Virus record (IMG/VR): IMGVR_UViG_3300020048_000033
Span: 21,156 to 85,155 of that record
Length of the DNA stretch: 64,000 bases
Source of the DNA: a virus
Taxonomy: Duplodnaviria; Heunggongvirae; Uroviricota; Caudoviricetes
Reading direction: 5' to 3' (one strand)
In this document: in pieces, positions 1 through 64,000 of the stretch
How the letters are laid out: the number at the start of each line of letters is the position of its first letter
Position numbering within the stretch: position 1 is the first letter of the stretch
Notes under the pieces: generated by a model
Seen by the model: the letters and a program-made list of their open reading frames with translations, nothing else
The model's database searches: none
What the model was told of the DNA's origin: nothing
Position numbers and translations under genes: made by a program

Positions 1-28
1 CACCTCCGAAGAAATTACCCTCGATTCT

Positions 29-589
29 TTGAATCTTTCCGTAGAAGTTGCTTCTGCGGAAGATCGGGAACGGATTGCAAAAGAAACCGACTTCAAGGTT
101 GGTTCTCAGAAAATCTTTAAGGTTATCAACAAGGATACAGAAAAGGTTTTTGAATCAAAAGGTAAAACCAAGCTCCTGTATCATGGAAGCCGAAACGAAA
201 ACTATCTTTCCATCATGATGAATGGTTTGAAAGTTAATCCGGTCGGTGTCCAGATCAACGGTAAGATGTTTGGTTATGGAGTATACGCCGCAAACAAAGC
301 ACAGAAGTCCATTGGATATACCTCGCTGAGGGGTTCATGTTGGGCAACAGGTTCTTCCGACAAAGCCTATCTCGCAATTTTCGAGTTCAATCTAGGAAAA
401 ATGTGGGACATATTTGATGGTGGAAAACGCCATGATAGTTCCATGTGTTCTTTGAATGAGCAGAAGGTTAGCGCAAAAGGGTATGATTCGGTTTATGCAA
501 AAGGTGGTTATGATCTTCGTAACGATGAGTTCATTGTCTATCGTTCAACTCAATGTACTATCAAGTATCTTATAGAACTATCAAAATAA
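29..589 (+). CDS. PARP-like ADP-ribosyltransferase catalytic domain protein (N-terminus may lie upstream of the window)
   Basis: Protein carries the PARP catalytic signature in order: KLLYHGSRNENYLSIMMNGL (H-G-S), GKMFGYGVYAA (Y-G-x-G-x-Y-F-A), AYLAIFEFNLG, KGYDSVYAKGG and the C-terminal FIVYRSTQCTIKYLIEL, which resembles the PARP1 C-terminus. Confidence 0.55.
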   Translation: MNLSVEVASAEDRERIAKETDFKVGSQKIFKVINKDTEKVFESKGKTKLLYHGSRNENYLSIMMNGLKVNPVGVQINGKMFGYGVYAANKAQKSIGYTSLRGSCWATGSSDKAYLAIFEFNLGKMWDIFDGGKRHDSSMCSLNEQKVSAKGYDSVYAKGGYDLRNDEFIVYRSTQCTIKYLIELSK

Positions 590-756
590 ATTAAAGGGGG
601 AAAATATGTGGAGTGAAGTAGGTTATAACTGGTTTTCGCACAAACACAAACAAAGTAAATCCCGAGGCAAGAAATGCAAGGGATGCTTTGGTAACGGAAG
701 ACATTAAGTACACAATCTCTTCGGAGCTGTTTTTTTATTAGGATAGGAGAAATATT

Positions 757-1005
757 GTGGCAAAAGACAAAGATATGATTATGATCATAAAAGATGATGA
801 TGGTGATTGGCAGATTGCTGATGTAAAACAAAAGTTTGCAAGCTATGCTCTTGCCGAGTCTTATGCAGAAGGAATGATAGTTACCAGACGTGAATCTAAA
901 ATAAGTTTCAAGTTGGCAAAACTCACCTCAAACATTCTTTCAAATATTTCGAGAGAATCAAAATTTATCGAAGAAAAACTTCGTTCAAAAATGGAAGGAA
1001 TGTAG
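757..1005 (+). CDS. hypothetical protein
   Basis: ORF with start shortly after an AT-rich intergenic region. No recognisable motif. Confidence 0.3.
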   Translation: MAKDKDMIMIIKDDDGDWQIADVKQKFASYALAESYAEGMIVTRRESKISFKLAKLTSNILSNISRESKFIEEKLRSKMEGM

Positions 1006-1614
1006 ATGGTAAATCCTATAATACAAGATTACACAACAACTACCAAGTGGTATAAACTTCTTGGGATATTTTTTATTTTCTTCTTAGGATGGTTCATTAC
1101 CTGTTCAGTTATTATTACCGGTGCGTATTCTGGTCTATCAGGTGAAAGTCTCTCTATCGTCAATATGGACAGATTCGGTGGAATGCCCTTATGGGTTATC
1201 TTTGAAATTTATTTCTGTATTCCTTTTTCTCTTCTTGTAAGCCCTTTGTTTTATTTTTTGTATAAACCAAAGCCCTTTATTTTTGAGAAGTTTAAGATGG
1301 GGTATGTCCCTGTGAACTACCTTGACAAGGATTATGATTATCCAATAATTAATAATCTCCTTACTTTCAAGCCCAAGGACGTAAAGTGGATAAAAAACTT
1401 TTCTTTTGAAACAACCCTTAAATATTCCTCAACTAGGTATAACTACTTGCTGTTTCTTTCCGAGGATGGGGGAAAGTATCTATTTGATAAAACGTATTTT
1501 GCAGAAAATATTTTTCAAATAATGGAGCATGGTATAGTGAAGGAAACTTTCACATTTGATGTAAAGAGTAGTAGTCAGTATACTTTCACAATACTGCTCA
1601 AGGACTTGAAATAA
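1006..1614 (+). CDS. hypothetical membrane protein
   Basis: N-terminal half has two or three hydrophobic helices (LLGIFFIFFLGWFITCSVIITGAY; WVIFEIYFCIPFSLLVSPLFYFLY). Confidence 0.4.
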   Translation: MVNPIIQDYTTTTKWYKLLGIFFIFFLGWFITCSVIITGAYSGLSGESLSIVNMDRFGGMPLWVIFEIYFCIPFSLLVSPLFYFLYKPKPFIFEKFKMGYVPVNYLDKDYDYPIINNLLTFKPKDVKWIKNFSFETTLKYSSTRYNYLLFLSEDGGKYLFDKTYFAENIFQIMEHGIVKETFTFDVKSSSQYTFTILLKDLK

Positions 1615-1622
1615 GAGGACAT

Positions 1623-2042
1623 ATGGGAAACACTATTGTTAGAGAAAACTTGATGACAGAGAAAAACTACACCCCTTATTGTGGGTCTGAAACCTGTCGA
1701 TTAATGCCCAGAACAAACTTCAATGGAAGACAATTTGTGTGTCCTAATTGTGGATGGGTCTCAGAGTTCCCTTTGGAGTTTATTACTGAATATAAAAACA
1801 AATGGAATCTTTTAGATAAAAAAACATCCGAGCCTATAATCGTGAACGGAGGAGACTATACCCTTTATGTACGAGACCCAATTTCAGGTAAAGAGGTAAA
1901 GATTGTCCCTCGCCCCTGTTTAGTTCCTACAGGTACTCTCACAAGAACACTCACTCTTGAGTGTAGTCCTCCAGAGGATACTTTGGTAGAATTACCTAAG
2001 CCTTATACCAATGGTTCAAAATTTATGAGGAACAAAAAATGA
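1623..2042 (+). CDS. hypothetical zinc-ribbon protein
   Basis: CxxxC...CPNC cysteine pairs (CGSETC ... CPNCGW). Translationally coupled (ATGA overlap) to the downstream NMNAT gene. Confidence 0.4.
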   Translation: MGNTIVRENLMTEKNYTPYCGSETCRLMPRTNFNGRQFVCPNCGWVSEFPLEFITEYKNKWNLLDKKTSEPIIVNGGDYTLYVRDPISGKEVKIVPRPCLVPTGTLTRTLTLECSPPEDTLVELPKPYTNGSKFMRNKK

Positions 2043-2614
2043 AATTAGCTTTATTTGGTGGAACTTTTAATCCCATTCATAGGGGACATATCGAGATTGC
2101 AAAAAGGGTTCATGAAGAACTGGGATATGATAAAATAGTTTTCATGCCTAATAATAAGTCTCCCTTAAAGAATCCTTCCACAGGGTCAAGCAGTTTGGAT
2201 AGAATTGCTATGATAAATCTGGCAATAGGGGCTTATCCTTATATGAGTTTAAGTGAGTATGAGTCAAGGAAGAAAGGGGATTCCTTTACTATTGACACAA
2301 TTCAGTGGCTTCACCTAGTCTCGAATTTTGCAAGAATCCCTTACCAATTTGGTTTAATTATTGGAGAAGACCAAGCAAATGTTTTTGAACAGTGGAAAGA
2401 CTTCAAGGAAATCCTTGAACTTTCAGACATCATAATTGCAAATAGAGGTGAAAAAGAAATCACCTTCAAGTATCCGTATACCTCCTTGAAGAATGATTTT
2501 ATTAATATTTCTTCTACTGAGATTAGGCGTGATGTACTCGGACGTTCTGACGACCTAGATTTGAGTGTATTGAATTATATTTGTGATAACAGGCTTTATG
2601 GAGTTACTAAATGA
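2039..2614 (+). CDS. nadD: nicotinate/nicotinamide mononucleotide adenylyltransferase (NadD/NMNAT family)
   Basis: N-terminal LFGGTFNPIHRGH nucleotidyltransferase (H/T)xGH motif and ISSTEIR (ISST/SxT) motif typical of NMN adenylyltransferases. About 190 aa. Confidence 0.7.
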   Translation: MKLALFGGTFNPIHRGHIEIAKRVHEELGYDKIVFMPNNKSPLKNPSTGSSSLDRIAMINLAIGAYPYMSLSEYESRKKGDSFTIDTIQWLHLVSNFARIPYQFGLIIGEDQANVFEQWKDFKEILELSDIIIANRGEKEITFKYPYTSLKNDFINISSTEIRRDVLGRSDDLDLSVLNYICDNRLYGVTK

Positions 2615-2979
2615 AAATTACAATCCCGTTTTATATGTCCCAGTCCAGTAAAGAACGTGCTGAGTTTAAGCGACAAATGGTTGGACAGGGGATAAAGTTC
2701 CAGCTTCATGGGAAGGATGAGTTCCCTTATATTTGGAGCATGTATAATACTGAGGATTATGGTACAGAAGGGTCTGATATCTGCGTAATCACTTTTAATT
2801 CTGGTGTAAGAAAGGTAGATGCAAAAAAAAGGCTTCTTACTTTTCTTCAGGAAGAATGGCTTTGTATGAAACCAAGAAAATTTATGAATCTTATCAAAGA
2901 TCGGATTCTTTTGGAAGATCCTGAACAAGAGAATACTCTGTTTTTTAACTTTCATAGACTTGAAAAATTACTATACTAA
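2611..2979 (+). CDS. hypothetical protein
   Basis: ORF overlaps the upstream stop by 4 nt (operon-like). Confidence 0.4.
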   Translation: MKITIPFYMSQSSKERAEFKRQMVGQGIKFQLHGKDEFPYIWSMYNTEDYGTEGSDICVITFNSGVRKVDAKKRLLTFLQEEWLCMKPRKFMNLIKDRILLEDPEQENTLFFNFHRLEKLLY

Positions 2980-2985
2980 TTAATT

Positions 2986-3285
2986 ATGGAAAATAATTAT
3001 GAGAGAGATATTCGATTTTCTGAAATGATAGAAGATTTGGATGAACAGGACGAAAAAGATGCTCTCCTTAAAGTAGGAAAATATCTCTATACTGAATACC
3101 GTTATGTGTTTTCAGAGCTTGAAAAAGACTTAGCTATGGATTTTGAGGGTTTTATCGCAGATGCTTTAATGAAAGAGGATTCATTTGAACCTTTTGTTGA
3201 TGATGTTATGGTAGATATAAACTCAAATAAAAGAAGACACGCATCGTTAATTGCAACTATGCAAGTAGAAGAGATAGAGGAGTAG
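2986..3285 (+). CDS. hypothetical acidic protein
   Basis: ORF with Asp/Glu-rich composition. Confidence 0.35.
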   Translation: MENNYERDIRFSEMIEDLDEQDEKDALLKVGKYLYTEYRYVFSELEKDLAMDFEGFIADALMKEDSFEPFVDDVMVDINSNKRRHASLIATMQVEEIEE

Positions 3286-3290
3286 TAGTA

Positions 3291-3959
3291 ATGGACACAT
3301 TGAATGAGAGCGGGGAAGGTTCTATTAAGATTAAGAACTCCCTAAAAGGATTATCATTTTTCGCTGATTTGGATTTCTTTTTGAGAACCATAAGTGTTAA
3401 TGGGGATAAACGTGGATGTAGTGGATTCATTCAGAATATTGTGAATGGGAAAATTGCATATATCAGTACCGAACACAGTTACGTTTCAGGAAAGTCAGGA
3501 AAGTTTCTTATTCGAAGTGCAAAATCTTTGAAAGATTATACCGGTGGACAGAATATGTTTACTACATTGGAACAACTTCCTAAGTACATAACTGACCTTC
3601 TTTCCGACAAAGGTAAAGGAAGTTCCCTAGATTTTGATGGTGCTTTTGGTCAAGTGTATCGTGAAGCAGAAGAAAAACTTAAACCCCAGAGAGTTCAAAA
3701 GTCTTTCTATGGAAAGGCTCATGTGAACTCAAATGATGAAGCAGATGAAGGTAAATCAATAGTACTTAAATCTTACAGCACAAATGTTGCAGAAATTAAA
3801 GGTGACAAACTGTATGTGTATGGTTGGTATTCTTCTACAACCTGTCGTCATATAAATGAGTTTGCTTCCCAGAATGGTTTTTCTACTTTCTCCAAGAGAG
3901 ATATTGATGGAAAAACTACAGTATGGAATCACAGTGGCGAAGAAGTTTCTGATAATTAA
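3291..3959 (+). CDS. hypothetical protein
   Basis: 222-aa ORF, tightly packed with neighbours. Confidence 0.4.
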   Translation: MDTLNESGEGSIKIKNSLKGLSFFADLDFFLRTISVNGDKRGCSGFIQNIVNGKIAYISTEHSYVSGKSGKFLIRSAKSLKDYTGGQNMFTTLEQLPKYITDLLSDKGKGSSLDFDGAFGQVYREAEEKLKPQRVQKSFYGKAHVNSNDEADEGKSIVLKSYSTNVAEIKGDKLYVYGWYSSTTCRHINEFASQNGFSTFSKRDIDGKTTVWNHSGEEVSDN

Positions 3960-3970
3960 TTTTTCAGAAC

Positions 3971-4363
3971 TTGGAGGTTGTTTTTTTGGAACCCTTATAT
4001 ACCCCTAAACAAAGAACCTCTGTCGTAGTGGCAGGGGGTAGGGATTTTATACCCAACAGAAATCACATGAATTGGTTAATATCTATTATACAAAGTTTAA
4101 ATGCTGATGAGATTGTATCAGGTGGTGCCAAAGGCGCAGACCACTTCGGGGAACTTATCTGTGAAAAACTAAACTTAAAGTTAATAGTTTTTAAAGCTTA
4201 TTGGGACAAGTATGGAAAAAGAGCAGGTCATCTTCGCAATGAACAAATGGCTCGATATGGAACTCATGTCATTCTCTTTGAGGGTGGCAGAGGAACAGAC
4301 AATATGAGAATGAATGCTCATAAATATAAATTACCATTGTATGAATATAAGGACTCAAAATAA
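3971..4363 (+). CDS. SLOG/DUF2493-like Rossmann-fold protein (LOG/DprA-like superfamily)
   Basis: VVAGGRDF ... SGGAKGADHFGE motif pattern typical of phage DUF2493 / SLOG proteins. Confidence 0.45.
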   Translation: MEVVFLEPLYTPKQRTSVVVAGGRDFIPNRNHMNWLISIIQSLNADEIVSGGAKGADHFGELICEKLNLKLIVFKAYWDKYGKRAGHLRNEQMARYGTHVILFEGGRGTDNMRMNAHKYKLPLYEYKDSK

Positions 4364-4606
4364 ATGAACAATGAATACCGGACTTGTTATAACTATGCTA
4401 TTCAGGAAAAAGAATCTAAAGCAATGGGCAATATCCTCCAAAAATATGGGGAGATAGGTTTTAATTATCTAGTACTTTCCCAAGTAGCTGAAAGCGCATC
4501 TCAACTTACTGAGGAACAACTATCAACAAGTTCCTCAGATGTTCGAGCTATAATAGAAAAATTAATCGCAATTGATAAGTCGATAAAATGTGAAGGAAGA
4601 ATTTAA
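4364..4606 (+). CDS. hypothetical protein
   Basis: ORF. ATGA overlap to the next gene. Confidence 0.3.
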   Translation: MNNEYRTCYNYAIQEKESKAMGNILQKYGEIGFNYLVLSQVAESASQLTEEQLSTSSSDVRAIIEKLIAIDKSIKCEGRI

Positions 4607-4875
4607 TGATACCATCAAAAGAACTTTCAACAGAAACAAAAAACTATTTAGAATCAGTATTGAATGGAGTTCAGTCTTCAGAAGAAGACTATGACTTATC
4701 TGGATATAGTCCTAACACATTAATTACCTTCCTTGAATCCTTGGGAGCTGAACGTGGGGATATAGAAACAAATGGTTGGGATGTAGACTTCTGGATTCCT
4801 GTTAGTTATTTTGGAAGCTCATTTATGTTATCTGGTAGTTGGTACTATGGTACTTGTATCTTAACAAAGGGATAA
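4606..4875 (+). CDS. hypothetical protein
   Basis: ORF. Confidence 0.3.
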   Translation: MIPSKELSTETKNYLESVLNGVQSSEEDYDLSGYSPNTLITFLESLGAERGDIETNGWDVDFWIPVSYFGSSFMLSGSWYYGTCILTKG

Positions 4876-4888
4876 CAAAGGAATAAAA

Positions 4889-5437
4889 ATGGAAAAGAAT
4901 ACAAACACATATAAAATTATTCAATTTGGGGAAATTACTAAAAATAATATTCTCTATACAAAAGATTCACTAAAGGAACTGAATGAGTTGGTTCCAGTTA
5001 TTAGTAATTTATCTGAAACTAAAATTGTTGGAATGGCTTCAAATCTTAGAGTACTCGAAGACGGTTCTGTTTACATTGATATAGCCCTTACTAGCAAGGG
5101 TATTTCGGATAAAGATATTCGAAAGTATTTTAGGTTTTCTCCTTCTGGTACAGGAAATATGGAAGCTATTGATGGGTGCTACAAAATAACCAATTTTGAG
5201 CTTGACTCTGTAGAGATGTTTGAAAGAAACAATTTTGCTTTTAAGTTTGCATGTATTGTTGAATCCCTTGTTTCATTTATACCAAACATTTTTCAGTCCC
5301 TTAAGCATTGGATTGAAGTAGTAAAATACAGACGCTCAAAAGATGGAAGGGCATATCAGTCAGAACTTAGACGATTCCAGAATATCCCTACAATGAAGAA
5401 TGATTCAACCAATAGAAAAAGTGGAAAGGAGACTTAA
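4889..5437 (+). CDS. hypothetical protein
   Basis: 182-aa ORF. Confidence 0.4.
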   Translation: MEKNTNTYKIIQFGEITKNNILYTKDSLKELNELVPVISNLSETKIVGMASNLRVLEDGSVYIDIALTSKGISDKDIRKYFRFSPSGTGNMEAIDGCYKITNFELDSVEMFERNNFAFKFACIVESLVSFIPNIFQSLKHWIEVVKYRRSKDGRAYQSELRRFQNIPTMKNDSTNRKSGKET

Positions 5438-5836
5438 ATGGATACGTATGATGCTTATAGTGAGTTTGAGAGAAAACAAAGAAGGACAAGTTTCATAGTT
5501 AAAACTTGTGCATTGATAGGATTACTTTTAGTTGTTTGTTCAGCTATGGCAATCTATTTTAGTGTGAAATCAAAACCTGTTGATAAGCCTTATGAAAGAG
5601 GTCAATCCTTTGTTGAAAACGCAAAAAGCCTTGAGTCAGAGGATTCCCCTGCTAAAGAACTTCTTGACCTAATTAAGCTGAAAATGGAGTATGCCTATTT
5701 CGAGGGTCAGAAGGATGCTCTTAATGGTGATTTTAGAATTAAGAAGACCTATGAGGGCGTCTATGTTTGGGTGTCTTCCTGTTGGGATGAATCGTTAGAT
5801 CCAATGCTTTATGATCCCAGTGAAGAAGAAGAGTAA
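5438..5836 (+). CDS. hypothetical membrane-anchored protein
   Basis: One N-terminal TM helix (FIVKTCALIGLLLVVCSAMAIYF). Confidence 0.4.
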   Translation: MDTYDAYSEFERKQRRTSFIVKTCALIGLLLVVCSAMAIYFSVKSKPVDKPYERGQSFVENAKSLESEDSPAKELLDLIKLKMEYAYFEGQKDALNGDFRIKKTYEGVYVWVSSCWDESLDPMLYDPSEEEE

Positions 5837-6018
5837 TGGGTTCACAGGTATCAACCAGTATAGATTTTATTCGGGAGGATATTGAGGAAACTCAGAAGTT
5901 CCTTAATAGGAAATGTATGGGGAAAGAAGAAAACTACTTTCTGTCAAAGATGATTTCTGATGTAAATTATTTGCTTGGACTAACTGATATATTATTGGAG
6001 AACGCAAATGATAAATAG
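5836..6018 (+). CDS. hypothetical protein
   Basis: Short ORF coupled to the upstream gene. Confidence 0.3.
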   Translation: MGSQVSTSIDFIREDIEETQKFLNRKCMGKEENYFLSKMISDVNYLLGLTDILLENANDK

Positions 6019-6038
6019 AAAGGATTCATGCAATTAAA

Positions 6039-6251
6039 ATGATCTCTGCAACCTTGTCAGAAATCGAGACAAACTTTGTAGGTTTTTCGGATTCCTTGGT
6101 TAGTGTAATTAGGGAAGATAAGTCACCAGTTCTTATAGAAGTTACTGATAATGGTAAGTTCATAAGGTTTTTCGCTCAACCAGAGACTCAATCTCGGGAA
6201 GATATCTTGAAAATGCTAAAAGACCTGCTTTCCAAGCATCTGAAAAAATAG
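6039..6251 (+). CDS. hypothetical protein
   Basis: Short ORF. Confidence 0.3.
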   Translation: MISATLSEIETNFVGFSDSLVSVIREDKSPVLIEVTDNGKFIRFFAQPETQSREDILKMLKDLLSKHLKK

Positions 6252-6266
6252 TTAAAATAATGCAAA

Positions 6267-6313
6267 AAAGTTTTGAACTTTTCCTGAAAATCCTATATAT
6301 TATATATGTAGGG
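6267..6313 (+). promoter_or_regulatory. conserved phage promoter-like motif, class A (AAAAGTTTTGAACTTTTCCTGAAAATCCTATATATTATATA), copy 1
   Basis: Near-identical ~45-bp intergenic element present 7 times in the window. AT-rich TATATTATATA -10-like end. Here it precedes a roughly 400-nt non-coding tRNA-like region. Confidence 0.55.
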
Positions 6314-6613
6314 AAATACGGAACTACATTGGTAGTTTCAACTACAGAAGGGACAATCTGGTCTGCTACTTCCCTTCTGTGATAATAGACTTGATCAGCT
6401 TGAGATCACAGATTTCTGCCTGTTGCCTTTAATGGTATTGGTGGCACTTAGTCTGTCGGTTCCTTGCGGGTGGCTCCAGTGATCAAGTAGGTAAAGTTTG
6501 TCCTAGATACCCCAACTTATCTTCGGGTTATCCTGCTCTGGACAGTTAAAACCTCGTGGGTTTCCACATGGTCTTTACCAACCTACACCTCGCTCCTTTC
6601 TTTACCTTACTGG

Positions 6614-6689
6614 CAGGGTATTTATTCGAGATGGTCGAATAGTTTTCCGTATGGAGAACTCATAAAGGTTCGAATCCTTTTACCTTGAC
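6614..6689 (+). ncRNA. tRNA-like element (acceptor CAGGGTA/TACCTTG, T-arm AAAGG-TTCGAAT-CCTTT, atypical D and anticodon arms)
   Basis: Canonical T-loop and a pairing acceptor stem. D-arm is a 7-bp hairpin and the anticodon loop is non-standard (6 or 8 nt). Confidence 0.3.
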
Positions 6690-6715
6690 TAACTTAATTT
6701 ACGGGGAGGTTATCA

Positions 6716-7246
6716 ATGACTATATATACAGTGAAAGGGAAATTCTTTCAAGAAAAAGGATATTCTGATAATAACTTCTTCAAGGACTTTAAGTTGTTGA
6801 TTATGTTATATGATAGTATTGCTAAGGCAACAATACTTGAAACTTTACACGAAACTCACCCAGATGTAGGTAAGATAGATCCTGTTCTTAGAATACGAAA
6901 TGAACAGTCAATTGCTAGTGACCTGAAACATATGGATGTAATTAGTGAAAGACTTATTGAGTTCTTAGAATCTGCAAGAAAGAGCAATTACAATGATTTT
7001 GTTACAAACCAGAGCTTTAATACAAACGCTCAGGTTTCCCTTCATATTCATAATAATCTTGTTCGGGCTATAAAGTATCTTAAGGATGAAAAAGAAAAAG
7101 AGTTTTCCAAATCAACTGCAAAAGAGGCAGAAGATAAGATTATTGAAATAGTGGATTGGTTTAATGAGGAAGCATCTTCCTCCAAGCGAAGGTCTGAAAA
7201 GGATATCCGAGTTTTTATCAGTTTTAATTGGCCCGAGGAAACTTAA
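6716..7246 (+). CDS. hypothetical protein
   Basis: 176-aa ORF. Confidence 0.4.
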   Translation: MTIYTVKGKFFQEKGYSDNNFFKDFKLLIMLYDSIAKATILETLHETHPDVGKIDPVLRIRNEQSIASDLKHMDVISERLIEFLESARKSNYNDFVTNQSFNTNAQVSLHIHNNLVRAIKYLKDEKEKEFSKSTAKEAEDKIIEIVDWFNEEASSSKRRSEKDIRVFISFNWPEET

Positions 7247-8475
7247 GATTTTTCTGGTATAGTACCTGCTTTGGCTCAGGTGGAATAATATTGGGTTCGA
7301 ATCCCGAGTACCAGTTTAGAGTTATTATTTAATGTTAATATAACTCAAGGATTGAAATATTCAGTCAGTGAAAGCTGATAGTAATTGGAGTTGTTCACCA
7401 ATTATTGATTTGATAGCCTTCTTCCTTTGGCTAGACTAATCTGAAAATAATTTAAATCGAGTGTTGATTAGTTTCTTAGGGGGATACCCTTTGGATGGGA
7501 TGCAATTGCCCACAACGCTTTATACACGTACATGATAATGAAGTACTTGATGCTAACACATCCTTGATAAGCCTTCGACAGTGTAGAATGAAATCCTATG
7601 CCTCTAGTATGATGGGTGAGCATTGCAGATTAAAGAATTGGATGAGCAGTAATATCGTGATGATGCCAATTTTAGTCGGGAATAAAAGCAATGTATTAAA
7701 GGATGGAAATATAATAATAAATATACTTGACGACTAATCGGATGAGGGAAAGCCACCGCCTGAGACACCCCCAAGACTGATTTTTCCGTGACTAATAAAA
7801 TATTAAACTTAATCGGGTCGTATGATTTGTGTATGGAAACTATACAGAGGAAGTCCTTCGAGAGTCCCGCCCTTATAAAATTGCTAGGGTTAAGTAAAGT
7901 AAAATGGTACGCACGAATCTGGTAGTCACGTTAGAACCCTACCTTTAGTAAGAGTGTAAACAGCTCTGAAGTTTCGTAATGTCGAACATCTGAAATAGAG
8001 ATGGACAAGAAAACTTAAATATAGCTGAGATAAAGAAGGCTTAGAAAACTCCTCGTGTATTGTGGAGAATTGCCGGTTGAGTCTGACCGGATGAAAGTGT
8101 AACTGTTACGAGAGTGACGACGACTAGTATTTTGGTAGATACTAAAATAGTAGCGTAAGAGAAATACACGTACTAATCTTTCATTGGCTGACTGGTTAGT
8201 TTCCGATAATTGCATCTTCCACCCTCTTATAGATGTGATTGTGGTTGCCCTGCGAGAATAGGGTTTTCTTTTTTCTTAAAGTTCTAATATAAAACTTAAA
8301 TTATATTTTCTGAACTATACCCACTCAAAGCTACAAAACGATGAAGAGGGCCGGCTGTCTGTAGATGAAAATGACTGAAGGCTGGCGTAAGGGTATTGGA
8401 TTGCAAACATCGAAGTTCTGGTTTTCTCCGTATACACGGAGGTATTTCTGAGAAATAACCTGCATAATCCAAGTT

Positions 8476-8937
8476 TTGACATCGGGTAGCTCGTTGAGTC
8501 CGATGAGATTGTCGTACAAAGGAATTACAATGATATTAGCTTTTATCTTTTTACTCGTAGGTATTGTTCTTTTTGGTGTGGGTAGAGTTTTAGAAGTTTA
8601 TGCATCTTACTCTATTGTTTCCTTTTTAGGGCAAGTATTTGGAACAATTTCTTTTTTATTAATGCTTCTTTTCTTTTTAGTTTCTGCTGGTGTTAAATCT
8701 GAAAACAAAGAACTTTATACAAAGTATTTGGTACAGTATGAAACCTTTGATTTGATTCAATCAAACCTTGAAACGGTATCTATAAGGTTAAGAGCAGAAA
8801 CTTATGAAGCTTCCTTAAATAGTAATGAAGATATAGCTTTTGCTAGAAAGTTTAAGGGTACTGTTGTTCAAGACCTTTTTCATGATTATAAGTTTTATGA
8901 AAATGTATATCTCTTTGATCTTTCTAAATTAAACTAA
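8476..8937 (+). CDS. hypothetical membrane protein (paralog of 8948-9370)
   Basis: Two N-terminal TM helices. C-terminal ...HDYKFYENVYLFDLSKLN shared with the next ORF (...MHDAVLFDLTKIK). Confidence 0.4.
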   Translation: MTSGSSLSPMRLSYKGITMILAFIFLLVGIVLFGVGRVLEVYASYSIVSFLGQVFGTISFLLMLLFFLVSAGVKSENKELYTKYLVQYETFDLIQSNLETVSIRLRAETYEASLNSNEDIAFARKFKGTVVQDLFHDYKFYENVYLFDLSKLN

Positions 8938-8947
8938 AGGAATAAAA

Positions 8948-9370
8948 ATGAAACTGGTGATGTTATTTCTACAACTCGCAACAATTATTTTTTGTATGTC
9001 AGGTTTAATGTACCTTGTTTTTAAGGGTACAAGAAATTTCAACCTTGCAACTAAAGTAGGGATAAGTGGTGCTGTGTTAGGTTTTGTACTTCTTGTTATG
9101 AGTGGGTTTAGTCTCTTACTTTTGTATGTCAGTGAATCCGAGTTTAAGGGAGACTATGATACTTATGTTGCTAATACAGAAAACTATGAACTTATAGTTT
9201 CTAATCCTGAAGCGTCATTTGCTTTGAGGGCACAAATGTATAATATGGCAAGTTCTTACAATAAAACCATATTAGACTGTAGAGAGCATGAGTTCTCAAT
9301 TAATTCTGATTACTACAATCCCTATTTCATGCATGATGCAGTTTTGTTTGATCTTACTAAAATAAAATAA
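8948..9370 (+). CDS. hypothetical membrane protein (paralog of 8476-8937)
   Basis: Same architecture and C-terminal motif as the upstream ORF. Tandem duplication. Confidence 0.4.
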   Translation: MKLVMLFLQLATIIFCMSGLMYLVFKGTRNFNLATKVGISGAVLGFVLLVMSGFSLLLLYVSESEFKGDYDTYVANTENYELIVSNPEASFALRAQMYNMASSYNKTILDCREHEFSINSDYYNPYFMHDAVLFDLTKIK

Positions 9371-9409
9371 ATGTTAATATTACTAAGTAAAGACGTTAGA
9401 TAATTACTT

Positions 9410-9482
9410 GGCTCCGTAGCCCAAAGGCAGAGGCAAAGGACTTAAAATCCTTACAGTATGGGTTCGAGTCCCATGGGAGCTA
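9410..9482 (+). tRNA. tRNA, class I (short variable loop), anticodon UAA
   Basis: Acceptor GGCTCCG/GGGAGCT (one G-G mismatch at 7-66), T-arm ATGGG-TTCGAGT-CCCAT, anticodon stem AAGGA/TCCTT with loop CTTAAAA. Paralog of the tRNA at 16674. Confidence 0.45.
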
Positions 9483-9581
9483 TTAAAAATAATTGTGATA
9501 GAGTTTACTTTATTCGTTCTGGGAGATTCTTGTGTTTTTCTCTGTATACACAGAGGTGTTTCGGAAGAAAGTTCTGGTTGA

Positions 9582-9905
9582 GTGGCATTTGCGCCCATCC
9601 TTGTACATGTAGGTGGAAACCCTATCAATTATTTTTCTATTAATCAAAAAGGAATCCTCATGATTGACTCAGAAGACAAAGAATATCTTAATTCTTTAAG
9701 TTGTAATCTTATAGGAAAAACAAAGTCAGATTCTACTGCCGTACTTGATAAGGAAGTAGAACTTGGAAATATCAGCGAATATAGCCTTGACCATGGTGTA
9801 AGTACCTCCCTTAAAGTTAAGCTATCTCACACAATTGATTTTATAGAGGTTGTAATAAAAGGTAGAAGTGCCGTGATGAAAAGGACACCAGAAGATGCAA
9901 ACTAA
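9582..9905 (+). CDS. hypothetical protein
   Basis: ORF downstream of a conserved hairpin. Confidence 0.3.
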   Translation: MAFAPILVHVGGNPINYFSINQKGILMIDSEDKEYLNSLSCNLIGKTKSDSTAVLDKEVELGNISEYSLDHGVSTSLKVKLSHTIDFIEVVIKGRSAVMKRTPEDAN

Positions 9906-10089
9906 TTTAGAAAAGTTTAAATCCAATCAACTGAGAAAAACTTCTCAGGTTTTTGAGGACTGGAGTGTAAGCACTGTTGAGAAAAGTTTGTTTGATACCA
10001 TAAAAGCTCTTGTAAAGATTGTAGAAGACCAACAAAAAGAAATAAATACTATTAGGTCTATACTGGACAATAATACAGGTGGGTGTTGA
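9895..10089 (+). CDS. hypothetical protein
   Basis: Short ORF. Confidence 0.3.
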   Translation: MQTNLEKFKSNQLRKTSQVFEDWSVSTVEKSLFDTIKALVKIVEDQQKEINTIRSILDNNTGGC

Positions 10090-10331
10090 TGAGGGTTGAT
10101 AGAAATAAGGTACGGGATTTTCTTGCACTTGAATATGAAAAGGAAATCTCTGAGCTTGAATCTGATATTCTGGGATTATCAAATTTTATAGAAAAATATA
10201 TTCCACCTGATACAAATAGTCTTGATGGTAGTATGAATAGGTTTAATATGTATTGCGAAGAGGATTCAATGAGATTTTATTTAGAACTTAAAAAAAGTCG
10301 TCTTGCATATCTTAAAGAAAATTTATGTTAA
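10083..10331 (+). CDS. hypothetical protein
   Basis: Short ORF. Confidence 0.3.
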   Translation: MLMRVDRNKVRDFLALEYEKEISELESDILGLSNFIEKYIPPDTNSLDGSMNRFNMYCEEDSMRFYLELKKSRLAYLKENLC

Positions 10332-10354
10332 AGGTTTAGTGCAAAATTTTTTAT

Positions 10355-10437
10355 GCAGGTGTGGTGGAATGGTATACACAATAGTTTAAGAGGCTATCGC
10401 CCGTAAGGGCTTGGGAGTTCAAGTCTCCCCACCTGCA
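10355..10437 (+). tRNA. tRNA-Leu (class II, long variable arm; anticodon loop TTAAGAG, anticodon AAG)
   Basis: Acceptor GCAGGTG/CACCTGC perfect, T-arm GGGAG-TTCAAGT-CTCCC, variable-arm hairpin CGCCCGTAAGGGCT. 83 nt. Confidence 0.55.
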
Positions 10438-10457
10438 ATCTCTCGGAGGAATGTTAA

Positions 10458-10691
10458 TTGAAAAACTTTGGTTCACAAAATATCTTTAAGAAAATACTTA
10501 TAAAGATATGTCTTTCTATTCTTTGGAAACTGTCAGACGATGCTATAAGTAAAGTATCTAATCTAGGGGCTGAGTATGAAAACGTACCACTCCCATTAAT
10601 GTATGTTACCTCTTGGAAAGAAACCTTTTGGTTTTATAAATCAGAGGACTTTAAAGAAACTAAAAAATGGCTTAATGAAAAGGGGAATTGA
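10458..10691 (+). CDS. hypothetical protein
   Basis: Short ORF. Confidence 0.3.
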   Translation: MKNFGSQNIFKKILIKICLSILWKLSDDAISKVSNLGAEYENVPLPLMYVTSWKETFWFYKSEDFKETKKWLNEKGN

Positions 10692-11051
10692 ATGAAAAAT
10701 TTGATTGTTTTGATTGCGGTGTCTTTGTTGATGGTATCATGTGCTTATGTAACTTATTCTGATTTAGCTCCCGAAGATTATGGTAAGTATATTGAAACAG
10801 CAAGTTATTCTTTGGATAATGGTCCTTTAGCTTACAGTGTTATTAAGGGGGAGAACCCTGCTAATGAGTATAATTGGACTCAAGTAGTAGTTTCTTCTTC
10901 CTATAAACCAACCCCTTGGTTTACTATGTACTATAAAGGGGATAAAGCACTTCTTCTTAAGGGATACTTTCCTGATGCAGATTGTATCATGTCCTACCAA
11001 TTTAATTTCTACATTGGGTATAAAAGAGAAGTAAAGGATGAATTGAAATGA
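10692..11051 (+). CDS. putative lipoprotein
   Basis: Signal peptide with lipobox-like LMVSCAY. Confidence 0.45.
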   Translation: MKNLIVLIAVSLLMVSCAYVTYSDLAPEDYGKYIETASYSLDNGPLAYSVIKGENPANEYNWTQVVVSSSYKPTPWFTMYYKGDKALLLKGYFPDADCIMSYQFNFYIGYKREVKDELK

Positions 11052-11329
11052 TTCTTTCAAAAAGCGAAGCAGAAGATGTAATTTATGGAAACTCTGATAC
11101 TTTTACTGAAGCCTTAAAGGGGACAGTTCAGATAACTAACAACGGTAGATGGACTATTTCTAAAGAAGGGATTTTTCAGCACATCGAGTCTGGCAAGTTT
11201 TACAAGTTTGATTGGCATATAGGTGCAACTGAGTGTCAAGATCAAGAACCTTTTTATGAGGAAACTTATGAGCCAACTGAAGTTGAACTCAAAGAAGTAA
11301 CTGTTGAAAAATGGGTGGTAGTGAAATGA
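11048..11329 (+). CDS. hypothetical protein
   Basis: ORF coupled to the upstream gene. Confidence 0.35.
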   Translation: MILSKSEAEDVIYGNSDTFTEALKGTVQITNNGRWTISKEGIFQHIESGKFYKFDWHIGATECQDQEPFYEETYEPTEVELKEVTVEKWVVVK

Positions 11330-11625
11330 GTAGATTGCATCCGTGTGAAAATAGTCTCGCACATGGGGACGCATCCTTTGGTAAAGTTACCTATGAGTGC
11401 AAAATTGGCAATGAATGTAAAGGTTCTACCTTCCGGTGCAATAGCTTTCGTACCGCACCCGAACTTAAAGAACTTGAATTTCTTTGTGAACAAATGGATT
11501 CCTCTTTGTATTCAGGAGATTTATTTCTTGCAGAATCAGCAAGAGTGTTTCTTGAATGGTATATGGCTCGGTGGCAACGGAGCATGGAAGAAATGAGACT
11601 TGACCATCTGGAAGATTCAATCTAA
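11326..11625 (+). CDS. hypothetical Cys-rich protein
   Basis: In-frame ATG (MSRLHPCEN...) overlaps the upstream stop as ATGA. The alternative ORF 11345-11596 in another frame was rejected. Confidence 0.3.
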   Translation: MSRLHPCENSLAHGDASFGKVTYECKIGNECKGSTFRCNSFRTAPELKELEFLCEQMDSSLYSGDLFLAESARVFLEWYMARWQRSMEEMRLDHLEDSI

Positions 11626-11669
11626 TAAATCTCTTTTGAGATAAAACATACTAATTTAAGGGACATAAA

Positions 11670-12092
11670 ATGAAAGAGAAATTTGAATTGGGCGAATTTG
11701 TTAAATGTATTTCTACACCTAATATTGAAGGCGAAGTTAGAGGAATTAAGAGTTCTATAGATACGGAAACTATATATGACGTAGTATCAAGTGGAGTAAT
11801 TTTTAATATTCCTGTATGGGATCTTAAAAGTTATGACCACAGATATAAAGACAACAATATTGAAATTGTGGTTAAAGGTCGATTAGGTTCAGGAAAAACT
11901 ATCATTGAAGTATTGATTGCAGAATGTCTTTCTGAATACTACAATGTGGATATTAAACATCTTTCTGCTAAAGATTTTTATTTGACACAAGAGACTATCA
12001 ATTCTTATCTTGAAAAAAGACTTACAGAAAATTACAGTACAGTTAAGAAACAGAATGTAACTATTCGTTCTGAACAGCTTAACAGAAAATAA
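11670..12092 (+). CDS. hypothetical protein
   Basis: 140-aa ORF. Confidence 0.4.
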   Translation: MKEKFELGEFVKCISTPNIEGEVRGIKSSIDTETIYDVVSSGVIFNIPVWDLKSYDHRYKDNNIEIVVKGRLGSGKTIIEVLIAECLSEYYNVDIKHLSAKDFYLTQETINSYLEKRLTENYSTVKKQNVTIRSEQLNRK

Positions 12093-12154
12093 AGGGAAGT
12101 GAAAAATGAAGTACACATTCTATGGACATTAAGTAACCTTAAAGGGGGAACTTA

Positions 12155-12700
12155 ATGTACAGCACTTATGATACATCAAATGGAAATAGAATAACCTATG
12201 ATGGTTGGTGGGATTTAATCAGATGTATTAAATCCTATGGATATGAGCAATATATTGCTCATAATGAAAATGACTCTTTACCTTCTCGTGAGTCTACTTA
12301 TCTCCAAGACTATAATGTTTGGATTTCAAAAGCAGTCTACAAGAAACGAGATGTCTTTGTATATGATGACAATGTAATTGTTAATATATCAGAGATACGG
12401 GAAGCACTAAAGTCTTTTGATGAAAATCTCTCACCTGTAAAAAAATACAAGCACTCTTGGTCTAGAGACTGCTTATTTGAATACAGGAAAGAACCTGTCC
12501 CCTTTACTGGGAATGGAAGAAGAGCTAAGTACTATCGAAAGATACCCAAAAACAAGAACTATGTTCTCGGTGTTTTGAGTTATGTAAATGATGCAAGAAT
12601 TAGAGAAGCTTATGACCGAATTAATACTTGGTCTGACGACTTCCCTCCTCGATGCACACAAAGGTCTTGGAAAACTTTCCGAGATCACCAATATAAATAA
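12155..12700 (+). CDS. hypothetical protein
   Basis: 181-aa ORF. Confidence 0.4.
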   Translation: MYSTYDTSNGNRITYDGWWDLIRCIKSYGYEQYIAHNENDSLPSRESTYLQDYNVWISKAVYKKRDVFVYDDNVIVNISEIREALKSFDENLSPVKKYKHSWSRDCLFEYRKEPVPFTGNGRRAKYYRKIPKNKNYVLGVLSYVNDARIREAYDRINTWSDDFPPRCTQRSWKTFRDHQYK

Positions 12701-12705
12701 TTGGT

Positions 12706-12948
12706 ATGGAGGTCTTTATGTTTGCAGTATATGTTCTCGATTGGACTGAATCTGAAAGTGGTTGGGGTCAAAGACCTGATGGAACCACGTATCACAAAAC
12801 AAAACAGTTAGCACTTGATTACAAGAAAGAACATGATTTTAATGGGTGCCCTGAAATATATACTTTTTCTGGGCAACCCTACCTTCTCGAAGTCTCTAAA
12901 GAGATTTTTGATGAAGTTCAACTTAAGGATTTTATGTGGGCTAAATAG
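12706..12948 (+). CDS. hypothetical protein
   Basis: ORF. Confidence 0.35.
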   Translation: MEVFMFAVYVLDWTESESGWGQRPDGTTYHKTKQLALDYKKEHDFNGCPEIYTFSGQPYLLEVSKEIFDEVQLKDFMWAK

Positions 12949-12959
12949 GAGTAAATAAA

Positions 12960-13319
12960 ATGGATTCAGGAACTTTTGCGTCTATTAAGGATTACAAATC
13001 CTTAGCCTATGTTATGGATCAGATAAATAAAATGTTGGCATCAGATTCAGAAAAACATAACGCATATAAATTATCATTGTTTATTAATAAGTTTAATAAA
13101 GCTTGTATTCAGCTAGAAGTAATGAATGCTATCAATCACTTGGAAATAATTTTAAATGGTAGTTTTAATATACAACTTTTTGTTAACCTCATGTGGAAAG
13201 ACTATCAAGAAAAAATAGAAAAAGAACTAACATATATTAATGACCCAGTATTAATAAGTCACTTGAAAAATTTTATGTACACAAAATTAAAAGTTTCTGG
13301 TGGACTTATATCTTTGTGA
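12960..13319 (+). CDS. hypothetical protein
   Basis: ORF. Confidence 0.35.
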   Translation: MDSGTFASIKDYKSLAYVMDQINKMLASDSEKHNAYKLSLFINKFNKACIQLEVMNAINHLEIILNGSFNIQLFVNLMWKDYQEKIEKELTYINDPVLISHLKNFMYTKLKVSGGLISL

Positions 13320-13341
13320 AAATAAACCTTTGGAGGTTATT

Positions 13342-14340
13342 ATGAAAATTAAAGTGATTGGTTGCGGCGGAGCTTTCACCGAAGAACTTTATCATCAGTG
13401 TTTTATGCTTTCAGAAAATGGAAGAAACTTATTTATCGATTATGGACAACAGATTCAACCCTTTGCTCTTAAGAATGCAGGGTTAACTGTTAAAGATGTG
13501 GATGAAGTTATCATTACACATTGTCATGATGACCATGTTCTGTCCCTTGGAATGCTAGGGCTGAGACGGTATGACTTTATTAATAAACCTCAAAACTGTA
13601 AGGATACAAAGATTCCTTATGCGCCTAAATTGATTATTAATCATAACCTTTTATCGGAGATTAATGATATCACTAAGGGAAACTTTAGAACTATTGAAGG
13701 CTTTGTTTCTACACTTGATACTTTCTTTGATGTTAAGGTTCTCCAAGATAATGAGCCTTATTTTTTTGAGGGCTGGAAAGTAGATATGGTTCAACAGATT
13801 CATGTAATGACTGGATCAACCGTAATGTATTCCTATGGGGTATTTTTTGAAAAAGGGGATAAGTCCTTTTTAATTACCTCCGATACTCAATATTTTCAAC
13901 CTAGACAAGTACACTATTTTTATAAAAAAGCAAACTTAATTATCACAGATTGTGAAACAATTGGAACAAACTTTCAATTTCAAGAGGGTGAAAAGGTTTA
14001 CATTAAAGATGGAAAGCCCTATAGGTATCCTGTTCAAGCAGACGATCCCGATGGAATGAAATCTTTAGAAATTATGACTAAAGGATATGAAATAAAAGAT
14101 TGGGAATGTTTTAAGTTTATGTCTGGGGTTCATAGTTCCTATTGTGAGTTAGCTGGATATAAATCCGCTAATGCAATGATACTTTCCTCAGACATCAAAG
14201 ATAAGACCTGGTTATCCCATTATGGAGATCATGTTATTCATGGTGTTGATGCTTTCGGAAATAAAGTGGATTGGGACGCACAAGCTAAGAAAGATGGATT
14301 TGCAGGTTTTGTAAAACTTGGTCAGGTATTCGAAGTTTAA
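13342..14340 (+). CDS. metallo-beta-lactamase-fold hydrolase (RNase Z/PhnP-like)
   Basis: MKIKVIGCGGAF ... ITHCHDDH (HxHxDH zinc-binding motif) after the likely true start MKIKV at 13342. Confidence 0.55.
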   Translation: MKIKVIGCGGAFTEELYHQCFMLSENGRNLFIDYGQQIQPFALKNAGLTVKDVDEVIITHCHDDHVLSLGMLGLRRYDFINKPQNCKDTKIPYAPKLIINHNLLSEINDITKGNFRTIEGFVSTLDTFFDVKVLQDNEPYFFEGWKVDMVQQIHVMTGSTVMYSYGVFFEKGDKSFLITSDTQYFQPRQVHYFYKKANLIITDCETIGTNFQFQEGEKVYIKDGKPYRYPVQADDPDGMKSLEIMTKGYEIKDWECFKFMSGVHSSYCELAGYKSANAMILSSDIKDKTWLSHYGDHVIHGVDAFGNKVDWDAQAKKDGFAGFVKLGQVFEV

Positions 14341-14433
14341 TCCTTGTAAGTATCCCCCCCTATTCGTAGGGGTATTTTCTTTAAGATTTAAGATTTAAGT
14401 TTAAGTTAATATATCTATAGAGTTATTTCAATA

Positions 14434-15045
14434 TTGGATGTTAAAATGAAAAAAGATTTAGTAAAATATGAATGGATAGCACAACTCCCCTCAGACACTA
14501 CCTTTGTAGTTTTTGATACGGAGACAACAGGGTTATCTCCAAATGATAATCGAGTAATAGAAATCGGTGCAATACGTTTTCATTATAAGAAGGAATTGGA
14601 AGAGTTTGATTATCTGATTAATCCTGAGACAGTAATCCCTTATAATATTACTAAATTGACAAGCATTACAAATGATATGGTAAAGAATGCTCCGACCGCT
14701 AAGGATATCGTACCAAAGTTTTTAGAGTTTATTGGTGATGCAATATTGATTGCACATAATGCTTCTTTTGATATTAATTTTATTAATGCTGAGTTGGCAA
14801 GGTTATCCCTTCCTCCCCTGACTAATAAAGTAATTGATACCAGATACTTAGCACAAGCTTTATTCACAAAAGAAACTAATTATAAGTTACAGACTCTTGC
14901 TGAGAGTTTTAAGATCGAAGTACTTGCCGCACATAGAGCTAATGATGATTCTAGGGTATGTATGAAACTTTTTCTTATTTGTATTCGGGAATTATATAAA
15001 GAAATTAAACCTGTTCGCAAAGAGAAACTTAAGGAAGTTGTTTAA
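14434..15045 (+). CDS. DnaQ-like 3'-5' exonuclease (DEDDh family, Pol III epsilon-like)
   Basis: Exo I FVVFDTETTG, Exo II ILIAHNASFDINFI, Exo III HRANDDSRV motifs in correct order and spacing. Confidence 0.7.
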   Translation: MDVKMKKDLVKYEWIAQLPSDTTFVVFDTETTGLSPNDNRVIEIGAIRFHYKKELEEFDYLINPETVIPYNITKLTSITNDMVKNAPTAKDIVPKFLEFIGDAILIAHNASFDINFINAELARLSLPPLTNKVIDTRYLAQALFTKETNYKLQTLAESFKIEVLAAHRANDDSRVCMKLFLICIRELYKEIKPVRKEKLKEVV

Positions 15046-15059
15046 CAAAGGATTTTACT

Positions 15060-15332
15060 ATGGAAAAAGCATTAGATTTCGATTTTTTATTTGCAGAGCT
15101 TCAGTCGGATATTCTAATTGCTTTTTACTCAATTGAGTCACAAGCAGGGATGTTAAGAAAAGATCATCCTGAATTACGTAAGGGACAAGCAATCTACACA
15201 ATTGCAAGCGATCTTTTTCCCGCTACTACTAAACACTTAGATTCAGAGGTTGACTGTTTTTATGTTGACTCTAAAATAGAAATTTTCCTACACGCTTTAA
15301 GTGAACAACTAATTAAAGATAATAAGATGTAG
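15060..15332 (+). CDS. hypothetical protein
   Basis: ORF. Confidence 0.3.
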   Translation: MEKALDFDFLFAELQSDILIAFYSIESQAGMLRKDHPELRKGQAIYTIASDLFPATTKHLDSEVDCFYVDSKIEIFLHALSEQLIKDNKM

Positions 15333-15345
15333 GATTGGTTTTAAA

Positions 15346-16074
15346 TTGAGAAGATTAAATGAAGCTACTGATATTCAAAAGAAAAGAGACTCGGTACTTC
15401 AATCTATTCAGGATAAAGATGATTTAGTTGTTGCTTGGCATGGAACAACCCACTTTTGGTTGGTTTGGTTTTGTCTATATGGAATATCTGCTGATGTTGA
15501 ACCTCCCGCTAAATACTTGGGTAGAGGAAACATGACAACCGGATTTACCAAGATAAAAGATAATGGGTTGTATGTCTCTGCTAGGAAACTTTCTGGATTT
15601 GATTCCCATATTAAACTTGAAGTAGCCCCTTCTGAATTAGGAATTTCATTTGAAATGAAAGAGCGTGGTTATACTCAAGAGACTGTGTTAAAAACACTTC
15701 AAGCAGGTGATTGTATCATTGTGAAGAAACTTCCTGCAAAAAGAATTGTTAATATAGTATATATGGGTAAGGTGTATTCAAGAAAAACTTTCTTGGATAC
15801 AATTCCTGACCCCTATGAGTTTATAGATAAAAACTATAAAACACAGATGTATGATAATGGAAATCCTTTAAGATTAAATGCTGACTTAAACTCTTTATTT
15901 ATGGATATTAAGAAAGACTTTCTCCGTGGAAAGTCTCCTGAGGAAGAATTAGTAATTATTGAGGACTTTATTAAACATAAAGATTATCAGTATTCAGGTA
16001 TTTCCTTAGAAGATTCTATTAAGATTAGAGACTGGTTAATTACAAAAAGAGATAAAAGTGGAAGTAATCTGTAA
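15346..16074 (+). CDS. hypothetical protein
   Basis: 242-aa ORF. Confidence 0.4.
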   Translation: MRRLNEATDIQKKRDSVLQSIQDKDDLVVAWHGTTHFWLVWFCLYGISADVEPPAKYLGRGNMTTGFTKIKDNGLYVSARKLSGFDSHIKLEVAPSELGISFEMKERGYTQETVLKTLQAGDCIIVKKLPAKRIVNIVYMGKVYSRKTFLDTIPDPYEFIDKNYKTQMYDNGNPLRLNADLNSLFMDIKKDFLRGKSPEEELVIIEDFIKHKDYQYSGISLEDSIKIRDWLITKRDKSGSNL

Positions 16075-16124
16075 AAAGTGTGTAGCTAAAACACGATTTC
16101 AGTTTACCTACTAATTAATTAATA

Positions 16125-16165
16125 TGCGAGAGTGGTGGAAGTGGCAGACACGCTCGGAGAGTATA
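16125..16165 (+). pseudogene. tRNA 5'-half-like fragment (GCGAGAGTGGTGGAAGTGGCAGACAC...), no T-arm
   Basis: Matches the 5' acceptor and D-arm of the class II tRNA at 10355 (GCAGGTGTGGTGGAATGGTATACAC) but lacks anticodon and T arms. Lies immediately upstream of an HNH endonuclease gene. Confidence 0.3.
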
Positions 16166-16212
16166 CAATAAACTTTTCCATATGCTCCTACTAATTATAG
16201 TAGGAGTTTGGG

Positions 16213-16671
16213 ATGAAACTTAAATATACAAAAGAGTTACTGAGTAATGCTGTATTGGAGAGTACCACAGTATCTGAGGTTATTAGAAAACTTGGATTGA
16301 AAAGTGCGGGAGGAACACACTATCATATTGCTAATAAGATTAAGCTGTATGAAATTGACACCTCTCACTTCACAGGTAAAAGATCCAATTTGGGAAAATC
16401 ATCAGTAAACAAACATACTAAGGAGAGTTTTTTAGAGTCTTTAAAAAAAGACAACCCTCAGAATGGTTCAAGACTCCTTAAGAGATTAAAAGAATTTGGG
16501 ATAAAAGAGCATTGTTGTGAAAAGTGTAATAACAAATCTTGGATGGATGAAGACATTCCTCTTGAGGTTGATCATATTGATGGAGACCACCATAATAATG
16601 AAATTACTAACTTGAGAGTATTATGTCCCAATTGTCATGCACAGACTGAAAATTATTGTCGTAAAAATTAA
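16213..16671 (+). CDS. HNH homing endonuclease
   Basis: C-terminal CCEKCN...EVDHIDGDHHNNEITNLRVLCPNCHAQ HNH/zinc-finger motif. Flanked by a tRNA fragment and two tRNA genes. Confidence 0.75.
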   Translation: MKLKYTKELLSNAVLESTTVSEVIRKLGLKSAGGTHYHIANKIKLYEIDTSHFTGKRSNLGKSSVNKHTKESFLESLKKDNPQNGSRLLKRLKEFGIKEHCCEKCNNKSWMDEDIPLEVDHIDGDHHNNEITNLRVLCPNCHAQTENYCRKN

Positions 16672-16673
16672 AA

Positions 16674-16747
16674 GGCTCTGTAGCCCAACGGCAGGAGGCG
16701 AATGGCTTAGGACCATTACAGTGTCGGTTCGAATCCGACCCGAGCCA
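16674..16747 (+). tRNA. tRNA, class I, anticodon UAG (Leu-type anticodon; paralog of 9410)
   Basis: Acceptor GGCTCTG/CCGAGCC (one mismatch), T-arm GTCGG-TTCGAAT-CCGAC, anticodon stem AATGG/CCATT with loop CTTAGGA. Confidence 0.5.
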
Positions 16748-16754
16748 CAAACGT

Positions 16755-16827
16755 AGCAGGTTAGAGAAACGGCTAACTCACAAGCCTCATAAGCTTGAAA
16801 TAACTGGTTCGACTCCAGTATCTGCAT
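16755..16827 (+). tRNA. tRNA-Met/Ile2 (anticodon CAU)
   Basis: Anticodon stem CAAGC/GCTTG with loop CTCATAA, T-arm ACTGG-TTCGACT-CCAGT. Acceptor has one mismatch. Confidence 0.45.
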
Positions 16828-16830
16828 TAA

Positions 16831-17025
16831 ATGAGTAAAAGTAAATTAGAAATTTTAGAAGCTTTTAGGAATATTAACTTTAAGGAATTGGAAAATATTC
16901 CTTTATCTGAAGCCTATTGGAAAGCTGATGCAGAGCTTTGTAGAAAGCTTCATCAAAAAAGTAAAGAACTTCAAGACTCTCTTAAAATGAGTGATGAAAA
17001 ATTTCGCAAACCTTTTGACTTATAG
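16831..17025 (+). CDS. hypothetical protein
   Basis: Short ORF. Confidence 0.25.
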   Translation: MSKSKLEILEAFRNINFKELENIPLSEAYWKADAELCRKLHQKSKELQDSLKMSDEKFRKPFDL

Positions 17026-17104
17026 GGAGAAGGATATGAAGATTGACAGAGAAGCTATGCTTGTGTTTTTAGAGAAGTCCTTTGAAGAAAGAATAAATAT
17101 TGTG

Positions 17105-18490
17105 AACTAGTTCCACCTTAAAAGGTGGAATCTTCGTTTTTCGTTTCATCAAAACTGCTTTCAACTTTAGAAGATTCTAAAGCTAAAGAGGCAAGTTTCT
17201 CTACGGAGGCTTGTTCCAAGCACTCAGCTCTTTTAGTCGAGCCAAACAATTTCACATTCCTTGATGCATGAACATCCCGATCCTCGGTATATCCACAACT
17301 ACACTTATATGTCCTTTCACTTAACGGTATTGTATTCAACACTCCACAGCTTGGACAGTATTTCGTAGTTGGCATCCATTTACTGATTTTATAAGAACGA
17401 TCTGATTTCTCTAACTCAAGTAGCTTTGTTTTTACTCTTCCTAAATAGGAACTCTGAATAACTCTTGCAAACCCTTTGTTAGACTTCTTCCACTTTGACA
17501 ACTGCTCATCTTGAAAATATACTATATCATAGTCTTTCAGGAAATACGCAATCAGCTTGTTGGAATCATCTGTCTTCTTATTCGTTAAATGTTCGTACTC
17601 TTTCTTTATCTGTTTGAGACAATTATAGTATCGCTTTGACCCTTTTTCTTTCTTACTCAGCTTTCTTTGTAAGAACTTTAAATGGTCACTTTCTTGCACA
17701 CTACAATTGAATTTCTCTCCCTCAGATGTTGTTATGTTATCTTTAATTCCAAAGTCAAGTCCTACAGACTTACCTGTTTGTTCTCTCTTTTTAGAATCTT
17801 TTTCAATCATTATTGAAATGTTAATATATAATCCAGAAGCTTTTTTTATAAACTTGGCATTTGCTAATTCGTAGTTTGGATATTTCAGGAGCTGTTCCAG
17901 TCCGTACACTTTTAAATTTGCAAAGCCCGGTATTGTAATATGAGAGTTTCCACGAATTTTTAACCAAGGGCCAGTAATTATAGGAATACAATTAACTTCT
18001 TTTTTAAACTTAAGTCGTCCTACTTTGTTACCTTTCTTTTTAATTTTAGATAAAGTAACGATATCTTGTTTTTTTGATTGAACCAAAGCTCTGTGCATGA
18101 CAGAACTCAAAGTAATGTCTGAGATTACTTCATTTTTATCTTTATCGAAATGAGTTACTTTTTTATGTTCGAGATAATCATATTTGAAGATGTCAGTTGA
18201 ATTGAGCATATCATTTACAACCCACTTTGCTTGAGTGAAAGCGAAGTACATTTCAGATAATTTTTCTTTAGGGATTTGGTGAACATTGACTTTAAGTTCT
18301 AAGACTTTACAAGACTGATTTAGTCTACGGAGTTTAGTATTTTTAAGAGACTGTTTAATTTTATTGTTTGTATCTATTGATGACGGTCTCATATATTAAC
18401 TAACTCCTTATATTTAATTAGTTGTAGTTAATTAAAAGACTTATAGTTGGAAACTTCTTTATTCCACCTTAAAAGGATGGAATCTTACGA
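17105..18490 (-). mobile_element. IS200/IS605-family tnpB-only insertion element (IS1341-like)
   Basis: TnpB ORF is bracketed by near-identical subterminal hairpins in direct orientation (17109-17130 TTCCACCTTAAAAGGTGGAATC; 18462-18486 TTCCACCTTAAAAGGATGGAATC). No tnpA is present. Confidence 0.6.
17118..18392 (-). CDS. tnpB: TnpB (OrfB) RNA-guided endonuclease-like transposon protein
   Basis: C-terminal zinc finger CPSCG...CSCG followed by RuvC-III-like DRDVHASRNV. 424 aa. Confidence 0.75.
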   Translation of the reverse strand: MRPSSIDTNNKIKQSLKNTKLRRLNQSCKVLELKVNVHQIPKEKLSEMYFAFTQAKWVVNDMLNSTDIFKYDYLEHKKVTHFDKDKNEVISDITLSSVMHRALVQSKKQDIVTLSKIKKKGNKVGRLKFKKEVNCIPIITGPWLKIRGNSHITIPGFANLKVYGLEQLLKYPNYELANAKFIKKASGLYINISIMIEKDSKKREQTGKSVGLDFGIKDNITTSEGEKFNCSVQESDHLKFLQRKLSKKEKGSKRYYNCLKQIKKEYEHLTNKKTDDSNKLIAYFLKDYDIVYFQDEQLSKWKKSNKGFARVIQSSYLGRVKTKLLELEKSDRSYKISKWMPTTKYCPSCGVLNTIPLSERTYKCSCGYTEDRDVHASRNVKLFGSTKRAECLEQASVEKLASLALESSKVESSFDETKNEDSTF

Positions 18491-18765
18491 AGTTTCAAGA
18501 GTTTTTGTTAAAAAAGATATTGCTGATTCCATAGAAGAATGTATAGATTATCCTGAGGGATTGCCAATTGTGGAAGAACTTAAATTACGTTCTCAGGGAC
18601 TCCTTGCTTTAGAAATAAAGGAATAAACTTAGAGTCAATAAATAGAGAAAAATTGAGTTTAAGAAGATTTTAATTAAAATCGTCATTAATAGCTACTACA
18701 ACTAATTAAATATCAACAACTAATTAAAAGAATGTTAATATATAAAGGGTATAAAGGGTATAAAG

Positions 18766-19152
18766 ATGAAAAAGATATTTGTTAGTTCTGCAATCGCTAC
18801 AATTCATGAAGATTCCTATGAAGAGGGTGAAGGCAAATACTCAAATGAATTTGTAATGGATATTAAAGGAAAGACTTTTAGTTCCTATAAAGATTTTATA
18901 AAATCTTTATGTGATGAATTTTATTATGAAAATGGTTCTTCAACTTATGAAGATTTTCTTGAGATTGATGATCAAAATAATGAAGTTCTTTTTTATACAG
19001 ACTTCACATTAAACTCTGAAAATGTAATGCCAAGTGAAAATGAATTTGAGAGTTGGAAGAAAGGAAACTTAACTCTATATTCTGCAAGATGTTATTTTGA
19101 TCTTAAACTTGTGAGCGATATAAGTTCACTTGAAGAATTAAAGAACCTATAA
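18766..19152 (+). CDS. hypothetical acidic protein
   Basis: 128-aa ORF preceded by a GTTAATATA motif. Confidence 0.35.
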   Translation: MKKIFVSSAIATIHEDSYEEGEGKYSNEFVMDIKGKTFSSYKDFIKSLCDEFYYENGSSTYEDFLEIDDQNNEVLFYTDFTLNSENVMPSENEFESWKKGNLTLYSARCYFDLKLVSDISSLEELKNL

Positions 19153-19406
19153 ACAACAAAAAGTCTTTCTAAAAGACTCTAACTAATTAGATATCTTAAT
19201 AAAGGAAAAATACTATGGTAAAGAATACAGTTACGAAATCATTTAATGAATATTCTCATATTGAATCAGCATTTAATTATTCTGATTATAATACAGCCAG
19301 TATTGGGCCTAAAGGTTCCTTGAGCTGAATTAAGAAGATTGATGGGCGTTTTATACGGCTTCCAGATTCTTCTGGGAGCCTTTTTTATTTTACGAAATAA
19401 TTCGTA

Positions 19407-19453
19407 AAAAAGTTTTGAACTTTTCCTGAAAATCCTATATATTATATATGTAG
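19407..19453 (+). promoter_or_regulatory. class A promoter-like motif, copy 2 (upstream of the tRNA cluster)
   Basis: AATTCGTAAAAAAGTTTTGAACTTTTCCTGAAAATCCTATATATTATATA is identical to the other copies. Confidence 0.55.
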
Positions 19454-19740
19454 CGCAATCGGAAGAGGCACAAGACTCGGAAGATTCAGAAAAGGGTTGG
19501 ATATGAACCATAATAAAATATTCTAGTAGTGAAAGGGTTAGGTTACGCTTTTGCTAAAGTATATGTTATCCGTAGACATATGCGAATAACCTCCTTAGGC
19601 TAATACCTTTGGAAATTAAGGAACGGAAAAGCTTTTAGGTTTTAAATGTTTACCTACGTGTAAAGGTGAAAAACTGCCATTTTATTTCTTGTTGGGGTGG
19701 TACCCAACTTGAAGGATTTTGACAAGGGAAAGCGATTGGA

Positions 19741-19812
19741 TTTTCTATAAGCTCAGTGGATAGAGCTATGGTTTTTTAGCCGTGGTCGTTGGTTCGTGTC
19801 CAACTAGAAGAT
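19741..19812 (+). pseudogene. tRNA-like element with a degenerate anticodon arm (TTTTTT loop)
   Basis: Perfect D-arm GCTCAGTGGATAGAGC, T-arm GTTGG-TTCGTGT-CCAAC, acceptor TTTTCTA/TAGAAGA. No pairable anticodon stem. Confidence 0.3.
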
Positions 19813-20220
19813 TCCAGTGATGGTTTACAATTACCAATTGTGGCTATCTCCTTGTTATAAAGAACTTATTGCTAGGGTCAGGCTCCTCTATTGAGAGAGC
19901 GGAATAGTTGGTGTCGAAGCCAGCCTGACCAATAGAGGGGAAGTTCGAATGTCCCCTTGAATACGATATATTAAAGTATACGTTAATATATATTATCGAT
20001 ACCTATGAAGTTTTTTTGGAAAAACAGCGACTATAACGGTCGGAGACAGGGACGGTTCGATGCCCCCCTTAGGTAAAGGTTGATGACAAACCTTAAGTCA
20101 TTATAGAGAAATATTAAAAGGATGGATACAGATGAAACAGATCAAACGTATCCTCAAGAATACATAGCGGTTTTTAAGTCCGTGTATTTTTGAGGTAAAG
20201 CAAACACTTAAAAATATTAC

Positions 20221-20293
20221 GGACTTATAGCTCAATAAGTAGAGCAAGCGGCTTTTAACCGCTAGGTCGGCAGTGCAATTCTGCCTAGGTTCA
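20221..20293 (+). tRNA. tRNA-Lys (anticodon UUU)
   Basis: D-arm GCTCAATAAGTAGAGC, anticodon stem AGCGG/CCGCT with loop CTTTTAA, T-arm GGCAG-TGCAATT-CTGCC, acceptor GGACTTA/TAGGTTC (wobbles). Confidence 0.65.
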
Positions 20294-20337
20294 AATAAAT
20301 TAGTTTTTAATAAAAGCTATTTTTACTATATGTGTAT

Positions 20338-20410
20338 CGGGATGTTGCCTAGTGGCTAAGGCGTCTGGTTTGGGACCAGAAGATCGGAGGTTCAAATCCT
20401 CTCATCCCGA
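20338..20410 (+). tRNA. tRNA-Pro (anticodon UGG)
   Basis: Acceptor CGGGATG/CATCCCG perfect, anticodon stem TCTGG/CCAGA with loop TTTGGGA, T-arm GGAGG-TTCAAAT-CCTCT. Confidence 0.75.
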
Positions 20411-20511
20411 CTAAAGGTTTCGTTGAGACCTTCGAAGATGTGTGACAATTTAACGGGTTCATGGCTATAACAAGCGTTTGGAGGCGTCAACCATTTCACA
20501 TCTTCACTTTT

Positions 20512-20585
20512 GGAGTGTTAGCTCAGTTGGTTAGAGCGTCTGCCTGTTAAGCAGAATGTCCCAAGTTCGAATCTTGGACTCTCCG
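20512..20585 (+). tRNA. tRNA-Asn (anticodon GUU)
   Basis: D-arm AGCTCAGTTGGTTAGAGC, anticodon stem TCTGC/GCAGA with loop CTGTTAA, T-arm CCAAG-TTCGAAT-CTTGG. Confidence 0.75.
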
Positions 20586-20726
20586 TTCCCTCTTTTTTAG
20601 GGTGGATTGAAAGAAAATATAAGGAGAAAAGCTATGAGTAATTTTAAGTTTAGTATCCTCTCTAGTCTTGCTTAACTATTGAAGCTTGTACGTAGAGAGG
20701 TTAAAGAAAACCAATCAATAGTACAA

Positions 20727-20799
20727 GTGGCGGTAGCTCAAGAGGAAGTAGCGATGGACTGAAGATCCATTGATGGGATTTCGAGTATCCCCTGTCGCA
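20727..20799 (+). tRNA. tRNA-Phe (anticodon GAA)
   Basis: Anticodon stem ATGGA/TCCAT with loop CTGAAGA, T-arm GGGAT-TTCGAGT-ATCCC. Acceptor GTGGCGG/CTGTCGC has 3 G-U pairs. Confidence 0.55.
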
Positions 20800-20813
20800 C
20801 TAGAGGTAATTGT

Positions 20814-21068
20814 ATGAATATGAATATCAAAGACCATGTGTCTGATAACAAGAAAGTAAGGTTTGTGTATTTTAAGGAAGGTTCCTTATTTTATGAAACC
20901 GAACTTGGGCTAATTTTTGAGGTACCTTCCTCAGATACTGGAAATGGAACTTTTGGTTCTGTGGAAAAAGCCTTAAACTTTATGAGATGGATTCGTCCTC
21001 AAATAGAGAAAAATAGACTGGCTCAAGAACAAAGTGCCGAAGGATTATTACTTGCTTGTAAATGCTAA
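20814..21068 (+). CDS. hypothetical protein
   Basis: Short ORF between tRNA clusters. Confidence 0.25.
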   Translation: MNMNIKDHVSDNKKVRFVYFKEGSLFYETELGLIFEVPSSDTGNGTFGSVEKALNFMRWIRPQIEKNRLAQEQSAEGLLLACKC

Positions 21069-21309
21069 GAAGATTATAGGGAATATAAAGTATATGTATT
21101 ACAATGACGCAAAGTTTTGTAATAAATTATCTTCAAGTAATCTTACCTTAGAAGTATACATGGTAAGAGTTCTTAGTGATAAAAGTTGGTATAAGGTTTA
21201 TAAAGAAACTTTTAGGGAGTTTAAGAAAACCATGAAGGTTTCCATAAAACTTGCTTTGAGAAAAATTAAAGAGCTTAGTAAAGAAAATAATGTTATTTGC
21301 AGTTTGTAA
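21034..21309 (+). CDS. hypothetical protein
   Basis: Short basic ORF. Confidence 0.25.
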   Translation: MPKDYYLLVNAKKIIGNIKYMYYNDAKFCNKLSSSNLTLEVYMVRVLSDKSWYKVYKETFREFKKTMKVSIKLALRKIKELSKENNVICSL

Positions 21310-21476
21310 AAACTGTTAATATATAAAAGACCAGTCCAGACCCTCGTAAGAGGAAAATCACTAATGGAGTTTCGATTCTCCTAAACAAAAAAAAGGATTA
21401 GTGAGGGACAGACGAACTTCAACCCGTACAGTTGACAGGAGAGCATTATAATGTTCGATGCTCGGTCTTTATTTTT

Positions 21477-21547
21477 GGATGTATTGTATATGGGTATTAC
21501 ACCTGCCTGTCGAGCAGGATAACTGGGTTCGAGTCCCAGTATGTCCG
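21477..21547 (+). tRNA. tRNA-Asp (anticodon GUC)
   Basis: Anticodon stem CCTGC/GCAGG with loop CTGTCGA, T-arm CTGGG-TTCGAGT-CCCAG, acceptor GGATGTA/TATGTCC. Confidence 0.6.
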
Positions 21548-21691
21548 TGGGCTTTATATGAACACTGTGAATTGCTGACTCTGGAAATCTCGCTGATTAC
21601 AGAAAGACCGACATGTTTGTAAGCTAACTTATCAGTTGCCGATAGGTAAAAAAGTTGAGGAAAGTTAACAAGTACTCAGCTTTGTTTTTAA

Positions 21692-21778
21692 CGAAGTTTC
21701 GTCCAGTGGTAAAAATGATGCATCATTAGGACAACACCTTAGGTGGTGGAAACATGGGTTCGATTCCCGTAGCTTCGA
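21692..21778 (+). ncRNA. tRNA-like gene with a palindromic hairpin (AATGATGCATCATT) inserted in the D-loop; anticodon loop ambiguous (CTTAGGT)
   Basis: Acceptor CGAAGTT/AGCTTCG and T-arm ATGGG-TTCGATT-CCCGT are canonical. Body is 87 nt with the insertion. Confidence 0.35.
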
Positions 21779-21785
21779 GATTATT

Positions 21786-21887
21786 GGGAGGGCGACGACG
21801 ATGGCGGTGTCGTTACAGATTAGAAGTCATGACCTGTGAATCTGTACCTTTAGGGAAAACAAGTTGGTTCGAATCCAACTCCACCCA
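21786..21887 (+). ncRNA. long tRNA-like gene (102 nt) with extended anticodon-region hairpin containing palindrome GTCATGAC
   Basis: Acceptor GGGAGGG/TCCACCC, D-arm ACGAC..GTCGT, T-arm GTTGG-TTCGAAT-CCAAC. The anticodon could not be assigned. Confidence 0.3.
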
Positions 21888-22400
21888 CTAAGTTGTTAGG
21901 TCAACTAAAAAAGAATATGCGTCAGTAACCAAATCTAGCAATGGAGCGGTCTGTAAAACCGTGGACTTCGGTCATAGTAGGGGCAGCACCTATCTGGCGC
22001 AAAGGGTTAAAGATTAGTCTTTAACTTTTAATTAAGGAACAAAATATCTGGTAGGTATATTCCTTAATAAATAAATAAACTGGACATCTACCTGTACCAA
22101 AGTAGTATAACGTCTTACTTTGAATACACCAAAAATAATAAACCAAAACGTTTCTGATAGAGTAGGGCCTGATCAGTTTACTCTGTTTGCATAGTAAGGA
22201 ATTATGCCCCCTTAAACAAGGGAAAACTTAAAGAAAACTTCGTAGAGTAATGACGAAGACAAAAGTGCAAAGCATACTCGGCAAGCTTTGTGACTTCATT
22301 CGATTTGCGTAATGAAGCGGAAAACTAAAAGCAACATTACAGTAAGAGCTATTCCCTCTGGAAACATAGAATAGTTCAGGTCTTACTAAAAGAGATTCCT

Positions 22401-22473
22401 GCTTTGATAGACTAGTGGTAAGTCTCCCATCTTTTTTGATGGGAAAACAGAGGTTCGATTCCTCTTTAAGGCT
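22401..22473 (+). ncRNA. tRNA-like gene with poly-U anticodon loop (stem CCCATC/GATGGG, loop TTTTTT)
   Basis: D-arm GACTAGTGGTAAGTC, T-arm AGAGG-TTCGATT-CCTCT, acceptor GCTTTGA/TTAAGGC (2 wobbles). Possibly a UUU anticodon in a 6- or 8-nt loop. Confidence 0.35.
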
Positions 22474-22485
22474 TCTTAGATTTTT

Positions 22486-22557
22486 GGAGTATTCGTCCAG
22501 TGGTTAGGACAACGGCTTTTCATGCCGTTAACGAGGGTTCAATTCCCTCATACTCCT
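22486..22557 (+). tRNA. tRNA-Glu (anticodon UUC)
   Basis: Acceptor GGAGTAT/ATACTCC perfect, D-arm GTCCAGTGGTTAGGAC, anticodon stem ACGGC/GCCGT with loop TTTTCAT, T-arm GAGGG-TTCAATT-CCCTC. Confidence 0.7.
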
Positions 22558-23388
22558 TTTTTATTGCAGGTAAGGTGTTGATGGACACATGTGAGTTTTC
22601 CAAACTTGAGTACTGAGATCGTTACTCAGTACCTGCTTGAAAAGAAGGGTGGTTTAGAAAGTCTCTGGTAGGACTTCTGGATTGATCTTCGTTCGGGGTT
22701 TATGTTTACCAGAACATATATTTCTGAATAGACTTTATAGCTCAGGGGTAGAGCACCGATACACGGGGGGGCGCAGGTTCGAGTCCTGTTGGAGTTAGAT
22801 TTTTGTGGGTCGAAAGATTTGGTGATCCGTGGTTCCTCGATGGAGTTGCAACCAGAGAAGGTAGGACGGGTGGGTACTATGAAGACCCTATCCAAGGTAT
22901 GCAAAATGCAACCCTCATACCCCACAAATTTTAAGTGGTCAACACACTATGACACATCGGATAGACGATGGAAGAATATGTTTTTGTTAATATATTCTCT
23001 GGACACGGTGTTGTACGAACCTTAAGGGATTTAGGTGACTTAGTTTTTCAGAGCAAAAACATGTTTGGTAAGTCTAGCCGATACAAAGTATCGGAGGTGG
23101 GTGTAGAGATACAACCAAATAGAACGTTCAACTCGTTCATAGACTATGTTTTTGGGGTTTTGTTTGGTACCTTGTCTGGTATCGAGAAAAACTTCCCGTC
23201 TCAAGTAGCAATAGCTGTTTGAGCATCATAGGCACCTTGAATAAGTGAGTCAACCTTTGAACCTCCTAGGGACTATTCACCTTAGGAGTTTTTATGCCAT
23301 TATAGCCACACCTTTTATAGTGTGGATTAGAATATGTTTTAAATTGAACTTACCTCCAAGCTTTAATTAATAGCTCTACTAATTAATT

Positions 23389-24252
23389 ATGAGTAAAACA
23401 GAAGCTTGGTACTTAGCTATGGCTAAGAGAAAGGGTAATGGAACAAATCAATTTACTAAAGCAAAGAAATTAGGTTTAGATAAACCTGTAGTTTCAGAAA
23501 ATACTAGAAAAAAGCTTAGTATAGTAGCTACGGGAAGGATACACTCGGAAGACACTAAAAAAAGAATGTCTGAAACCCATAAAAAGAATGGATTGAGTGG
23601 TGGAATTAGACCTCATAAATCAGGATTTGGAATAAAAGGGTACTACGATAATATTTTTTTTGATTCATCTTGGGAATTAGCTTATTATTTGTACTGTAAA
23701 AATAATAATTCTAATATTATAAGAAATACTGACAAGTTCAGATATGAGTATAATGGGGTAAGTCATAATTATACTCCAGATTTTATTGTAGATGGGGTTT
23801 ATGTTGAAATTAAAGGCTATGAAAATGATCAAATGAGGGCTAAGTATTTATCCGTCCCTTCTTTAATTGTTCTTCATAAAAAAGAAATGATGCCAATTAT
23901 AGAACTTGTAAAGAAGGTTTTTGGTGAAAATTTTGTAGAGTTATTTAAAACTGACGTAACAGAAAACTTAAAAAATGTAAGATTGAAACATTTATCTGAG
24001 TTAGTTGAAGCTAAAGAACTTGGAAAACTAGATAAGAATGGAAATATAAGTTTTAAGAAATTGGGGGTTATGGATATATCTTATAGGATTAATCTAGTAT
24101 TATCTTCTAATATAGATTTTTCTAAGTTCGGTTGGGTGAGTAGAGTATCTGAGATACTTAATTTGTCCCACTCCCAAGTACGAAGATTTATGATAGAAAA
24201 TATGGAAAGTTTTTATAAAGAAAAATGTTTTCATAGAAGTTTGCCCGTTTAG
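23389..24252 (+). CDS. homing-endonuclease-like protein (NUMOD-type DNA-binding repeats + PD-(D/E)xK-like nuclease; shares a C-terminal domain with 60688-61752)
   Basis: Repeated SENTRKKLS / SEDTKKRMSETHK motifs, then YTPDFIVDGVYVEIKG (PD..E.K). C-terminal ...NIDFSKFGWVSRVSEILNLSHSQVRRFMIENMESFYKEKCFHRS parallels the C-terminus of ORF 60688. Confidence 0.5.
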   Translation: MSKTEAWYLAMAKRKGNGTNQFTKAKKLGLDKPVVSENTRKKLSIVATGRIHSEDTKKRMSETHKKNGLSGGIRPHKSGFGIKGYYDNIFFDSSWELAYYLYCKNNNSNIIRNTDKFRYEYNGVSHNYTPDFIVDGVYVEIKGYENDQMRAKYLSVPSLIVLHKKEMMPIIELVKKVFGENFVELFKTDVTENLKNVRLKHLSELVEAKELGKLDKNGNISFKKLGVMDISYRINLVLSSNIDFSKFGWVSRVSEILNLSHSQVRRFMIENMESFYKEKCFHRSLPV

Positions 24253-24313
24253 TATAATGGTATTATTCCTGTTTTGTAATCAGGAGACAGGGGTTCGATT
24301 CCTCTAATCGGCA
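24243..24313 (+). ncRNA. tRNA-like gene with 9-nt anticodon loop (TTTTGTAAT); overlaps the stop of the upstream CDS
   Basis: Acceptor GCCCGTT/AATCGGC (one mismatch), T-arm AGGGG-TTCGATT-CCTCT, anticodon stem TCCTG/CAGGA. Confidence 0.35.
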
Positions 24314-24319
24314 GTATTA

Positions 24320-24372
24320 AAGATGCACACAGCGAGTAAAATCAATTTTTGTTTGAAAAACCTTGCATCTTG
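24320..24372 (+). repeat. hairpin + ACAGCGAGTAA motif element (stand-alone copy between tRNAs)
   Basis: AAGATGCA-CACAGCGAGTAAAATCAA...-TGCATCTT. The same ACAGCGAGTAA core recurs at 25104, 26128, 30894 and (variant) 32650. Confidence 0.4.
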
Positions 24373-24378
24373 TTTTTT

Positions 24379-24452
24379 GGGGATATAGCTCAGTTGGTTA
24401 GAGCATCGGTTTTGCAAATCGAGGGTCAGGGGTTCGAATCCCCTTTTCTCCA
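24379..24452 (+). tRNA. tRNA-Ala (anticodon UGC)
   Basis: G3-U70 wobble in acceptor GGGGATA/TTTCTCC, D-arm GCTCAGTTGGTTAGAGC, anticodon stem TCGGT/ATCGA with loop TTTGCAA, T-arm AGGGG-TTCGAAT-CCCCT. Confidence 0.8.
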
Positions 24453-24460
24453 TCATTTTT

Positions 24461-24547
24461 GGAACGATGTTCGAGAGGTTTAAGAAAACAGTTTGCTAAA
24501 CTGTCGTATGTGAAAGCATACCGCTGGTTCAAATCCAGCTCGTTCCG
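24461..24547 (+). tRNA. tRNA-Ser (anticodon GCU), class II
   Basis: Acceptor GGAACGA/TCGTTCC perfect, anticodon stem ACAGT/ACTGT with loop TTGCTAA, long variable arm, T-arm CTGG-TTCAAAT-CCAG. Confidence 0.8.
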
Positions 24548-25043
24548 TAAGGTTGGATACACAATCTAAACCGTGTACCATGTTCTCTCTGGACAATGCA
24601 AGTCGTTGTTCCTTTGGAATGGGGTGGCTGTTGAACTCAGCTAGTGTATTCAATGTATTGATTAAGAAGAAGAACTTGGCTTATGATAGTGAAGCTATCA
24701 CTCTTCGCAACCGAGAGTGAAACGTTATCTTAAAAGGCATGGTTAGAAATCCAGTACGAGATATGGTACCTATCGTAGACTATTGGAGAGTTTCAGTTAA
24801 GTTTTTCTTTTTTATTATTGCGGGTGTATCCCCTCACTCTGATAAGGTGTAGAAAGGGTATCCGGTTACAGGGTGGTTCAAGTCCACCGACCCGCACTTC
24901 TTGTTTTAGCTTAGAGGTAGAGCGACTGGGATGACAGTGAGACGGTGTATCGAAACCGCCAAACAGGATTACAAAAATTGTTTCCCACCTTAAGGAAGAA
25001 GAGTTGTCCAGCTCTTGATTCTTATAAAACAATTTTATTTTTT

Positions 25044-25162
25044 GGGGCGGTAGCTTAGTTGGTAGAGCAACAGTATGTAACAAAAGAGGTTTGTAAAAAT
25101 CTCATACAGCGAGTAATAACAATTGGAACTGTGTGTCGGTGGTTCGAATCCACCCTGCCCCA
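25044..25162 (+). ncRNA. tRNA-like gene interrupted by a ~50-nt insertion carrying the ACAGCGAGTAA motif
   Basis: Acceptor GGGGCGG/CTGCCCC, D-arm GCTTAGTTGGTAGAGC, T-arm GGTGG-TTCGAAT-CCACC. Anticodon stem halves ACAG...CTGT are separated by CAAAAGAGGTTTGTAAAAATCTCATACAGCGAGTAATAACAATTGGAA. Confidence 0.4.
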
Positions 25163-25384
25163 TCTCATTAAGAATTTACAGGAGTAAGTTGAAATGCAAA
25201 TGTTTGACAAAGTTAAACTTAATTTTGACCACAATAGACTTTTAACTGATGATATGATTTCTTGGATGGAAGAACATAAAACTTCAATCTTTAAGATTGA
25301 AAAAATATCTGATGAATCTGTTAAACTTTTCAAGATAAACTTTTGGATTACCAAAGATTTGTTAATCTTACTGTAGAATTACTT

Positions 25385-25457
25385 GCCTTGTTATTTCAGT
25401 AGTTAGAATGAGATCCTTACACGGTCTAGGTCGTAGGTGCGAATCCTACACAAGGTA
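25385..25457 (+). tRNA. tRNA-Val (anticodon UAC)
   Basis: Acceptor GCCTTGT/ACAAGGT, anticodon stem AGATC/GGTCT with loop CTTACAC, T-arm GTAGG-TGCGAAT-CCTAC. Confidence 0.55.
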
Positions 25458-25611
25458 TTATGGAAAATGATAAAGAGATAAAATGTTCAGTATGTGAAGA
25501 TTCAGGTTGGGTTCTACATCAAGTATTCCAAGACCTTATACACGCAGATATGAGTGTATTCGTTCATAAGCTTTATGTTGAATGTGTTTGTAAGAAAGAG
25601 AAGAAGACTGC

Positions 25612-25938
25612 ATGAAGAAATTAATTGTTCTTGGTTTAGTATTAGCTATATGTTTTCAAACTTATGGTCAACAAGTAGAAAGTTCTGGAACTATTATTCT
25701 TACTTCTAAACGTCTTGATTGGACTGAATATGAACTTAAGATTATTACAGAAGTGCCGGTAATTGTTGACTATACAACGCTTTGTGAAACTTCCTTGAAC
25801 GAATTAAATTCTTCAGTGAAAAAATACATTGCTATGGGATGGCAACCCTACGGGGGAGTAACTTTTAGTTTGACTAATGGAAGCACCTATACAAATACCC
25901 ATTTGTATGTCCAAGTACTAGTAAAGTATAAGAAATAG
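25612..25938 (+). CDS. hypothetical secreted protein
   Basis: N-terminal signal peptide MKKLIVLGLVLAICFQTYG. Confidence 0.35.
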   Translation: MKKLIVLGLVLAICFQTYGQQVESSGTIILTSKRLDWTEYELKIITEVPVIVDYTTLCETSLNELNSSVKKYIAMGWQPYGGVTFSLTNGSTYTNTHLYVQVLVKYKK

Positions 25939-26064
25939 ACTTTCAAAGAGTTTTCAGACTTTTTAACACTGAATATTTGAGAGATAGAAACTCTTAAGAA
26001 GGGTGGACTTCAAATAGCTCATGAACTTTTACTAACGATTGAAAGCGTCAAGTAAAAGTTTCTT

Positions 26065-26186
26065 GCTCCTTTAACTCAGCGGTAGAGTCCGAAAAAACAA
26101 AATGAACTTTGAAAAAAGTTCACACAGCGAGTAACAAAAATACCCATTTAAGGTCGTGGTCGTAGGTTCGATTCCTACAGGGAGCT
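26065..26186 (+). ncRNA. tRNA-like gene interrupted by a ~45-nt insertion (hairpin GAACTTTGAAAAAAGTTC + ACACAGCGAGTAAC)
   Basis: Acceptor GCTCCTT/AGGGAGC, D-arm ACTCAGCGGTAGAGT, T-arm GTAGG-TTCGATT-CCTAC. 122 nt overall. Confidence 0.4.
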
Positions 26187-26566
26187 GAAAATAACTTTGT
26201 GTGATGGAAGGGAATCATCCGGCAGTGCGTAAGTCCGAAATGTACAAAGGTCGAGGTACTGAGAAGCCTAGGGGCGAAGCTTATGAAATAGGCTAATGTG
26301 AAGAGTTCGAGTCTCTTCGAAAGTTATTTTTCTTTTGTTTATCTAAGGTTGAAAAAGCCTTTTATAATATTTTATGTTCTGGCTAGAGTGGAAAAGGGGC
26401 AAGGCGATAGAGCTTTATTCTTAACTGGATAATAGTAGTCTTAGGTAATCCCAAACCTCTTAGTCAACATGGTGGATGTTGGGGAGTAGACAAACCCAGT
26501 TGCCTGTGGAGCAACTATTGTAATGATTTCGACAGTGCAAATCTGTTCATCCACCCTTTCTGTTAT

Positions 26567-26640
26567 GCTGAATTAGAAAAGAGGTTTAATTCAATCGGCT
26601 CATATCCGGTCATGCGTAGGTTCGATTCCTACATTCAGCA
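26567..26640 (+). tRNA. tRNA-Met/Ile2 (anticodon CAU)
   Basis: Acceptor GCTGAAT/ATTCAGC perfect, anticodon stem ATCGG/CCGGT with loop CTCATAT, T-arm GTAGG-TTCGATT-CCTAC. Confidence 0.75.
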
Positions 26641-26772
26641 AAGTTGTGAATAATTAAGGCTACAACTAATTATCTATAAAGGAGAACACATGAAGTAGAT
26701 TTTTACATTAGGACCTTGAAGTAAATTGTTTTATTTTCTAAAAACATTTTTACACAATTCAAGGAGCAATTT

Positions 26773-27267
26773 ATGAACGCACAAGCAACAGAGACTAAAA
26801 CATTCAATGAAGTAGTATACGCTACTGATCGTACAACCTTTCTTTCAATGAAAGCACAACAAAAAGAAATATTTTCCGAGAGAAGAACTCATTCTTTAGA
26901 ACAGGAAAATACACGTCTTTGGAATGATTGGGTTTCAAAGAAACCTGTAGAGGTTGATCAATTCATTCAACATAAATGTGATATGGGACACTATCACAGT
27001 ATAACGAACCCTGACTACAAAGATTATAAAGTTATTCATGATTCTTGGAGAGCTTTAAAACCTTGTATTACAAACGGTGAGATATATACAAAGTCCTATG
27101 CAAGAAACTTTAACATTGTATACAGTATGATTAGAGGTAGAACTTACAAGCAGGTTGAATCAAAGGTTAGAGAAAACAATAAACCTGATTTGTACGAGAT
27201 AAAAAGAATTATAAAGGCTTTTAACTTAGATGAAACATTCTTTTTTGAGAATGGCGGTCTTAAATAA
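26773..27267 (+). CDS. hypothetical protein
   Basis: 164-aa ORF. Confidence 0.35.
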   Translation: MNAQATETKTFNEVVYATDRTTFLSMKAQQKEIFSERRTHSLEQENTRLWNDWVSKKPVEVDQFIQHKCDMGHYHSITNPDYKDYKVIHDSWRALKPCITNGEIYTKSYARNFNIVYSMIRGRTYKQVESKVRENNKPDLYEIKRIIKAFNLDETFFFENGGLK

Positions 27268-28352
27268 TGGCTGATTTAATTTCACAAAAAATAATTGTTA
27301 ACCTTCAAGCAAATATGCCTCAAGGTATAAATTACTCTCTACTAATTAATAGAGAGGAACTTATGGATATTTATAAGTTAACTAGTCCTTCAGGAAAAGT
27401 TTATATTGGAAAAGCTAAAGATGCAAATAATAGATGGAAAGGTCATTTAGCTAATTCTAAAAAAGAGGCTTGTAAAAGTCATCTTTGTTTAGCAATAAAA
27501 AAGTATGGTTTTGATTCTTTTAAAAAAGAAATAATCGACTTTGCTGAAACCGCTGAAGACTTAAATATAAAGGAACAATTTTGGATATCTTTTTTTGAAA
27601 GTAATAATAAAGAAAAAGGTTATAATTGTACAAAAGGTGGTGATGGTGGAGATACTTGGTCATATCTTACACCAGAACAAAAAGCTTTAGCTATTGCAAA
27701 AAGACCTCCTATGTCTAATGAAACTAAATTGAAACTCTCGGTTATACTTACAGAAAAATATAAACAGGTTAGTCATCCTAGTTGTGGAAAACCTTCTTGG
27801 AACAGCGGCCTAAAATCTGAATCTATACCGTGGAATAAAGGACAAACTTATTCAACTGGACCTAGGAGTGAAGAAACTTGTAGAAATATAAGTGAAAGCT
27901 TAAAAGGAAAACAGCTTTCAGAAGAACATAAATTAAGAATAAGTAATACACTAAAAGGAAGAATAAGGACAACTGAATCAATTGAGAAATCAAGTAAAGC
28001 ACATTGTGGTATTCCATTATCTGAAAGTCATAAAAAATCAATAAGTATTTCGTGTACTGGACGTGTAGTTTCAGAAGAAACTAGAAAAAAACAAAGTGAA
28101 TCAGCAATAGGAAGAGAACCTTGGAATAAAGGACTTAAAACTAACAAACAGTCTTGGAATAAAGGATTAGTTGTTGGAAATAGTACTCATTTTAAGATTA
28201 AAATCAAGTGTTTAGAAACTGATGATATTTTTAATTCAATTAAAGAAGCCGCAGAAAAATTAGATTCAAGTAGTAGTATGATAAGTATGCAACTTAGTGG
28301 AAAAAGAAAAAGTGCAAATGGCTTTCATTTTATAAAAGTGGAGGACAATTAA
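27267..28352 (+). CDS. GIY-YIG homing endonuclease with NUMOD3 DNA-binding repeats; first ~13 codons duplicate the start of the downstream gene
   Basis: GIY-YIG core DIYKLTSPSGKVYIGKAKDANNRWKGH ... FWISFFESNN. Repeated SEEHKLRISNTLKG / SEETRKKQSES motifs. N-terminal MADLISQKIIVNL is near-identical to the start of ORF 28353 (MADLISQKIVLNL). The true start is probably MDIYKL at 27363. Confidence 0.7.
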   Translation: MADLISQKIIVNLQANMPQGINYSLLINREELMDIYKLTSPSGKVYIGKAKDANNRWKGHLANSKKEACKSHLCLAIKKYGFDSFKKEIIDFAETAEDLNIKEQFWISFFESNNKEKGYNCTKGGDGGDTWSYLTPEQKALAIAKRPPMSNETKLKLSVILTEKYKQVSHPSCGKPSWNSGLKSESIPWNKGQTYSTGPRSEETCRNISESLKGKQLSEEHKLRISNTLKGRIRTTESIEKSSKAHCGIPLSESHKKSISISCTGRVVSEETRKKQSESAIGREPWNKGLKTNKQSWNKGLVVGNSTHFKIKIKCLETDDIFNSIKEAAEKLDSSSSMISMQLSGKRKSANGFHFIKVEDN

Positions 28353-28724
28353 ATGGCTGATTTAATTTCACAGAAAATAGTGCTTAATCTAAATACAACT
28401 TTTTCATTGGGGAGGCTTTCAGCCCAAAGCGCACATGCCAGTTGGATATCAGTTCTTGATCAAGGATATTGGGATAGTAATGATAATTTTGTCATTCCTT
28501 GTAAAACCAAACCTGAATTAAAGAGTTGGCTTTCTGGACAGTTTACAAAAGTTATGTTAAGAGGTTGGGGTGATGATATGCTTTTATCTTTAAGAGATAA
28601 GGCAGAAGAGAATGGAATCCCCTTTGGTTTAATGTCGGAGGATGGTTTTCATACTGCCCTTTCGATAGGTCCGGCTCTTACTAAAGACATCGATTTAACC
28701 ATCGGTAAATTACTCTTGTTATAA
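28353..28724 (+). CDS. peptidyl-tRNA hydrolase, PTH2 family-like
   Basis: GRLSAQSAHAS resembles the PTH2 G-K-I-A-A-Q-C-S-H-A-A active-site motif. C-terminal TALSIGPALTKDIDLTIGKL matches the PTH2 ...LGIGPGP..LID..TG.L end. Confidence 0.5.
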   Translation: MADLISQKIVLNLNTTFSLGRLSAQSAHASWISVLDQGYWDSNDNFVIPCKTKPELKSWLSGQFTKVMLRGWGDDMLLSLRDKAEENGIPFGLMSEDGFHTALSIGPALTKDIDLTIGKLLLL

Positions 28725-28740
28725 AATAAAATCGGGCTGT

Positions 28741-28762
28741 ATATATTTTTATATACAGCTCA
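28741..28762 (+). terminator. stem-loop (GCTGTATATA-ttttt-TATATACAGC) immediately after the PTH2-like gene
   Basis: Perfect 10-bp inverted repeat with a T-rich loop. No downstream T-tract, so it may be a processing signal rather than an intrinsic terminator. Confidence 0.35.
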
Positions 28763-28767
28763 CATAA

Positions 28768-28839
28768 GCCCCTATGGTGAAGAGGTATCATTTCGGAATC
28801 TAAATCTGATAGTCGAAGGTTCGATTCCTTCTAGGGGCA
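28768..28839 (+). tRNA. suppressor-type tRNA, anticodon CUA (reads UAG amber)
   Basis: Acceptor GCCCCTA/TAGGGGC perfect, T-arm GAAGG-TTCGATT-CCTTC, anticodon stem TCGGA/TCTGA with 7-nt loop ATCTAAA (U33 and A37 present). Anticodon C-T-A at 28800-28802. Confidence 0.65.
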
Positions 28840-28999
28840 GATGGCTATGGACGCATAGAACGTAAAACAGTAACGCCTCTTAACAAAGCGTACCATACTG
28901 GTGCATTTAATTTGTTCGGAAGTATTGCATTTCCCAAAGAACTTATTATTAACGTAAGGCACAATCGTCTGCGGAGATTAACAGCAGAGAACATTAAGG

Positions 29000-29545
29000 G
29001 TGGTGATTCGAGGGCAAGGTTCCGACCACTCTGTTTTAAATAAAGAAACTTTTGAACTTATCTGGAAGTTTCTATATATTATATATGAATCTAAGGAATT
29101 GTTATTGGAACAAGAGATATCAATTGGGGAAGCTGAAATAATAAAGCAACTTGATTTGGAAAAAGTTGTTTATGAAACAGAAAAAACCTTCAAGAATTTT
29201 ACAGCACCAGATGGTCAACATTATACCTTTGATTTCTACTTACCGAATTCGGAAGTATTAATTGAATGTCAAGGACATCAGCACTATAAAGCGGCTACTA
29301 AAGACCCTAAAGAGGTTAAACGGTTTGATCGTACTGTTAAAAGAGATGACTTAAAAGTTCGTTGGTGTAAGGAACAAGGATACAAATTAATTTGTATAAA
29401 GTCTGGAAGATTAGCTCATTCAGAGATTTTGGGATTGCTTAAATACTATCCTGAGATGTTCTCAATTAAGAGATCCTCTGATTTTTATAGAAAATTAATT
29501 CGATTTATTCGACGGAAGTTTCCATTGTTTGTTAATATAATATGA
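29000..29545 (+). CDS. DUF559/Vsr-like PD-(D/E)xK endonuclease domain protein (true start probably internal)
   Basis: HYTFDFYLPNSEVLIECQGHQHY matches the DUF559 FDF...IE.DG..H motif. A class A promoter-like motif lies inside the annotated 5' end (29041-29090), so translation likely starts further downstream. Confidence 0.45.
   Translation: MVIRGQGSDHSVLNKETFELIWKFLYIIYESKELLLEQEISIGEAEIIKQLDLEKVVYETEKTFKNFTAPDGQHYTFDFYLPNSEVLIECQGHQHYKAATKDPKEVKRFDRTVKRDDLKVRWCKEQGYKLICIKSGRLAHSEILGLLKYYPEMFSIKRSSDFYRKLIRFIRRKFPLFVNII
29041..29090 (+). promoter_or_regulatory. class A promoter-like motif, divergent copy 3
   Basis: AAAGAAACTTTTGAACTTATCTGGAAGTTTCTATATATTATATATG. Confidence 0.4.
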
Positions 29546-29693
29546 GTACAGGTTGCTGTTGAACCATAAAATCATTTGAAGTTTTCCCCGTAAACATGGG
29601 GGTGTTTCTGTGACTCGATCTTCGAAGTTGAGTTAAATGAAAATAAATGGTGTCAACTTTCGGAGGTTCAAATCCTCCATTCCTGATTTTATT

Positions 29694-29778
29694 GGAGCGG
29701 TATGTTAGTGGCTATACAGGCGGCTTTGAATACCGTTTATACCGTGAGGTATCGTGAGTTCGAGTCTCACCCGCTCCG
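29694..29778 (+). tRNA. tRNA-Ser (anticodon UGA), class II
   Basis: Acceptor GGAGCGG/CCGCTCC perfect, anticodon loop TTTGAAT, variable-arm hairpin ATACC-GTGA-GGTAT, T-arm GTGAG-TTCGAGT-CTCAC. Confidence 0.6.
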
Positions 29779-29858
29779 TAGTTTATAACTAAAGGACATA
29801 ACTCTTTTAGAGTTACTTCTACTAATTAAGTATCTTTTTAATTGGTAGGTAGTCCGAA

Positions 29859-30548
29859 ATGGTATGTGAAAATTGTGAAAAAGAGTTTTTAGTAGAATTA
29901 GGTACTTCTAAAAGATTCTGTTCTATGTTTTGTTCAAGAGCTTATTCTAATAAGTTTGATAATAAAACTGAAACAAAATCTTGTGTTTGTATAGATTGTA
30001 AAACTACTTTTAATGTGAATAAAAGAGCAAATGCTAAAACGAGCCGGTGTGAAAAATGTAAAAACTTACATCTATCTCCCTCTAAGCTTAAAAGAAAAGA
30101 ACTTTGTAAACCCAAAGTTATAAAAGAAAGGAAAGTTTTATTTTGTCTATGTTGTGGAAAAGAGACAGGAATAACTAAGTATTGTGATTTACAATGCAAA
30201 AAAGAACTTTACCGTAAACTTAAATATGATTACTTTTTAAGTAATCCTAAGGAACTGCAAGTAGCCAGTTATATACCAAGAGTATTATTTTATAATATTT
30301 TTCTTAAAGAACAGCAGGGTTTATGTGATATTTGTGGATGTGGTACGATACATAATGAGAAACCTTTAGTATTTGTTTGTGATCATATTGATGGGGACGC
30401 AACACATAATACTAGGGATAATTTAAGGCTTATATGCTCTAACTGTGATAGTCAACTTCCTACTTTTAAGAGTAAGAATAAAAACTCTACACGCTCGGAT
30501 CTAAGAAAAAAGCAACTTATAAGTAAAATATTAAAAGATATTAAATAA
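29859..30548 (+). CDS. HNH endonuclease with N-terminal Cys-rich zinc-binding region
   Basis: VCDHIDGDATHNTRDNLRLICSNCDSQ is a paralog of the HNH motif of ORF 16213. Many CxxC pairs N-terminally. Confidence 0.6.
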   Translation: MVCENCEKEFLVELGTSKRFCSMFCSRAYSNKFDNKTETKSCVCIDCKTTFNVNKRANAKTSRCEKCKNLHLSPSKLKRKELCKPKVIKERKVLFCLCCGKETGITKYCDLQCKKELYRKLKYDYFLSNPKELQVASYIPRVLFYNIFLKEQQGLCDICGCGTIHNEKPLVFVCDHIDGDATHNTRDNLRLICSNCDSQLPTFKSKNKNSTRSDLRKKQLISKILKDIK

Positions 30549-30563
30549 TAATTAGGAGGCATA

Positions 30564-30800
30564 ATGAACTTTGTAGAAGCTTTAAAATTAGTAATGCAAG
30601 GAAAAAAAGTAATCTTGAAGAGCGTTCAGGATCAAGTAAATAAAATGGAGCTTAGAGGTCTATTATTTATTAGATTGTCTGACAATAAGGACTGCTTAGT
30701 TGCAGAATCTAAGCAAGGCTATATACAACCTTGGCCCTTTGAAGGTTGTACTAATCTTTTAAACTGGTATATAGCTGAAGATTGGATTGAAGTGGATTGA
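30564..30800 (+). CDS. hypothetical protein
   Basis: 78-aa ORF. Confidence 0.3.
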   Translation: MNFVEALKLVMQGKKVILKSVQDQVNKMELRGLLFIRLSDNKDCLVAESKQGYIQPWPFEGCTNLLNWYIAEDWIEVD

Positions 30801-30809
30801 AGTGGAGTG

Positions 30810-30843
30810 AAAGGTACCGTGGGTTCGAATCCCACCCGCTCCG
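30810..30843 (+). pseudogene. tRNA 3'-half fragment (T-arm GTGGG-TTCGAAT-CCCAC + acceptor strand CCGCTCC)
   Basis: Identical acceptor 3' strand to tRNA-Ser(UGA) at 29694. No 5' half is present. Confidence 0.35.
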
Positions 30844-31065
30844 TACATTAAAATGATATTTGATTCTTTAGTTTTATCTTAAAGACAAATACAGCGAGTA
30901 AAACACTATGAATTGGTGAATAGATTCGTCTATTTCCTTGGTTTTGACTTTACCTACAAACAAAAGTTGAGCGGTGGCTTTTCCATCGATGAGGTAAGAA
31001 CAACCAATAACAGAAATGTCGTGTTGGAATATCGGATACATTTTAAGTTGTCTTGTTTTCTTTGG

Positions 31066-31138
31066 GAAGTAGCTCATTGTGTAGAGTACCCTGCATTTGG
31101 TGGGGAGGTAGGTGGTTCAATTCCATCCTTTCCAATTT
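31066..31138 (+). ncRNA. tRNA-like element (T-arm GGTGG-TTCAATT-CCATC, acceptor TGGGAAG/CTTTCCA), anticodon arm not resolvable
   Basis: D-arm GCTC...GAGT and T-arm are canonical. The middle region does not fold into a standard anticodon stem. Confidence 0.3.
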
Positions 31139-31205
31139 CTTATTTCATTTTCAGTTTTCTCGACTAATTTAATAATCAGGTAATCTTGATTTAGGAGATT
31201 TATTT

Positions 31206-31484
31206 ATGGGAATTAATTTTGATGGTATGGAAGAGTTTGCCGATTCTTCTTGTTTTGGAGAAGCCAGACATCTTGCTTCTGAGTATCATGGCGGTCAGTG
31301 GTCTGACCTTTATAAGCTTTCCTGTGGAAAGTGGGATGCGTGGGAACGCTCAGATGTAGAAGGTATGATTCTTGAATTTGAAAAATGCAAAGAGTTTGCT
31401 TCTGCTGAGGATGAATCAAATATAGATGAAGCACTTGATTGCTTACTATCTGCACTTGAGTTTTATCCAGAGGAAGAAGAATAG
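31206..31484 (+). CDS. hypothetical acidic protein
   Basis: 92-aa ORF. Confidence 0.3.
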   Translation: MGINFDGMEEFADSSCFGEARHLASEYHGGQWSDLYKLSCGKWDAWERSDVEGMILEFEKCKEFASAEDESNIDEALDCLLSALEFYPEEEE

Positions 31485-31514
31485 TTTTTATTATAGTCAG
31501 AAGATTATATATTT

Positions 31515-32507
31515 TTGGAGGTGCTAATGCAAAATCGTTATGAAGAAACTTCGTCAATGGATACGAAGGCAATTGTGAAGTTGGTTAAGAAGGTAGCTAT
31601 TGGTTTGGGAATTATTCTCCTTGCCCTTATTCTTAATCCCGTTTCTTGTGTAGGAAAAAGTGAGAGAGGTATTAAACTTCGTCTCGGAGCAGTACAGGAT
31701 GGAGTTTTGTTGCCGGGTGTGGCACTTAAGATTCCGGTAATCGAGTCCATTGATACCTACAGCATTGTTCCTAACAAGGAGATAATTTCAATTCCTGTGG
31801 GAAACGAAGGGGCTATCACTACTGACAACCAAACAATTGGCGCAACCTTCGAGGTATACTGGAAATACAAAGATACTCGTATTGCAGAAATTGCTCGTGA
31901 ATACACGAACGCCCGTCTTACTGAACTTATCAGTACAAATACGAAAGCGGCAATTAAATCTACAATTGGTTCCTATACAATTTTTGATCTTGCCAGTAAG
32001 CAAACCATTATCACTTCTGGTGTACTTAATATTCTTAAAGAAAATACTGCTAAGTATCCTGTAGAAATCGTTGAAGTTCGTAATACAAACTATACATGGT
32101 CAGACGATTTTGATAAGGCAATTAAAGAAACCCAGAAGATGAAGCAGGAAGTATTGCAGAAGGAACAGGAAGTTTCAAAAGCAACCCTTGAGTTCTCCAA
32201 GCAGGTTGCAGAAGCAGATGCCAAGCGCAAGGTAACTGAAACCCAAGCAGAAGCAAAAATGAATGCAACTATTATTGAAGCTAGGGGAGCACTTGAATCT
32301 GCAAAGCTTAACAAGCAAGCGAAGATTGAAGAAGGTCTTGGTATTAAGTCATTCAATGAATCACTTGCCGCCAACCTTTCGACTGAACTTAAACTTCGTG
32401 AGTTGTCCAATGAACTTGCAAGGATTGAAAAGTGGGACGGAAAATATGTATCTGTTCAGAATTATACCCCTATCCCAATTCAACAGGGTTCACTTCTCGG
32501 AAAGTAA
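31515..32507 (+). CDS. SPFH/band-7 (prohibitin/HflK-like) domain protein with N-terminal TM helix and C-terminal coiled coil
   Basis: TM segment VAIGLGIILLALILNPV followed by an SPFH-like region (GIKLRLGAVQDGVLLPGVALKIPVIESIDTYSIVP...) and a long EQEV/AEAK coiled coil. Confidence 0.45.
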   Translation: MEVLMQNRYEETSSMDTKAIVKLVKKVAIGLGIILLALILNPVSCVGKSERGIKLRLGAVQDGVLLPGVALKIPVIESIDTYSIVPNKEIISIPVGNEGAITTDNQTIGATFEVYWKYKDTRIAEIAREYTNARLTELISTNTKAAIKSTIGSYTIFDLASKQTIITSGVLNILKENTAKYPVEIVEVRNTNYTWSDDFDKAIKETQKMKQEVLQKEQEVSKATLEFSKQVAEADAKRKVTETQAEAKMNATIIEARGALESAKLNKQAKIEEGLGIKSFNESLAANLSTELKLRELSNELARIEKWDGKYVSVQNYTPIPIQQGSLLGK

Positions 32508-32690
32508 ACACTTCTTAATTTAAGAAGATTAGGTTGATAAAGGTCAAATCTTTATCAACTTTTAGATTAAAGATTCTTACAGCAATTAAAATTACCCTTC
32601 AATGGATAACCATTTTTTAGAATCTTGTCTTCAAAAAGAATAAAAGGTCACACAGCAAACTAACAACACTTTAAATGTTAAAAACGAACT

Positions 32691-34214
32691 TTGTATTTTG
32701 GAGGAATTATTATGGAAACAGTAGCAAAATTTTTGAGGAACGTACCGGACTCAAAAACAGAAAATGGGGCAGATACTTTTAGTACGTCTCTTAATGCAAA
32801 TTTAGATTTATTTGCAATGGGTGGAGCACTTCGTTCACGTAGCGAAAGTGATGTAAAAGAACTTGTATTTAAAGCATTTATGGAAGATCCTAAATTGGCA
32901 ATAAAAAATCTTTTTCGAATTCGGGATGCTCGTGAGGGCTGTGGCGAGAGAAATACTTTCCGAATTGCTCTCAACAAACTCGGTAATGAGAAACTTTTTA
33001 AGACTTCGGTATTAGAAAACTTTCTTGGAAATACTGACAAGCTTCGTCTTATTGCAGAATACGGGCGTTGGGATGATCTATTTTCACTTTTTGGTACTCA
33101 GTATGAATCCAAAGTCTTCGCTCTGATTAAATCTCAATTGCTTGAAGATATAAGTGAAATGAATATCAAGGGTGAGAAAGCGAAGATTTCCCTTCTTGGT
33201 AAGTGGCTTCCTTCTATCAATGCTTCTAATGTGGAAACACGTAAGCTTGCATTTAAGATTGAAAAGGCTCTTGACTTAAATCATAAGACCTATCGTCAGA
33301 CACTTTCACGTCTTCGGGACCAGTTGAATGTTCTCGAAAGGAACATGTCAGCAAAAGACTATGACGCAATTGAATATCACAAGGTTCCTTCAATGGCTTT
33401 CTTAAAACACATGAAAGCATTCAAGACTCATGATGCCACAAAGTTTTCTAGCTTTATGGAAAAGGTAGCAAAGGGAGAAGCTAAGGTAAATACTGGTGTA
33501 CTTTTCCCTTCTGATATCGTCCACAAACTTACCGATGGAGACCCTTGGAATTGCAGAAGTACTCCAAGCTCAGAAGTTGCAGAACTCTCTTTGCTTTGGG
33601 ATAATCTTCCAAACTATTTGGGTGATGCCGGTGAGCAAGCCTTGGTAATCGCAGATACCTCTGGTTCTATGTCGGGTACACCGATTGAAGTAGCTCTATC
33701 TCTTGCAATGTATTATGCAGAACGTAATCTTGGCCCTTGGAAAGATTATTTCATCTCCTTCTCTGCAAGACCTACGTTGCAACACATCTCGGGTTCAAAC
33801 CTGCTTGAGAAGTTTAGAAATATGGCTAATACTGGATGGGACTCGAATACCAATGTTGAGTTGGCTTTCAAACTTATTCTTGATATCGCTATTAAGAATA
33901 AACTTACGCAGGATGAACTTCCTAAGAAGTTGTATATCGTTTCGGATATGGAATTTGATTCCTGCTGTGGTACCAACTATTCCAATGCAAAGGAATTGTT
34001 TGAAGCTCAGGGCTATAAACTTCCTACCGTTGTTTTCTGGAATGTAGATGCAAGAAGTGACCAAAGCCCTGTAAGGTTTGATGAACAGGGGACAATGTTG
34101 GTATCTGGGTATTCTGCATCCGTTTTCAGGAATCTTGTAGGTAAAGAGGAATGCACTCCGGTTTCTTTGATGCTTGAAGTTCTGAATGGACCTCGGTATA
34201 ACGATATTATTTAA
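32691..34214 (+). CDS. DUF2828 / TROVE-like + von Willebrand factor A (MIDAS) domain protein (Ro60-like architecture)
   Basis: C-terminal vWA MIDAS motif LVIADTSGSMSG. 507 aa. N-terminal region has a TROVE-like pattern. Overall architecture resembles Ro60/Rsr. Confidence 0.45.
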   Translation: MYFGGIIMETVAKFLRNVPDSKTENGADTFSTSLNANLDLFAMGGALRSRSESDVKELVFKAFMEDPKLAIKNLFRIRDAREGCGERNTFRIALNKLGNEKLFKTSVLENFLGNTDKLRLIAEYGRWDDLFSLFGTQYESKVFALIKSQLLEDISEMNIKGEKAKISLLGKWLPSINASNVETRKLAFKIEKALDLNHKTYRQTLSRLRDQLNVLERNMSAKDYDAIEYHKVPSMAFLKHMKAFKTHDATKFSSFMEKVAKGEAKVNTGVLFPSDIVHKLTDGDPWNCRSTPSSEVAELSLLWDNLPNYLGDAGEQALVIADTSGSMSGTPIEVALSLAMYYAERNLGPWKDYFISFSARPTLQHISGSNLLEKFRNMANTGWDSNTNVELAFKLILDIAIKNKLTQDELPKKLYIVSDMEFDSCCGTNYSNAKELFEAQGYKLPTVVFWNVDARSDQSPVRFDEQGTMLVSGYSASVFRNLVGKEECTPVSLMLEVLNGPRYNDII

Positions 34215-34279
34215 GAAATTAAATACAAGGACAGGCTGAAAAGCTTGTCCTTTTTATTTTAATGTGTTAATATAGTTGT

Positions 34280-36091
34280 ATGAGTAATTTAGAAAATAAA
34301 CAAAAAATAGAACAGCAATGTAAAGATTGGACAGCAAAGAATATAAGTCCTGAGTTTACCTTTAGGGAGCATCAACTGGAATACATCGTTGATGTTATCA
34401 TAGATATCCTTGAAGAGAATATAAAGACAAATGCTGTAGAAGCACCGACAGGTTCTGGTAAAAGTCTCATAGCAATAATCACTTGTGGTGTCCTTTGGAA
34501 TTACTATAATAAGCGTTCATATATTCTTGTATCAGATTTAGGTCTTATCGAACAATACACAAAAGATATAACAGATTATGGTTTGGACTGGGGAATAATT
34601 ATTGGGCAAGATAATTATAAGTGTACCAGAAATGATAATGTTTTTAGTCAAGGTGAATGTAAGCTGAACATGGTTCCGTATTATGTTTTACAAGACAATA
34701 AACTTTGCATAGGTGCAGGATATGATTGTGCATTTAATTGTAAATATATTCAAGCTAGAAAAAAAGCTATGAGTTCCCCTGTCACCTTAATGACCTATCA
34801 ATTCTTTTTAATCCAAAGAAATTATATTGCAAGTATTTCAGAAGAGGATAAAGAACCTTTTGGAAAACGAGATCTGGTAGTATGTGATGAAGCTCATAAG
34901 CTTAATGAAATAATTCAGTCCCAGTATTCTCCTGTCATAGATGACGAAAATGCTACCAAAATCGATATGCTATTAAAGTATGCGGAAGCATATGGGTTAT
35001 ATCCATCAGCAGAAACAATTGCTCAGTATAAGTTTAGAGATAAAGTATTTCCTGAACTTCATGATTTTGGAAAAGTTTCTAAACTTATTTCTACTCTAGA
35101 AGACACTCAGACAATTTATAATGCGCTTATAATTTATTTGAAACACTTAAATTATCTTGCAGATATAAATCAACAACTTCTTGATATAGTAAAAGAAAGC
35201 GACCCTGAGTTAAGGAAGACTTTCAAGAAACAATTATTTTTTGGGGCATGGGCAAATGAACTTCATAATAAGTTTAAAGATTATATTGAACTTATTGGGG
35301 AAGTTGGTCATAAGTATATCATAAAAAATGGAACACCAGAAAAGATAACCCTCAATTGTATTTATGAGGATAGAATGGTTGACAAGTATTTTCATAAAGT
35401 AAGTGGAAATGAATTATTGATGTCGGCAACTTTAGGTAATCCCGAGGTGTATAAGAGATCAATTGGTGCTTCAAACTTTAAGCATGTTAAGATTCCGAGT
35501 ACTTTTGATTTTACTAAGTCACCCATTTATTTTCTTAATAAATATAAGATGTCATATAAAGAGAAAGAAGCAAGTTTACCTCATGTTTGTAATCAGATAG
35601 AAAAGATTTGTAAAGGACATAAAAAACACAGAGGAATAATTCAAACAGGTTCGTATGATTTTATGCACAAGCTTTATAAGAGCTTATCTGTAGAAACAAA
35701 AAAACGTATCTTTATGTATTCTGAATCCTCAGAAAAAAATGATGTTCTTAAAAAGTTTAACAATAGTGAAAATGGTGTATTGATTGGACCTACCTTGCTT
35801 GAGGGCTTAAACTTTCCTGACAGTATGTGTAGATTTATCATTTGTATGAAACTTCCCTATGCCAGTTTAGGGGACAAATTAGTAAAAGCAAAGTTGAGTT
35901 ATCTTAAGGGCTGGTATGAAGCAAATGTTTGTTCTAAATTGGAGCAGGGTATTGGTAGAGGGGTTAGACATAAATCTGACTGGTGCATTACCTATATTTT
36001 GGATGCCTGTTTTAATGATATCCTAACCAGAAGTCGTACAAACCTTTCGAGTGAATCCCTTGCCAGAATAACTCTGATAGAAGAGTTGTGA
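34280..36091 (+). CDS. DinG/XPD (Rad3)-like superfamily 2 DNA helicase
   Basis: Walker A EAPTGSGKSL, DEAH box VVCDEAHKL, and C-terminal helicase motifs (GPTLLEGLNFPD ... GIGRGVRHKSDWC). Cys cluster in the N-lobe. Preceded by a GTTAATATA motif. Confidence 0.6.
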   Translation: MSNLENKQKIEQQCKDWTAKNISPEFTFREHQLEYIVDVIIDILEENIKTNAVEAPTGSGKSLIAIITCGVLWNYYNKRSYILVSDLGLIEQYTKDITDYGLDWGIIIGQDNYKCTRNDNVFSQGECKLNMVPYYVLQDNKLCIGAGYDCAFNCKYIQARKKAMSSPVTLMTYQFFLIQRNYIASISEEDKEPFGKRDLVVCDEAHKLNEIIQSQYSPVIDDENATKIDMLLKYAEAYGLYPSAETIAQYKFRDKVFPELHDFGKVSKLISTLEDTQTIYNALIIYLKHLNYLADINQQLLDIVKESDPELRKTFKKQLFFGAWANELHNKFKDYIELIGEVGHKYIIKNGTPEKITLNCIYEDRMVDKYFHKVSGNELLMSATLGNPEVYKRSIGASNFKHVKIPSTFDFTKSPIYFLNKYKMSYKEKEASLPHVCNQIEKICKGHKKHRGIIQTGSYDFMHKLYKSLSVETKKRIFMYSESSEKNDVLKKFNNSENGVLIGPTLLEGLNFPDSMCRFIICMKLPYASLGDKLVKAKLSYLKGWYEANVCSKLEQGIGRGVRHKSDWCITYILDACFNDILTRSRTNLSSESLARITLIEEL

Positions 36092-36132
36092 AATGTAGAA
36101 AGTTTTAAAATGTGACATACTAATTTAAGATT

Positions 36133-36537
36133 ATGGATGAATTAAAACAATTTCTAATCGACTCTGGATTCTATGGCTACATTAAACCCTCAATAATTAC
36201 CTTCACCCTTACAATGGGTGCTGTGTATGCGTCTGGGAGAATGTTGGATAAAGTTAAAACTAGACAAGGAAAAAACTCTGTAGCCTTATTGGTAATCATA
36301 GTTTTTGGACCACTCCTTACTATGGGTTTTATTCCTAAAGGAATAGAGGATAGCCTTATGATTGTCGGGATTGGTATTCTTTCTTATACACTTATTGGTA
36401 TGAGGTTGTTTAGTCGGGTAGATAAAATTCAGGATGCTAAGTTAGGGGAAGATGACCCTGATGAAGACCTTCCTGTGGTAGTTACAAAAGCTAAACCAAA
36501 AACTAGAAAGGTTCCGGTGAAAGCAAAAAAAACTTAA
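36133..36537 (+). CDS. hypothetical membrane protein with Lys-rich C-terminus
   Basis: Three predicted TM helices. Confidence 0.35.
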   Translation: MDELKQFLIDSGFYGYIKPSIITFTLTMGAVYASGRMLDKVKTRQGKNSVALLVIIVFGPLLTMGFIPKGIEDSLMIVGIGILSYTLIGMRLFSRVDKIQDAKLGEDDPDEDLPVVVTKAKPKTRKVPVKAKKT

Positions 36538-36564
36538 AGAATTAAGTTTAATTGGAGGTTAGTT

Positions 36565-36831
36565 ATGATTCGTGTCTCAAAAGTTATCAACATTAAAAAT
36601 GTTGCGGTTATTGCAAAATTCGAGAAGAAGTCTTTTGTGAAGATGTATTTTGGTCAAATGGGAATTAAGCTGTCAGGAACCGTCCCAAAAGAGATTTTTA
36701 ATGAGTTTTCTCAGGAATTTCATAAAGTGTATAATGTGTGGAAAGTACTTGATGCTTCTCGAAAAGCAACACCAGAAGACTTAGCAGTCAAAACTCTCGA
36801 AAGTTGGAAAAAATTATCAATAAAGTTTTGA
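36565..36831 (+). CDS. hypothetical protein (paralog of 36884-37141)
   Basis: Shared C-terminal ...VWKVLDASRKATPEDLAVKTLESWKKL vs ...VWEPTEEDYGVLSQKTLESWEKI. Confidence 0.35.
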   Translation: MIRVSKVINIKNVAVIAKFEKKSFVKMYFGQMGIKLSGTVPKEIFNEFSQEFHKVYNVWKVLDASRKATPEDLAVKTLESWKKLSIKF

Positions 36832-36866
36832 ACTTTTCCTGAATATCCTATATATTATATATGTTA
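36823..36866 (+). promoter_or_regulatory. class A promoter-like motif, copy 4
   Basis: AAAGTTTTGAACTTTTCCTGAATATCCTATATATTATATA between two paralogous genes. Confidence 0.5.
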
Positions 36867-36883
36867 TGATATAGGAGCACAAG

Positions 36884-37141
36884 ATGGTTAAAGTTACAAG
36901 AAAAGAGAATACTGCCTCAATCTGGACAAAAGCTCAATTCGATGATGGAACTTTTGTTAAAGTCACCATTAGCCCTCGTTCGGGAATAGTCATTTCTGGG
37001 ACATGTTCCGAAGAAACTTTTAAGACATATGCTAATTCCTTTACCAAGGTGCATGATGTATGGGAGCCTACCGAAGAGGATTATGGTGTTCTCTCTCAGA
37101 AAACTCTCGAAAGTTGGGAAAAAATAAAAATTCCTGCCTAA
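36884..37141 (+). CDS. hypothetical protein (paralog of 36565-36831)
   Basis: See the paralog. Confidence 0.35.
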   Translation: MVKVTRKENTASIWTKAQFDDGTFVKVTISPRSGIVISGTCSEETFKTYANSFTKVHDVWEPTEEDYGVLSQKTLESWEKIKIPA

Positions 37142-37263
37142 TCACTAATTCTCCTCAAATAAGACTTTCCTGTTAATCTATAATAGGAAGTCTTTTGTAA
37201 AGTCTCTGCTTCCACTAGTAAAGTGGATATAAATATCTGTGCATCAAAAAAAAGGGGAAACAT

Positions 37264-37461
37264 TTGCTACAAAACAAAACCGAATCAGCTCCCAAGCTAT
37301 TCCTTTCTTTCAATGATTCTTGTCCTTACTGTAAAAAACCAGTAACTCGGGCAACTACAACTTTTAAGAATTCTGATGGTGTCATGGTATATACCCATGA
37401 ATGCAATCAAACTTTCAATGAACTGGCAAATGGAAAACTTTGCACCAGTCTGGCACAGTGA
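37264..37461 (+). CDS. hypothetical small zinc-ribbon protein
   Basis: CPYC ... HECNQ pairs. Confidence 0.25.
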   Translation: MLQNKTESAPKLFLSFNDSCPYCKKPVTRATTTFKNSDGVMVYTHECNQTFNELANGKLCTSLAQ

Positions 37462-37511
37462 AAATCCCTCTTAGGAAGGGTTAACTATAATTCAAGTATT
37501 TCATAAAAAAC

Positions 37512-38051
37512 TTGAAAACAACATTTGGAGGTCTCACTATGAAGACTAAAATTGGAAAAGACACAGTGATTTTTGAGTATCTGCGCCGTGGAGCAGGGGA
37601 ACCCGATGATTTCGTTGACGAAAATGGAATTTCTTACTCCCGTGTTCGCTTTGCCACTGAACTCGATTCAACCGGAAAAATCGTACTCAAGTACGATGCA
37701 GACGGAAAACCCCTCACAGTTCGCAATCGTGGAAAAAAAGTCGGGGTAATCCTCGCTCTGAAAGACGGTCGCATTGGTTGGAGTCATCTCGATGATGAAG
37801 ACTATTTCATGACCTATCCCTTCGGTCTTATGTTCAACAAGACCTTCGCTATTGCCCTCGCATACAAGAACGCCTTCTTGAGCGAAGAGGAAAAAAAGGC
37901 TTCTCCTATTCCTACCAAGTTCCGGTACGATTACAAGTGCATGTTGGATCGTTCCTTCCGCTACTTCGGGAAGAATGAAGATAATGAAGACGGGGTTTAT
38001 CAGGAAGTAATTTCTGGAGTTATTTATAACGAACCCCAGACAAAGGCTTAA
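37512..38051 (+). CDS. hypothetical protein
   Basis: 179-aa ORF. Confidence 0.4.
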   Translation: MKTTFGGLTMKTKIGKDTVIFEYLRRGAGEPDDFVDENGISYSRVRFATELDSTGKIVLKYDADGKPLTVRNRGKKVGVILALKDGRIGWSHLDDEDYFMTYPFGLMFNKTFAIALAYKNAFLSEEEKKASPIPTKFRYDYKCMLDRSFRYFGKNEDNEDGVYQEVISGVIYNEPQTKA

Positions 38052-38307
38052 TTTCTAATGGGGCTGAGGGGGTAATTCCTCAGCTCCTACTATTACGATT
38101 GCTTGGTGGAATTGGTAGACACACCCCTATTAACTGGGGAGGTAGAAACGTGAAACGTAAAGAACTAAAATTTCTTTGGAGTAATTGACCATAGGAGGTT
38201 TTAGGTGATAACTAAAAACAGTTTCAAATATTTTATTAAGAACTATAGATAACTTAATGGGTATTCCATTTGAGGGTTCGATACCTTCAGCAGTCATTTT
38301 TTGTTTT

Positions 38308-38388
38308 GGCGAGATGGTGTAATTGGTAGCCACGGGGGTCTTAAAAACCCCTCCTTTTAGGGTGGGGGTTCGAGTCCCCTTCTTGCCA
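38308..38388 (+). tRNA. tRNA-Leu (anticodon UAA), class II
   Basis: Acceptor GGCGAGA/TCTTGCC, D-arm GTGTAATTGGTAGCCAC, anticodon stem GGGGT/ACCCC with loop CTTAAAA, variable arm, T-arm GGGGG-TTCGAGT-CCCCT. Confidence 0.7.
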
Positions 38389-38507
38389 TGTTTAATACTT
38401 GGGGCTTTGCTGAAATTGGAAAACAGGTTTGGAGTTTTATCCAGATGGGTGGCACGACTTTCTTTGAATGTCAGTCCAGCTTTACGGTTTCAAATCCCGT
38501 AAGTTTC

Positions 38508-38554
38508 CAAGTATTAATCTTTTGGTCTTCCAGATTTTGGAAGTGGATTGAAAC
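38508..38554 (+). repeat. solitary variant CRISPR repeat unit (GGTCTTCCAGATTTTGGAAGTGGATTGAAAC) with AT-rich promoter-like lead-in
   Basis: Shares the 11-nt type I-C 5'-handle TGGATTGAAAC with the array repeat. The hairpin is replaced by CTTCCA/TGGAAG, preceded by GTATTAATCTTT. Confidence 0.55.
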
Positions 38555-38683
38555 GGCTGAATAAGTCCTGTCCTAATTCTAGGTCAAACCAGAAAAGGTC
38601 GCTATGAAATTAAATCCTAATGATTAGGTAATAGGTTTTTAACAAGTTAAAAGACTCTTAACTAATTTAAAAAGGATAATAAA

Positions 38684-39337
38684 ATGATATATAATTTTGG
38701 TAGAGTGTATGAGAGGGCAATTAGAGAAAGATATTCAGAAGGATTCGATTTAAAAGATTTGGAAGGTTTATCCTCGTTCACCAAAAGATTAGACTATGTT
38801 TCTTCTAAGTTGGCACGTATTGCCGCTGGTAGTAGTAGAATTGTATATGCAGTAGATGAAGAGAAAGTTCTCAAGGTTGCTAAAAACTCAAAAGGGTTAG
38901 CTCAGAACCTTGAGGAAATATCAGTAGGTTCGGATTATATTTCCCCTGATATCTTAGCAAAGGTTTTTGATTCATCTGAGGACGGAAAGTTTCTTGAGAT
39001 GGAAAGGGCAGATAAGATTACAGCAAAAGATTTTGAGAGACTTGTTGGAGTATCCTTAGAAAAAACTACTGAGTATCTCAGATATATTTCTTATGAGGTT
39101 CTTGGTCAACAGAAGAATAGAGGATTCCGTATTTCTAAACCTGAAAATATTGAAGAACTTGATAATAATGAGTTCCTTTGTGATTTAGTAGAGTTGGGTG
39201 GTAGCTGGAACTTCCCTTTGCCGGGCGATTTTTCAAGACTCTCTACCTATGGAAAAGTAATAAGAGATGGAATAGAACAAGTTGTAGTAATTGATTATGG
39301 TTATCGTGGGGATGTAGTTTCTCTATATGGACACTAA
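38684..39337 (+). CDS. hypothetical protein
   Basis: 217-aa ORF. Confidence 0.4.
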   Translation: MIYNFGRVYERAIRERYSEGFDLKDLEGLSSFTKRLDYVSSKLARIAAGSSRIVYAVDEEKVLKVAKNSKGLAQNLEEISVGSDYISPDILAKVFDSSEDGKFLEMERADKITAKDFERLVGVSLEKTTEYLRYISYEVLGQQKNRGFRISKPENIEELDNNEFLCDLVELGGSWNFPLPGDFSRLSTYGKVIRDGIEQVVVIDYGYRGDVVSLYGH

Positions 39338-39354
39338 ACAAGGAAAAGGTCGCT

Positions 39355-39582
39355 ATGAAATTAAAAGAATATTTGTCTGAGCTTAATGCTATGGTAGCAA
39401 ACGACTCTTCCATTCTTGAAATGGAAGTGGTAATGTCTAGTGATTCTGAGGGAAACTCTTTTCATAAAGTTGGATATACCCCAACTATAGGACATTTTTC
39501 CCGAGGGGATTTCCTCCCAAGTTCTCAATTTGAGGAAGAGGAAAGACCTATGACAGATGTTAATTCTATCTGCCTAAACTAA
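39355..39582 (+). CDS. hypothetical protein
   Basis: Start region AAAAGGTCGCTATGAAATTAAA is duplicated at 38586-38608, where a truncated MKLNPND* copy occurs. Confidence 0.3.
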   Translation: MKLKEYLSELNAMVANDSSILEMEVVMSSDSEGNSFHKVGYTPTIGHFSRGDFLPSSQFEEEERPMTDVNSICLN

Positions 39583-39597
39583 AAGAGGATTGTATAA

Positions 39598-40275
39598 ATG
39601 GGAAAACCTTTGGAACACGCAGGTCAATTTGAGATTTCAGAAATAATTCCTCTTATACTCAACAAGCCCTCAAGGGCTATCTTAAACGGATATAGTGTTG
39701 GTGTGAACTCAGTGAGACTTCGTACTTTTGCAAACAAGGGATGTACCTGTATTCGATGCGGATTAAAGGCTTCTTATTTTCAATTAGACTATATGGATAC
39801 CTTTTCTGATAAACCTCACTTAAATCTGTATGGTATCTCTAATGGAAAACCTGTCCTCTTCACAAAAGACCACATTATCCCTGCCTCAAAAGGTGGGTCA
39901 ACAACTTTGAAAAATCTTCAAACAATGTGTGAGGACTGTAATCAGATGAAAGGAAATAAGAGGGAGTATTTTTTCACTCCCCTGTATTACCGTATTAAAG
40001 CACAACTTAGACTACTCGATGATTTTTTTGTACGAACATGGTTCACTATAATTACCACTAAAATAAGGGGTTATGTATGTATGAAAAGGAAAGTCTACAA
40101 TACAATTGAGCATACTTGCGAAGTCTGCAAAAAAAGAACCTCCCTTCCTACCGAAAAAAATAATCCCGTAATACTTACAACTATTCCTGCCATGCTTGAT
40201 GAAGGAGAGGAACCCGATTTGTCAAAACACTGGATTTGTGAAAATTGTTTAAATACTATTAGAGAAGAGTTTTGA
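39598..40275 (+). CDS. HNH endonuclease
   Basis: FTKDHIIPASKGGSTTLKNLQTMCEDCNQMKGN (H-N-N with CxxC). Additional CxxC pairs. Confidence 0.6.
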   Translation: MGKPLEHAGQFEISEIIPLILNKPSRAILNGYSVGVNSVRLRTFANKGCTCIRCGLKASYFQLDYMDTFSDKPHLNLYGISNGKPVLFTKDHIIPASKGGSTTLKNLQTMCEDCNQMKGNKREYFFTPLYYRIKAQLRLLDDFFVRTWFTIITTKIRGYVCMKRKVYNTIEHTCEVCKKRTSLPTEKNNPVILTTIPAMLDEGEEPDLSKHWICENCLNTIREEF

Positions 40276-40299
40276 CTAATTATTTTGGTGGTAACATAA

Positions 40300-41682
40300 A
40301 TGAAATATATAAAGATTAAAGAACAAACCGAGAATGAAATACCTATTGATGAAGTAATGGTTTTGTATAGTGAATTCAACCAAAAGTATTTTAACAATGA
40401 ACTTCCAGAAAATATTAAAGTTTATTACAATAAGCTTGCACAGCATAGCTTGGGTCGTGCTAAGATAGTTTTTGATAAAGAAATCTATTCCATAATGTTG
40501 TCCTACAGTATCAGTAATAACCTCAATACTATTAGAGATGTACTCGCCCATGAGATGATTCATATCTGGCAATACATGATGGATATTAAAGAAGGTTGCA
40601 GGAAATATTCTGCCCCTAATTTGATTGAGATTATGCTTAGATCAGAGGATAAAGGTCATAATAAATATTTTAAAAATTGGATGGCAGAACTTAATACCAA
40701 GGGATTTCATATCACTGTTACAGTAGATGATTTCCTTGATATCGAAATGGATAGTCCCATGTACGCAATCTATATGGTATCAGGTTCTAATGAAACAGTT
40801 CTATGGAATAACAAGCCTTTAGACGTACAACTTATCCTGTCACAATTCAGAGAAAGATTCTTTGAGGATATTGATAGTTATGAATATTTTGAAACCTTCA
40901 ATGAGAACATTCTATTATGTACCAGACTCGCAGGTACTGGCATAAGAAAAAACTCCAAGAATATTTGGTTGGATAAACATTTTATCCTTAGCCTTTTTGA
41001 TAAGATTGGAAAGGTTTATGCCAAAGAAACACTTGAAAAAACAGAAGACACAAATAGTGAACTGAAACATAAGATTGAATCAGTTTTACTTGGATTTCAT
41101 AAGTATGCAGGAAAGCTTTCATTTGATAGGGACTCTTATGGGTATCTTTCTCAGGTTATGATAAACGTAGATGGTTCTTATGGACGCATGAAGTCTAAAG
41201 ATATTATTCCTGCAATAAAAGAAAAAACCCCAAAGGCTTTGATAGACCTTATTCGCAGAGACTGGTTACAGGTAACAGAAAAAGATATTATAAAAACTAA
41301 AACCCTTGAGAGTGATTGTATGTATCTCATGGGTGAAGCTCTGGAACATAAACTAAATACAAACACTATCGGAAACTTAGGGTATAGTTTTTTACGCTCA
41401 GGAATAATAGAAAGATATGATACCCCTGAGGATGTATACAGTATCCTTGTTAGTTCCATGGCAAAATATATTAAGGATTATGTAAAAAAACATAAAGTTG
41501 ATATTGGTGCATTTGGTGTACCAGATTCCAGTGCTATAGATAATAATGAAGAAAAAATAGCTATCAAACTTTTGAGTCAATTTAAGCCTGAGATTATTGC
41601 TGAGATAGAAAAACGCTTTCAAGGAGTTCCGGTTAAGGAAGTTCCTATAGATGACATAGACGAAGAGGAATATTATAAATGA
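40300..41682 (+). CDS. SprT-like zinc metalloprotease domain protein
   Basis: VLAHEMIHIWQ HExxH motif in an N-terminal SprT-like context. 460 aa. Confidence 0.45.
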   Translation: MKYIKIKEQTENEIPIDEVMVLYSEFNQKYFNNELPENIKVYYNKLAQHSLGRAKIVFDKEIYSIMLSYSISNNLNTIRDVLAHEMIHIWQYMMDIKEGCRKYSAPNLIEIMLRSEDKGHNKYFKNWMAELNTKGFHITVTVDDFLDIEMDSPMYAIYMVSGSNETVLWNNKPLDVQLILSQFRERFFEDIDSYEYFETFNENILLCTRLAGTGIRKNSKNIWLDKHFILSLFDKIGKVYAKETLEKTEDTNSELKHKIESVLLGFHKYAGKLSFDRDSYGYLSQVMINVDGSYGRMKSKDIIPAIKEKTPKALIDLIRRDWLQVTEKDIIKTKTLESDCMYLMGEALEHKLNTNTIGNLGYSFLRSGIIERYDTPEDVYSILVSSMAKYIKDYVKKHKVDIGAFGVPDSSAIDNNEEKIAIKLLSQFKPEIIAEIEKRFQGVPVKEVPIDDIDEEEYYK

Positions 41683-42074
41683 ACAAAGTTCCTACCGAAG
41701 CAGAAATTGAAATATATAAAGGAAATAACTTTCAAATCTACTGTGTAAACTTTCAGTGTCCTAATTGGGAATTGGTTGATCGATATGGGTGTAAAAAGTT
41801 TGGTCATGGAATCATAGCCTGTAAGGATTACATCCCTCATGTTAGTACTAAGGTTTATCCTCCTATTGAAGAGATTATAAAAGACGCTGAAAAAACTTAT
41901 CCGTTCTATGGAAAGGTGTTCTTTTCAAATGAACCTCATGAAGAACTTCCTGAGTATTTTACTTATGCAAAAACAAGTGAAGAAGCTGAGGAAATATTCA
42001 AGGCATGGGCTTTCAAGAAATACTCGAAAATGTATTTTGAGTTTTCTGAAGCGTATCTTGTAGAAAAGGAATAG
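41679..42074 (+). CDS. hypothetical protein
   Basis: ORF coupled to the upstream gene. Confidence 0.35.
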   Translation: MNKVPTEAEIEIYKGNNFQIYCVNFQCPNWELVDRYGCKKFGHGIIACKDYIPHVSTKVYPPIEEIIKDAEKTYPFYGKVFFSNEPHEELPEYFTYAKTSEEAEEIFKAWAFKKYSKMYFEFSEAYLVEKE

Positions 42075-42238
42075 TTTATTGGAGGTTGTATGTTTGTGAT
42101 TAAAAGAAAGGGTGAATACCTTTGTTACTTCACCTTTCGTCAAGGTTTTGATTATCGCCCCAAATCGGCTTTAACTGCTTTTTCTCACATCTATGGAGAA
42201 CAAACTATTACTCCAGAGATGCAAGAACTTGAAAAAAC

Positions 42239-42457
42239 TTGGGACGGAAAAATCGTACAAATCTAAGGAATGAAAATATGAATGCATGTAGAAGTGAAGT
42301 GAAAGACCCCGAGAACAGATGCTCTACAAAAGGTTGCTGTTGCGGTGGACATAACCTTAATAATGTTAAAAAGAATAAACACCATCACTCAACTATGGTA
42401 CGGCTTGCCCGAAAGCTTATCAGAAGAAGAAACAAGCTTCTTAATAGTGAGGAATGA
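42239..42457 (+). CDS. hypothetical basic protein
   Basis: Short Arg/Lys-rich ORF. Confidence 0.25.
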   Translation: MGRKNRTNLRNENMNACRSEVKDPENRCSTKGCCCGGHNLNNVKKNKHHHSTMVRLARKLIRRRNKLLNSEE

Positions 42458-42460
42458 GCT

Positions 42461-42646
42461 ATGAAAAAATTTTTTATATTTGGAGAAAATCCTACCTGTC
42501 ATACTCCTGAGCAGGTCGTGGTTATCACCAGTGAATATGTTTTTGGAGAGGAAGCCGCTAATAGACTGCTTGAAGTCTATGAAGAAAAGTATTGTGAAAC
42601 CATGGTAAGCTTTTATATTGCGGAAGTTCATTCAGGAAAAGTTTGA
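42461..42646 (+). CDS. hypothetical protein
   Basis: Short ORF. Confidence 0.25.
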   Translation: MKKFFIFGENPTCHTPEQVVVITSEYVFGEEAANRLLEVYEEKYCETMVSFYIAEVHSGKV

Positions 42647-42853
42647 ATTGTGTACTCTCTTGATAAGAGTTTAAACTTTAAGTTTTAAAACCCTAAAGGG
42701 GTGTAACTAACATATAACTAGAACTTTTTGTCCCCTCCCTACTTTAGGGAGGGTTTTATTTTAAACTTATCTTTGAATATTAATTAAGGTGTTTCTTAGA
42801 AGGTAGCTAATTTATTTTCAATACAACATATATATTTTGTTAATATAGTATCT

Positions 42854-45283
42854 ATGAATTCTATTAAACCTACTTATTTATTTCCTGAGTTAGTGGCACA
42901 CCCTCCATCAAATGACAATCCTGTTAGTCAGTCTTTAGAAGAACACTTACAAGGGACTAATGAATATGCTTTATCCTTTTGTCAAAGTGAAACAGACAAG
43001 GCTTTAGTGTCTCCAATAGCTCTTGGACATGACATTGCAAAAACAACAACTTGGGTTAAAGAACATTTATGTCCTAGCTGTTGGTCTAAAAATAAAGACT
43101 TAAACCGATGTAAAGGGTGTGGATTAAAAAACCCTACTGGAAAGGATAGCCGACAAATATATCATTCACCTTATGGGGTTTTATATATGTTACTTAATTC
43201 TGTAACATCAGAGGGAAAAAAAATATTTGATATAAATCGTCTCAGAACGGAAGAGTGGGTATATTATAATATTGTGGGAGGACACCATGGAGGTTTAATG
43301 GATACTGACACTATTCAACAGAGAGTTCTTGAGATGATGTCAGATCCTAACACCCCAAATATTTTGAAAGAGATAGATTCTTTTGTAAAGTCTACAAATA
43401 TTTCTACTTCTCCAACAATTAAGTTTCCTTATAATAGGGATGATACCTTCTTTGATTTCTTTATAAAAATTAAAGAGGTATTTTCAATTCTTTGTGATGC
43501 TGACTCTTTAGATACTGAGGGACACAGTTCTCCTTCTAAAAAAGATTTTAGAAAACCCCCTAAAATTGAATGGACAAACCTTTTACAATGCTTAGATGAA
43601 TATTATTTAACTCTTTCTTTGGATGAAAACGGTAAACAAAAAAAGAGTAAGTGGAAACAAAAAAAACTTAATAAGCTTAGAAATGAATTAAGAGTGTATT
43701 CCGATAAAATTGCTTCTGCTTTTTCAAGAGGATATTTTTCAATGGAGTTTCCTACAGGGTTTGGTAAAACACTGGCAAGTATTTCTTTTGCTCTTAATCA
43801 TGCAATAAATATTGAAAAGAGAGGTGAAAGACCCATTAAAAGAATTATTTATGTCCTCCCCTTTTTGACAATAACTGCACAGACCACAAATGTACTTAAA
43901 GAGGTTTTTGGTGACGATATTAACATTTTAGAGCATCACACAGGGGCAGAATATGCTCTTAATGGTGATGATAGGAAATCTGAATATGAGCAAGCAACTT
44001 CTGATAAGGATAAAAGAAAAATACTGGCAACAGAGAATTGGGATTACCCTATAATTGTTACCACGGATGTTCAATTTTTTGAATCCGTTATGTCTGCTAA
44101 TAGAGGTTCTTCTCGTAAGATTCATAACATAGCTGATTCTATTGTTATCCTAGATGAAATACAAGTTATCTCTAACTCACTTTGGGCACCCACAATTGAA
44201 ATTCTTAAATCACTTAACAAAGTTTTAAATACTTCTATACTTTTTACTTCTGCTACTATGCCAGCATTTTCTTGGGAAAACCAGAAGTTAAAGTTTGATG
44301 GAGTTACCTCTTTAGTTGAAGATAAACAAACTCTTTATAGAAACAGCGTTCGAGTAAAATACCATGTACTTAACAATCTAAAGCCTCTTACCATTAATGA
44401 ATTAAGTACAAGGATTTTTAAGGAAAAGGGTTCCACTTTATTGGTGCTTAATACTAGGAGAACAGCTTTTGGGGCATATAGAGAACTGTGTAAGTTAAAC
44501 TCTAATAATAAATGGGATAAAATAATTTATTTAAATACCGTATTAAACTCTAAGCATCGTATGAACCTTATTAATTCTATTAAAAAAATACTGAAAGATG
44601 ATAAGTTAAAAATATTGGTTGTATCTACTCAACTGATTGAAGCCGGTGTAGATTTAGATTTTTATAATGTTTTTCGTAAAATAGCCCCATTAGAATCCCT
44701 TATTCAAAGCTCAGGAAGATGCAATAGAGAGTGGAAATATCCTTATGGGAATGTTTACATTTTTGATATTATTGATACTTTTAAGTGTGATCCTTGGTCA
44801 GACAGCTACATAGAGAGAATAGCAATAGTAGTTAATTTACTAAGAAGAACAAACTTTCTTAAATATTTTAGCCCCTTTGATTTAGGTAAATTACATAAGA
44901 GTGATATCTATGAGGAATATCATAAAAAATGCTTTTCTATTATGAGTTCTGATAAAAATAAGGTTCTAACTTCCATAAAAGCTTGCAACTTTAAAACAGC
45001 ATCTAATAATTATAAAATAATAGATTCTGAGACATCAGGGGTTGTAGTACCTTATGGAGACCTAACTTTAGATGAATATGAATATTATAGAAATAAAGAA
45101 ACAATCACAAGGGCAGACCTTAGACGACTTCAACCATATATGGTTTCTTTATTTGAGGGTGACTTAAAGAAGGTAGAAGGGATACAAATTGTAAGGACTG
45201 TAGGGAATTTATTAATGCTCAGTAAAAACCATTTGAATTGTTATAGTGAGGAAACAGGCTTATCTAATTTAATTTTTAATTAG
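42854..45283 (+). CDS. cas3: Cas3 (HD nuclease + SF2 helicase), type I
   Basis: N-terminal HD domain (HPPS...LEEHL...ALGHDIAKTT...GGHHGG), helicase motif I FPTGFGKT, motif II VILDEIQ, motif III TSATMP, C-terminal helicase lobe. 809 aa. Preceded by TTGTTAATATAGT. Confidence 0.85.
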   Translation: MNSIKPTYLFPELVAHPPSNDNPVSQSLEEHLQGTNEYALSFCQSETDKALVSPIALGHDIAKTTTWVKEHLCPSCWSKNKDLNRCKGCGLKNPTGKDSRQIYHSPYGVLYMLLNSVTSEGKKIFDINRLRTEEWVYYNIVGGHHGGLMDTDTIQQRVLEMMSDPNTPNILKEIDSFVKSTNISTSPTIKFPYNRDDTFFDFFIKIKEVFSILCDADSLDTEGHSSPSKKDFRKPPKIEWTNLLQCLDEYYLTLSLDENGKQKKSKWKQKKLNKLRNELRVYSDKIASAFSRGYFSMEFPTGFGKTLASISFALNHAINIEKRGERPIKRIIYVLPFLTITAQTTNVLKEVFGDDINILEHHTGAEYALNGDDRKSEYEQATSDKDKRKILATENWDYPIIVTTDVQFFESVMSANRGSSRKIHNIADSIVILDEIQVISNSLWAPTIEILKSLNKVLNTSILFTSATMPAFSWENQKLKFDGVTSLVEDKQTLYRNSVRVKYHVLNNLKPLTINELSTRIFKEKGSTLLVLNTRRTAFGAYRELCKLNSNNKWDKIIYLNTVLNSKHRMNLINSIKKILKDDKLKILVVSTQLIEAGVDLDFYNVFRKIAPLESLIQSSGRCNREWKYPYGNVYIFDIIDTFKCDPWSDSYIERIAIVVNLLRRTNFLKYFSPFDLGKLHKSDIYEEYHKKCFSIMSSDKNKVLTSIKACNFKTASNNYKIIDSETSGVVVPYGDLTLDEYEYYRNKETITRADLRRLQPYMVSLFEGDLKKVEGIQIVRTVGNLLMLSKNHLNCYSEETGLSNLIFN

Positions 45284-45335
45284 CCCCTTATTTATCTATA
45301 TTTCTTGTTCCAGAAACTGCTAAAATAATTAGTGA

Positions 45336-45382
45336 AAAAGTTTTGAACTTTTCCTGAATATCCTATATATTATATAGGTAGA
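45336..45382 (+). promoter_or_regulatory. class A promoter-like motif, copy 5 (between cas3 and cas5c)
   Basis: AAAAAGTTTTGAACTTTTCCTGAATATCCTATATATTATATAGG. Confidence 0.5.
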
Positions 45383-45481
45383 GTTCTATTGAATATTAAA
45401 CCTCAATACACTTAATTAAACAAATGTACTTGTCAAAAATATGTCAAGTACATTATACACTCTAAAAAGGATTAAACTTAA

Positions 45482-46156
45482 ATGAATGCAATATCCTCAA
45501 AATATGGTGCTCTTAAATCAAGGGTAGAGCTTGTGGCTTATGGAGAAAACGCTTGCTTTAAGGACCCAGTATGGAAAACAGAGGGTCTTACCTACCCATG
45601 TATCACCCCATCGGCTTCAAGAGCTATACTAGAGTCGGTGTTTTGGCATCCTCCGATGTATTATGATATTGTGTCAATAGAGGTTTTAAAGCCTATAATA
45701 AAAACACTGACCTGTGTAGTTGAACCCAATACCTATGGTATAGACGGAGTTTTGAGACACTATATGTATCTAAGAGATGTATCCTATCATATTGTTGCTG
45801 ATATAGTTATGAAGAATGGTGTCACAATAGATGAAAATAAAAATGCAATAAAGTATATGAGTATTTTTAATAGGAGACTACAGAAAGGTCAAACTTTTAA
45901 GGCTCCTTTCCTCGGAATAAGTCAATGCTTATGTGATGTTAGGGAATATGTTCCTCTTGAGGATATCCCTACAAAAGAAAATTATTATATAGGAAATATG
46001 CTATTAGAGATGAATCATAAAAAATCTGGGGTAGAGCCAATATTTATGGATGAGGCTCAAATAAAAAATGGCGTACTTTGTAATGGGGAACAGTCCCTTG
46101 AAGACGCCATACTAGAAAAAACATCTTATAGAAAAGAGGAAGTGTATATTGCGTGA
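45482..46156 (+). CDS. cas5c: Cas5c (Cas5d) crRNA-processing subunit, type I-C
   Basis: Family-conserved blocks VELVAYGENACFKDP, ASRAILESVFWHP, HYMYLRDVSYHIVADI, FKAPFLGISQC align with Cas5d. Confidence 0.8.
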   Translation: MNAISSKYGALKSRVELVAYGENACFKDPVWKTEGLTYPCITPSASRAILESVFWHPPMYYDIVSIEVLKPIIKTLTCVVEPNTYGIDGVLRHYMYLRDVSYHIVADIVMKNGVTIDENKNAIKYMSIFNRRLQKGQTFKAPFLGISQCLCDVREYVPLEDIPTKENYYIGNMLLEMNHKKSGVEPIFMDEAQIKNGVLCNGEQSLEDAILEKTSYRKEEVYIA

Positions 46157-48128
46157 ACTTTATGATTTTTACAAGGTGTATTCCACTACTGAAACTTTCA
46201 AGGAAAATTACGACAGTAGTATTTGGTTTGATAGAGGTACGCCCTCAGCAATTATTGATATTGATAAGAACCATAAGACTACCTTCCTACCACTTGGAGG
46301 AGACTCAGCTAAACTTCATCGTAGAGAATTCTTCCCGGGGAAAGGTACAAGATTTTCATTAGATGCTACTAAAAGGGTTTTAGGTGGTATTGAGGTTAAT
46401 GACAAGGACGGTTCTTTTACTTTTGAAGAAAACTTTGGGTCGGAAGTTTTATCTCAGGTAACAGCTATATTAAAGTATAAAAATTATTTCTTAGATAATC
46501 TTTCTCTTTTTACAAAAAAAGAAGTTTTAGTAGCACAGGAAATTTTTGATGCAATACTTTCAATATATGTAAGTCCTAAGTGTAAAGATTTTTCTGATAT
46601 TAAGGTTTCAAAAACCTTAAAGAAACTAAGAAAAGATTTCTGCACCCATTTTAAGGATGATAAAAATGTTGAAGGTAAACTTATAGGTATCTCTTATCAA
46701 GGAGAGCTAATTCTTGAAAATAAAGTAATTTCCAAGATTGTAGAGAGTTTTAAAGAGTATGAGTTGGGTCTTATAAATAAGAAAACTCCTTTTAGAAATT
46801 GTCCCATTTGTAAAAAAAACACAAACCTTTATAATATTAATTCCTATGGGGCTATAAGAAAAAGTTTACTAGGTGGAAGTATTAATGGGTGTTTTCCCAT
46901 TAGTTACAATGAACCACAATTTGAGTCTTATGGAATGAAAGGTAACTTAAACTCATCAATTTGTTATGATTGTGGAAAAAAAATTGTAAGGTCTTTAGAA
47001 ATACTTTGTGGGATAGACAAAATATATGTCCCCTTCAAGAACTCTAAAGGTGAAGACAAGTTAAAGCCCTCATTTAAGGAGACTCGTTTCAGATTGGATG
47101 TCCGTGGCGCAAATGAATATGCTATTCTGGTATATGCGACAGATGCTAATGGGAGAGTCTTGGATATGACTAAAGAAATATCCTTAGATACTGTTAGAGA
47201 AGTTGATTTGAAATTAGATGAGTCCTCTATTATTTCTTCCTATAAAAGTTTAAATGATAGTAGTTCTTCCAGTGAAGCAATAATCCCACTTAATATTACA
47301 GCCAATATTCTTGTGGTAGCATCAAATAGTGCAAGAATGGTAATAAGAGATCATTGTTGTATTAATCTTAATAGCTTAAGGAGTTCCATTTCTCGTTGGA
47401 GGGAAGCTACCCAAGGACAAACCTTTGAGGGATATGTTGATGCTAAAGGAAACCAAAAATGGAGGGCTATAAAATATTATCCTTCACTTAATACTATCTT
47501 AGAAAACTTAGGTGCTTTTGGTAAAAATGATAAAGTTTATTATTCTGTAATAGATACAGTTCAACAAATGGTGTTTCGTGGAATAACTGAAAATATTTCT
47601 TTTAAGGATACAATACTTAATAACATTCAATCCTCTTTCTTTACAAGAGGGGATAGACAGTATGAAATATCTAAGGATTCATTCTGTGTTGTACGTTTGG
47701 TTTATAATGCGGGTAAGAATAAGGAGAGTTTGATGAGTCCGAGTCTTGATGAGACTAATGAAAAAATGGGGTATCTTTTTGGGAGAGCTTTTTCTATAGC
47801 ATCTTCTATTATGTATCATGTAAATGATAAAGATACTTATGGTATTGATTCTCTTTATGATCAATGTTTGTCACAACCTAAATTGGCTATAGAAAACATA
47901 ACCAGTTCTTTAATGTATTATGTATCTAAGGGTAAAAAAGACCCTGATATAGGATTTTTTATTGTATCCCTTCACAATAAGTATATGGAACTTATTTCTA
48001 AAGCATTGCAGGTGGGAGTTCCTATCATAATGAAACAGGACGATAAACTACTTTTTATTGGTGGAATGTGTTCACAAAATATGTATAATAAAACTGGTGG
48101 AAAAACCACTAAAGTAAAGGAAGACTAA
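46149..48128 (+). CDS. cas8c: Cas8c (Csd1) large subunit, type I-C
   Basis: 659-aa ORF overlapping the cas5c stop by 8 nt, in the position and with the size expected for Cas8c. Internal CxxC...CxxC zinc-finger-like pairs. Confidence 0.65.
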   Translation: MRELYDFYKVYSTTETFKENYDSSIWFDRGTPSAIIDIDKNHKTTFLPLGGDSAKLHRREFFPGKGTRFSLDATKRVLGGIEVNDKDGSFTFEENFGSEVLSQVTAILKYKNYFLDNLSLFTKKEVLVAQEIFDAILSIYVSPKCKDFSDIKVSKTLKKLRKDFCTHFKDDKNVEGKLIGISYQGELILENKVISKIVESFKEYELGLINKKTPFRNCPICKKNTNLYNINSYGAIRKSLLGGSINGCFPISYNEPQFESYGMKGNLNSSICYDCGKKIVRSLEILCGIDKIYVPFKNSKGEDKLKPSFKETRFRLDVRGANEYAILVYATDANGRVLDMTKEISLDTVREVDLKLDESSIISSYKSLNDSSSSSEAIIPLNITANILVVASNSARMVIRDHCCINLNSLRSSISRWREATQGQTFEGYVDAKGNQKWRAIKYYPSLNTILENLGAFGKNDKVYYSVIDTVQQMVFRGITENISFKDTILNNIQSSFFTRGDRQYEISKDSFCVVRLVYNAGKNKESLMSPSLDETNEKMGYLFGRAFSIASSIMYHVNDKDTYGIDSLYDQCLSQPKLAIENITSSLMYYVSKGKKDPDIGFFIVSLHNKYMELISKALQVGVPIIMKQDDKLLFIGGMCSQNMYNKTGGKTTKVKED

Positions 48129-48129
48129 A

Positions 48130-49191
48130 ATGGCAAAAGCAAAAGCAAAAGAACCTGAACAGGAAGTTGAAATACTTAAAGATGAAGAGTTTTTCGCCAC
48201 CAATGGAGAACTTGTAAACAACCGGTATGATATTATGATTTTAGTGGAAGCTATTAACTCAAATCCAAGTGGTGACCCCGGTAATGGAGGGAAACCTCGT
48301 ATAGACCATAACGGTCGTGGAGAATGGGAGAATACTTCTTTAATTTATAAAATAAAGACAAGGATAGAAATCCTTGCAGAACAGAAAGGTTGGAAAGGTT
48401 TTAATCGCCTTGTAAAAAAAGGTAGTATTATTTCTGAGGGTTTGAAGCAATTCTCAAAATATGGCTCAGATATAAATCTTCAACAGCGCAAAGTGGTAGA
48501 TACCTTTTTTGATATAAGGATGTTCGGAGGTATGCTCAGAACAAAGGATGGAAAATCTTCTACTCCAGAGGACAAAACTTCCGAAATTAAAAAAGAAGAT
48601 TCTGGTAAAAAAACTGTAGAAAAGGGTGGACAGGGTTGCGGTACCTTAACTGGTTCAATCCATTTCTGCAAAGGTGTTTCTATTGATCCAGTGATTGTAA
48701 AAACTACCCGTATTACTCGGGTATGTGCTTCAAATCCTGAAAGGCTAAGAGGAATCAGAAAAGAGGATTATACTGAGATGGGTGAAAACTCTGTAGTTCA
48801 TTATGGTCTTTATCAATTTAAGGGTAGTATCGATCCTATTCAGTCCCAAAAAAGCTTTTTTACTAAAAAAGATTGCAAAATCTTTTTTAGAAGTTGTGCC
48901 TCTTTTACAAAGCACGATGCAAGTTCTATTAGAGGGGAGCTTAATATTCGTAGAGTTATTATCTGGAAACATGATAGTATCTTAGGTAGTACTCCTAAAA
49001 ATCAGAACTTTAATAGACTTAAAATTGCCCTCAAGGATGGAATTGATTCTCCTGAAAAGTATGAGGACTATAATATAGCTCTCGATCTTGAGAACCTTAG
49101 CCCCCATCTTAGTGTCATTGATATCAATGATAAAGAGATTGCGGAAGCTTGGGATGATGAAACTCTTGACTTTGATAAAAACTTTATGTAA
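48130..49191 (+). CDS. cas7c: Cas7c (Csd2) backbone subunit, type I-C
   Basis: NRYDIMILVEAINSNPSGDPGNGGKPRIDH matches the Cas7/Csd2 N-terminal glycine-rich signature. 353 aa. Confidence 0.85.
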   Translation: MAKAKAKEPEQEVEILKDEEFFATNGELVNNRYDIMILVEAINSNPSGDPGNGGKPRIDHNGRGEWENTSLIYKIKTRIEILAEQKGWKGFNRLVKKGSIISEGLKQFSKYGSDINLQQRKVVDTFFDIRMFGGMLRTKDGKSSTPEDKTSEIKKEDSGKKTVEKGGQGCGTLTGSIHFCKGVSIDPVIVKTTRITRVCASNPERLRGIRKEDYTEMGENSVVHYGLYQFKGSIDPIQSQKSFFTKKDCKIFFRSCASFTKHDASSIRGELNIRRVIIWKHDSILGSTPKNQNFNRLKIALKDGIDSPEKYEDYNIALDLENLSPHLSVIDINDKEIAEAWDDETLDFDKNFM

Positions 49192-49203
49192 CTTTTTGAG
49201 TAA

Positions 49204-49256
49204 ATTGGAGTTATTTTTATTAAGTGCGAACCTACTGTTACCAGAAAATCCCTTGG
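49204..49256 (+). promoter_or_regulatory. leader-region stem-loop (GTGCGAACC...GGTTCGCAC) between cas7c and the array
   Basis: 9-bp inverted repeat. A second GAGGTTCGCACTAAG copy lies 70 nt downstream. Could be the cas-operon terminator/attenuator or a leader structure. Confidence 0.3.
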
Positions 49257-49367
49257 AGGTTCGCACTCCTTGCCCTGTATAGACTTAGGTGATTTTATAT
49301 TAAAAAACTTGGTTACAAACTATCATAATTCTGAGGTTCGCACTAAGTATAGGGTAAGTCTATATCA

Positions 49368-49389
49368 TGTAAGGGTTTATATATTAGTA
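49368..49389 (+). promoter_or_regulatory. array promoter-like element (AAGGGTTTATATATTAGTA) abutting repeat 1
   Basis: Same GGTT(A/T)ATATA..TTAGTA motif that precedes every variant-repeat unit. Confidence 0.4.
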
Positions 49390-50956
49390 GTCACTCCCCG
49401 TGCGGGGGTGTGGATTGAAACTTTTGAGGTAGCACTGACAGAACCAATTAGAGATGTCACTCCCCGTGCGGGGGTGTGGATTGAAACCTTGCTAATACAT
49501 TCAACTTTTCAACATCAAGTGTGTCACTCCCCGTGCGGGGGTGTGGATTGAAACAAGCTGTCCAACTTTGCCCTCATCCTTTGTTGGTCGTCACTCCCCG
49601 TGCGGGGGTGTGGATTGAAACTTGGGTGGTATTGGTTCAGCAATCGGCGCTTTGTGTCACTCCCCGTGCGGGGTGTGGATTGAAACTAAAAAGAAATGGA
49701 AAACCCGTTGACACCACAGAGTCACTCCCCGTGCGGGGGTGTGGATTGAAACTTTCAGGAACAAGACCCACAAGGTACGATTGGAAAAGTCACTCCCCGT
49801 GCGGGGGTGTGGATTGAAACTAACTCTCACCTTTTTTCAGCCGGTTTCACAATTGGTCACTCCCCGTGCGGGGTGTGGATTGAAACTCATACAGTGTTGC
49901 TCTGGTTGCACCTCTACACACAGTCACTCCCCGTGCGGGGGTGTGGATTGAAACAAGGAACTGAAAAATGACTTTCGAGATTTGAGGGCGTCACTCCCCG
50001 TGCGGGGGTGTGGATTGAAACCTTGGGGCAAAGTATTTCCCTTGTAGCGATTGAAAGTCACTCCCCGTGCGGGGGTGTGGATTGAAACGTGTATCACTCG
50101 AAAGTACAACATGGTTGTGTAAGTCACTCCCCGTGCGGGGGTGTGGATTGAAACTGAAATGGGTGGACTCGGGGAAATACTCACTAAAGTCACTCCCCGT
50201 GCGGGGGTGTGGATTGAAACGAGTAAGTAGCAGGACAGGGGTTTTCTTTTGTGTAAGTCACTCCCCGTGCGGGGGGTGTGGATTGAAACGAGTTTGACAC
50301 CGACCTAGTTACCCTTGAACTCACGTCACTCCCCGTGCGGGGGTGTGGATTGAAACAACTCGAATCCCCGTTTGTATTTGGATTTTAGCAAGTCACTCCC
50401 CGTGCGGGAGTGTGGATTGAAACTACTCAGTTGATGGACTCTATTGGCAAGGTACTCGTCACTCCCCGTGCGGGAGTGTGAGAGCTGAGTAATAAAACTA
50501 AGTGTTAATATAATATTAGTACTGGTCTTCCTAATTTTGGAAGTGGATTGAAACCCTTTAAGTTCCCCATGCATCATACAAATAAACATGTCACTCCCCG
50601 TGCGGGGGTGTGGATTGAAACCACTACAAAGACGGGCGAGTCAGACAGAATCCGGTGTCACTCCCCGTGCGGGGGTGTGGATTGAAACTAAGTAGTTATT
50701 GGATTCCGCTTAGAATCATTAATGTCACTCTCCGTGCGGGAGTGTGGATTGAAACCGAATATCAGGTATGGATATCATCGAGGCATTAGTGTCACTCCCC
50801 GTGCGGGGGTGGGGATTGAAACCAAGCCGTTGTTCAAGCTTTGCAGGATTCCAAGGTGTCACTCCCCGTGCGGGAGGTGTGGATTGAAACATGACTGGTT
50901 TAGCTGTAATTAATGGGTCGAAGAGTCACTCCCCGTGCGGGAGTGTGGATTGAAAT
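49390..50956 (+). CRISPR. type I-C CRISPR array, 23 repeats (GTCACTCCCCGTGCGGGGGTGTGGATTGAAAC, 31-33 nt) and 22 spacers of 33-36 nt; repeat 17 (50448-50554) interrupted by a 73-bp promoter + variant-repeat insertion
   Basis: Repeat starts at 49390, 49456, 49523, 49590, 49656, 49721, 49789, 49856, 49923, 49990, 50057, 50123, 50189, 50257, 50325, 50392, 50448 (split), 50590, 50657, 50724, 50791, 50858, 50925. Terminal ATTGAAAC is typical of I-C repeats. Distal repeats accumulate variants (GGGAGTG, CTCCG, TGGGG, terminal GAAAT). Confidence 0.9.
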
Positions 50957-50992
50957 GTAATATCAGAGGATAGTCTGTAATATTTTCTTAAT

Positions 50993-51020
50993 CACCACAA
51001 TCCTCTTGGGATTGTGGTGA
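50993..51020 (+). terminator. perfect 10-bp stem-loop (CACCACAATC-ctcttgg-GATTGTGGTG) after the last array repeat
   Basis: Inverted repeat seen directly in the sequence. No strong T-tract follows. Confidence 0.3.
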
Positions 51021-51054
51021 AGATGTGTAAGTGAAATTAAAATTAGGGTTAATA

Positions 51055-51420
51055 TAATATCAGTATTGGTCTTCTAGAAATTAGAAGTGGATTGAAACAG
51101 TACACAAGTCTACAAGAGTCTATTCTTCATTGTCACTTCCCGTGCGGAAGTGTGGAATTAAAATTAGTATTAATATAATATTAGTACTGGTCTTCCAGAA
51201 TTTGGAAGTGGATTGAAACGAGGCAAATACTCAACTTATATCTGGGACTGTGCGTCACTCCCAGTGGTGGAGTGTGGATTGAAACGATGCCATGGTCAAC
51301 AAAATGGATTTAGACCTGAGTCACTCCCCCCGTGAGGGAGTGTGGATTTTAATACGATATAATGAATCAGATAGGGTGCTAATGATAAGTCACTCCCGTG
51401 CGGGAGTGACGTTAATCAAA
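51055..51420 (+). CRISPR. two degenerate mini-arrays, each starting with a promoter-like element and a variant repeat, followed by spacers and decayed canonical repeats
   Basis: Unit A: promoter TTAGGGTTAATATAATATCAGTA, variant repeat at 51078-51108, spacer, degenerate repeat GTCACTTCCCGTGCGGAAGTGTGGAATTAAAAT at 51142-51174. Unit B: promoter TTAGTATTAATATAATATTAGTA, variant repeat at 51189-51219, then degenerate repeats at 51254, 51320 and 51389. Confidence 0.65.
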
Positions 51421-51462
51421 GCAATTCACATTAGGGTTAATATAGTTTTATAGGAGTACATA

Positions 51463-51789
51463 ATGGAAGGTTACTTAGGTGATAAATTAATTCCGGTCGC
51501 ACAGACCCCCTATGCAGGATATTCAAAAGAAGACTGGATATTATACTGGATAGGAAGTTATGGTCAAATAGATGGAAGTCACCACAAACAGTGGTTGATA
51601 GACCAAGTGGCTCAAATTTGTAATGGCGTAGAAATAATTATTAAGCAAGCATCTTGGTCGAATGGGCAAACCGAATGGAGAATTTCATTGGGTGATGAAA
51701 ATGACCCCTATAAAAAATGGGTTCATCAGATGAAGGTTAATGAAGACGGTGAAGAAGAATATGATTATGATACAGGGGTAGCACCATAA
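51463..51789 (+). CDS. hypothetical protein
   Basis: 108-aa ORF preceded by a TTAGGGTTAATATAG motif. Confidence 0.35.
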   Translation: MEGYLGDKLIPVAQTPYAGYSKEDWILYWIGSYGQIDGSHHKQWLIDQVAQICNGVEIIIKQASWSNGQTEWRISLGDENDPYKKWVHQMKVNEDGEEEYDYDTGVAP

Positions 51790-51978
51790 ATGGAACAATT
51801 ATCAATTGATGTAAGATATGATTTGGAACATATGGAAGTCACCCTAAGTATTTCAGATTGGCAGAAGTTATTAAAGGCTTTTGAAACTCATAATCCTGTG
51901 ATACAGAATTGGGAAAATAACTCTCCACAAATTCTAGAAGAGTTTAAACAAAAAGTAACTCTTAATTCCACTTGTTAG
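51790..51978 (+). CDS. hypothetical protein
   Basis: Short ORF coupled to the upstream gene. Confidence 0.3.
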   Translation: MEQLSIDVRYDLEHMEVTLSISDWQKLLKAFETHNPVIQNWENNSPQILEEFKQKVTLNSTC

Positions 51979-51989
51979 AAGGATGAGAC

Positions 51990-52169
51990 ATGGCAAAAAT
52001 AGGAATAATTGAAAATTGCGATTGCTGTAATAATTTTGATAATTCATATTGGGGTTATGAGGAAAAATGTAAATTACTTAACCGAAGAATACCTCAGAAA
52101 AATTTAGGTAATCCTCATGATATTCCAAGCGACTGTCCACTTGAAGATGCTCCAAAAGTAAAGGAATAG
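51990..52169 (+). CDS. small zinc-ribbon protein (paralog of 52173-52340; both end in DAPKVKE)
   Basis: Not in the supplied ORF track (59 aa). MAKIGIIENCDCCNNF...SDCPLEDAPKVKE. Confidence 0.3.
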   Translation: MAKIGIIENCDCCNNFDNSYWGYEEKCKLLNRRIPQKNLGNPHDIPSDCPLEDAPKVKE

Positions 52170-52172
52170 AAA

Positions 52173-52340
52173 ATGTCAAGTTATAGAAAACCTACAGAAT
52201 ATGTATGCCCTGAATGTGGCATCAAAAATATGGATGATACTTGTGATGGATTTTTCGAGTGTGATGAATGTGGAAATATTATTTCTGCACCAGACAATTT
52301 CCAACTACAAGTTCAAGATGCCCCAAAAGTAAAGGAATAA
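52173..52340 (+). CDS. small zinc-ribbon protein (paralog of 51990-52169)
   Basis: 55 aa. MSSYRKPTEYVCPECG...CDECGN...QDAPKVKE. Confidence 0.3.
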   Translation: MSSYRKPTEYVCPECGIKNMDDTCDGFFECDECGNIISAPDNFQLQVQDAPKVKE

Positions 52341-52343
52341 TAG

Positions 52344-52664
52344 ATGAAAGGTTTTGTGAGTTTAACCCAATTAGCAATTGCATTTGGAAAGTATATTATA
52401 GGATACAGACCGGATGATGATGGTTGGAGTCCTGAAGATCAAGAAGCACATGATTTTGTTTTGTACGATAGAGTATATGATTTTGAGGAAAAACCTTCTG
52501 TAGAAAAACGTCTTAGAGATTATCAAATTGACAGTATAAGAATTAGTGAGGATGGTTTTAATCTGAATGGTCCGTACACCTGCTCATTTTTTGGAAAAAC
52601 TATTGAGGATGCATTAGAGACTGTTGATAGGGAATTGAAAAATGCGAAAAATAAAAAAGCCTAA
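52344..52664 (+). CDS. hypothetical protein
   Basis: 106-aa ORF. Confidence 0.35.
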   Translation: MKGFVSLTQLAIAFGKYIIGYRPDDDGWSPEDQEAHDFVLYDRVYDFEEKPSVEKRLRDYQIDSIRISEDGFNLNGPYTCSFFGKTIEDALETVDRELKNAKNKKA

Positions 52665-52887
52665 AATTGGTGAGTATGTACTTGTTACAAAATACTCTGA
52701 CAAAGACCCAAATGACAGATGGTACGTATCGACGATAGAGTCTATTACTACAACCATTTCTGGGACTACCTGCCGAGTAGATGGTTCCAAACTCGATTGG
52801 AAACATATTTATCGAATCTCAAAAGAAGAGGGTGAAGCATGGTTGAAACTCAATGGATATATACAGCTTAGAAGTGAAGCTTATTGA
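52642..52887 (+). CDS. hypothetical protein
   Basis: 81-aa ORF overlapping the upstream gene end. Confidence 0.3.
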   Translation: MRKIKKPKIGEYVLVTKYSDKDPNDRWYVSTIESITTTISGTTCRVDGSKLDWKHIYRISKEEGEAWLKLNGYIQLRSEAY

Positions 52888-53097
52888 GGACGCATTGGAC
52901 ACAGCAGATAGGGAGTTAAATAATGGCAAAGTTTAAGGTTGATGTAGAAAAGATGACTGAATCACAAGTTAGGGAGACGCTTCAAGAGATTATCAAGGAA
53001 CTTGATACACTCGACGGAGAAGATTTTTTTGGAACCGAGGGATGGAAACATTTCATGGGTTTTGAGGACTAGGAATTGTTGAAACTCTGGGGGATAT

Positions 53098-53373
53098 ATG
53101 CTTGAGTTTTTAAAAAAGAAAAAGAAAATTATACCTGTGAGAAGTGGAGCCTATTGTAGATGTAGTATATGCACTCATGTAGGATATGCGTATGGCATTG
53201 CTTCAAGTGAAGTAGGGGTGAGTCATCCAAGTTGCGCTGTATGTGGATTTAACATGGGACTTGTTCAAATTCAACCCTTTCAAGAGTGTACATGCAAATC
53301 CTGCAAGTTGAAAAAGAAACTTAGGGTTAATATAAGTATCTGTCTTCCAGAAATTGGAAGTGGATTGAAATGA
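53098..53373 (+). CDS. hypothetical Cys-rich protein (3' end runs into a solitary repeat unit; boundary uncertain)
   Basis: Multiple CxxC pairs. The ORF stop lies inside the variant repeat at 53343-53371. Confidence 0.2.
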   Translation: MLEFLKKKKKIIPVRSGAYCRCSICTHVGYAYGIASSEVGVSHPSCAVCGFNMGLVQIQPFQECTCKSCKLKKKLRVNISICLPEIGSGLK

Positions 53374-53476
53374 TAGAGCAAGAAGAACTTGGGCAGAAGA
53401 ATTAATGAACAAGGATATTGTGGTTGCACATTATTAATGAACGTGAGTCACTCCTGTGCGGGAGTGAGGGTTGAAA
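53322..53476 (+). repeat. solitary mini-array: promoter-like TTAGGGTTAATATAAGTATCT + variant repeat (53343-53371) + 74-nt spacer-like segment + degenerate canonical repeat (53446-53476, GTCACTCCTGTGCGGGAGTGAGGGTTGAAAT)
   Basis: Direct sequence match to the array repeat 5'-handle and hairpin. Confidence 0.55.
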
Positions 53477-53588
53477 TAGCACAGCGACTGGACAGTAAAG
53501 AAACTGGACCGGCACAAACCAATCTGATGCTCCTTACAAAAAATGTAACCGTCTGTCCCGAGTATGTTAGATTAAAAGGAATTACCGT

Positions 53589-54056
53589 ATGAGTAAAGGA
53601 AGTAGTAGAGAATCTACACTAGAGCATAAGCGTATTGTTGTAGAGTTGATGACATCAGTTGTTACAGAATTGTTGCAACGTGCCTTGGTACATGACAATA
53701 CAAAAATGGAAGATCCAGAACTATCTTTGTTTGATGAGTTCACTCCGAAACTGGCGAATTGTACATATGGGTCAGACACTTACAATTCCTTTCTTGAAGG
53801 ATTAAAACCTGCGTTAGACCATCATTATGCAAGGTATCGTCATCATCCAAATCATTTTAAACGTGGATGCAAAGATATGAACTTAATTGATATCATGGAA
53901 ATGCTGGTGGATTGGAAAGCGGCTACCCTTCGTCACAATGATGGGAATCTTCTAAAGAGTCTTGAGTTCAATAGAACAAGATTTGAGTTAGAGGAAGTAA
54001 CTCTTTATGATATTTTATGTAATACTTCGGAATTATTTGAAAAACACAATACTTGA
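53589..54056 (+). CDS. hypothetical protein (His-rich, possible metal-dependent hydrolase)
   Basis: HDNTKMEDPE ... DHHYARYRHHPNHF. Family not confidently recognised. Confidence 0.35.
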   Translation: MSKGSSRESTLEHKRIVVELMTSVVTELLQRALVHDNTKMEDPELSLFDEFTPKLANCTYGSDTYNSFLEGLKPALDHHYARYRHHPNHFKRGCKDMNLIDIMEMLVDWKAATLRHNDGNLLKSLEFNRTRFELEEVTLYDILCNTSELFEKHNT

Positions 54057-54090
54057 AAAAAGTTTGTTAATATAATAGTGAGGAGACAAC

Positions 54091-54309
54091 ATGAAAGAAA
54101 CTTTGACAACCATTGATAATTTTAAGTCTAAGCATATTGGAAATCTTGAAGTAAGTTTTTTAGTTACCAAGGAAAATACAAGTATACGAATTGTGCACTT
54201 GGCTACTGGTGATATAGTAAATAAAAGTTTCACCAAAGAATCTATCAATACAGGAAGTATAAACGTTATTCAAGTATGGTTTGATGAGATTGAAAAAAAG
54301 TTGGAATAG
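54091..54309 (+). CDS. hypothetical protein
   Basis: 72-aa ORF preceded by a GTTAATATAAT motif. Confidence 0.3.
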   Translation: MKETLTTIDNFKSKHIGNLEVSFLVTKENTSIRIVHLATGDIVNKSFTKESINTGSINVIQVWFDEIEKKLE

Positions 54310-54508
54310 ATTAATGGGGATGACGTAGGGTTCGATCTTAAGTGAAGTAACAGGATGCAAATGCACTAGAAAAAACGTCTTGAGTAGCTTAAGAGACTCG
54401 GGGGCAGTTCCCGACATCTCCAAATAGGGTATGATGAAAATTGTCAGATAAAAACTGATGTGGTAAACATGGAACGCAAAACGTGCTCCGTCATTAATAA
54501 TAAAACTT

Positions 54509-54556
54509 AAGGTAATATTAGTACGGGTCTTCCAAAAATTGGAAGTGGATTGAAAT
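54509..54556 (+). repeat. solitary variant CRISPR repeat unit with promoter-like lead-in (TAAGGTAATATTAGTA + GGTCTTCCAAAAATTGGAAGTGGATTGAAAT)
   Basis: Same hairpin/handle architecture as the variant repeats in the mini-arrays. No downstream repeat. Confidence 0.5.
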
Positions 54557-54658
54557 AATGATAATAATACCCATGAAATTGAATGGTATAGACATCACAA
54601 ACTGTATCTTGAAAATTTAAAACTTAAGATGACAAATACTAAAGAAGAGGAATGACAA

Positions 54659-55150
54659 ATGACCCGAGATGAAATACTTGCTAAAAAGTGTGATGAGAAG
54701 TATGAAGATTTGATAAAGGTAAACTCAGCAACCTGCTGGGTAGTAGATACAAATAGAATAGAAATTAAAGAATATGCAGTAATGGGGTATGGAAGAACCT
54801 GTGTAGGAATAACCACCTCAACTAGTTCTGTTTCCAATAAGGTAACAGAGTCAAAAGTGTATGAATATCTTTTTACTGTTATTTCACTGGAAGAAGAAAC
54901 CTTTGGTCTTGAGAGTTTTGTTAGCTACGATAAAATTTTTCTCAATAAGAAATTTGCACTTATTCAATTACTGAATTCAATGATAGCAAATCTTACGTAT
55001 GAATCAAACTCAGATAAATTGTCAATTCTAACTAAGATAGGACATAGTAAACTTAACGTACTTGATGAACTTAGAGAGATTGACGACTTTGATAAAGAAG
55101 GGTTTGATACCTATTTTTATGAAAAATTAAATATAATAGAAACTGTATAA
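54659..55150 (+). CDS. hypothetical protein
   Basis: 163-aa ORF. Confidence 0.4.
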   Translation: MTRDEILAKKCDEKYEDLIKVNSATCWVVDTNRIEIKEYAVMGYGRTCVGITTSTSSVSNKVTESKVYEYLFTVISLEEETFGLESFVSYDKIFLNKKFALIQLLNSMIANLTYESNSDKLSILTKIGHSKLNVLDELREIDDFDKEGFDTYFYEKLNIIETV

Positions 55151-55168
55151 CATACAAGGAATAAAAAA

Positions 55169-55480
55169 ATGAAACAAATAAGCTATTCACAGTTCGAGAG
55201 TTATTTTCAGGTAATATTTGATTATCGTCAGAGGTCTACTGAAATTTCTGATGCAGTACATATTCTTTTTGGGAATACGAGTACAGGGTTTAATGAGAGT
55301 GCTGACAAACTCTGTGATGCACACGTGGATCTTATACAGGATTACCTTGATATTAAAACTCCAGAAATACTTTCATGGTTCATCTATGAAAATGACATTG
55401 GGTATAATGAGCTTTCTCTGAATGATATTGAGATAACTTGCCTTGAAGACCTTTATAATTATTTGGTAAAAAATGACTAA
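55169..55480 (+). CDS. hypothetical protein
   Basis: 103-aa ORF. Confidence 0.35.
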   Translation: MKQISYSQFESYFQVIFDYRQRSTEISDAVHILFGNTSTGFNESADKLCDAHVDLIQDYLDIKTPEILSWFIYENDIGYNELSLNDIEITCLEDLYNYLVKND

Positions 55481-55907
55481 CAAGCCTCTACCCCCTTATG
55501 GAACTATTCATGTAGAATCTGTCTTCGGAGACTATATTCTTTCCCCTCCACCGTGTGATAGGGATTCACCTTTTAATAAAAAGTTATCTTCCATTAAAAG
55601 TGCAGTTAGGAAGAAACTTTATATAGAAGAAGTCATGTTATTGTCAGAAGAAGATAGGTATAAGCTATGTTCCTCCTCAAAGCGAGACTTGTGTGAAAAC
55701 TCAGTAGTTATCTTTGAGGAAAACGGTAAGAAGATACTTGGAAGAATTATGACTGATACAGAGGTGGGAATAATATTTCCCGATTTTGATAATACTGCTC
55801 TTTTAAATTATGAGTATGTAGAAAGTCTTTTATGTAATCAGCATCGTTTTATGATTGAGAGTAAGTTGGTAACTAAGTTGGGAGATTATGATGAGTTCTT
55901 CAAATGA
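55473..55907 (+). CDS. hypothetical protein
   Basis: 144-aa ORF. Confidence 0.4.
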   Translation: MTNKPLPPYGTIHVESVFGDYILSPPPCDRDSPFNKKLSSIKSAVRKKLYIEEVMLLSEEDRYKLCSSSKRDLCENSVVIFEENGKKILGRIMTDTEVGIIFPDFDNTALLNYEYVESLLCNQHRFMIESKLVTKLGDYDEFFK

Positions 55908-56217
55908 GTTTTCTGTAGGAAGTACCTGCCATTTTTTTAAGAATGATGAAATACATATTTCTGTTGGGTTTTATTCTGGAACTATATTTTCAATAAAAAC
56001 TTTAAGTTTTGAGATAAAGTTGGAAGATGGAACTATAGTTGAGGAGTATCAGGAATATTGCTTTCACTCGTTTGATGAAGCTAAAGAGGGTTTGAAAAAA
56101 GCCTACACTGAGATTCATTCTGGTTATATCGAGAGTGCAAGAAAAAATTATGAGTCTGAAATAAATGATTTGAAAAGAGTCTTAGCCATTGTTGAAAATG
56201 TGAAAGACCTTGCTTAA
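55888..56217 (+). CDS. hypothetical protein
   Basis: 109-aa ORF. Confidence 0.35.
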   Translation: MMSSSNEFSVGSTCHFFKNDEIHISVGFYSGTIFSIKTLSFEIKLEDGTIVEEYQEYCFHSFDEAKEGLKKAYTEIHSGYIESARKNYESEINDLKRVLAIVENVKDLA

Positions 56218-56230
56218 AATAATTCGTTAG

Positions 56231-56272
56231 AAAGTTTTGAACTTTTCCTGAAAATCCTATATATTATATAAG
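56231..56272 (+). promoter_or_regulatory. class A promoter-like motif, copy 6
   Basis: AATTCGTTAGAAAGTTTTGAACTTTTCCTGAAAATCCTATATATTATATA. Confidence 0.5.
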
Positions 56273-56340
56273 TAAGATAATGCATGTAGTTGTATCAATT
56301 TTACAAAATCAAATTATAGTACAAATAGGAAGGTCTCAGG

Positions 56341-56973
56341 ATGGCAAAACGGGAAGTTAGTTTAATTGGTATGAAAGAGTATATTGATAATGGTGCATTC
56401 AACTCCCAGATGACCCGAGTAATAAAAGCTCTCTCACCGGAGTTTAATAAAGTGTTGAAAGGAAGTCTCCATTCTAGGGGGAAATCCGGTGCGATATATT
56501 TTCACAATTACGCATCTGGAATTCTATTAAAAACTTTTTCCAACCTTTCTCTTAAACAAAAAAAGAAAACCTCAAAAACTGAATTGTTCCTCAATGATGG
56601 AAATAAACAGTATTTGATTCGATTTCATTTTTCAGATAATTGTGTAGGCAGTCCTAATGTAGGCTCTCCTAATGAGGTTATAGGAAATATGGATACGGGA
56701 TTCTGTGATGATTATTTTCATATTTTCATGAATGGATTTGAAAATGATAAAATACTGGAATGCGCTGGTACCACCCTAACCGCCTTGGCGAAAAGCGGAT
56801 TAATTCGATATCCAAATAGCTTGACATCAAATCAATATCAGTTAATTAAATCCAAAGATATAGACAATGTTCGTAAGGTAAAAGCACAGGTTTCTAAAAA
56901 TAAAGTTAATATGTTATTAGGTCTTCTTCCTGATAGAAAAGTTCTTGAAATCAGGGAAAACATGGGGATTTAA
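56341..56973 (+). CDS. hypothetical protein
   Basis: 210-aa ORF. Confidence 0.4.
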   Translation: MAKREVSLIGMKEYIDNGAFNSQMTRVIKALSPEFNKVLKGSLHSRGKSGAIYFHNYASGILLKTFSNLSLKQKKKTSKTELFLNDGNKQYLIRFHFSDNCVGSPNVGSPNEVIGNMDTGFCDDYFHIFMNGFENDKILECAGTTLTALAKSGLIRYPNSLTSNQYQLIKSKDIDNVRKVKAQVSKNKVNMLLGLLPDRKVLEIRENMGI

Positions 56974-56989
56974 AGGTTCGTGGATGTGA

Positions 56990-58528
56990 ATGAGAAGTAA
57001 GAGAGACAGGAGTTCTAAACAGCAATTAGGGCAGTTTATGACTCCTGATGTCTTAGCTACAAGTTTGATAGCTTCAATAGACATAAAGAAATACCAGAAA
57101 ATATTAGAGCCTAGCTTTGGAGAAGGCTCTTTTATTTTTGCCCTTATTGAAAAATTGTGTCCTTCTGTTTATTCAAGTGTCGATGAACTATTTGAGTATC
57201 TGTATGGAGTAGAACTTGACACGGAACTTTACAACAAGTTTTGTGCAAAGATTATTGATAAATATGGAAAGCTTCCTAAAGTTTTTAATTTTTTCAATTC
57301 AGACTTTTTTGATGTAGAGTTTTCCGACATAGACTTGGTTATAGGAAATCCTCCTTTCGGCGGTACAGTAAGTCCCGATATCAATAAAGAAGATCAACTG
57401 GATAATAAATATGGAAAAAGACATGGGCTTAAAATAAAAAAAGAGACTTACAGTTTTTTTTGTCTAAAGTGCATTGAGTCTTTAACTCCTACAGGTAAAT
57501 TATTTTTTATCTGTTCTGATACCTTCCTAACCGTAGCAACCCACAAGGGTTTACGTAATTATTTTATGGTGGAAGGGTTCATAGACATTAAACAATTGTC
57601 TTACTTTTCAACTGAAACTGATTATGGAATGGTTTGGTTAAACTTTAATCGAGGCGAACAAAAAGACTCAGTAATAATTAATGAGATTTCCGTTTCACTT
57701 AAAAGCATTTATTCTACTCCCAACTTGAGCTATTCAACCTCAGATTTAATAAAGTATTTTAATTCTGATTTGTTATCAAAATATCTTATATGTTCCAGTG
57801 GAATGACTATCGGAGATAACGCACTTTTTCTAAAACATAATGTTGATGGAAAGATAAACGAACAATATGAGTATGAGGTTGTGTTAGAACCTACTACCTT
57901 AGATGAAGAGATGTATAAATCAAGAACGGGTAAACTCAGTTCTGGAATTCTAAAGTCTATCTCTGACCAAGTTCCTGTCAAAAAACTTAAAGTTCTTGGG
58001 ACTGAAAAGATAATTACTTTACCACATCCTGATTATTTCCCCTATAATAAAATGGGTAAAGAATCTGGTGTAGTTGTAAACCCTACTACCTACATCTATT
58101 GGAAGGATGATGGTGATGCCGTTAAGACTTTTAAGAGAAATGGTAAATGGTATCTTCATGGCATTGGTGGAGAAAAGTTTTTCAAACGAGAGGGTTTGAC
58201 TTGGAATCTTATTTCAAGTAAGTTTGAGATTAAATATTTACCTGAGGGATTTATTTTGGATTCTGGTAGACCTTGTGCTTTCTTGAAAAGTGGTGTACCT
58301 AAGGATGAAATCTATTATATTTTTGCTTGGCTTAGTTCTGATTTGTGTAGGAAAATACTCAAAGAGGTTATAAACCATACAAGAAATATTCAGTCAAAAG
58401 ATATAGAAAGACTTCCCTATATTGTAAGTCCTTCTAAGCAAGAAATTATTGATAAAACCAAACAATTGTTTTCTGGATTACTTGAACAAAAAGATTATTT
58501 CATATACATTAATGAAACCTTTTACTGA
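56990..58528 (+). CDS. N6-adenine DNA methyltransferase (gamma-class, Eco57I/TaqI-like), no partner endonuclease evident
   Basis: LGQFMTP (FxTP), motif I PSFGEGSF, motif IV VIGNPPFGG (NPPF). 512 aa. Confidence 0.65.
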   Translation: MRSKRDRSSKQQLGQFMTPDVLATSLIASIDIKKYQKILEPSFGEGSFIFALIEKLCPSVYSSVDELFEYLYGVELDTELYNKFCAKIIDKYGKLPKVFNFFNSDFFDVEFSDIDLVIGNPPFGGTVSPDINKEDQLDNKYGKRHGLKIKKETYSFFCLKCIESLTPTGKLFFICSDTFLTVATHKGLRNYFMVEGFIDIKQLSYFSTETDYGMVWLNFNRGEQKDSVIINEISVSLKSIYSTPNLSYSTSDLIKYFNSDLLSKYLICSSGMTIGDNALFLKHNVDGKINEQYEYEVVLEPTTLDEEMYKSRTGKLSSGILKSISDQVPVKKLKVLGTEKIITLPHPDYFPYNKMGKESGVVVNPTTYIYWKDDGDAVKTFKRNGKWYLHGIGGEKFFKREGLTWNLISSKFEIKYLPEGFILDSGRPCAFLKSGVPKDEIYYIFAWLSSDLCRKILKEVINHTRNIQSKDIERLPYIVSPSKQEIIDKTKQLFSGLLEQKDYFIYINETFY

Positions 58529-58576
58529 CCGTTTTAACGCCTTTTATTCTAGACTTAGATAAAAATAATTCGTATA

Positions 58577-58620
58577 AAAGTTTTGAACTTTTCCTGAAAA
58601 TCCTATATATTATATAGGTA
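58577..58620 (+). promoter_or_regulatory. class A promoter-like motif, copy 7
   Basis: AATTCGTATAAAAGTTTTGAACTTTTCCTGAAAATCCTATATATTATATA. Confidence 0.5.
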
Positions 58621-58634
58621 AACAGGAAAACACT

Positions 58635-59231
58635 TTGGGGAGATTACAAATGTATGCAGTCTATGAACTTAAAATAAGGTCCATTGCTTTTGAAAAGTCG
58701 CAAACTACCTACCATAACTCAAAAGAGCTTATGGACAAGTATATAGCCTACTTTTGTAAACAGATAAAGGTAATTTCGTTTGATATCATTGAAGTAAGCA
58801 AAGAACTTATGGAGTTGGTATCTCAGGAAGGCTCGATAACTCTTGAGCAGTTAAATGAAATTCAATCAAAGAGGTATTCCTATTTGGTTGGAACTCTGAT
58901 GAATAAGGAACTCCTTGGACTTCCAATTATCTATGCAGGGGAGTTAAAAGCCCCAAACATTTTTCTGGCAGTAAAGTCATATTATTCTCCATCAAAAGAG
59001 GGAGAAGAGGCTTATCTAAGTTATACTCCTTTTGATATTGAACCCATCACGTTAAATCTAGGGGGTTTACTTAATAAAGCTTATAATCGGATATTTTGTC
59101 CTTTTTCAGACTTCGAATATATGATTGACTATTGCAAGAATGACTGGGATACGAGAATAGCTTTTCAACAGGCTAGAGGAAATATATTTGATAAACTTAA
59201 TCCTTGGGTTTTCCCTTTGACTACTAAATAA
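58635..59231 (+). CDS. hypothetical protein
   Basis: 198-aa ORF. Followed by inverted repeat TTGATGATGAT...ATCATCATCAA at 59250-59297. Confidence 0.4.
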   Translation: MGRLQMYAVYELKIRSIAFEKSQTTYHNSKELMDKYIAYFCKQIKVISFDIIEVSKELMELVSQEGSITLEQLNEIQSKRYSYLVGTLMNKELLGLPIIYAGELKAPNIFLAVKSYYSPSKEGEEAYLSYTPFDIEPITLNLGGLLNKAYNRIFCPFSDFEYMIDYCKNDWDTRIAFQQARGNIFDKLNPWVFPLTTK

Positions 59232-59702
59232 GCAAGTTCACTCTCTACAGTTGATGATGATGGTATCCCCTCCCTCCCATATTGTCATCATCAACTGTTT
59301 TTTAAGAAACCTTTATTCAAAAACCTAACTGGAGCTGTAAATGAAAATGTATCTATTTTTTATTATCCTATCTGTAGGATTCCTGTTTATCGAAGATATT
59401 ACCAAGATATCACCAATCGAATTCACCTCAGAATATGTTCTCTTTGTTGAAAGAAAATACGTTCTAATCTAAAAGTATTGTTAATATAATTGTATATCAT
59501 TCCAATGTAATGTTGGGTTGAAATAGTGTTCGCAATTCTCGCCCAGTTAAGTTTGGACGATTGAGCACAAAATAATACTACACCAGTCCTAGGAAACCTG
59601 TAGTTGCTTGTGGAAAGAGACAAATACGTTCGGAGTAATTGCCAAACTAATAGTTTCAAGAAGGATGTTAAAATCCGACCTCAGCGTAGTTGCGAATTAT
59701 TG

Positions 59703-59775
59703 CGAGGGTAGCTCAGTTGGTTAGAGCAGAAATCTTATAAGTTTAAGGTCGATGGTTCAATTCCATCCTCTCGCA
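59703..59775 (+). tRNA. tRNA with anticodon UAU (Ile-type), anticodon region contains palindrome CTTATAAG
   Basis: Acceptor GCGAGGG/CTCTCGC, D-arm GCTCAGTTGGTTAGAGC, loop CTTATAA, T-arm GATGG-TTCAATT-CCATC. Anticodon stem has only 4 of 5 pairs. Confidence 0.5.
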
Positions 59776-59964
59776 TCAGGTGTTTTGCAGTATCAAATAA
59801 CTGCACGAGTTTCCCTGCGAAGTTGGACGGGTTCTTTAAGATGTTTTCGTTGTCGTTAGGAAGGAAAACTCACTAAGCCGATTATTCAGAGTCTTTGCAA
59901 GGACTAGCTTAAAAGAGTTTAGGATATTGGTAGCAGTAGATACTGAGTCGAGACTATCACTGAT

Positions 59965-60036
59965 GCGCTTATCATATAGCGGATATTATGTCGGTTTACG
60001 AAACCGATCACGTTGGTTCGATTCCAGCTAGGCGCA
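59965..60036 (+). tRNA. tRNA-Arg (anticodon ACG)
   Basis: Acceptor GCGCTTA/TAGGCGC, anticodon stem TCGGT/ACCGA with loop TTACGAA, T-arm GTTGG-TTCGATT-CCAGC. Confidence 0.6.
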
Positions 60037-60060
60037 ATTTCAAAAAGGAGTTTCTTGAAC

Positions 60061-60465
60061 ATGATCAAACAGGTACTAATTGTAAACAAGAAATTGGGTA
60101 TGGGGCGTGGAAAAGTTGGGTCACAATGCGGTCACGGAGCAACAAAAGTTTTTTTCGACCGAGGAACTATCACAGAAGTAAAGGATAATGTAGAAGCACC
60201 TTACATGATGCACATTCCTCTTACCAAAGAAATGCACGAATGGGTTAAGGGTATTTTTACCAAAATTGTTTTGTATGTAAACTCCGATGAAGAACTTCGT
60301 GAATTGAAAAGACGGGCTGATGAAATGGGGATTGTAAATGCTATCATTGAGGATTGTGGTCTTACTGCATTTCATGGTATACCTACAAGAACTGTTCTTG
60401 CAATTGGCCCAGACAATGCAACTAGGATTGATTCGTTGACCAGTGGACTTCCACTTCTCAACTAA
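60061..60465 (+). CDS. peptidyl-tRNA hydrolase, PTH2 family
   Basis: GMGRGKVGSQCGHGA matches the PTH2 G-M-G-K-G-K-I-A-A-Q-C-S-H-A active-site motif. C-terminal TVLAIGPDNATRIDSLTSGLPL matches the PTH2 end. Start placed at MIKQVLIV, because the longer ORF overlaps the tRNA-Arg. Confidence 0.6.
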   Translation: MIKQVLIVNKKLGMGRGKVGSQCGHGATKVFFDRGTITEVKDNVEAPYMMHIPLTKEMHEWVKGIFTKIVLYVNSDEELRELKRRADEMGIVNAIIEDCGLTAFHGIPTRTVLAIGPDNATRIDSLTSGLPLLN

Positions 60466-60482
60466 TTATATTTAAGTAAGAT

Positions 60483-60554
60483 GGGTTTATAATTTAACGG
60501 ATAGAATATCTGTCTTCTAAACAGAGTATCTGGGTTCGATTCCCGGTAGACCCA
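60483..60554 (+). tRNA. tRNA-Arg (anticodon UCU)
   Basis: Acceptor GGGTTTA/TAGACCC, anticodon stem TCTGT/ACAGA with loop CTTCTAA, T-arm CTGGG-TTCGATT-CCCGG. Confidence 0.75.
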
Positions 60555-60687
60555 ATAGTATTTGTAGGACATATGGTTGATGCCATTTGATTAGAAAAAT
60601 AACCTTTCTATTCTAACTACTTATACTAATTATTTATCTTTCGTTGCATCAACAACGAAGTAAATCTAAAGGTAAAAGAAGGTTATT

Positions 60688-61752
60688 ATGGAAAAGTTTA
60701 AGGAATGGAAATGTATTCAATGTAATGAAATTTTTAAAACAAGACTCCTATTACAAAATCATAAGAGAGTAATTCATAATGTATCAAGGTCTAAAAAGGG
60801 TGGATGGAAATGTAGTAAGTGTAATGAGATTCTTAAAACAAGAGTTTCCTTAAAAACCCATAAGAGACTATCACATGGCATAATTACAACTATTGGATAT
60901 CAGGAACAAGAAACGAAATTGTATAAGTGTAAGTTTTGTAATAGGGAAAAGCTTACCAAAATAAGTGGAAATACCTTCCATGAAAACTCCTGTAAATTAA
61001 ATATAAATAGAGAAGAAAGAATAGGAAGAAAACATTTAATAGAGACTAAACAAAAGATTTCTAATGGCATGATACTAGCTCATAAAGAGGGTAGGGCTTG
61101 TGAATGGACAAGAAGTATATCTCATTTTAATAAAAGCTATGCAGAACAGATGTTTGAAAAAATAATTTTAAATGAGTTTACTGACAAAGACTATAAGACT
61201 GAACTTCATTGTGGAAGATATTGGATTGATTTTGCGTGGACTCACAAAATGTTTGCCATAGAAATAGATGGAAAACAGCATTTAGAGAGCAAAGCTAAGG
61301 AACATGACCTTGAACGTGATCTTTTTTTAACTGAACAAGGTTGGACGATTATTAGAATTTTGTGGACAGACTTTTTTAATAATACTGCTTTTTATATAAG
61401 TAGTTTAAATGATGCTATTAATAAAGCAGAAATCAGTTCTCAACTTAAAGTTTCATTAGAAAGTGCATATAGAATAAAAGAAGAAAACCTTCTAAGAAGG
61501 GAAGAAATGATTAAAAAGGGGCAAATAGATTCTATAGGAAGGGTAAGTAAGTCAATATTGTCAAGTTCTACTATTGAGTCCAAAATAAAGGCTTTGTTAG
61601 ATTCTGATATAGATTTTACTAAGTGGGGTTGGGTAGTAAAAACCTCTAGAATATTAGGCGTTTCCAGTACTCAAGTAACTAAATTTATGAAGAAAAATAT
61701 GAAAGATTTTTATGAAAATAAATGTTTCCACAGAAGACGTGAAATAAGGTAA
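60688..61752 (+). CDS. homing-endonuclease-like protein: N-terminal C2H2 zinc fingers + DUF559/PD-(D/E)xK nuclease + C-terminal domain shared with ORF 23389
   Basis: WKCIQCNEIFKTRLLLQNHKRVIH and WKCSKCNEILKTRVSLKTHKRLSH (C2H2). RYWIDFAWTHKMFAIEIDGKQH (DUF559-like). C-terminal DIDFTKWGWVVKTSRILGVSSTQVTKFMKKNMKDFYENKCFHRR parallels ORF 23389. Confidence 0.5.
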   Translation: MEKFKEWKCIQCNEIFKTRLLLQNHKRVIHNVSRSKKGGWKCSKCNEILKTRVSLKTHKRLSHGIITTIGYQEQETKLYKCKFCNREKLTKISGNTFHENSCKLNINREERIGRKHLIETKQKISNGMILAHKEGRACEWTRSISHFNKSYAEQMFEKIILNEFTDKDYKTELHCGRYWIDFAWTHKMFAIEIDGKQHLESKAKEHDLERDLFLTEQGWTIIRILWTDFFNNTAFYISSLNDAINKAEISSQLKVSLESAYRIKEENLLRREEMIKKGQIDSIGRVSKSILSSSTIESKIKALLDSDIDFTKWGWVVKTSRILGVSSTQVTKFMKKNMKDFYENKCFHRRREIR

Positions 61753-61946
61753 AGTATGTACAATAAAAGAATTGTTGACGATCTTAAAAGGGTTTTTCCT
61801 AGGATGACTTTTAGGAATGAAGGTTTTCAAGATGATAATCTGAATGACTATTATCCCCCTGAGGATTTTGATTGGGAGAGTTTTATAACTCTTATGGATA
61901 AACAAGGTTTTGAAATAAAACGAAATTAGTTTAGGAGATTAACTGA

Positions 61947-62309
61947 ATGAGCTTATATGAAGAATTAACCTTAGCTCGAACTAAGGAAACTGCTAGTTAC
62001 AGTGAAAATTTACTTTCATATACGGCTTCAATAATGAAAGACTTATTTGAGAAGTCCCTTAAGAAAACTATTAGTGAAGTAAACCATACTAAATCAAGGT
62101 TTGCAACATGTGAAGTTATGATTACAAAAGACATAATGAGGGACATTAGAAAGTATAGAAATGTTGCTACAACAAATCAGGATTTTTCGGATATTATTTT
62201 ACTGGCAAGTACACGATTGATTGTTTCTTTTGGATTTGTCCCTGAGTCCTATTATATTTATGTATCATTAAATAGTAGAGACTCTGCCAGAGTAACAATA
62301 ACAATTTAA
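61947..62309 (+). CDS. hypothetical protein
   Basis: 120-aa ORF. Confidence 0.35.
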   Translation: MSLYEELTLARTKETASYSENLLSYTASIMKDLFEKSLKKTISEVNHTKSRFATCEVMITKDIMRDIRKYRNVATTNQDFSDIILLASTRLIVSFGFVPESYYIYVSLNSRDSARVTITI

Positions 62310-62493
62310 GGAAGATGAGATGGAACATGTTTTTGAGTATCATGAGAAGTCCTTAGTTGGATTACTAACGAGATACAATAGAATGAGTAATGAAGAATAT
62401 GAGAGAATATTTAATAATGCCTTGGATTATCATCCAACAAAATCTATTGTCCAGAATAAAGAAAAAAGAAAGGTTGTGAAAACAAAATAACTT

Positions 62494-62576
62494 TGCGGTG
62501 TCGTCTAGGGGTTATGACAGCGGTTTTTGAAACCGTGGAACGAAAGTTCTCGAAGGTTCAAATCCTTCCACCGCAT
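62494..62576 (+). tRNA. class II tRNA (long variable arm GGAACGAAAGTTCTC) with anticodon UUG
   Basis: Acceptor TGCGGTG/CACCGCA perfect, anticodon stem GCGGT/ACCGT with loop TTTTGAA, T-arm GAAGG-TTCAAAT-CCTTC. UUG is normally a class I tRNA-Gln anticodon. Confidence 0.5.
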
Positions 62577-62627
62577 TAAATCTCTTTAGTGAACTAATTG
62601 TTTTATTAGAAAAAAGACTTAATACTT

Positions 62628-62698
62628 TCGGATGTATTTTAACGGTAGAAAAGTGGGTTTTGATCCCACCAGTGAGGGTTCGATTCCTTCCATCCGAG
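62628..62698 (+). tRNA. tRNA-Gln (anticodon UUG), class I
   Basis: Acceptor TCGGATG/CATCCGA perfect, D-arm TTTTAACGGTAGAAAA, anticodon stem GTGGG/CCCAC with loop TTTTGAT, T-arm GAGGG-TTCGATT-CCTTC. Confidence 0.7.
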
Positions 62699-62749
62699 TA
62701 CAAAAATTCCTTATATCCCTTTATAAGGTGGAAAGAAATAGGAGATAGG

Positions 62750-63223
62750 ATGTGGGTAAAAAGATTATTTTTATTTTTTGTATGTGTATGCTGTTTTTTT
62801 CCTGTAAGACCACAGGAAAACCTACAGAAAGCAGTAACACTATTGGACAGAGCGGAGAAGCTATCACTCCAATTGAAGTTCGAGTTGCAGAACCTCAAGT
62901 GGAAAGTGAAGGATCTGGAATTGAAATTGAAGCAACAGATAGAATTGAGGTCACAAGAAAGGAATCAACACCTTTTGGAAATGGAACAAGTGAAGAATCA
63001 ATTGACGAACTCATCAGACTTATCAGAGAAGCTAGAGACGAAATCTCAGCAAGTATTTCTGGAACTTCAGATAGCTAACAAAGAAAAATTGAATGCAGAA
63101 GTCATAAGTAACTTGTACCTTCAGCTTCTACTTATAAGTGTTGTTGTGACAATAATTTCTATCCTATTAGGAATAGTTTTAATAAGACAAAAAAATAATT
63201 TGAAAATAAATCCCCAGTTTTAA
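62750..63223 (+). CDS. hypothetical secreted/membrane coiled-coil protein
   Basis: ATG at 62750 gives signal-like MWVKRLFLFFVCVCCFFPV, a long coiled coil and a C-terminal TM helix. Followed by hairpin CCCCAGTTTTAAACTGGGG (63215-63237). Chosen over the overlapping GTG-initiated alternative frame 62752-63078. Confidence 0.35.
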   Translation: MWVKRLFLFFVCVCCFFPVRPQENLQKAVTLLDRAEKLSLQLKFELQNLKWKVKDLELKLKQQIELRSQERNQHLLEMEQVKNQLTNSSDLSEKLETKSQQVFLELQIANKEKLNAEVISNLYLQLLLISVVVTIISILLGIVLIRQKNNLKINPQF

Positions 63224-63249
63224 ACTGGGGTTCTTCATAAGGTATCTAC

Positions 63250-63756
63250 ATGAATACAACCCCAGTTAAGTCTAAAAAAGCAACTAAGCCTAAATATGAG
63301 TTTAAGGTTAAATTAGACCACTATGAAAGCTATTTTAATGTATACATATATGAGAATCGTCAATCTATTGCAAAAGGTATTATCAACTATTGTAGAAATA
63401 TATTAGGTGAGAAAAGTTTTAACTTAGAGGGCGAAATATATGGAATTGTTTTAGGTATTCCTGCGGTTAAGGGGAAGGATGATTTTGGTCTTTATCGGTC
63501 TGATTGTTTTGCCTCAATGTTTCTGAATGAGGAAGACCTTGATGTATATACCATATTTCATGAATGTTTACATACAGCACTTATGAATGAGAGTAAGATT
63601 TTAAGATTTGATTGTCAGTATATTGATGAGAATAATTCCTTTTTTGGCGAGAATGATGAAGAGAGACTCACCTATAAACAGAATGATTATGCAATGAAAA
63701 TTATTGATTTTCTTTTAGATAAGGGGATTAATGTCTCTCTGAAACGAAACTACTAA
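63250..63756 (+). CDS. hypothetical protein with HExxH motif (possible zinc metallopeptidase)
   Basis: FHECLHTALMNE. Confidence 0.35.
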   Translation: MNTTPVKSKKATKPKYEFKVKLDHYESYFNVYIYENRQSIAKGIINYCRNILGEKSFNLEGEIYGIVLGIPAVKGKDDFGLYRSDCFASMFLNEEDLDVYTIFHECLHTALMNESKILRFDCQYIDENNSFFGENDEERLTYKQNDYAMKIIDFLLDKGINVSLKRNY

Positions 63757-64000
63757 TTGTATTGAGTAGAAGCATGTAACATTCATGTCGGGTTTCCTCA
63801 CATAGATTAGAGCATACTGTAGGTGAAACTCCTGCACCATAAGCCGTTCTAACTGCTATAGGCATAGGCTGAGTTGGTCACTATGGTCCGTTAGCAATTG
63901 AAGGTATCCAATCCTTCCTACTCATTTATTAAAAAATTTCAGAATTAAGTTTAATTATTTTTCTATTTAAAATTTCAATTTTCTCATAAACTTTTTTTAA

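What the first reader, a model, noticed from the sequence alone, without database searches (positions are those of the whole stretch)
42854..51420. Phage-borne minimal type I-C CRISPR-Cas locus (cas3-cas5c-cas8c-cas7c + array) with no adaptation genes
Cas3, Cas5c, Cas8c and Cas7c are encoded contiguously and are followed within 200 bp by a 23-repeat array. The repeat GTCACTCCCCGTGCGGGGGTGTGGATTGAAAC is of the I-C type. No cas4, cas1 or cas2 lies anywhere in the ~6 kb upstream or ~13 kb downstream. The surrounding context (homing endonucleases, tRNA clusters, repeated phage promoters) is phage-like, not bacterial chromosome. Phage-encoded interference-only CRISPR systems can be used against competing phages or host defence islands. 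A complete I-C effector in a phage would be notable. The operon is driven by the phage's own promoter class (45336-45382).
Basis: partly seen in the sequence, partly recalled or inferred. Interest (0 to 1): 0.9.

Follow-up and report, generated by a model that had tools for sequence, protein, structure and literature searches.

The report
Phage-borne type I-C CRISPR-Cas locus
A large bacteriophage carries an intact-looking CRISPR weapon (Cas3, a type I-C Cascade and 25 guides) but no genes for acquiring new guides, which is already known from huge phages; the unusual part is that several guides have their own phage promoter and a private 'starter' repeat.

Summary
cas3 (42854-45283), cas5c, cas8c and cas7c (to 49191) are contiguous and match type I-C models. 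An array starts 198 bp downstream. No Cas1, Cas2 or Cas4 homologue was found in the 64-kb window or in about 10 kb further downstream. The context is a large phage: about 30 tRNAs, homing endonucleases, a helicase closest to Lak megaphages, and nearly every gene on one strand.

The novelty claim is overstated. Interference-only CRISPR-Cas is the norm in huge and jumbo phages (PMC7162821, PMC13037316), and IMG/VR already holds cas3-cas5c-cas7c loci without adaptation genes.

Three things are new:
- The Cas proteins form a deep clade. Only two sister clusters reach 41-45% identity; one sits beside a tail-fibre-like gene.
- The repeat and the leader architecture match bacterial (Bacillota) I-C arrays, although the Cas proteins are under 30% identical to theirs.
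- The array is four transcription units. Three begin with a phage promoter-like box plus a variant 'starter' repeat: a different hairpin with the same 11-nt handle. Three more starter units lie solitary elsewhere in the window.

No spacer target was found, so what the system attacks is unknown.

The parts
42733..42763 (+). Intrinsic-terminator-like hairpin plus T-run that closes the upstream unit before cas3
   Evidence: 9-bp stem with 6 G-C pairs, then TTTTATTTTA; sequence.
42839..42849 (+). Class-2 promoter-like box GTTAATATAGT, 4 nt before the cas3 ATG; a possible leaderless cas3 mRNA
   Evidence: There are nine exact copies of GTTAATATART, all on the + strand. The same box sits 3 nt before the helicase ATG at 34280. 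Promoter function is inferred from the motif only.
42854..45283 (+). cas3: fused HD nuclease and SF2 helicase, 809 aa
   Evidence: The translation shows the HD motifs intact (H31, H59-D60 in LGHDIAK, H104, H144-H145, D215/D217), helicase motif I PTGFGKT and motif II DEIQ.
45339..45371 (+). Class-1 phage promoter element (TTGAAC, 17 nt, TATATT) upstream of cas5c
   Evidence: There are six exact copies of the 20-nt core in the window, inside a roughly 50-nt near-invariant element.
45482..46156 (+). cas5c: Cascade subunit and the pre-crRNA endonuclease of type I-C
   Evidence: TIGR01876 108.8 bits, above the 85 cutoff. (solved I-C Cas5 structures 8g9t, 3kg4, 3vzi, 4f3m; E 1e-15 to 1e-22).
46149..48128 (+). 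cas8c, the large subunit (659 aa), very divergent
   Evidence: TIGR01863 E=4.6e-18, below cutoff. (PF09709). Outside the sister clade the nearest relatives are about 25% identical. It is 36% identical to the L011 Cas8c.
47733..48128 (+). Candidate internal cas11c: a 131-aa small subunit translated from inside cas8c
   Evidence: an in-frame ATG with AAGGAGA 5 nt upstream. Internal translation of Cas11 from cas8c in type I-C is from my own knowledge of the literature. It is not tested here.
48130..49191 (+). cas7c, the Cascade backbone (353 aa)
49192..49389 (+). CRISPR leader. It carries GCGAACC at -164 and GGTTCGC at -132 and -55 from repeat 1. It ends in a class-2-like box (GGGTTTATATATTAGTA).
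   Evidence: Two Paenibacillus I-C leaders carry the same motifs at -166, -134 and -56.
49390..50480 (+). Sub-array 1: 16 canonical repeats, spacers S1-S16, and a 17th repeat cut after its hairpin, with no handle (50458-50480)
50504..50956 (+). Sub-array 2: class-2 box (50504-50514), starter repeat A (50524-50554), spacers S17-S22, six canonical repeats; the last repeat ends GAAAT
50993..51019 (+). 11-bp hairpin (CACCACAATCC / GGATTGTGGTG) between sub-arrays 2 and 3; its role is unknown and there is no T-run
   Evidence: Sequence.
51048..51163 (+). Sub-array 3: class-2 box (51048-51058), starter repeat B (51068-51098), spacer S24, terminal repeat whose stem is kept by compensatory changes (CACTTCC/GGAAGTG) but whose handle has decayed
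51169..51410 (+). Sub-array 4: class-2 box (51169-51179), starter repeat C (51189-51219), S25, repeat (51254-51285), S26, degenerate repeat (51320-51353), and a hairpin-only remnant (51389-51410)
38524..38554 (+). Solitary starter unit (hairpin plus TGGATTGAAAC) in the gap between tRNA-Leu and ORF 38684
   Evidence: covariance model 54 bits, E=3e-13.
53326..53477 (+). Solitary mini-array: class-2 box (53326-53336), starter unit (53341-53371), a 75-nt 'spacer', and a degenerate canonical repeat (53447-53477)
   Evidence: The region is left non-coding by the gene calls on L001.
54526..54556 (+). Solitary starter unit about 100 nt upstream of ORF 54659-55150, behind a degenerate class-2-like box (54505-54520)

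Best explanation
This is a type I-C CRISPR-Cas interference module that has long been resident in a large, probably lytic phage of a Bacillota host.

**Shown by sequence and HMMs**
- cas3, cas5c, cas8c (with a candidate internal cas11c) and cas7c are intact.
- Nuclease and helicase motifs are in place.
- 25 spacers lie in one orientation behind a leader.

**Inferred mechanism**
- Cas5c cuts each repeat at the 3' base of its hairpin. This leaves crRNAs with the 11-nt handle UGGAUUGAAAC.
- Cascade (Cas5c, Cas8c, Cas11c, Cas7c) uses those crRNAs to find DNA, and Cas3 degrades it.
- The most likely targets are competing phages or other mobile elements in the same host.

**Inferred array organisation**
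- The array is read as four transcription units. The leader-driven unit has 16 spacers.
- The other three units have 6, 1 and 2 spacers. Each starts with a phage class-2 promoter-like box followed within about 10 nt by a 'starter' repeat.
- A starter repeat keeps only what an RNA needs to be cut and loaded: a short hairpin abutting the handle.
- Terminal repeats keep only the hairpin. This fits selection acting on the RNA rather than on DNA integration.

**Inferred source of new spacers**
- The phage has no adaptation genes in the stretch examined.
- Its canonical repeat is identical to bacterial I-C repeats, and its leader motifs sit at the same distances.
- New spacers are therefore probably added in trans by a host Cas1-Cas2-Cas4, or the canonical part was captured from a host array.

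**Solitary starter units**
- The three solitary units most likely make extra, hard-wired Cascade-bound RNAs. Their targets are unknown.
For: **Cas identity and integrity**
- HMM, structure-sequence and translation results.
- Candidate internal cas11c.

**Array anatomy**
-.

**Starter units**
- There are six copies. All fold as a hairpin followed by exactly 11 unpaired nt, as the canonical repeat does.
- One copy has a compensatory change in the stem: CTTCT/AGAAG against CTTCC/GGAAG.
- A covariance model separates them from canonical repeats (51-55 bits against 15-20 bits). It finds none in bacterial arrays with the same repeat or in eight IMG/VR I-C loci.

**Promoter-like boxes**
- TTAGKRTTAATATART gives 8 hits against 1.2 expected. 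Five of the six starter units have such a box directly upstream: four among these hits, plus a degenerate copy upstream of sol54 seen by eye.

**Sister locus L011**
- Same gene order, 36-53% identity, no cas4, cas1 or cas2 called, and a tail-fibre-like neighbour.
- Its repeats have different hairpins but a conserved handle.

**Link to host-type arrays**
- The identical repeat occurs in Lachnospiraceae, Paenibacillus and Bacillota genomes.
- Leader motif spacing is conserved.
- The Cas proteins are only 26-29% identical to the Paenibacillus ones, and Cas8c is barely detectable.
- The cas genes have the phage's own low G+C content.

**Phage context**
-.

**Absence of Cas1, Cas2 and Cas4**
-.

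**Precedent in the literature**
-.
Against: - No spacer target was found anywhere. I searched the window, GenBank phages, plasmids, IMG/VR with two spacers and the other loci held. Target class and PAM are therefore unknown.
- There are no expression or processing data. Both promoter classes rest on motifs alone.
- Cas8c and Cas7c score below the curated NCBIfam cutoffs.
- Cas5c catalytic residues were not mapped.
- Only about 74 kb of a contig of at least 143-164 kb was examined. Adaptation genes could lie elsewhere.
- A second assembly of the same strain (L001) joins repeat 1 directly to spacer 19. Either the population is heterogeneous or one assembly is wrong.
- Four repeats differ by one G in the G-run (49656, 49856, 50257, 50858). 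These could be sequencing errors.
Confidence: 0.75

Rival explanations
1. The solitary starter units (38524, 53341, 54526), and perhaps the in-array ones, are RNA anti-CRISPRs of the Racr or solitary-repeat-unit kind. Highly expressed repeat mimics would soak up the host's type I-C Cas5c and Cas7c and blunt host immunity against this phage.
For: Solitary repeat units directly behind promoters in phage genomes are the defining picture of Racrs, and a type I-C Racr has been shown to work (PMC10651486). The units carry the exact handle of a repeat that occurs in Bacillota genomes. Two of the three have no recognisable downstream repeat.
Against: The phage has its own I-C Cascade, which such decoys would also titrate. 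The same unit clearly serves as the first repeat of three mini-arrays that carry normal spacers and normal downstream repeats. The hairpin differs from the host-type repeat that a mimic would be expected to copy. No acr-like gene was recognised next to the units.
Confidence: 0.15
2. The solitary units and the one- or two-spacer mini-arrays are regulatory crRNA-like guides of the CreR, crlRNA or scaRNA kind. Partial complementarity would let Cascade repress a phage or host promoter without cleaving it.
For: Mini-arrays with a degenerate distal repeat are common regulators in type I loci and occur in phages (10.1101/2023.03.03.530964). Unit 53341 has that architecture. Unit 54526 lies in the 5' region of a gene.
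Against: No PAM-flanked seed match of 10 nt or more was found for any of these spacers in the 64-kb window, including the cas promoter regions. Full-length matches are at the level of shuffled controls. Host targets could not be searched.
Confidence: 0.15
3. The canonical array is a piece of a host array picked up by recombination. It is now a decaying, non-functional passenger, and the variant and degenerate repeats are simply decay.
For: The repeat and leader are host-like while the Cas proteins are not. The distal repeats are degenerate. No targets were found.
Against: All four cas ORFs are intact with catalytic motifs. Degenerate repeats keep their hairpins through compensatory changes, and starter units keep an exact handle. 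Starter units are coupled to promoter-like boxes. The sister phage locus shows the same pattern of variable hairpin and conserved handle.
Confidence: 0.1
4. The region is not phage. It is a bacterial chromosome island, prophage remnant or plasmid carrying an ordinary type I-C system whose adaptation genes lie just outside the window.
For: No virion structural gene lies inside the window itself. The repeat is identical to bacterial ones.
Against: The window has 28-31 tRNA genes, homing endonucleases and two families of near-identical promoter elements. Almost every gene is on one strand. The helicase is closest to Lak megaphages, and a DNA polymerase A module lies just downstream. No bacterial housekeeping gene is present. 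The cas genes have the element's own G+C content. In canonical I-C loci cas4-cas1-cas2 sit between cas7c and the array, as in L005. Here that gap is a 198-bp leader.
Confidence: 0.04

Closest known systems
CRISPR-Cas systems of huge or jumbo phages (Al-Shayeb et al. 2020, PMC7162821; jumbo-phage survey PMC13037316)
   Same: Both are phage-encoded, lack Cas1, Cas2 and Cas4, and have repeats similar to those of host arrays. Both are presumed to be used against competing phages or host genes. A Cas5d-containing 'type I-C variant' was reported there.
   Different: The reported I-C variant has an unrelated helicase in place of Cas3; this locus has a full HD-helicase Cas3. The array here has 25 spacers, against a median of six repeats in that study. 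Promoter-plus-starter-repeat modules are not described there.
Canonical bacterial type I-C (Dvulg) systems, for example Neisseria lactamica (PDB 8g9s-8g9u), Bacillus halodurans Cas5d (4f3m), and the Paenibacillus locus L005
   Same: Gene order cas3-cas5c-cas8c-cas7c. No cas6. A 32-nt repeat ending ATTGAAAC with a hairpin that leaves an 11-nt handle. A candidate internal cas11c. A leader with the same motifs at the same distances.
   Different: There is no cas4-cas1-cas2 between cas7c and the array. The Cas proteins are under 30% identical, and Cas8c is hardly alignable. The array is broken up by internal promoter-like boxes and variant repeats. cas3 appears to be a separate transcription unit.
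Vibrio phage ICP1 type I-F system (Seed et al. 2013, as cited in PMC7162821)
   Same: A lytic phage that carries a complete type I interference machinery with arrays and uses it offensively.
   Different: ICP1 is subtype I-F and does carry cas1 and a cas2-3 fusion, so it acquires spacers itself (from my own knowledge). Its target, a host PLE island, is known. Here the target is unknown.
Solitary repeat units and RNA anti-CRISPRs (Racr; Camara-Wilpert et al. 2023, PMC10651486)
   Same: A single repeat-like hairpin directly behind a promoter in a phage genome, outside any array. A type I-C example (RacrIC1) exists.
   Different: Racrs are described as not associated with cas genes and often sit beside acr genes. 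Here the phage has its own cognate cas genes, and the same unit also heads real mini-arrays. No acr neighbour was recognised.
Regulatory mini-arrays and crRNA-like RNAs (Shmakov et al. 2023, 10.1101/2023.03.03.530964), and virus-borne mini-CRISPR arrays (Medvedeva et al. 2019, PMC6858448)
   Same: Units of one or two spacers with a degenerate distal repeat, sometimes in viruses.
   Different: Regulatory mini-arrays have a spacer that partly matches a nearby promoter, and none was found here. Virus-borne mini-arrays rely on host Cas proteins; here the virus brings its own.

Membership tests
Type I-C CRISPR-Cas (interference module) | Cas3 with fused HD nuclease and SF2 helicase | tested here: met
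   cas3_core 132 bits (cutoff 102); HD model 37 bits (cutoff 43); PADLOC Cas3c 2e-142; PDB type I-C Cas3 1e-54. HD and helicase motifs were read in the translation.
Type I-C CRISPR-Cas (interference module) | Cas5c (Cas5d) present and no Cas6 in the operon | tested here: met
   TIGR01876 108.8 bits, above the 85 cutoff. The four cas genes are contiguous, with no further ORF between them. Cas5c catalytic residues were not mapped.
Type I-C CRISPR-Cas (interference module) | Cas8c (Csd1) large subunit | tested here: inconclusive
   TIGR01863 E=4.6e-18 but 65 bits against a cutoff of 219. Pfam PF09709 is on record. The family signal is clear, but the protein is far outside the curated range.
Type I-C CRISPR-Cas (interference module) | Cas7c (Csd2) backbone subunit | tested here: met
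   TIGR02589 E=5.5e-41 (141 bits; the exception-level cutoff of 182 is not reached). PADLOC Cas7c 8e-44. 1361 Cas7-family relatives at E<=0.001.
Type I-C CRISPR-Cas (interference module) | Small subunit Cas11c made by internal translation within cas8c | tested here: inconclusive
   An in-frame ATG at 47733 with an AAGGAGA Shine-Dalgarno sequence would give 131 aa. Translation was not tested.
Type I-C CRISPR-Cas (interference module) | 32-nt repeat ending ATTGAAAC whose hairpin leaves an 11-nt 5' handle | tested here: met
   The identical repeat lies next to cas8c-cas7c-cas4-cas1-cas2 in Paenibacillus.
Complete (adaptive) type I-C locus | cas4-cas1-cas2 adaptation module | tested here: not met
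   No hit with the Paenibacillus Cas4, Cas1 or Cas2 in the window plus L002 and L003. The rest of the contig could not be read.
Phage-encoded CRISPR-Cas | Locus embedded in a phage genome | tested here: met
   tRNA arrays, homing endonucleases, PHROG hits, a Lak-like helicase, a DNA polymerase A module, and genes on one strand. No virion gene was seen within the 74 kb. The sister locus adjoins a tail-fibre-like gene.
Racr / solitary repeat unit | Repeat-like hairpin outside arrays, directly downstream of a promoter | tested here: met
   Units at 38524, 53341 and 54526. Promoter-like boxes lie upstream of two of them.
Racr / solitary repeat unit | Not associated with cas genes; inhibits the cognate CRISPR-Cas system | tested here: not met
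   The element encodes its own cognate cas genes. Inhibition is not testable with these tools.
Regulatory mini-array (CreR / crlRNA-like) | Spacer partly complementary, with a PAM, to a promoter it represses | tested here: not met
   No PAM-flanked seed match in the window. The host genome and the rest of the phage were not searchable.

The most novel reading that the evidence does not exclude
The phage runs a two-tier guide system.
- **Tier one** is a host-compatible leader-and-repeat array. It is extended in trans by the host's Cas1-Cas2-Cas4 during infection.
- **Tier two** is a set of hard-wired guide genes. Each has its own phage promoter and a private 'starter' hairpin with the universal 11-nt handle. 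These evolve without any integrase and are recognised by the phage's own, very divergent Cas5c.
- **Solitary starter units** elsewhere in the genome would turn ordinary phage transcripts into Cascade-bound RNAs, for regulation or as decoys.

Together with the sister locus L011, where every repeat has a different hairpin but the same handle, this would define a phage-specific type I-C lineage in which the 'repeat' has been reduced to an RNA-processing signal.
Probability: 0.3. Interest if true: 0.75.

Novelty: new variant of a known kind. Interest (0 to 1): 0.5.

Why it matters
Phage-borne, interference-only CRISPR-Cas is established, so the locus on its own adds one more, very divergent, example.

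What could matter is the array design.
- **Minimal RNA signal.** Promoter-plus-starter-repeat modules, and repeats that keep only a hairpin and the handle, show what the minimal RNA signal for type I-C processing and loading may be. They also show how guides can be maintained and expressed individually without an adaptation machinery. That is useful for compact multiplexed type I-C (Cas3) editing tools.
- **Borrowed adaptation.** The contrast between bacterial-type repeat and leader and Cas proteins under 30% identical makes a direct test possible of whether phages borrow host Cas1-Cas2-Cas4 to update their own arrays.

Tried and rejected
**Spacer targets: nothing found**
- Ungapped scan of all 25 spacers and 3 pseudo-spacers against the window: at the level of shuffled controls.
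- PAM-anchored seed scan of the window: nothing.
- blastn of all spacers against 50,697 phage records and 72,556 plasmids: no match at E<=1.
- IMG/VR exact seed patterns for S1 and S17: none.
- Phage spacers against the other loci held, and bacterial spacers from L004-L008 against the phage: only chance matches of 16 nt or less.

**Relatives of the phage or of its repeat units: little found**
- Near-identical DNA in GenBank phages: none.
- The canonical repeat in IMG/VR: none.
- The starter-unit pattern in IMG/VR: none.
- The same pattern in metagenomes: only two short contigs with single look-alike units, not informative.
- Rfam: tRNAs only, no CRISPR family hit.

**Searches that could not answer the question**
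- I scanned all ORFs against PADLOC through an alignment id to look for Cas1, Cas2 and Cas4. The output lists only 25 of 107 families, so it cannot show absence. I replaced it with tblastn and phmmer.
- L001's shorter array cannot be taken as evidence of spacer turnover. It is the same strain, its contig ends fall on repeated promoter elements, and the join of repeat 1 to spacer 19 may be an assembly shortcut.

**Ideas rejected**
- Amber-codon reassignment, suggested by the CTA tRNA: TAG ends 7 of 66 ORFs, and the split polA is not bridged by TAG. There is no support in this window.

Full report

Yes. Four ORFs on the + strand run without interruption:
- 42854-45283 (809 aa)
- 45482-46156 (224 aa)
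- 46149-48128 (659 aa)
- 48130-49191 (353 aa)

Their family matches are as follows.
- The first matches cas3_core above the curated cutoff. The Cas3 HD model scores just below its cutoff.
- The second matches the type I-C Cas5c model above cutoff.
- The third matches Cas8c/Csd1 at E=4.6e-18, far below cutoff.
- The fourth matches Cas7c/Csd2 at E=5.5e-41, below cutoff (all).
- PADLOC gives Cas3c 2e-142, Cas7c 8e-44 and Cas5c 2e-39.
- Solved type I-C proteins are the best structural relatives by sequence.

The Cas3 translation shows the HD motifs (LGHDIAK, GGHHGG, CDADSLD) and helicase motifs I (PTGFGKT) and II (DEIQ).

An in-frame ATG at 47733 has AAGGAGA 5 nt upstream. It would give a 131-aa C-terminal product. 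This fits the internally translated Cas11c of type I-C systems, which I know from the literature and did not test here.

**2. The array**

The array begins at 49390, 198 bp after cas7c. The repeat folds as a 7-bp hairpin followed by exactly 11 unpaired nt, UGGAUUGAAAC, which is the type I-C handle. The locus is not a plain array. It has four parts:

1. **49390-50480.** Sixteen canonical repeats with spacers S1-S16. A 17th repeat stops right after its hairpin.
2. **50504-50956.** A box GTTAATATAAT comes first. Ten nt later there is a variant repeat, GGTCTTCCTAATTTTGGAAG+TGGATTGAAAC. Spacers S17-S22 follow with six canonical repeats.
3. **51048-51163.** The same box and a variant repeat, one spacer (S24), and a terminal repeat. 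Its stem is kept by paired changes (CACTTCC/GGAAGTG), but its handle has decayed.
4. **51169-51410.** Box, variant repeat, two spacers (S25, S26), degenerate repeats that keep their stems, and a final hairpin with no handle.

The whole locus holds 25 spacers and about 30 repeat-derived elements.

**3. Starter units**

The variant repeat differs from the canonical one in its stem and loop. It keeps GTC at the 5' end and the exact handle, and it folds with the same geometry. One copy has a compensatory stem change, CTTCT/AGAAG.

The 12-mer GTGGATTGAAAC, allowing one mismatch, also occurs four times outside the array, against 0.5 expected for the whole window. Three of these carry the same variant hairpin: 38524-38554, 53341-53371 and 54526-54556.

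A covariance model of the unit scores the six copies at 51-55 bits and canonical repeats at 15-20 bits. It finds no further copy in the 10 kb beyond the window, in five bacterial loci with the same repeat, or in eight IMG/VR I-C loci.

The three solitary units differ in what follows them.
- Unit 53341 has the promoter-like box upstream and a degenerate canonical repeat 75 nt downstream. It is a mini-array in a stretch that gene callers leave non-coding.
- Unit 54526 lies about 100 nt before an ORF.
- Unit 38524 lies between a tRNA and an ORF.

**4. Promoter-like elements**

There are two classes.

*Class 1* is a roughly 50-nt near-invariant element containing TTGAAC, 17 nt, then TATATT. Its 20-nt core occurs six times exactly, all on the + strand, against 0.02 expected. 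One copy precedes cas5c.

*Class 2* is GTTAATATART. There are nine exact copies, all on the + strand. They sit in these places:
- 4 nt before the cas3 ATG, after a clean terminator
- 3 nt before the helicase ATG
- before genes at 51463 and 54091
- before the starter units

The extended form TTAGKRTTAATATART gives 8 hits against 1.2 expected. The last 20 nt of the leader resemble it.

On motif evidence alone, cas3 and all guide units would share one promoter class, and the Cascade genes would use another. No transcription data exist.

**5. Is it a phage?**

The evidence points to a large phage.
- The window has 28-31 tRNA genes, including a CTA-anticodon tRNA.
- It has GIY-YIG and HNH homing endonucleases, a Ro/TROVE-like protein, and an SPFH protein.
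- It has a DinG/XPD-type helicase whose best phage matches are Lak megaphages and a 462-kb uncultured phage, at 36-39% identity.
- Virtually all genes are on one strand. The one long exception is a TnpB.
- A DNA polymerase A module lies just downstream.
- G+C content is even at 31-38% outside the array, and the cas genes share it.
- The source contig is at least 143-164 kb.
- No close relative exists in GenBank phages.

No virion gene lies within the roughly 74 kb I could read. Phage identity is therefore strongly supported but not proven.

**6. Adaptation genes**

In the Paenibacillus locus L005, which has the identical repeat, cas4, cas1 and cas2 sit between cas7c and the leader. Using those three proteins, tblastn and phmmer found nothing in the window, in L002 or in L003. 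In the phage, the gap between cas7c and the array is just the 198-bp leader. The remainder of the contig could not be read with the tools allowed.

**7. Relationship to bacterial type I-C**

The exact repeat occurs in a Lachnospiraceae MAG (42 copies), in Paenibacillus sp. MMS18-CY102, and in a Bacillota MAG.

The phage leader aligns with those leaders. It carries GCGAACC at -164 and GGTTCGC at -132 and -55. The two Paenibacillus arrays have the same motifs at -166, -134 and -56.

The Cas proteins tell a different story.
- The phage Cas3, Cas5c and Cas7c are only 26-29% identical to the Paenibacillus ones, and Cas8c is barely detectable.
- Among 1.84 billion representative proteins, Cas7c has only two relatives above 40% identity.
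- Among 5.8 billion proteins, the Cas8c relatives returned by the word-indexed search were all about 25% identical.
- The L011 Cas8c is 36% identical.

So the RNA and DNA signals are host-type, while the proteins belong to an old, separate lineage. The simplest reading, which is an inference, is that the repeat and leader are held constant because they must be read by a host adaptation complex, or because the canonical block was captured from a host array.

**8. The sister locus**

One of the two close Cas7c relatives lies on L011, a 13.7-kb contig with these features:
- cas3-cas5c-cas8c-cas7c in the same order, 36-53% identical to the window's proteins
- no cas4, cas1 or cas2 called
- a 1592-aa tail-fibre-like gene nearby

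Upstream of its cas3 and downstream of its cas7c lie short arrays whose repeats have different hairpins. Examples are AGCGCCCCC/GGGGGCGCT, AAGGCGGGCC/GGCCCGCCTT and GCGCCTC/GAGGCGC. Each abuts a conserved TGGATTGAAAC or TGGGTTGAAAY handle, and the terminal units keep only the hairpin.

This independently supports the view that, in this phage lineage, only hairpin-plus-handle is under selection.

**9. What the system targets**

This is unknown. I searched the window, GenBank phages, PLSDB, IMG/VR (two spacers) and all the loci held, and nothing matched. That is common for environmental phages, but it leaves the biological role inferred.

**10. Comparison with what is known**

- Al-Shayeb et al. 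state that almost all huge-phage CRISPR systems lack Cas1, Cas2 and Cas4. They describe a type I-C variant with a helicase in place of Cas3, and they note repeats shared with hosts.
- A 2026 jumbo-phage survey says the same.
- IMG/VR holds cas3-cas5c-cas7c loci without detectable Cas1, Cas2 or Cas4 on viral contigs of 90-346 kb.

The headline of the finding is therefore a known kind.

- Solitary repeat units behind promoters are known as Racrs, including a type I-C one.
- Mini-arrays with degenerate distal repeats are known as regulators.

In seven full-text literature searches I did not find a description of such units serving as promoter-proximal first repeats inside a phage's own array. Nor did I find a type I-C lineage whose repeats vary in hairpin but not in handle. 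The searches were limited, so this is a cautious claim.

**11. Verdict**

The locus is best filed as a divergent, phage-specific variant of interference-only type I-C. It has an unusual segmented array that is probably transcribed from several promoters, and it has scattered starter units. Interest is moderate, at 0.5.

Noticed in passing
window 9409-31136, 38307-38389, 59701-62699: There are 28 tRNA genes by ARAGORN. Rfam gives 28 hits, a few at other positions. They include a CTA-anticodon (amber suppressor type) tRNA at 28768-28839 and two with odd anticodon loops (19740, 22401). TAG still ends 7 of 66 ORFs, so this window shows no sign of stop-codon reassignment.
   Followed up: partly
window 17118-18392 (-): The only long minus-strand gene is a TnpB / IS605 OrfB-type protein (Pfam Cas12f1-like_TNB and OrfB_IS605; PHROG transposase). 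It is a second, unrelated RNA-guided-nuclease family in the same phage. I did not look for its guide RNA.
   Followed up: no
window 6269, 19411, 36824, 45339, 56233, 58579 (+): Six copies of a roughly 50-nt near-invariant promoter element (AAAGTTTTGAACTTTTCCTGAAwATCCTATATATTATATA). It is probably one temporal class of phage promoters. Short-read contigs of the same phage break at these copies.
   Followed up: partly
window 34266-34282 and 42839-42856: The GTTAATATAGT box ends only 3-4 nt before the ATG of the helicase gene and of cas3, with no Shine-Dalgarno sequence. This suggests leaderless mRNAs or mis-called start codons.
   Followed up: no
window 32691-34214: A Ro60/TROVE-like protein (DUF2828 and DUF7788; PHROG 'RNA-binding protein', E=4e-135) lies next to the tRNA clusters. 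A partner Y-RNA-like gene might be nearby.
   Followed up: no
window 13300-14340: A metallo-beta-lactamase-fold protein has a sub-threshold match to the anti-Pycsar nuclease Apyc1 (41 bits against a cutoff of 50). It is a possible counter-defence gene.
   Followed up: no
window 38395-38500: A tRNA-like fragment (GGTTTCAAATCCCGTAAG resembles a T-arm) lies between tRNA-Leu and the solitary starter unit. It was not called by ARAGORN or Rfam.
   Followed up: no
L001 4040-4075 against window 49390-50723: A second assembly of the same strain (100% identical flanks) joins repeat 1 directly to spacer 19. It therefore lacks 18 spacers and the first internal promoter module. This is either a real deletion variant or an assembly shortcut.
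   Followed up: partly
L002 2020-5040: DNA polymerase A is split into two ORFs 12 nt apart (the first ends in TAA, then an in-frame TAG) just downstream of the window.
   Followed up: partly
L009 455-610: On an unrelated 1.2-kb metagenome contig, a sigma-70-like promoter is followed by a starter-like hairpin plus GTGGATTGAAAA, then about 35 nt, then a terminator hairpin. It looks like a stand-alone type I-C crRNA-like or Racr-like gene.
   Followed up: no
window 56990-58528 and 60688-61752: An Eco57I-type N6-adenine methylase and a DUF559 / REase_MTES_1575 endonuclease-like protein lie downstream of the CRISPR locus. They are possible further DNA-conflict genes.
   Followed up: no

Follow-up and report, generated by a model that had tools for sequence, protein, structure and literature searches.

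Type I-C CRISPR-Cas systems of huge phages have the gene set cas3-cas5c-cas8c-cas7, repeats of 32 nt that form a 7-bp stem and keep an 11-nt UGGAUUGAAAC tail, spacers of 33-36 nt, and no cas1, cas2 or cas4 beside the locus, in a phage context of many tRNA genes (Al-Shayeb et al. 2020, PMC7162821), and the locus described here is like them in each of these respects. The adaptation module is usually absent from phage CRISPR systems, and phage arrays have a reported median of six (PMC7162821). Viral mini-arrays, solitary repeat units and Racr elements, or RNA anti-CRISPRs (Camara-Wilpert et al. 2023, PMC10651486), place repeat-like units directly after a promoter, carry one to three spacers or none, with degenerate distal repeats, and occur in viruses without cas genes, where they mimic the host repeat. 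Racr act against CRISPR-Cas through the aberrant Cas subcomplexes that they form. CreR/CreA and Cracr elements (Shmakov et al. 2023, PMC10120712; bioRxiv 10.1101/2023.03.10.532045; bioRxiv 10.1101/2024.10.29.618823) are divergent psi-repeats that keep handle and hairpin under their own promoter, are sometimes stacked into small arrays, and are defined by a psi-spacer that partially matches a cas or toxin promoter. Transcription can also start inside an array, at the internal or cryptic promoters described in Sulfolobales (PMC10883916).

A type I-C effector and its array in a phage genome

The window (the whole 64,000-nt stretch of viral DNA analysed) has a large-phage-like character, with many tRNA genes in the surroundings of the locus, and encodes cas3-cas5c-cas8c-cas7 immediately ahead of a type I-C array (Table 1). 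The type I-C signature gene set, cas8c (Csd1), cas5c, cas7 (Csd2) and cas3, is complete (Pfam PF09709, PF09704, PF05107 and PF22590/PF18019, respectively), and no Cas1, Cas2 or Cas4 domain was found among the ORFs scanned at 38.7-54 kb; Rfam at gathering thresholds returns tRNAs only. Cas5c is homologous over its full length to the Cas5 chain of a solved type I-C Cascade (entry 8g9t, E = 3e-22). It keeps the catalytic Lys, with Phe and Tyr at the positions of what we take to be the catalytic Tyr and His of the Bacillus halodurans and Streptococcus mutans enzymes; the 8g9t chain deviates at these positions too. The nearest relative of Cas7 in a homologue search of 5.8 billion proteins is merely 27% identical.

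The main array occupies the + strand at 49390-50956, and its repeats have the type I-C architecture described in PMC8524198: a length of ~32 nt, seven base pairs in the stem, five nucleotides in the loop, and an 11-nt 3' tail that ends in GGAUUGAAAC. There are 23 repeats plus mini-arrays, and those of unit A are uniform; the spacers have a GC content of 0.42 versus 0.35 for the window, as expected for acquired foreign DNA. An earlier note on this DNA had described repeat 17 (R17) as followed by an AT-rich box, a different hairpin and a handle, and we see this arrangement at 50505-50554, with R17 keeping only its hairpin part (50458-50478, plus TG) and a decayed handle. The first part of R17, placed at 50448-50470 in that note, actually lies 10 nt further on, at 50458-50480, and the proposed 73-bp insertion measures 65 bp from the end of the 21-nt hairpin part to the start of the 11-nt handle (63 bp if TG is counted with the hairpin). 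The proposal that repeat 17 is split is not borne out: the variant repeat that follows, here called psiR, is complete in itself, 30 nt long and opening with a GTC of its own, and occurs in six copies, half of which are remote from all canonical repeats. R17 is instead the terminal repeat of unit A, and the stretch 3' of its hairpin aligns at 16 of 22 positions with the decayed handle preceding the box in module M3. At the 3' end of unit B, R23, which ends GAAAT, is followed by a 36-nt spacer-like stretch (50957-50992) and then by a 13-bp hairpin (50993-51019, z = -4.7) positioned exactly where the next repeat would begin. This hairpin, previously called terminator-like, is real, but it lacks a U-tract and the terminator scan is negative there; the same scan scored 51322-51342 plus TGGATTTTAA, in unit D, as terminator-like.

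Table 1. Coordinates of the cas genes, array units and putative promoter-repeat modules in the window
Feature	Position	Strand	Details
cas3 (HD + helicase)	42854..45283	+	Pfam Cas3-like_C_2, DEAD, Cas3_HD
cas5c, presumed pre-crRNA endonuclease	45482..46156	+	Pfam Cas_Cas5d
cas8c (Csd1)	46149..48128	+	Pfam Cas_Csd1
cas7 (Csd2)	48130..49191	+	Pfam Cas_Cas7
Leader box GGGTTTATATATTAGTA	49373..49389	+	abuts repeat 1 directly; resembles module boxes; presumed unit A promoter
Unit A	49390..50480	+	R1-R16 (GTCACTCCCCGTGCGGGGGTGTGGATTGAAAC), 16 spacers of 34-36 nt; ends in R17 hairpin part
Module M1	50486..50554	+	decayed handle 50486-50498; box TTAATATAATATTAGTA 50505-50521; psiR 50525-50554
Unit B	50555..51019	+	spacers S17-S22 with repeats R18-R23
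Unit C	51030..51163	+	M2 (box 51049-51065, psiR 51069-51098); 33-nt spacer 51099-51131; degenerate repeat 51132-51163, GTCACTTCCCGTGCGGAAGTGTGGAATTAAAA
Unit D	51151..51410	+	M3 (box 51170-51186, psiR 51190-51219); spacers 51220-51253, 51286-51319, 51354-51388; repeats 51254-51285, 51320-51353, hairpin only at 51389-51410
M4	53321..53477	+	box TTAGGGTTAATATA 53321-53334; psiR 53342-53371 (ends GAAAT); degenerate canonical repeat 53447-53477
M5, solitary	54507..54556	+	box TTAAGGTAATATTAGTA; psiR 54527-54556 (ends GAAAT)
M6, solitary psiR GTCTTCCAGATTTTGGAAGTGGATTGAAAC	38525..38554	+	no intact box

Recurrence of a module of promoter-like box and variant repeat

The ~50-nt module consists of a phage promoter-like box (TG/GG-TTAATATA) and the 30-nt psiR, built as GTCTTCC-loop-GGAAG followed by TGGATTGAAAC; in M1 the hairpin is CTTCC-TAATTTT-GGAAG, with the handle TGGATTGAAAC at 50544-50554. 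All six psiR copies in the window are on the + strand, with a mean column identity of 91%. M1 lies within the array, M2 and M3 head mini-arrays, and M4, M5 and M6 lie outside the array, at 53.3, 54.5 and 38.5 kb; the earlier note had missed these last three. A repeat search of the window groups M1-M3 as one family with 78-87% identity over 69 nt, which upholds the claim that the module heads two mini-arrays (module spans 51030-51098 and 51151-51219). Exact matches to the core GAAGTGGATTGAAA occur at the six psiR sites only, and allowing up to 2 mismatches gives 28 matches versus ~1.4 expected by chance. In every copy the hairpin-forming positions are intact and 10 of the 11 handle positions are invariant, the last base being C or T, with the loop and flanks variable.

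What follows psiR differs among the copies. Spacers of 33-35 nt, normal type I-C lengths, follow it in the mini-arrays and unit B, and the repeats of unit D become ever more degenerate along the unit. In M4, which overlaps the 3' end of ORF 53098-53373 and precedes a DUF5662 gene, a 75-nt spacer-like stretch separates psiR from the degenerate repeat. M5 is intergenic, ahead of ORF 54659, and M6 lies ~135 nt downstream of a tRNA-Leu gene (38307-38389); neither has a recognisable repeat downstream, and the sequence downstream of each shows no significant fold and no terminator. Some of the dispersed units are placed in 5' regions belonging to ordinary genes of the phage.

In every psiR, and in canonical repeats of the A-variant (R16-type) register, the hairpin closes exactly 11 nt before the repeat end. 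The invariant 11-nt handle of the earlier note is seen again here, and 4 of 6 pairs are different between the psiR and the canonical hairpin, with the register unchanged. The stem co-variation claimed alongside it fares less well: every listed variant exists, but two-sided compensatory changes are limited to C-G to U-A in M2 and C-G to U-A in the 51132 repeat, the others being one-sided G-U/A-U changes. With one compensatory pair per family, neither repeat family reaches significance in column shuffles (85/500 and 410/500), and covariation within each is weak. [quoted passage not shown] A search of genomes and metagenomes with the psiR pattern returned short-hairpin psiR units with their own promoters in type I-C loci of Lachnospiraceae and Christensenella, and because bacterial type I-C loci also use such units, the variant repeats may be a natural class of type I-C substrate.

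The box is not confined to the modules. Across the whole window the + strand carries 20 copies of TTAATATA and the - strand 6, and the box stands 13-14 nt before the ATG of cas3 (42840), ORF 15763 and a helicase gene (34267). At cas3 the box (TTGTTAATATAGTAT, 42837-42851) has leaderless-type spacing, with the ATG ~8 nt after TTAATAT. It also precedes ORFs 51463 and 54091 and, at a greater distance, further ORFs and tRNA genes, and 5 of the 6 module copies keep it intact, in agreement with the consensus found before genes. Relatives found through the helicase gene (55-57% protein identity, GC 50-55%) retain the box 13-16 nt before the helicase ATG, at three loci from two relatives. We infer from this placement that the box is a phage promoter, of a class that also drives cas3; cas5c has a distinct, highly conserved promoter-like element upstream, at 45340.

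Relatives that carry the locus were sought with Cas7 and DUF5662 protein and with exact canonical and variant repeats in IMG/VR, with the psiR pattern in metagenomes and genomes, and with Cas7 among the 5.8 billion proteins; these searches recovered only the same phage (contig L001). The phage is present in SRR7760394. In the helicase-gene relatives (L034-L037) no type I-C handle lies within 10 kb on either side.

Possible roles of the units headed by the promoter-like box

We consider it somewhat probable that these are crRNA units, some in tandem and some dispersed, each driven by a promoter, cut by Cas5c and serving the phage-encoded type I-C interference. The guide-RNA side of the system would then be a chain of small transcription units and not one leader-driven array. 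Each unit would open with a copy of the phage TG/GG-TTAATATA promoter, followed ~6 nt past the predicted start site by psiR, which retains the GTC start, a short AT-rich hairpin closed by a C-G pair, and the 11-nt UGGAUUGAAAC tail. Cleavage by Cas5c at the 3' base of the psiR hairpin would provide the 5' handle of the unit's first guide, and the canonical repeats downstream would supply the 3' hairpins of the guides. The starter hairpin would never enter the mature crRNA and need only stay cleavable, so its sequence would be free to vary under an invariant handle. The tandem order would be unit A (16 spacers), B (6-7 guides), C (1 guide) and D (3 guides), while M4 to M6, at other genomic sites, would be copies that carry one guide or stand alone; M5 and M6, having no recognisable repeat downstream, may fail to give rise to ordinary crRNAs. 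The anatomy, the repeated module, the hairpin register and the recurring, conserved box before genes are observed; where transcription starts, that Cas5c cleaves psiR and that the products load into the phage Cascade are steps that we infer. That there are multiple independent crRNA units, as proposed previously, is the most economical reading of a recurrent, strand-biased box that also stands before genes, with transcription itself predicted. Weighing against it are the 75-nt "spacer" of M4, the guides, which gave no target in the window, the GenBank phage collection or IMG/VR, the non-significant covariation and the Phe/Tyr residues of Cas5c.

The three modules outside the array leave room for another reading, one that we regard as somewhat unlikely, in which some or all psiR units, above all M4 to M6, are crRNA-like regulatory or decoy RNAs (cf. 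CreR/CreA, viral Cracr, Racr). These would guide phage or host type I-C Cascade to promoters that match in part, which would be repressed but not cut, or would titrate the Cas proteins of a host type I-C system. Solitary units of promoter, psiR, ~25 nt and terminator do occur in type I-C loci of Lachnospiraceae and Christensenella, where they lie either a short way upstream of cas3 (L004, L024) or in the interval from cas3 to cas5c (L007, L009); M5 fits a viral solitary repeat unit immediately downstream of a promoter (PMC10651486), crRNA-like RNAs are known from viruses, among them type I-C examples and stacked arrays (bioRxiv 10.1101/2024.10.29.618823), and array repeats of Blautia and Acetatifactor have the same outer stem, CTTCC/GGAAG, and the same GAAAT ending as psiR. 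The guides, however, point to no such promoter within the window. Every spacer was compared with the window and the cas promoters (full-length, seed and PAM-anchored) and gave chance-level matches only, the first unit D spacer matching 52738 at 21 of 34 positions, inside the null range. The psiR-driven spacers have no PAM-proximal match of at least 10 nt anywhere in the window and nothing beyond chance at TTC-flanked sites in the promoter regions of cas3, cas5c, the leader and ORF 51463; contiguous PAM-proximal 9-nt matches elsewhere in the window lack the TTC PAM and occur at chance frequency. Searches for external targets found none in 50,697 GenBank phage records for any guide searched, nor, for the guides that open units B, C and D, in IMG/VR, both negatives being bounded by database content. 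H1 (MT836291), considered in this context, is an ordinary type I-C array that is unrelated. Moreover, normal-length spacers and the phage's own repeats follow M1 to M3, a decoy would also hit the phage's own system because the phage encodes the cognate effector, and the spacers of the fetched Lachnospiraceae arrays have no match to the window that would link phage and host.

The modules could also be evolutionary debris, which we think unlikely: inactive copies and decaying trailer ends left by recombination at the shared handle and tandem duplication of the junction of terminal repeat, promoter and first repeat. M1, M2 and M3 do have a common left flank derived from a decayed handle, and therefore point to junction duplication; repeat degeneracy rises progressively toward 51410, the box is lost in M6, and the M4 spacer is aberrant. 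Decay of this kind is hard to square with the intact handle and hairpin of all six copies beside varying loops and flanks, with a sole stem substitution (M2) that is compensated, or with a box that is kept in all copies but M6 and has the same consensus as before genes. Nor are the copies recent duplicates that have lacked time to decay, since they differ from one another by 13-22%.

It is distinctly improbable, in our judgement, that the dispersed units are "guide genes" (promoter, starter repeat and one fixed guide) through which the phage's own Cascade would control host or phage transcription programmably during infection instead of conferring immunity, with unit A as the sole adaptive part; psiR cleavage could in that case also set the 5' ends of downstream mRNAs, M4 lying before the DUF5662 gene and M5 before ORF 54659. 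Very improbable is a metagenome misjoin through repeats at M1, for although in Logan contig L001, a second assembly of this phage, R1 runs straight into spacer 19 without S1-S18 and M1, so that assemblers evidently handle the array inconsistently, that path is expected from collapse of identical 32-nt repeats, M1 at 78-87% identity differs from M2 and M3 and is thus a separate genomic copy, and both its junctions are unique, with 21-23 nt (left) and 11-12 nt (right) common to other repeats, which we judge to be less than read length.

If the units are transcribed and processed as proposed under the preferred reading of promoter-driven crRNA units, the virus would have rebuilt guide expression into compact cassettes of promoter, starter repeat and guide, placeable anywhere in the genome and timed by phage promoter classes. 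A natural design rule for type I-C guides would follow, in which a short AT-rich hairpin and the 11-nt handle suffice upstream of the guide, and a single effector-bearing genome would directly illustrate the transition linking arrays, mini-arrays and solitary crRNA-like RNAs.

Comparison with known systems

The locus differs from the type I-C systems of huge phages in its long array (23 repeats plus mini-arrays), broken into promoter-headed units that open with a second repeat type, and in a Cas7 only 27% identical to its nearest relative. Like Racr-type elements it has repeat-like units directly after a promoter-like box, few or no spacers and degenerate distal repeats, but this virus carries the cognate type I-C effector and sets three modules in series with a bona fide array. 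M5 alone has the form of a solitary unit directly after a box, M6 lacking an intact box and M1 to M4 having spacers and repeats after them, and the 1-2 spacers matching related viruses that mark mini-arrays of inter-viral conflict were not found for the first guides of B, C and D in the 50,697 phage records and IMG/VR. The internal promoters of Sulfolobales arrays, chance products of AT-rich spacers that are suppressed, share with M1 a start of transcription inside the array (predicted here), whereas ours is a defined promoter-plus-repeat cassette reused six times.

The CreR/CreA and Cracr elements are close in build: the psi-repeats here keep handle and hairpin behind their own, putative, promoter, and are stacked in places. 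They part company in that the phage psiR units mostly precede full-length spacers and canonical repeats, and in that the defining psi-spacer match (PAM-flanked, at least 9 PAM-proximal bp) was sought and not found in the cas3, cas5c, leader and ORF 51463 promoter regions. The Lachnospiraceae type I-C units adjoining cas3 have the same GTCTTC...GAAGTGGATTGAAA build, and we flag these gut loci as probable type I-C CreR-like elements. A layout with three extra units outside the array is unusual but not unprecedented, and relative to viral mini-arrays, solitary repeat units and crRNA-like RNAs the locus is a variant that combines these known forms.

Array units and the modules that head them

We find a type I-C array downstream of cas7, with 32-nt repeats (GTCACTCCCCGTGCGGGGGTGTGGATTGAAAC) and spacers of 34-36 nt, and lean towards reading the locus as a chain of promoter-driven crRNA units: unit A, from the first canonical repeat, R1, to the hairpin of repeat R17, and units B, C and D, headed by modules M1, M2 and M3. 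These modules join an AT-rich, promoter-like box to psiR, a 30-nt variant repeat. psiR would be a starter repeat whose sole job is to serve as a Cas5c cut site, and cleavage there would leave the 5' handle (the 11-nt repeat 3' tail) of the unit's first guide.

The earlier note described R17 as a repeat split by a 73-bp insertion, a figure inflated because its coordinates run 10 nt too low; R17 starts at 50458, and the correct length of the interval is 63-65 bp. The hairpin part of R17 is retained, followed by the box TTAATATAATATTAGTA, a different hairpin and an intact TGGATTGAAAC. Immediately 3' of the R17 hairpin lies TGAGTAATAAAACT, which can be aligned with the pre-box stretch of M3 (TGTGGAATTAAAATT), a handle in decay that belongs to the repeat before it. 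On this alignment we favour reading R17 as the first unit's terminal repeat and not as a split one. The duplicated thing is the junction, from terminal repeat through putative promoter to starter repeat. That the module recurs at the head of two mini-arrays is borne out: the 69-nt M1 is repeated as M2 and M3 with 78-87% identity, the M2 mini-array having one spacer and the M3 mini-array three, with progressively degenerate repeats. The spacers of unit A have a mean GC of 42%, above the phage's 35%, in keeping with a foreign origin.

A Logan contig from the same phage (L001, SRR7760394; positions 4043-4110, against 49390-50723 here) joins R1 directly to spacer 19 and lacks 18 spacers and M1, with mini-arrays and flanks identical to ours; either its repeats collapsed during assembly or it represents a true shorter-array variant. 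An assembly artefact in the placement of M1 is unlikely. The collapse of identical repeats would yield just such a shorter array as that of L001. The leader carries, directly after cas7, an 11-bp inverted repeat (AGTGCGAACCT ... AGGTTCGCACT, 49223-49267) and, 67 nt further along, a second, direct copy of AGGTTCGCACT (49334-49344); a terminator or a site bound by a protein are both conceivable readings.

A whole-window search for the box and for the handle returns three additional variant-repeat copies, M4, M5 and M6, all outside the array and absent from the earlier note; psiR (GTCTTCC-loop-GGAAGTGGATTGAAAC/T) is therefore a repeat in its own right, with a mean column identity of 91% over six copies. 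A less likely alternative is that the units, M4 to M6 above all, act as regulators or decoys, and slightly less likely again is that the modules are evolutionary debris; were the dispersed units truly hard-wired regulators, the interest of the locus would grow.

Just downstream of M6, 38592-38615 duplicates 39342-39365 (AGAAAAGGTCGCTATGAAATTAAA, the ribosome-binding site and start of ORF 39355), and this copy opens an ORF of a mere seven codons. Just after tRNA-Asn (20588-20613), a small hairpin, CCCTCTTTTTTAGGG, runs directly into TGGATTGAAAG, which has 10/11 handle bases. Together they could form a seventh psiR-like unit, strongly degenerate, or the match may be fortuitous, since by our estimate chance alone would give about one to two handle matches of this quality. 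At 30775-30812, the tandem stretch GATTGGATTGAAGTGGATTGAAGTGGAGTGAAAGG resembles a crRNA handle and lies directly 5' of a tRNA-like T-arm (GGTTCGAATCC), where ARAGORN calls no gene.

Coordinates of cas genes, psiR modules, promoter-like elements and related units in other contigs
Feature	Sequence	Position	Strand	Remark
cas3	window	42854-45283	+	
cas5c	window	45482-46156	+	
cas8c	window	46149-48128	+	
cas7	window	48130-49191	+	
M1	window	50486-50554		
M2	window	51030-51098		
M3	window	51151-51219		
M4	window	53321-53371	+	intact box; then 75 nt, then degenerate canonical repeat 53447-53477
M5	window	54507-54556	+	box present; no recognisable downstream repeat
M6	window	38525-38554	+	no intact box; ~135 nt after tRNA-Leu gene
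AT-rich box TTAATATAATATTAGTA	window	50505-50521		after R17 hairpin
AAAAGTTTTGAACTTTTCCTGAAaATCCTATATATTATATA copies	window	6270, 19412, 36825, 45340, 56234, 58580	+	
Helicase box	L034	9985		relative
Helicase box	L035	1614		relative
Helicase box	L036	9988		relative
Solitary unit	L004	4145-4174		directly upstream of cas3
Solitary unit	L024	66-93		directly upstream of cas3
Solitary unit	L007	5874-5901		between cas3 and cas5c
Solitary unit	L009	4206-4235		between cas3 and cas5c
Solitary unit	L013	5890-5916		
Solitary units	L021, L028, L029			

Hairpins, Cas5c and the phage genome

All psiR copies form hairpins of 5-7 bp, with folding energies of -4 to -6.5 kcal/mol; those of the canonical repeats have -9 to -14 kcal/mol. 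From stem closure to repeat end there are exactly 11 nt in all psiR copies, as in the canonical repeats of the A-variant (R16-type) register. Cas5c chiefly recognises the stem base, the downstream U-G-G and the overhang, not the loop or 5' overhang (PMC8524198), and the closing position found here matches this published behaviour. The phage Cas5c is homologous over its full length to the Cas5 subunit of solved I-C Cascades. It has Phe and Tyr in place of two residues with a catalytic role in other enzymes, and the aligned solved chain 8g9t deviates there too; the phage protein is a putative nuclease.

Stem covariation, claimed earlier for all copies, comes down to one two-sided pair per family, C-G to U-A in both cases (M2 for psiR, the 51132 repeat for the canonical family); the rest are one-sided G-U/A-U changes, and column-shuffle controls are not significant (psiR, 85/500; canonical repeats, 410/500). 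We roughly estimate that the observed substitutions would hit paired positions and restore pairing by chance with a probability of ~0.01 in M2 and ~0.07 in the 51132 repeat, and as covariation support the two changes are suggestive only. When psiR is aligned with the canonical repeats, both bases are changed in four of six stem pairs, with the closing C-G and the handle retained. An equally good explanation would be that another type I-C repeat lineage was imported; array repeats of Blautia and Acetatifactor have an outer stem and GAAAT ending identical to those of psiR. Selection for a hairpin beside a fixed handle is not novel, because all type I-C repeats show it.

The hairpin at 50993-51019, previously called terminator-like, is real (13 bp, z = -4.7) and unique, but it has no U-tract and is not called by a terminator scan. 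It begins exactly 36 nt after canonical repeat R23, at the expected start of the next repeat, and may therefore be the 3' hairpin or end of a last guide. The scan flags a degenerate repeat at 51322-51342, whose handle is changed to UGGAUUUUAA.

The window comes from a large phage-like genome and has 35% GC, 28 tRNA genes, homing endonucleases, an RtcB-like protein and helicases; a 163,769-bp contig is the recorded source of the Cas7 and helicase proteins. No cas1, cas2 or cas4 is present among the ORFs scanned around the locus, and phage-borne systems usually lack adaptation genes (PMC7162821). One tRNA, with a CTA anticodon, is an amber suppressor (28768-28839), and two tRNA-like genes (19740-19816, 22401-22473) have odd anticodon loops. 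Only 14 ORFs of at least 230 aa are found under code 11 in 64 kb, and TAG recoding of some genes is therefore possible. A transposase-like gene (17118-18392, minus strand; phrog_506, E = 5e-38), among very few on that strand, suggests an insertion element within the phage genome.

The box as a putative promoter

Four indirect lines of evidence agree that the box is a putative promoter. The motif TTAATATA occurs 20 times on the plus strand, which carries nearly all genes, and six times on the minus strand, with TG preceding 14 of the 20 plus-strand copies. It lies 13-14 nt before the ATG of cas3 (box 42840), ORF 15763 (box 15749) and helicase gene 34280 (box 34267); tRNA genes and ORFs 51463 and 54091 also have it upstream. 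The TTAATATAA box is kept 13-16 nt before the helicase ATG in phages with 55-57% helicase identity and 50-55% GC. This spacing, with no Shine-Dalgarno between box and start codon in cas3, ORF 15763 or the helicase gene, suggests leaderless mRNAs, and since the spacing would be the same at M1-M3, their transcripts are predicted to start ~6 nt before psiR.

A similar box, GGGTTTATATATTAGTA, lies in the leader before R1. A generic sigma-70 scan gives mild enrichment and, among in-array modules, calls only M2 (GTGAAA-16-TATAAT). A second promoter-like element of ~55 nt, AAAAGTTTTGAACTTTTCCTGAAaATCCTATATATTATATA (TTGAAC-17-TATATT), has six near-identical copies, one just upstream of the cas5c operon, and represents a putative second class of promoter, different from the TTAATATA box that stands before cas3 and the crRNA units.

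Spacer matches and comparison with known systems

Comparing the spacers with the window over their full length, from the seed, and next to a PAM in the cas and leader promoters gives no significant match. The array-region spacers (49390-51420) do not match the GenBank phage collection, and the guides that come first in units B, C and D do not match IMG/VR. Scanning genomes and metagenomes for the psiR pattern returns two kinds of match: ordinary type I-C arrays of Lachnospiraceae, and, on Lachnospiraceae/Christensenella contigs, solitary units of promoter, psi-repeat with a short hairpin (GTCTTC...GAAGTGGATTGAAA), ~25 nt and a terminator hairpin. By analogy, these bacterial units are probably type I-C CreR-like regulators.

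Cas-regulating crRNA-like RNAs (CreR) are described for other subtypes (bioRxiv 10.1101/2023.03.10.532045; PMC10120712), and viruses carry mini-arrays and solitary repeat units that follow a promoter and work as RNA anti-CRISPRs (PMC10651486) as well as stacked crRNA-like arrays, some for type I-C (bioRxiv 10.1101/2024.10.29.618823). A psi-spacer matching a promoter defines the crRNA-like regulators, and was sought in the window but not found. The building block in common is a psi-repeat with its own, here putative, promoter; unlike those elements, the phage itself holds the cognate effector genes, and three of its modules stand in series with a bona fide array.

What the first reader, a model, noticed from the sequence alone, without database searches (positions are those of the whole stretch)
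53322..54556. Two more solitary variant-repeat units (53.3 kb with its own degenerate 3' repeat; 54.5 kb without)
The unit at 53322-53476 is a complete one-spacer mini-array (promoter, variant repeat, 74-nt spacer-like segment, degenerate canonical repeat GTCACTCCTGTGCGGGAGTGAGGGTTGAAAT). It overlaps the ends of annotated small ORFs. The unit at 54509-54556 has promoter + variant repeat only. Dispersed single-spacer arrays are unusual. They could encode dedicated guides against a specific competitor or host locus, or regulatory crRNA-like RNAs.
Basis: seen in the sequence. Interest (0 to 1): 0.7.

Follow-up and report, generated by a model that had tools for sequence, protein, structure and literature searches.

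The report
Stand-alone CRISPR guide units in phage
Two short stand-alone CRISPR-like units, each a promoter fused to an altered repeat, lie just downstream of a large phage's own type I-C CRISPR-Cas locus and probably make extra guide-like RNAs for it; this is an unusual variant of known viral mini-arrays, and no target was found.

Summary
A 30-nt variant repeat (GTCTTCCAGAAATTGGAAGTGGATTGAAAY) occurs six times on the + strand, against 0 expected. Copies lie at 53342 and 54527 (this finding), at 38525, and three times inside a CRISPR array at 49390-51410.

The window is a tRNA-rich large phage. It encodes its own divergent type I-C interference module (cas3, cas5c, cas8c, cas7; 42854-49191), followed by a leader and the array. 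No adaptation genes lie between cas7 and the array.

The variant keeps the type I-C repeat layout: a 2-nt overhang, a stem, a pentaloop and the 11-nt handle UGGAUUGAAAY. Only the stem sequence is replaced. In five of six copies a TAATAT -10 hexamer ends exactly 8 nt before the repeat.

Inside the array this cassette looks like an internal promoter plus 5'-handle donor. The 53.3-kb unit is a complete one-guide mini-array with a 75-nt spacer and a hairpin-preserving degenerate 3' repeat. The 54.5-kb unit is a solitary repeat.

My best reading is that both make crRNA-like RNAs for the phage Cascade. No convincing target was found, and no related phage exists for comparison. This is a new variant of a known kind, of moderate interest.

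The parts
53326..53334 (+). Extended -10 promoter motif GTTAATATA of unit 1. The TAATAT hexamer is at 53328-53333, and the predicted TSS is at about 53340-53341.
   Evidence: Motif occurs 19 times against 1.3 expected, 18 of 19 on the + strand. The hexamer ends 8 nt before the repeat, as in all promoter-bearing copies.
53342..53371 (+). Variant repeat of unit 1: GU, a 6-bp stem CUUCCA/UGGAAG, a pentaloop, and the 11-nt handle UGGAUUGAAAU.
   Evidence: hairpin folds, -6.3 kcal/mol. Layout matches type I-C repeats as described in PMC8524198.
53372..53446 (+). 75-nt spacer-like segment (psiS). Array spacers are 33-36 nt.
   Evidence: No target found. There is a 22/23-nt, TTC-flanked match in L007/L008.
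53447..53477 (+). Degenerate canonical repeat. Its hairpin is intact (8-bp stem); its handle is mutated to AGGGUUGAAAU.
   Evidence: 0 of 500 shuffles reach its score; -11.6 kcal/mol, z = -3.2.
54513..54518 (+). TAATAT -10 hexamer of unit 2. The predicted TSS is at about 54525-54526.
   Evidence: The upstream 40 nt are paralogous to the in-array cassettes (family D5).
54527..54556 (+). Variant repeat of unit 2, a solitary repeat unit.
   Evidence: No downstream repeat.
54557..54658 (+). Handle-tagged downstream RNA, which is also the 5' UTR of the 163-aa gene 54659-55150. No terminator was found.
   Evidence: The fold is not better than shuffles.
38525..38554 (+). Third solitary variant repeat. 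It follows a tRNA region, has no TAATAT promoter and has no 3' repeat.
50504..50554 (+). In-array cassette 1: promoter plus variant repeat. It follows a canonical repeat that lacks its handle and precedes spacer S17.
51048..51098 (+). In-array cassette 2. Its stem carries a compensatory change (CUUCUA/UAGAAG). It precedes spacer S23.
51169..51219 (+). In-array cassette 3. It precedes spacers S24 and S25.
49390..51410 (+). CRISPR array with repeat GTCACTCCCCGTGCGGGGGTGTGGATTGAAAC and about 25 spacers of 33-36 nt. The leader is at 49192-49389.
   Evidence: The leader shares an inverted-repeat motif with the leader of a Lachnospiraceae type I-C locus.
42854..49191 (+). Phage type I-C interference genes: cas3 with HD and helicase domains (42854-45283), cas5c (45482-46156), cas8c/csd1 (46149-48128) and cas7/csd2 (48130-49191).
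   Evidence: Pfam and NCBIfam. PDB Cas5c homologues.

Best explanation

Proposed steps:
1. A host-type extended -10 promoter starts transcription 0-2 nt before the variant repeat.
2. [quoted passage not shown] The 11-nt handle UGGAUUGAAAU is left on the downstream RNA.
3. Cas5c, Cas7 and Cas8c assemble on that handle.

At 53.3 kb the downstream degenerate repeat supplies the 3' hairpin. This would give a self-contained, individually promoted crRNA-like RNA with an unusually long 75-nt guide.

At 54.5 kb, and at 38.5 kb, there is no 3' repeat. The product would be a handle-tagged RNA whose 3' end would have to be set by Cas7 coverage and trimming.

I propose these are hard-wired, non-acquired guides. 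They are most likely regulatory or partially matching crRNA-like RNAs rather than ordinary interference spacers.

Shown: the anatomy, the promoter geometry, the conservation pattern and the presence of cognate cas genes.

Inferred: transcription, processing, Cascade loading and any target.
For: 1. The phage has cognate cas3, cas5c, cas8c and cas7 immediately upstream of the array.

2. The variant repeat keeps what Cas5c is reported to need: a stem-loop base followed by U-G-G and the 11-nt 3' overhang. The loop and the 5' overhang are reported as not critical (PMC8524198, read). The hairpins fold as expected.

3. Among six copies, the 3' stem arm plus handle is 98% identical and the whole repeat 89%. 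The promoter region is 58% identical, and flanks are at background (24-28%). Changes lie in the loop, plus one compensatory C-G to U-A pair.

4. The -10 hexamer ends exactly 8 nt before the repeat in 5 of 5 promoter-bearing copies.

5. Three copies sit inside the array in front of normal 33-35-nt spacers and canonical repeats. The upstream canonical repeat has lost its handle there, so the cassette's role as handle donor is evident.

6. In the 53.3-kb unit the decay is asymmetric, as expected if the RNA between the repeats is the product. The 5' repeat handle is intact. The 3' repeat keeps a perfect hairpin despite an indel but has 3 of 11 handle positions changed.

7. The architecture 'good upstream repeat, degraded distal repeat, near a cas locus' is the described form of regulatory mini-arrays (PMC10120712).
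Against: - No protospacer was found for either spacer-like segment in INPHARED, PLSDB or IMG/VR.
- Within the 64-kb window, which includes the phage cas promoters, no TTC-flanked seed of 8 or more nt was found.
- A 75-nt spacer is outside the 20-60-nt range reported for mini-arrays, and outside this array's 33-36 nt.
- The first base after the cleavage site in the 3' repeat is A, not U. That may impair cutting by some Cas5c enzymes (PMC8524198).
- Phage Cas5c has F54 and Y125 where B. halodurans Cas5c has catalytic Y46 and H117 (the residue numbering is my own count). N. lactamica Cas5c deviates there too.
- Units 54527 and 38525 lack a 3' repeat and a terminator and run into protein genes.
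- No related phage exists to test conservation.
Confidence: 0.45

Rival explanations
1. RNA anti-CRISPR (Racr)-like decoys. The solitary repeats are transcribed and bind host type I-C Cas5c and Cas7, forming dead-end complexes that blunt host CRISPR immunity. Alternatively they titrate or buffer the phage's own Cas proteins.
For: - Unit 54527 and the copy at 38525 are true solitary repeats directly downstream of a promoter or in an RNA-rich operon, which is the defining Racr/SRU look (PMC10651486).
- A type I-C Racr co-transcribed with a protein gene is precedented (RacrIC1 with acrIC5; same paper).
- The canonical phage repeat is 2 nt from a Lachnospiraceae type I-C repeat, so a type I-C host is plausible.
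Against: - The phage depends on the same handle for its own 25-spacer array and its own Cascade, so a handle-mimic decoy would also poison its own system.
- The same cassette is used productively inside the array.
- The 53.3-kb unit is not solitary.
- The variant is only about 60% identical to the canonical repeat, below SRUfinder's 90% criterion.
- No acr homologue was recognised nearby.
Confidence: 0.13
2. Viral Cas-repressing crRNA-like RNA (Cracr). The spacer-like segments pair partially, over 9 or more PAM-proximal nt, with the host's type I-C cas or creT promoter, so that Cascade silences host immunity.
For: - The psiR-psiS-psiR form with degenerate repeats and odd spacer length matches CreA, CreR and Cracr elements.
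- Type I-C Cracr arrays are reported in phages (10.1101/2024.10.29.618823; PMC10120712).
Against: - Not testable here, because no host cas promoter sequence is available.
- The bacterial type I-C fragments at hand give no PAM-flanked seed.
- A phage that brings its own Cas3 and Cascade has less need to silence a compatible host system, and its own cas promoters are not matched.
Confidence: 0.1
3. Cis-acting 5'-UTR elements. The repeat is a Cas5c processing or binding site at the start of the mRNAs for the downstream genes (DUF5662 gene 53589, 163-aa gene 54659, and originally the 75-aa gene 39355). It would couple their stability or translation to Cas protein levels.
For: - All three solitary copies lie between a promoter and the next + strand ORF with no terminator, 49-217 nt from the start codon.
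- No other copy of the phage promoter motif lies between the unit and the gene.
- At 38525 a Cascade-sized footprint of about 42 nt would reach the ribosome-binding site at +38 to +43.
Against: - Other promoters of this class sit 13-35 nt from their start codons, so the long leaders look like inserted RNA genes rather than UTRs.
- DUF5662 homologues at 74-79% identity in other large phages have no such element upstream.
- No natural precedent is known to me.
Confidence: 0.14
4. Non-functional debris. These are fragments of the array's trailing end scattered by recombination, with the repeat hitch-hiking on a duplicated promoter.
For: - Repeats are recombinogenic, and many stand-alone repeats near cas loci are thought to be degraded remnants (PMC10120712).
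- No targets were found.
- The 3' repeat of unit 1 is degenerate and that of unit 2 is absent.
- Evidence of cassette shuffling nearby.
Against: - The repeat, especially the 3' stem arm plus handle at 98%, is far better conserved than the promoter it would hitch-hike on (58%) and than the flanks (about 26%).
- The -10 to repeat spacing is invariant, and one stem change is compensated.
- Gene conversion among copies could mimic part of this pattern.
Confidence: 0.15

Closest known systems
Regulatory mini-arrays and crRNA-like RNAs next to cas loci (CreA, CreR; Shmakov et al. 2023, PMC10120712; Liu et al., bioRxiv 10.1101/2023.03.10.532045)
   Same: - A stand-alone unit within a few kb of a type I cas locus.
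- The upstream repeat is functional-looking and the distal repeat degraded.
- Spacer length is non-canonical.
- Solitary repeats occur alongside mini-arrays.
- The product is expected to load into the cognate Cascade.
   Different: - Here the locus is in a phage.
- The upstream repeat is not a near-copy of the array repeat but a hairpin-swapped version fused to its own promoter.
- The spacer is 75 nt, against the 20-60 nt reported.
- No partial match to the cas promoters or nearby genes was found.
Viral CRISPR mini-arrays and solitary repeat units (Faure et al. 2019, as summarised in PMC10651486 and PMC11656645)
   Same: - One-spacer arrays and promoter-proximal single repeats in virus genomes.
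   Different: - Those elements are described as not associated with cas genes and as borrowing host Cas proteins, with repeats near-identical to host repeats and spacers against related viruses.
- This phage carries its own Cas3 and Cascade and a 25-spacer array.
- The 5' repeat is a private variant absent from IMG/VR and JGI contigs.
- No viral target was found.
RNA anti-CRISPRs (Racr; Camara-Wilpert et al. 2023, PMC10651486) and Cas-repressing viral crlRNAs (Cracr; 10.1101/2024.10.29.618823)
   Same: - A promoter-driven repeat mimic.
- Type I-C examples exist.
- Co-transcription with protein genes is known.
   Different: - An anti-CRISPR role conflicts with the phage's dependence on the same handle.
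- No host promoter match could be tested.
CRISPR-Cas systems of huge phages that lack adaptation genes (Al-Shayeb et al. 2020, PMC7162821)
   Same: - A large tRNA-rich phage.
- A type I-C-like Cas5-processing system without cas1, cas2 or cas4 next to the array.
- Repeats similar to bacterial ones.
   Different: - That paper's type I-C variant has a helicase instead of Cas3; here Cas3 keeps an HD domain.
- Promoter-fused variant repeats inside and outside the array are not mentioned in the passages of that paper I read.

Membership tests
Type I-C CRISPR repeat (Cas5c substrate) | A 2-nt 5' overhang, a stem of about 7 bp, a pentaloop, and an 11-nt 3' overhang beginning U-G-G (PMC8524198). | tested here: met
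   The variant is GU, then CUUCCA, GAAAU, UGGAAG, then UGGAUUGAAAY. The stem is 6-7 bp and the handle is identical to the canonical repeat.
Type I-C CRISPR repeat (Cas5c substrate) | Cognate type I-C cas genes (cas5c, cas8c, cas7, cas3) in the same genome. | tested here: met
   Cas5c scores 108.8 bits against a cut-off of 85. Csd1, Csd2 and the Cas3 helicase and HD domains are recognised, most below the equivalog cut-offs, so they are divergent.
Type I-C CRISPR repeat (Cas5c substrate) | [quoted passage not shown] | not testable with these tools
   Needs an RNA cleavage assay or RNA-seq. The catalytic Tyr and His positions of phage Cas5c appear substituted.
CRISPR mini-array (viral or cas-locus associated) | One or two spacers bracketed by two repeat-like sequences, separate from the main array. 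| tested here: met
   This holds for the 53.3-kb unit only: 53342-53371, then 75 nt, then 53447-53477, lying 1.9 kb beyond the array end. It does not hold for the 54.5-kb unit.
CRISPR mini-array (viral or cas-locus associated) | Spacer in the normal length range (20-60 bp in PMC10120712). | tested here: not met
   The spacer is 75 nt, against 33-36 nt in the array.
CRISPR mini-array (viral, inter-virus conflict type) | Spacer matches a related virus. | tested here: inconclusive
   No hit in INPHARED (BLAST) or in IMG/VR (exact patterns of the first or middle 23 nt). The collections contain no relatives of this phage.
Regulatory crRNA-like RNA (CreA, CreR, Cracr) | Partial, PAM-flanked seed complementarity to a promoter of cas, toxin or defence genes. 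| tested here: inconclusive
   Not met for the phage's own cas promoters or for anything in the 64-kb window. The host genome is unavailable. One TTC-flanked 22/23 match lies in a terminator region of a 66% GC bacterium.
Solitary repeat unit / Racr | A single repeat with no second (partial) repeat within about 100 bp, intergenic and promoter-proximal. | tested here: met
   Met for 54527-54556 and 38525-38554. Not met for the 53.3-kb unit.
Solitary repeat unit / Racr | [quoted passage not shown] | tested here: not met
   The variant shares only the last 12 nt and the first 3 nt with the canonical repeat. A cas operon lies 5-10 kb upstream.
Solitary repeat unit / Racr | Inhibits CRISPR interference. 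| not testable with these tools
   Needs a phage or plasmid challenge assay.

The most novel reading that the evidence does not exclude
The phage has turned the type I-C repeat into a portable 'promoter + handle' cassette that tags arbitrary transcripts for its own Cas5c and Cascade.

Outside the array the cassette would not make conventional guides. It would mark the 5' ends of specific early mRNAs (the DUF5662 gene, the 163-aa gene and the 75-aa gene). Cas5c cleavage and Cascade assembly on the leader would then control their stability or translation, a natural cis-regulatory use of CRISPR RNA processing.

Alternatively, the cassette produces an extended Cascade with about 14 Cas7 subunits on a 75-nt guide.
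Probability: 0.15. Interest if true: 0.8.

Novelty: new variant of a known kind. Interest (0 to 1): 0.55.

Why it matters
If the units are expressed and loaded, they show a phage carrying hard-wired, individually promoted guides alongside an array that looks borrowed from bacteria (bacterial-type repeat and leader).

The design is minimal: a -10 box, 8 nt, a hairpin with free sequence, and a fixed 11-nt handle. That would do three things.
- It would define what type I-C Cas5c and Cascade really require of a repeat.
- It would offer a compact single-guide expression cassette for type I-C tools.
- It would give a test case for whether phage-borne CRISPR systems are used for gene regulation as well as interference.

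It also shows that repeat-similarity searches such as SRUfinder's 90% threshold would miss hairpin-swapped repeats.

Tried and rejected
1. Related phages for conservation.
- Megablast of 49-56 kb against INPHARED found nothing.
- The variant and canonical repeats are absent from IMG/VR, and the variant from the JGI metagenome contigs.
- Cas7 and the DUF5662 protein have no close relatives in IMG/VR.
- Cas7 has no relative above 27% identity among 5.8 billion proteins.
- The only other contigs are Logan assemblies of run SRR7760394. The one compared (L004) is 100% identical across the region of both units, and its array is collapsed.

2. DUF5662 homologues in other large phages (74-79% identity) have no repeat, no mini-array and no shared promoter motif upstream. 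They are not informative relatives.

3. Targets. All 25 spacers and 6 spacer-like segments gave no hit at E ≤ 1 against INPHARED or PLSDB. Four position-6-masked patterns against IMG/VR gave nothing.

4. CreR-type self-regulation is rejected for this window. No TTC-flanked seed of 8 or more nt exists for any spacer-like segment, and nothing lies at the cas3 or cas5c promoters.

5. A decayed 3' repeat after 54556 or 38554 is not distinguishable from chance.

6. Rfam found only tRNAs at gathering thresholds, and nothing meaningful at E ≤ 5 in 49-55.2 kb.

7. Anti-CRISPR or other functions for neighbouring ORFs: Pfam and PHROGs gave only DUF5662 and unknown-function families.

8. I could not obtain the JGI sample identity or the rest of the 163.8-kb contig.
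Full report
OBSERVATION

- Unit 1 has a GTTAATATA promoter motif at 53326-53334, the variant repeat GTCTTCCAGAAATTGGAAGTGGATTGAAAT at 53342-53371, a 75-nt spacer-like segment at 53372-53446, and the degenerate canonical repeat at 53447-53477.
- Unit 2 has a TAATAT hexamer at 54513-54518 and the variant repeat at 54527-54556.
- Unit 2 has no recognisable downstream repeat. Local alignments to three versions of the canonical repeat were matched or beaten by 307-395 of 500 shuffles.

Chance does not explain the repeats. The variant repeat at up to 3 mismatches has 5 hits against 0.00 expected, and a sixth copy at 50525 has 4 mismatches. For the 3' repeat of unit 1, 0 of 500 shuffles reach its score against the canonical repeat.

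CONTEXT

The window is a piece of a large, AT-rich (about 35% GC) phage genome with 28 tRNA genes. Its contig is recorded as 163,769 bp.

It encodes a complete type I-C interference module:
- cas3, with both HD and helicase parts, at 42854-45283
- cas5c at 45482-46156
- cas8c/csd1 at 46149-48128
- cas7/csd2 at 48130-49191

A 198-nt leader follows directly, then an array of about 25 spacers (33-36 nt) with the repeat GTCACTCCCCGTGCGGGGGTGTGGATTGAAAC, spanning 49390 to about 51410. No cas1, cas2 or cas4 lies between cas7 and the array. This is as reported for most huge-phage CRISPR loci (PMC7162821).

The Cas proteins are very divergent. Cas7 has no relative above 27% identity among 5.8 billion proteins.

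The repeat, by contrast, is bacterial in type.
- It differs by 2 nt from the first repeat after cas1c, cas2 and the leader in a Lachnospiraceae MAG.
- It is close to the repeats of two arrays in Paenibacillus brevis.
- The phage leader shares the GTGCGAA...TTCGCAC inverted-repeat motif with the Lachnospiraceae leader.

WHAT THE VARIANT REPEAT IS

The six copies are at 38525, 50525, 51069, 51190, 53342 and 54527, all on the + strand. They keep the type I-C repeat layout: a 2-nt overhang, a stem, a pentaloop and an 11-nt 3' overhang. The handle UGGAUUGAAAY is unchanged. The GC-rich stem is replaced by CUUCCA/UGGAAG.

[quoted passage not shown] It mainly reads the stem base and the U-G-G that follows. 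It tolerates changes in the loop and the 5' overhang. The variant is therefore a plausible Cas5c substrate, which is an inference.

Conservation among the six copies:

| Region | Mean pairwise identity |
|---|---|
| 3' stem arm plus handle (repeat positions 14-29) | 98% |
| Whole repeat | 89% |
| 30 nt upstream (promoter) | 58% |
| More distant flanks | 24-28% |

Substitutions fall in the loop. One stem pair has changed on both sides, C-G to U-A, in the copy at 51069. With six sequences this covariation is not statistically strong: 78 of 500 shuffles do as well.

PROMOTER

GTTAATATA, usually preceded by TG (an extended -10), occurs 19 times against 1.3 expected. Eighteen copies are on the + strand, typically 13-35 nt before start codons. 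For cas3 and the gene at 34280 it is so close that the mRNAs would be leaderless.

In all five promoter-bearing cassettes a TAATAT hexamer ends exactly 8 nt before the first base of the repeat. This places the predicted start of transcription 0-2 nt before the repeat.

THE CASSETTE INSIDE THE ARRAY

Three cassettes sit in the trailing third of the array. Each follows a canonical repeat, or another hairpin, that has lost its handle. Each precedes a normal 33-35-nt spacer and a canonical repeat. There the cassette reads as an internal promoter plus donor of the 5' handle for the next crRNA. This is the strongest clue to what the solitary copies do.

THE TWO UNITS OF THE FINDING

Unit 1 has the same design with its own 3' repeat.
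- That repeat has lost one base and changed others, yet still forms a perfect 8-bp hairpin (-11.6 kcal/mol, z = -3.2).
- Three of its 11 handle positions are mutated.
- The 5' repeat keeps its handle intact.
- This asymmetry is what selection on the RNA between the repeats would produce.
- The 75-nt length is anomalous. It equals 33 + 7×6, which would fit seven extra Cas7 subunits, but that is arithmetic, not evidence.

Unit 2, and the copy at 38525, is a solitary repeat. Its transcript continues without a recognisable terminator into the next gene.

TARGETS

None of the 25 spacers or the spacer-like segments matches INPHARED phages or PLSDB plasmids at E ≤ 1. Position-6-masked patterns of the spacer-like segments are absent from IMG/VR.

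Within the window there is no TTC-flanked seed of 8 or more nt for any spacer-like segment, and nothing at the phage cas promoters. CreR-type self-regulation on this stretch is therefore not supported.

A scan of JGI metagenome contigs with the first 23 nt of the 75-nt segment gave one locus, seen in two samples.
- It matches 22 of 23 positions.
- The only mismatch is at position 6.
- It is directly preceded by TTC, the usual type I-C PAM (PMC8406640 abstract).

About one random hit is expected for the 20 specified bases in a collection of that size. That figure rests on my estimate of the collection size. The PAM and the two extra matching positions add roughly a 1-in-400 coincidence.

The site lies in a terminator tail between convergent genes of a 66% GC bacterium, and no other spacer matches that contig. 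AT-rich jumbo phages of GC-rich hosts do exist; phiKZ is an example from my own knowledge. I therefore leave this unexplained rather than dismissed.

COMPARISON WITH RELATIVES

No informative comparison is possible. No related phage exists in INPHARED, IMG/VR or the protein collection. The other contigs carrying the window proteins I looked up (Cas7, Cas3 and two others) are Logan assemblies of run SRR7760394. Only L004 was compared in sequence: it is 100% identical over 50657-56245, the region holding both units, and about 98% over the cas region, with the array collapsed.

DUF5662 homologues at 74-79% identity in other large phages have neighbouring genes 35-115 nt upstream and no repeat unit. 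The mini-array is therefore not an intrinsic part of that gene.

INTERPRETATION

The most economical reading is that the units are stand-alone members of the phage's own type I-C system, making crRNA-like RNAs from a promoter-plus-handle cassette (confidence 0.45).

The described class they resemble most is the regulatory mini-array or solitary repeat found next to cas loci. That class has a good proximal repeat, a degraded distal repeat and unusual spacers (PMC10120712; 10.1101/2023.03.10.532045). Its viral counterparts are described in 10.1101/2024.10.29.618823.

Rival readings are weighed in the structured fields:
- A Racr-like decoy (PMC10651486) fits the solitary copies but conflicts with the phage's own dependence on the same handle.
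- Silencing of host cas promoters could not be tested without a host genome.
- A cis-acting 5'-UTR role would be new.
- Recombinational debris is hard to square with the repeat being better conserved than its promoter.

NOVELTY

Viral mini-arrays, solitary repeats and crRNA-like regulators are all known. Four things are new here:
- the hairpin-swapped repeat fused at fixed spacing to a promoter;
- its use both inside and outside the array;
- its occurrence in a phage that carries its own complete type I-C effector;
- the 75-nt guide.

I rate it a new variant of a known kind, with interest 0.55.

Noticed in passing
window 28768-28839: One of the 28 phage tRNAs has anticodon CTA, an amber suppressor that ARAGORN labels 'Pyl'. 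This hints at TAG recoding in part of the phage genome.
   Followed up: no
window 6265, 19407, 29044, 36820, 45335, 56229, 58575 (each about 40-70 nt): A second, highly conserved promoter-like repeat family, AAAGTTTTGAACTTTTCCTGAAAATCCTATATATTATA (TTGAAC, 17 nt, TATATT). All copies are on the + strand, and one lies directly upstream of cas5c.
   Followed up: partly
window 38592-38614 and 39343-39365: A 23-nt perfect direct repeat (ribosome-binding site plus ATGAAATTAAA) brackets the 217-aa gene 38684-39337. It looks like a gene cassette inserted into the start of the 75-aa gene at 39355, separating that gene from the solitary repeat at 38525.
   Followed up: partly
window 50993-51019: A third hairpin type (CACCACAATCC-TCTTG-GGATTGTGGTG) occupies the position of a repeat hairpin 36 nt after repeat 50925-50956. 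This suggests that hairpin replacement is recurrent in this array.
   Followed up: no
window 51320-51353: The terminal degenerate repeat has its handle mutated to TGGATTTTAAT, creating a hairpin plus U-tract that the scan flags as terminator-like. It is a possible array terminator.
   Followed up: no
window 20590-20613: A weak hairpin (CCCT/AGGG) is followed by an exact TGGATTGAAAG handle immediately after tRNA-Asn. It may be a further, much more diverged solitary repeat. The 11-mer GTGGATTGAAA is otherwise confined to repeats.
   Followed up: partly
L002 6673-6703 (Robinsoniella MAG JALEVQ010000028.1): A solitary canonical-type type I-C repeat (GTCACTCCCCTTTTGGGGGTGTGGATTGAAAG) with no second copy in 8 kb. 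It is a candidate bacterial or prophage solitary repeat unit.
   Followed up: no
L007 12574-12596 and L008 5617-5639 (JGI Ga0265798_10001771, Ga0265780_10001877): A TTC-flanked 22/23-nt match to the start of the 75-nt spacer-like segment, in a terminator tail of a 66% GC bacterium. It is probably coincidence but statistically uncomfortable.
   Followed up: partly
window 45482-46156 (cas5c): Phage Cas5c has F54, K124 and Y125 at the positions aligned with the B. halodurans catalytic residues Y46, K116 and H117. Its nuclease activity is therefore not assured. N. lactamica Cas5c deviates at the same positions.
   Followed up: partly
L004 3846-4849 versus window 49192-51462: The Logan assembly of the same phage joins repeat 1 directly to spacer 19, a loss of about 1.27 kb. 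This is either assembly collapse or a real deletion variant of the array.
   Followed up: no
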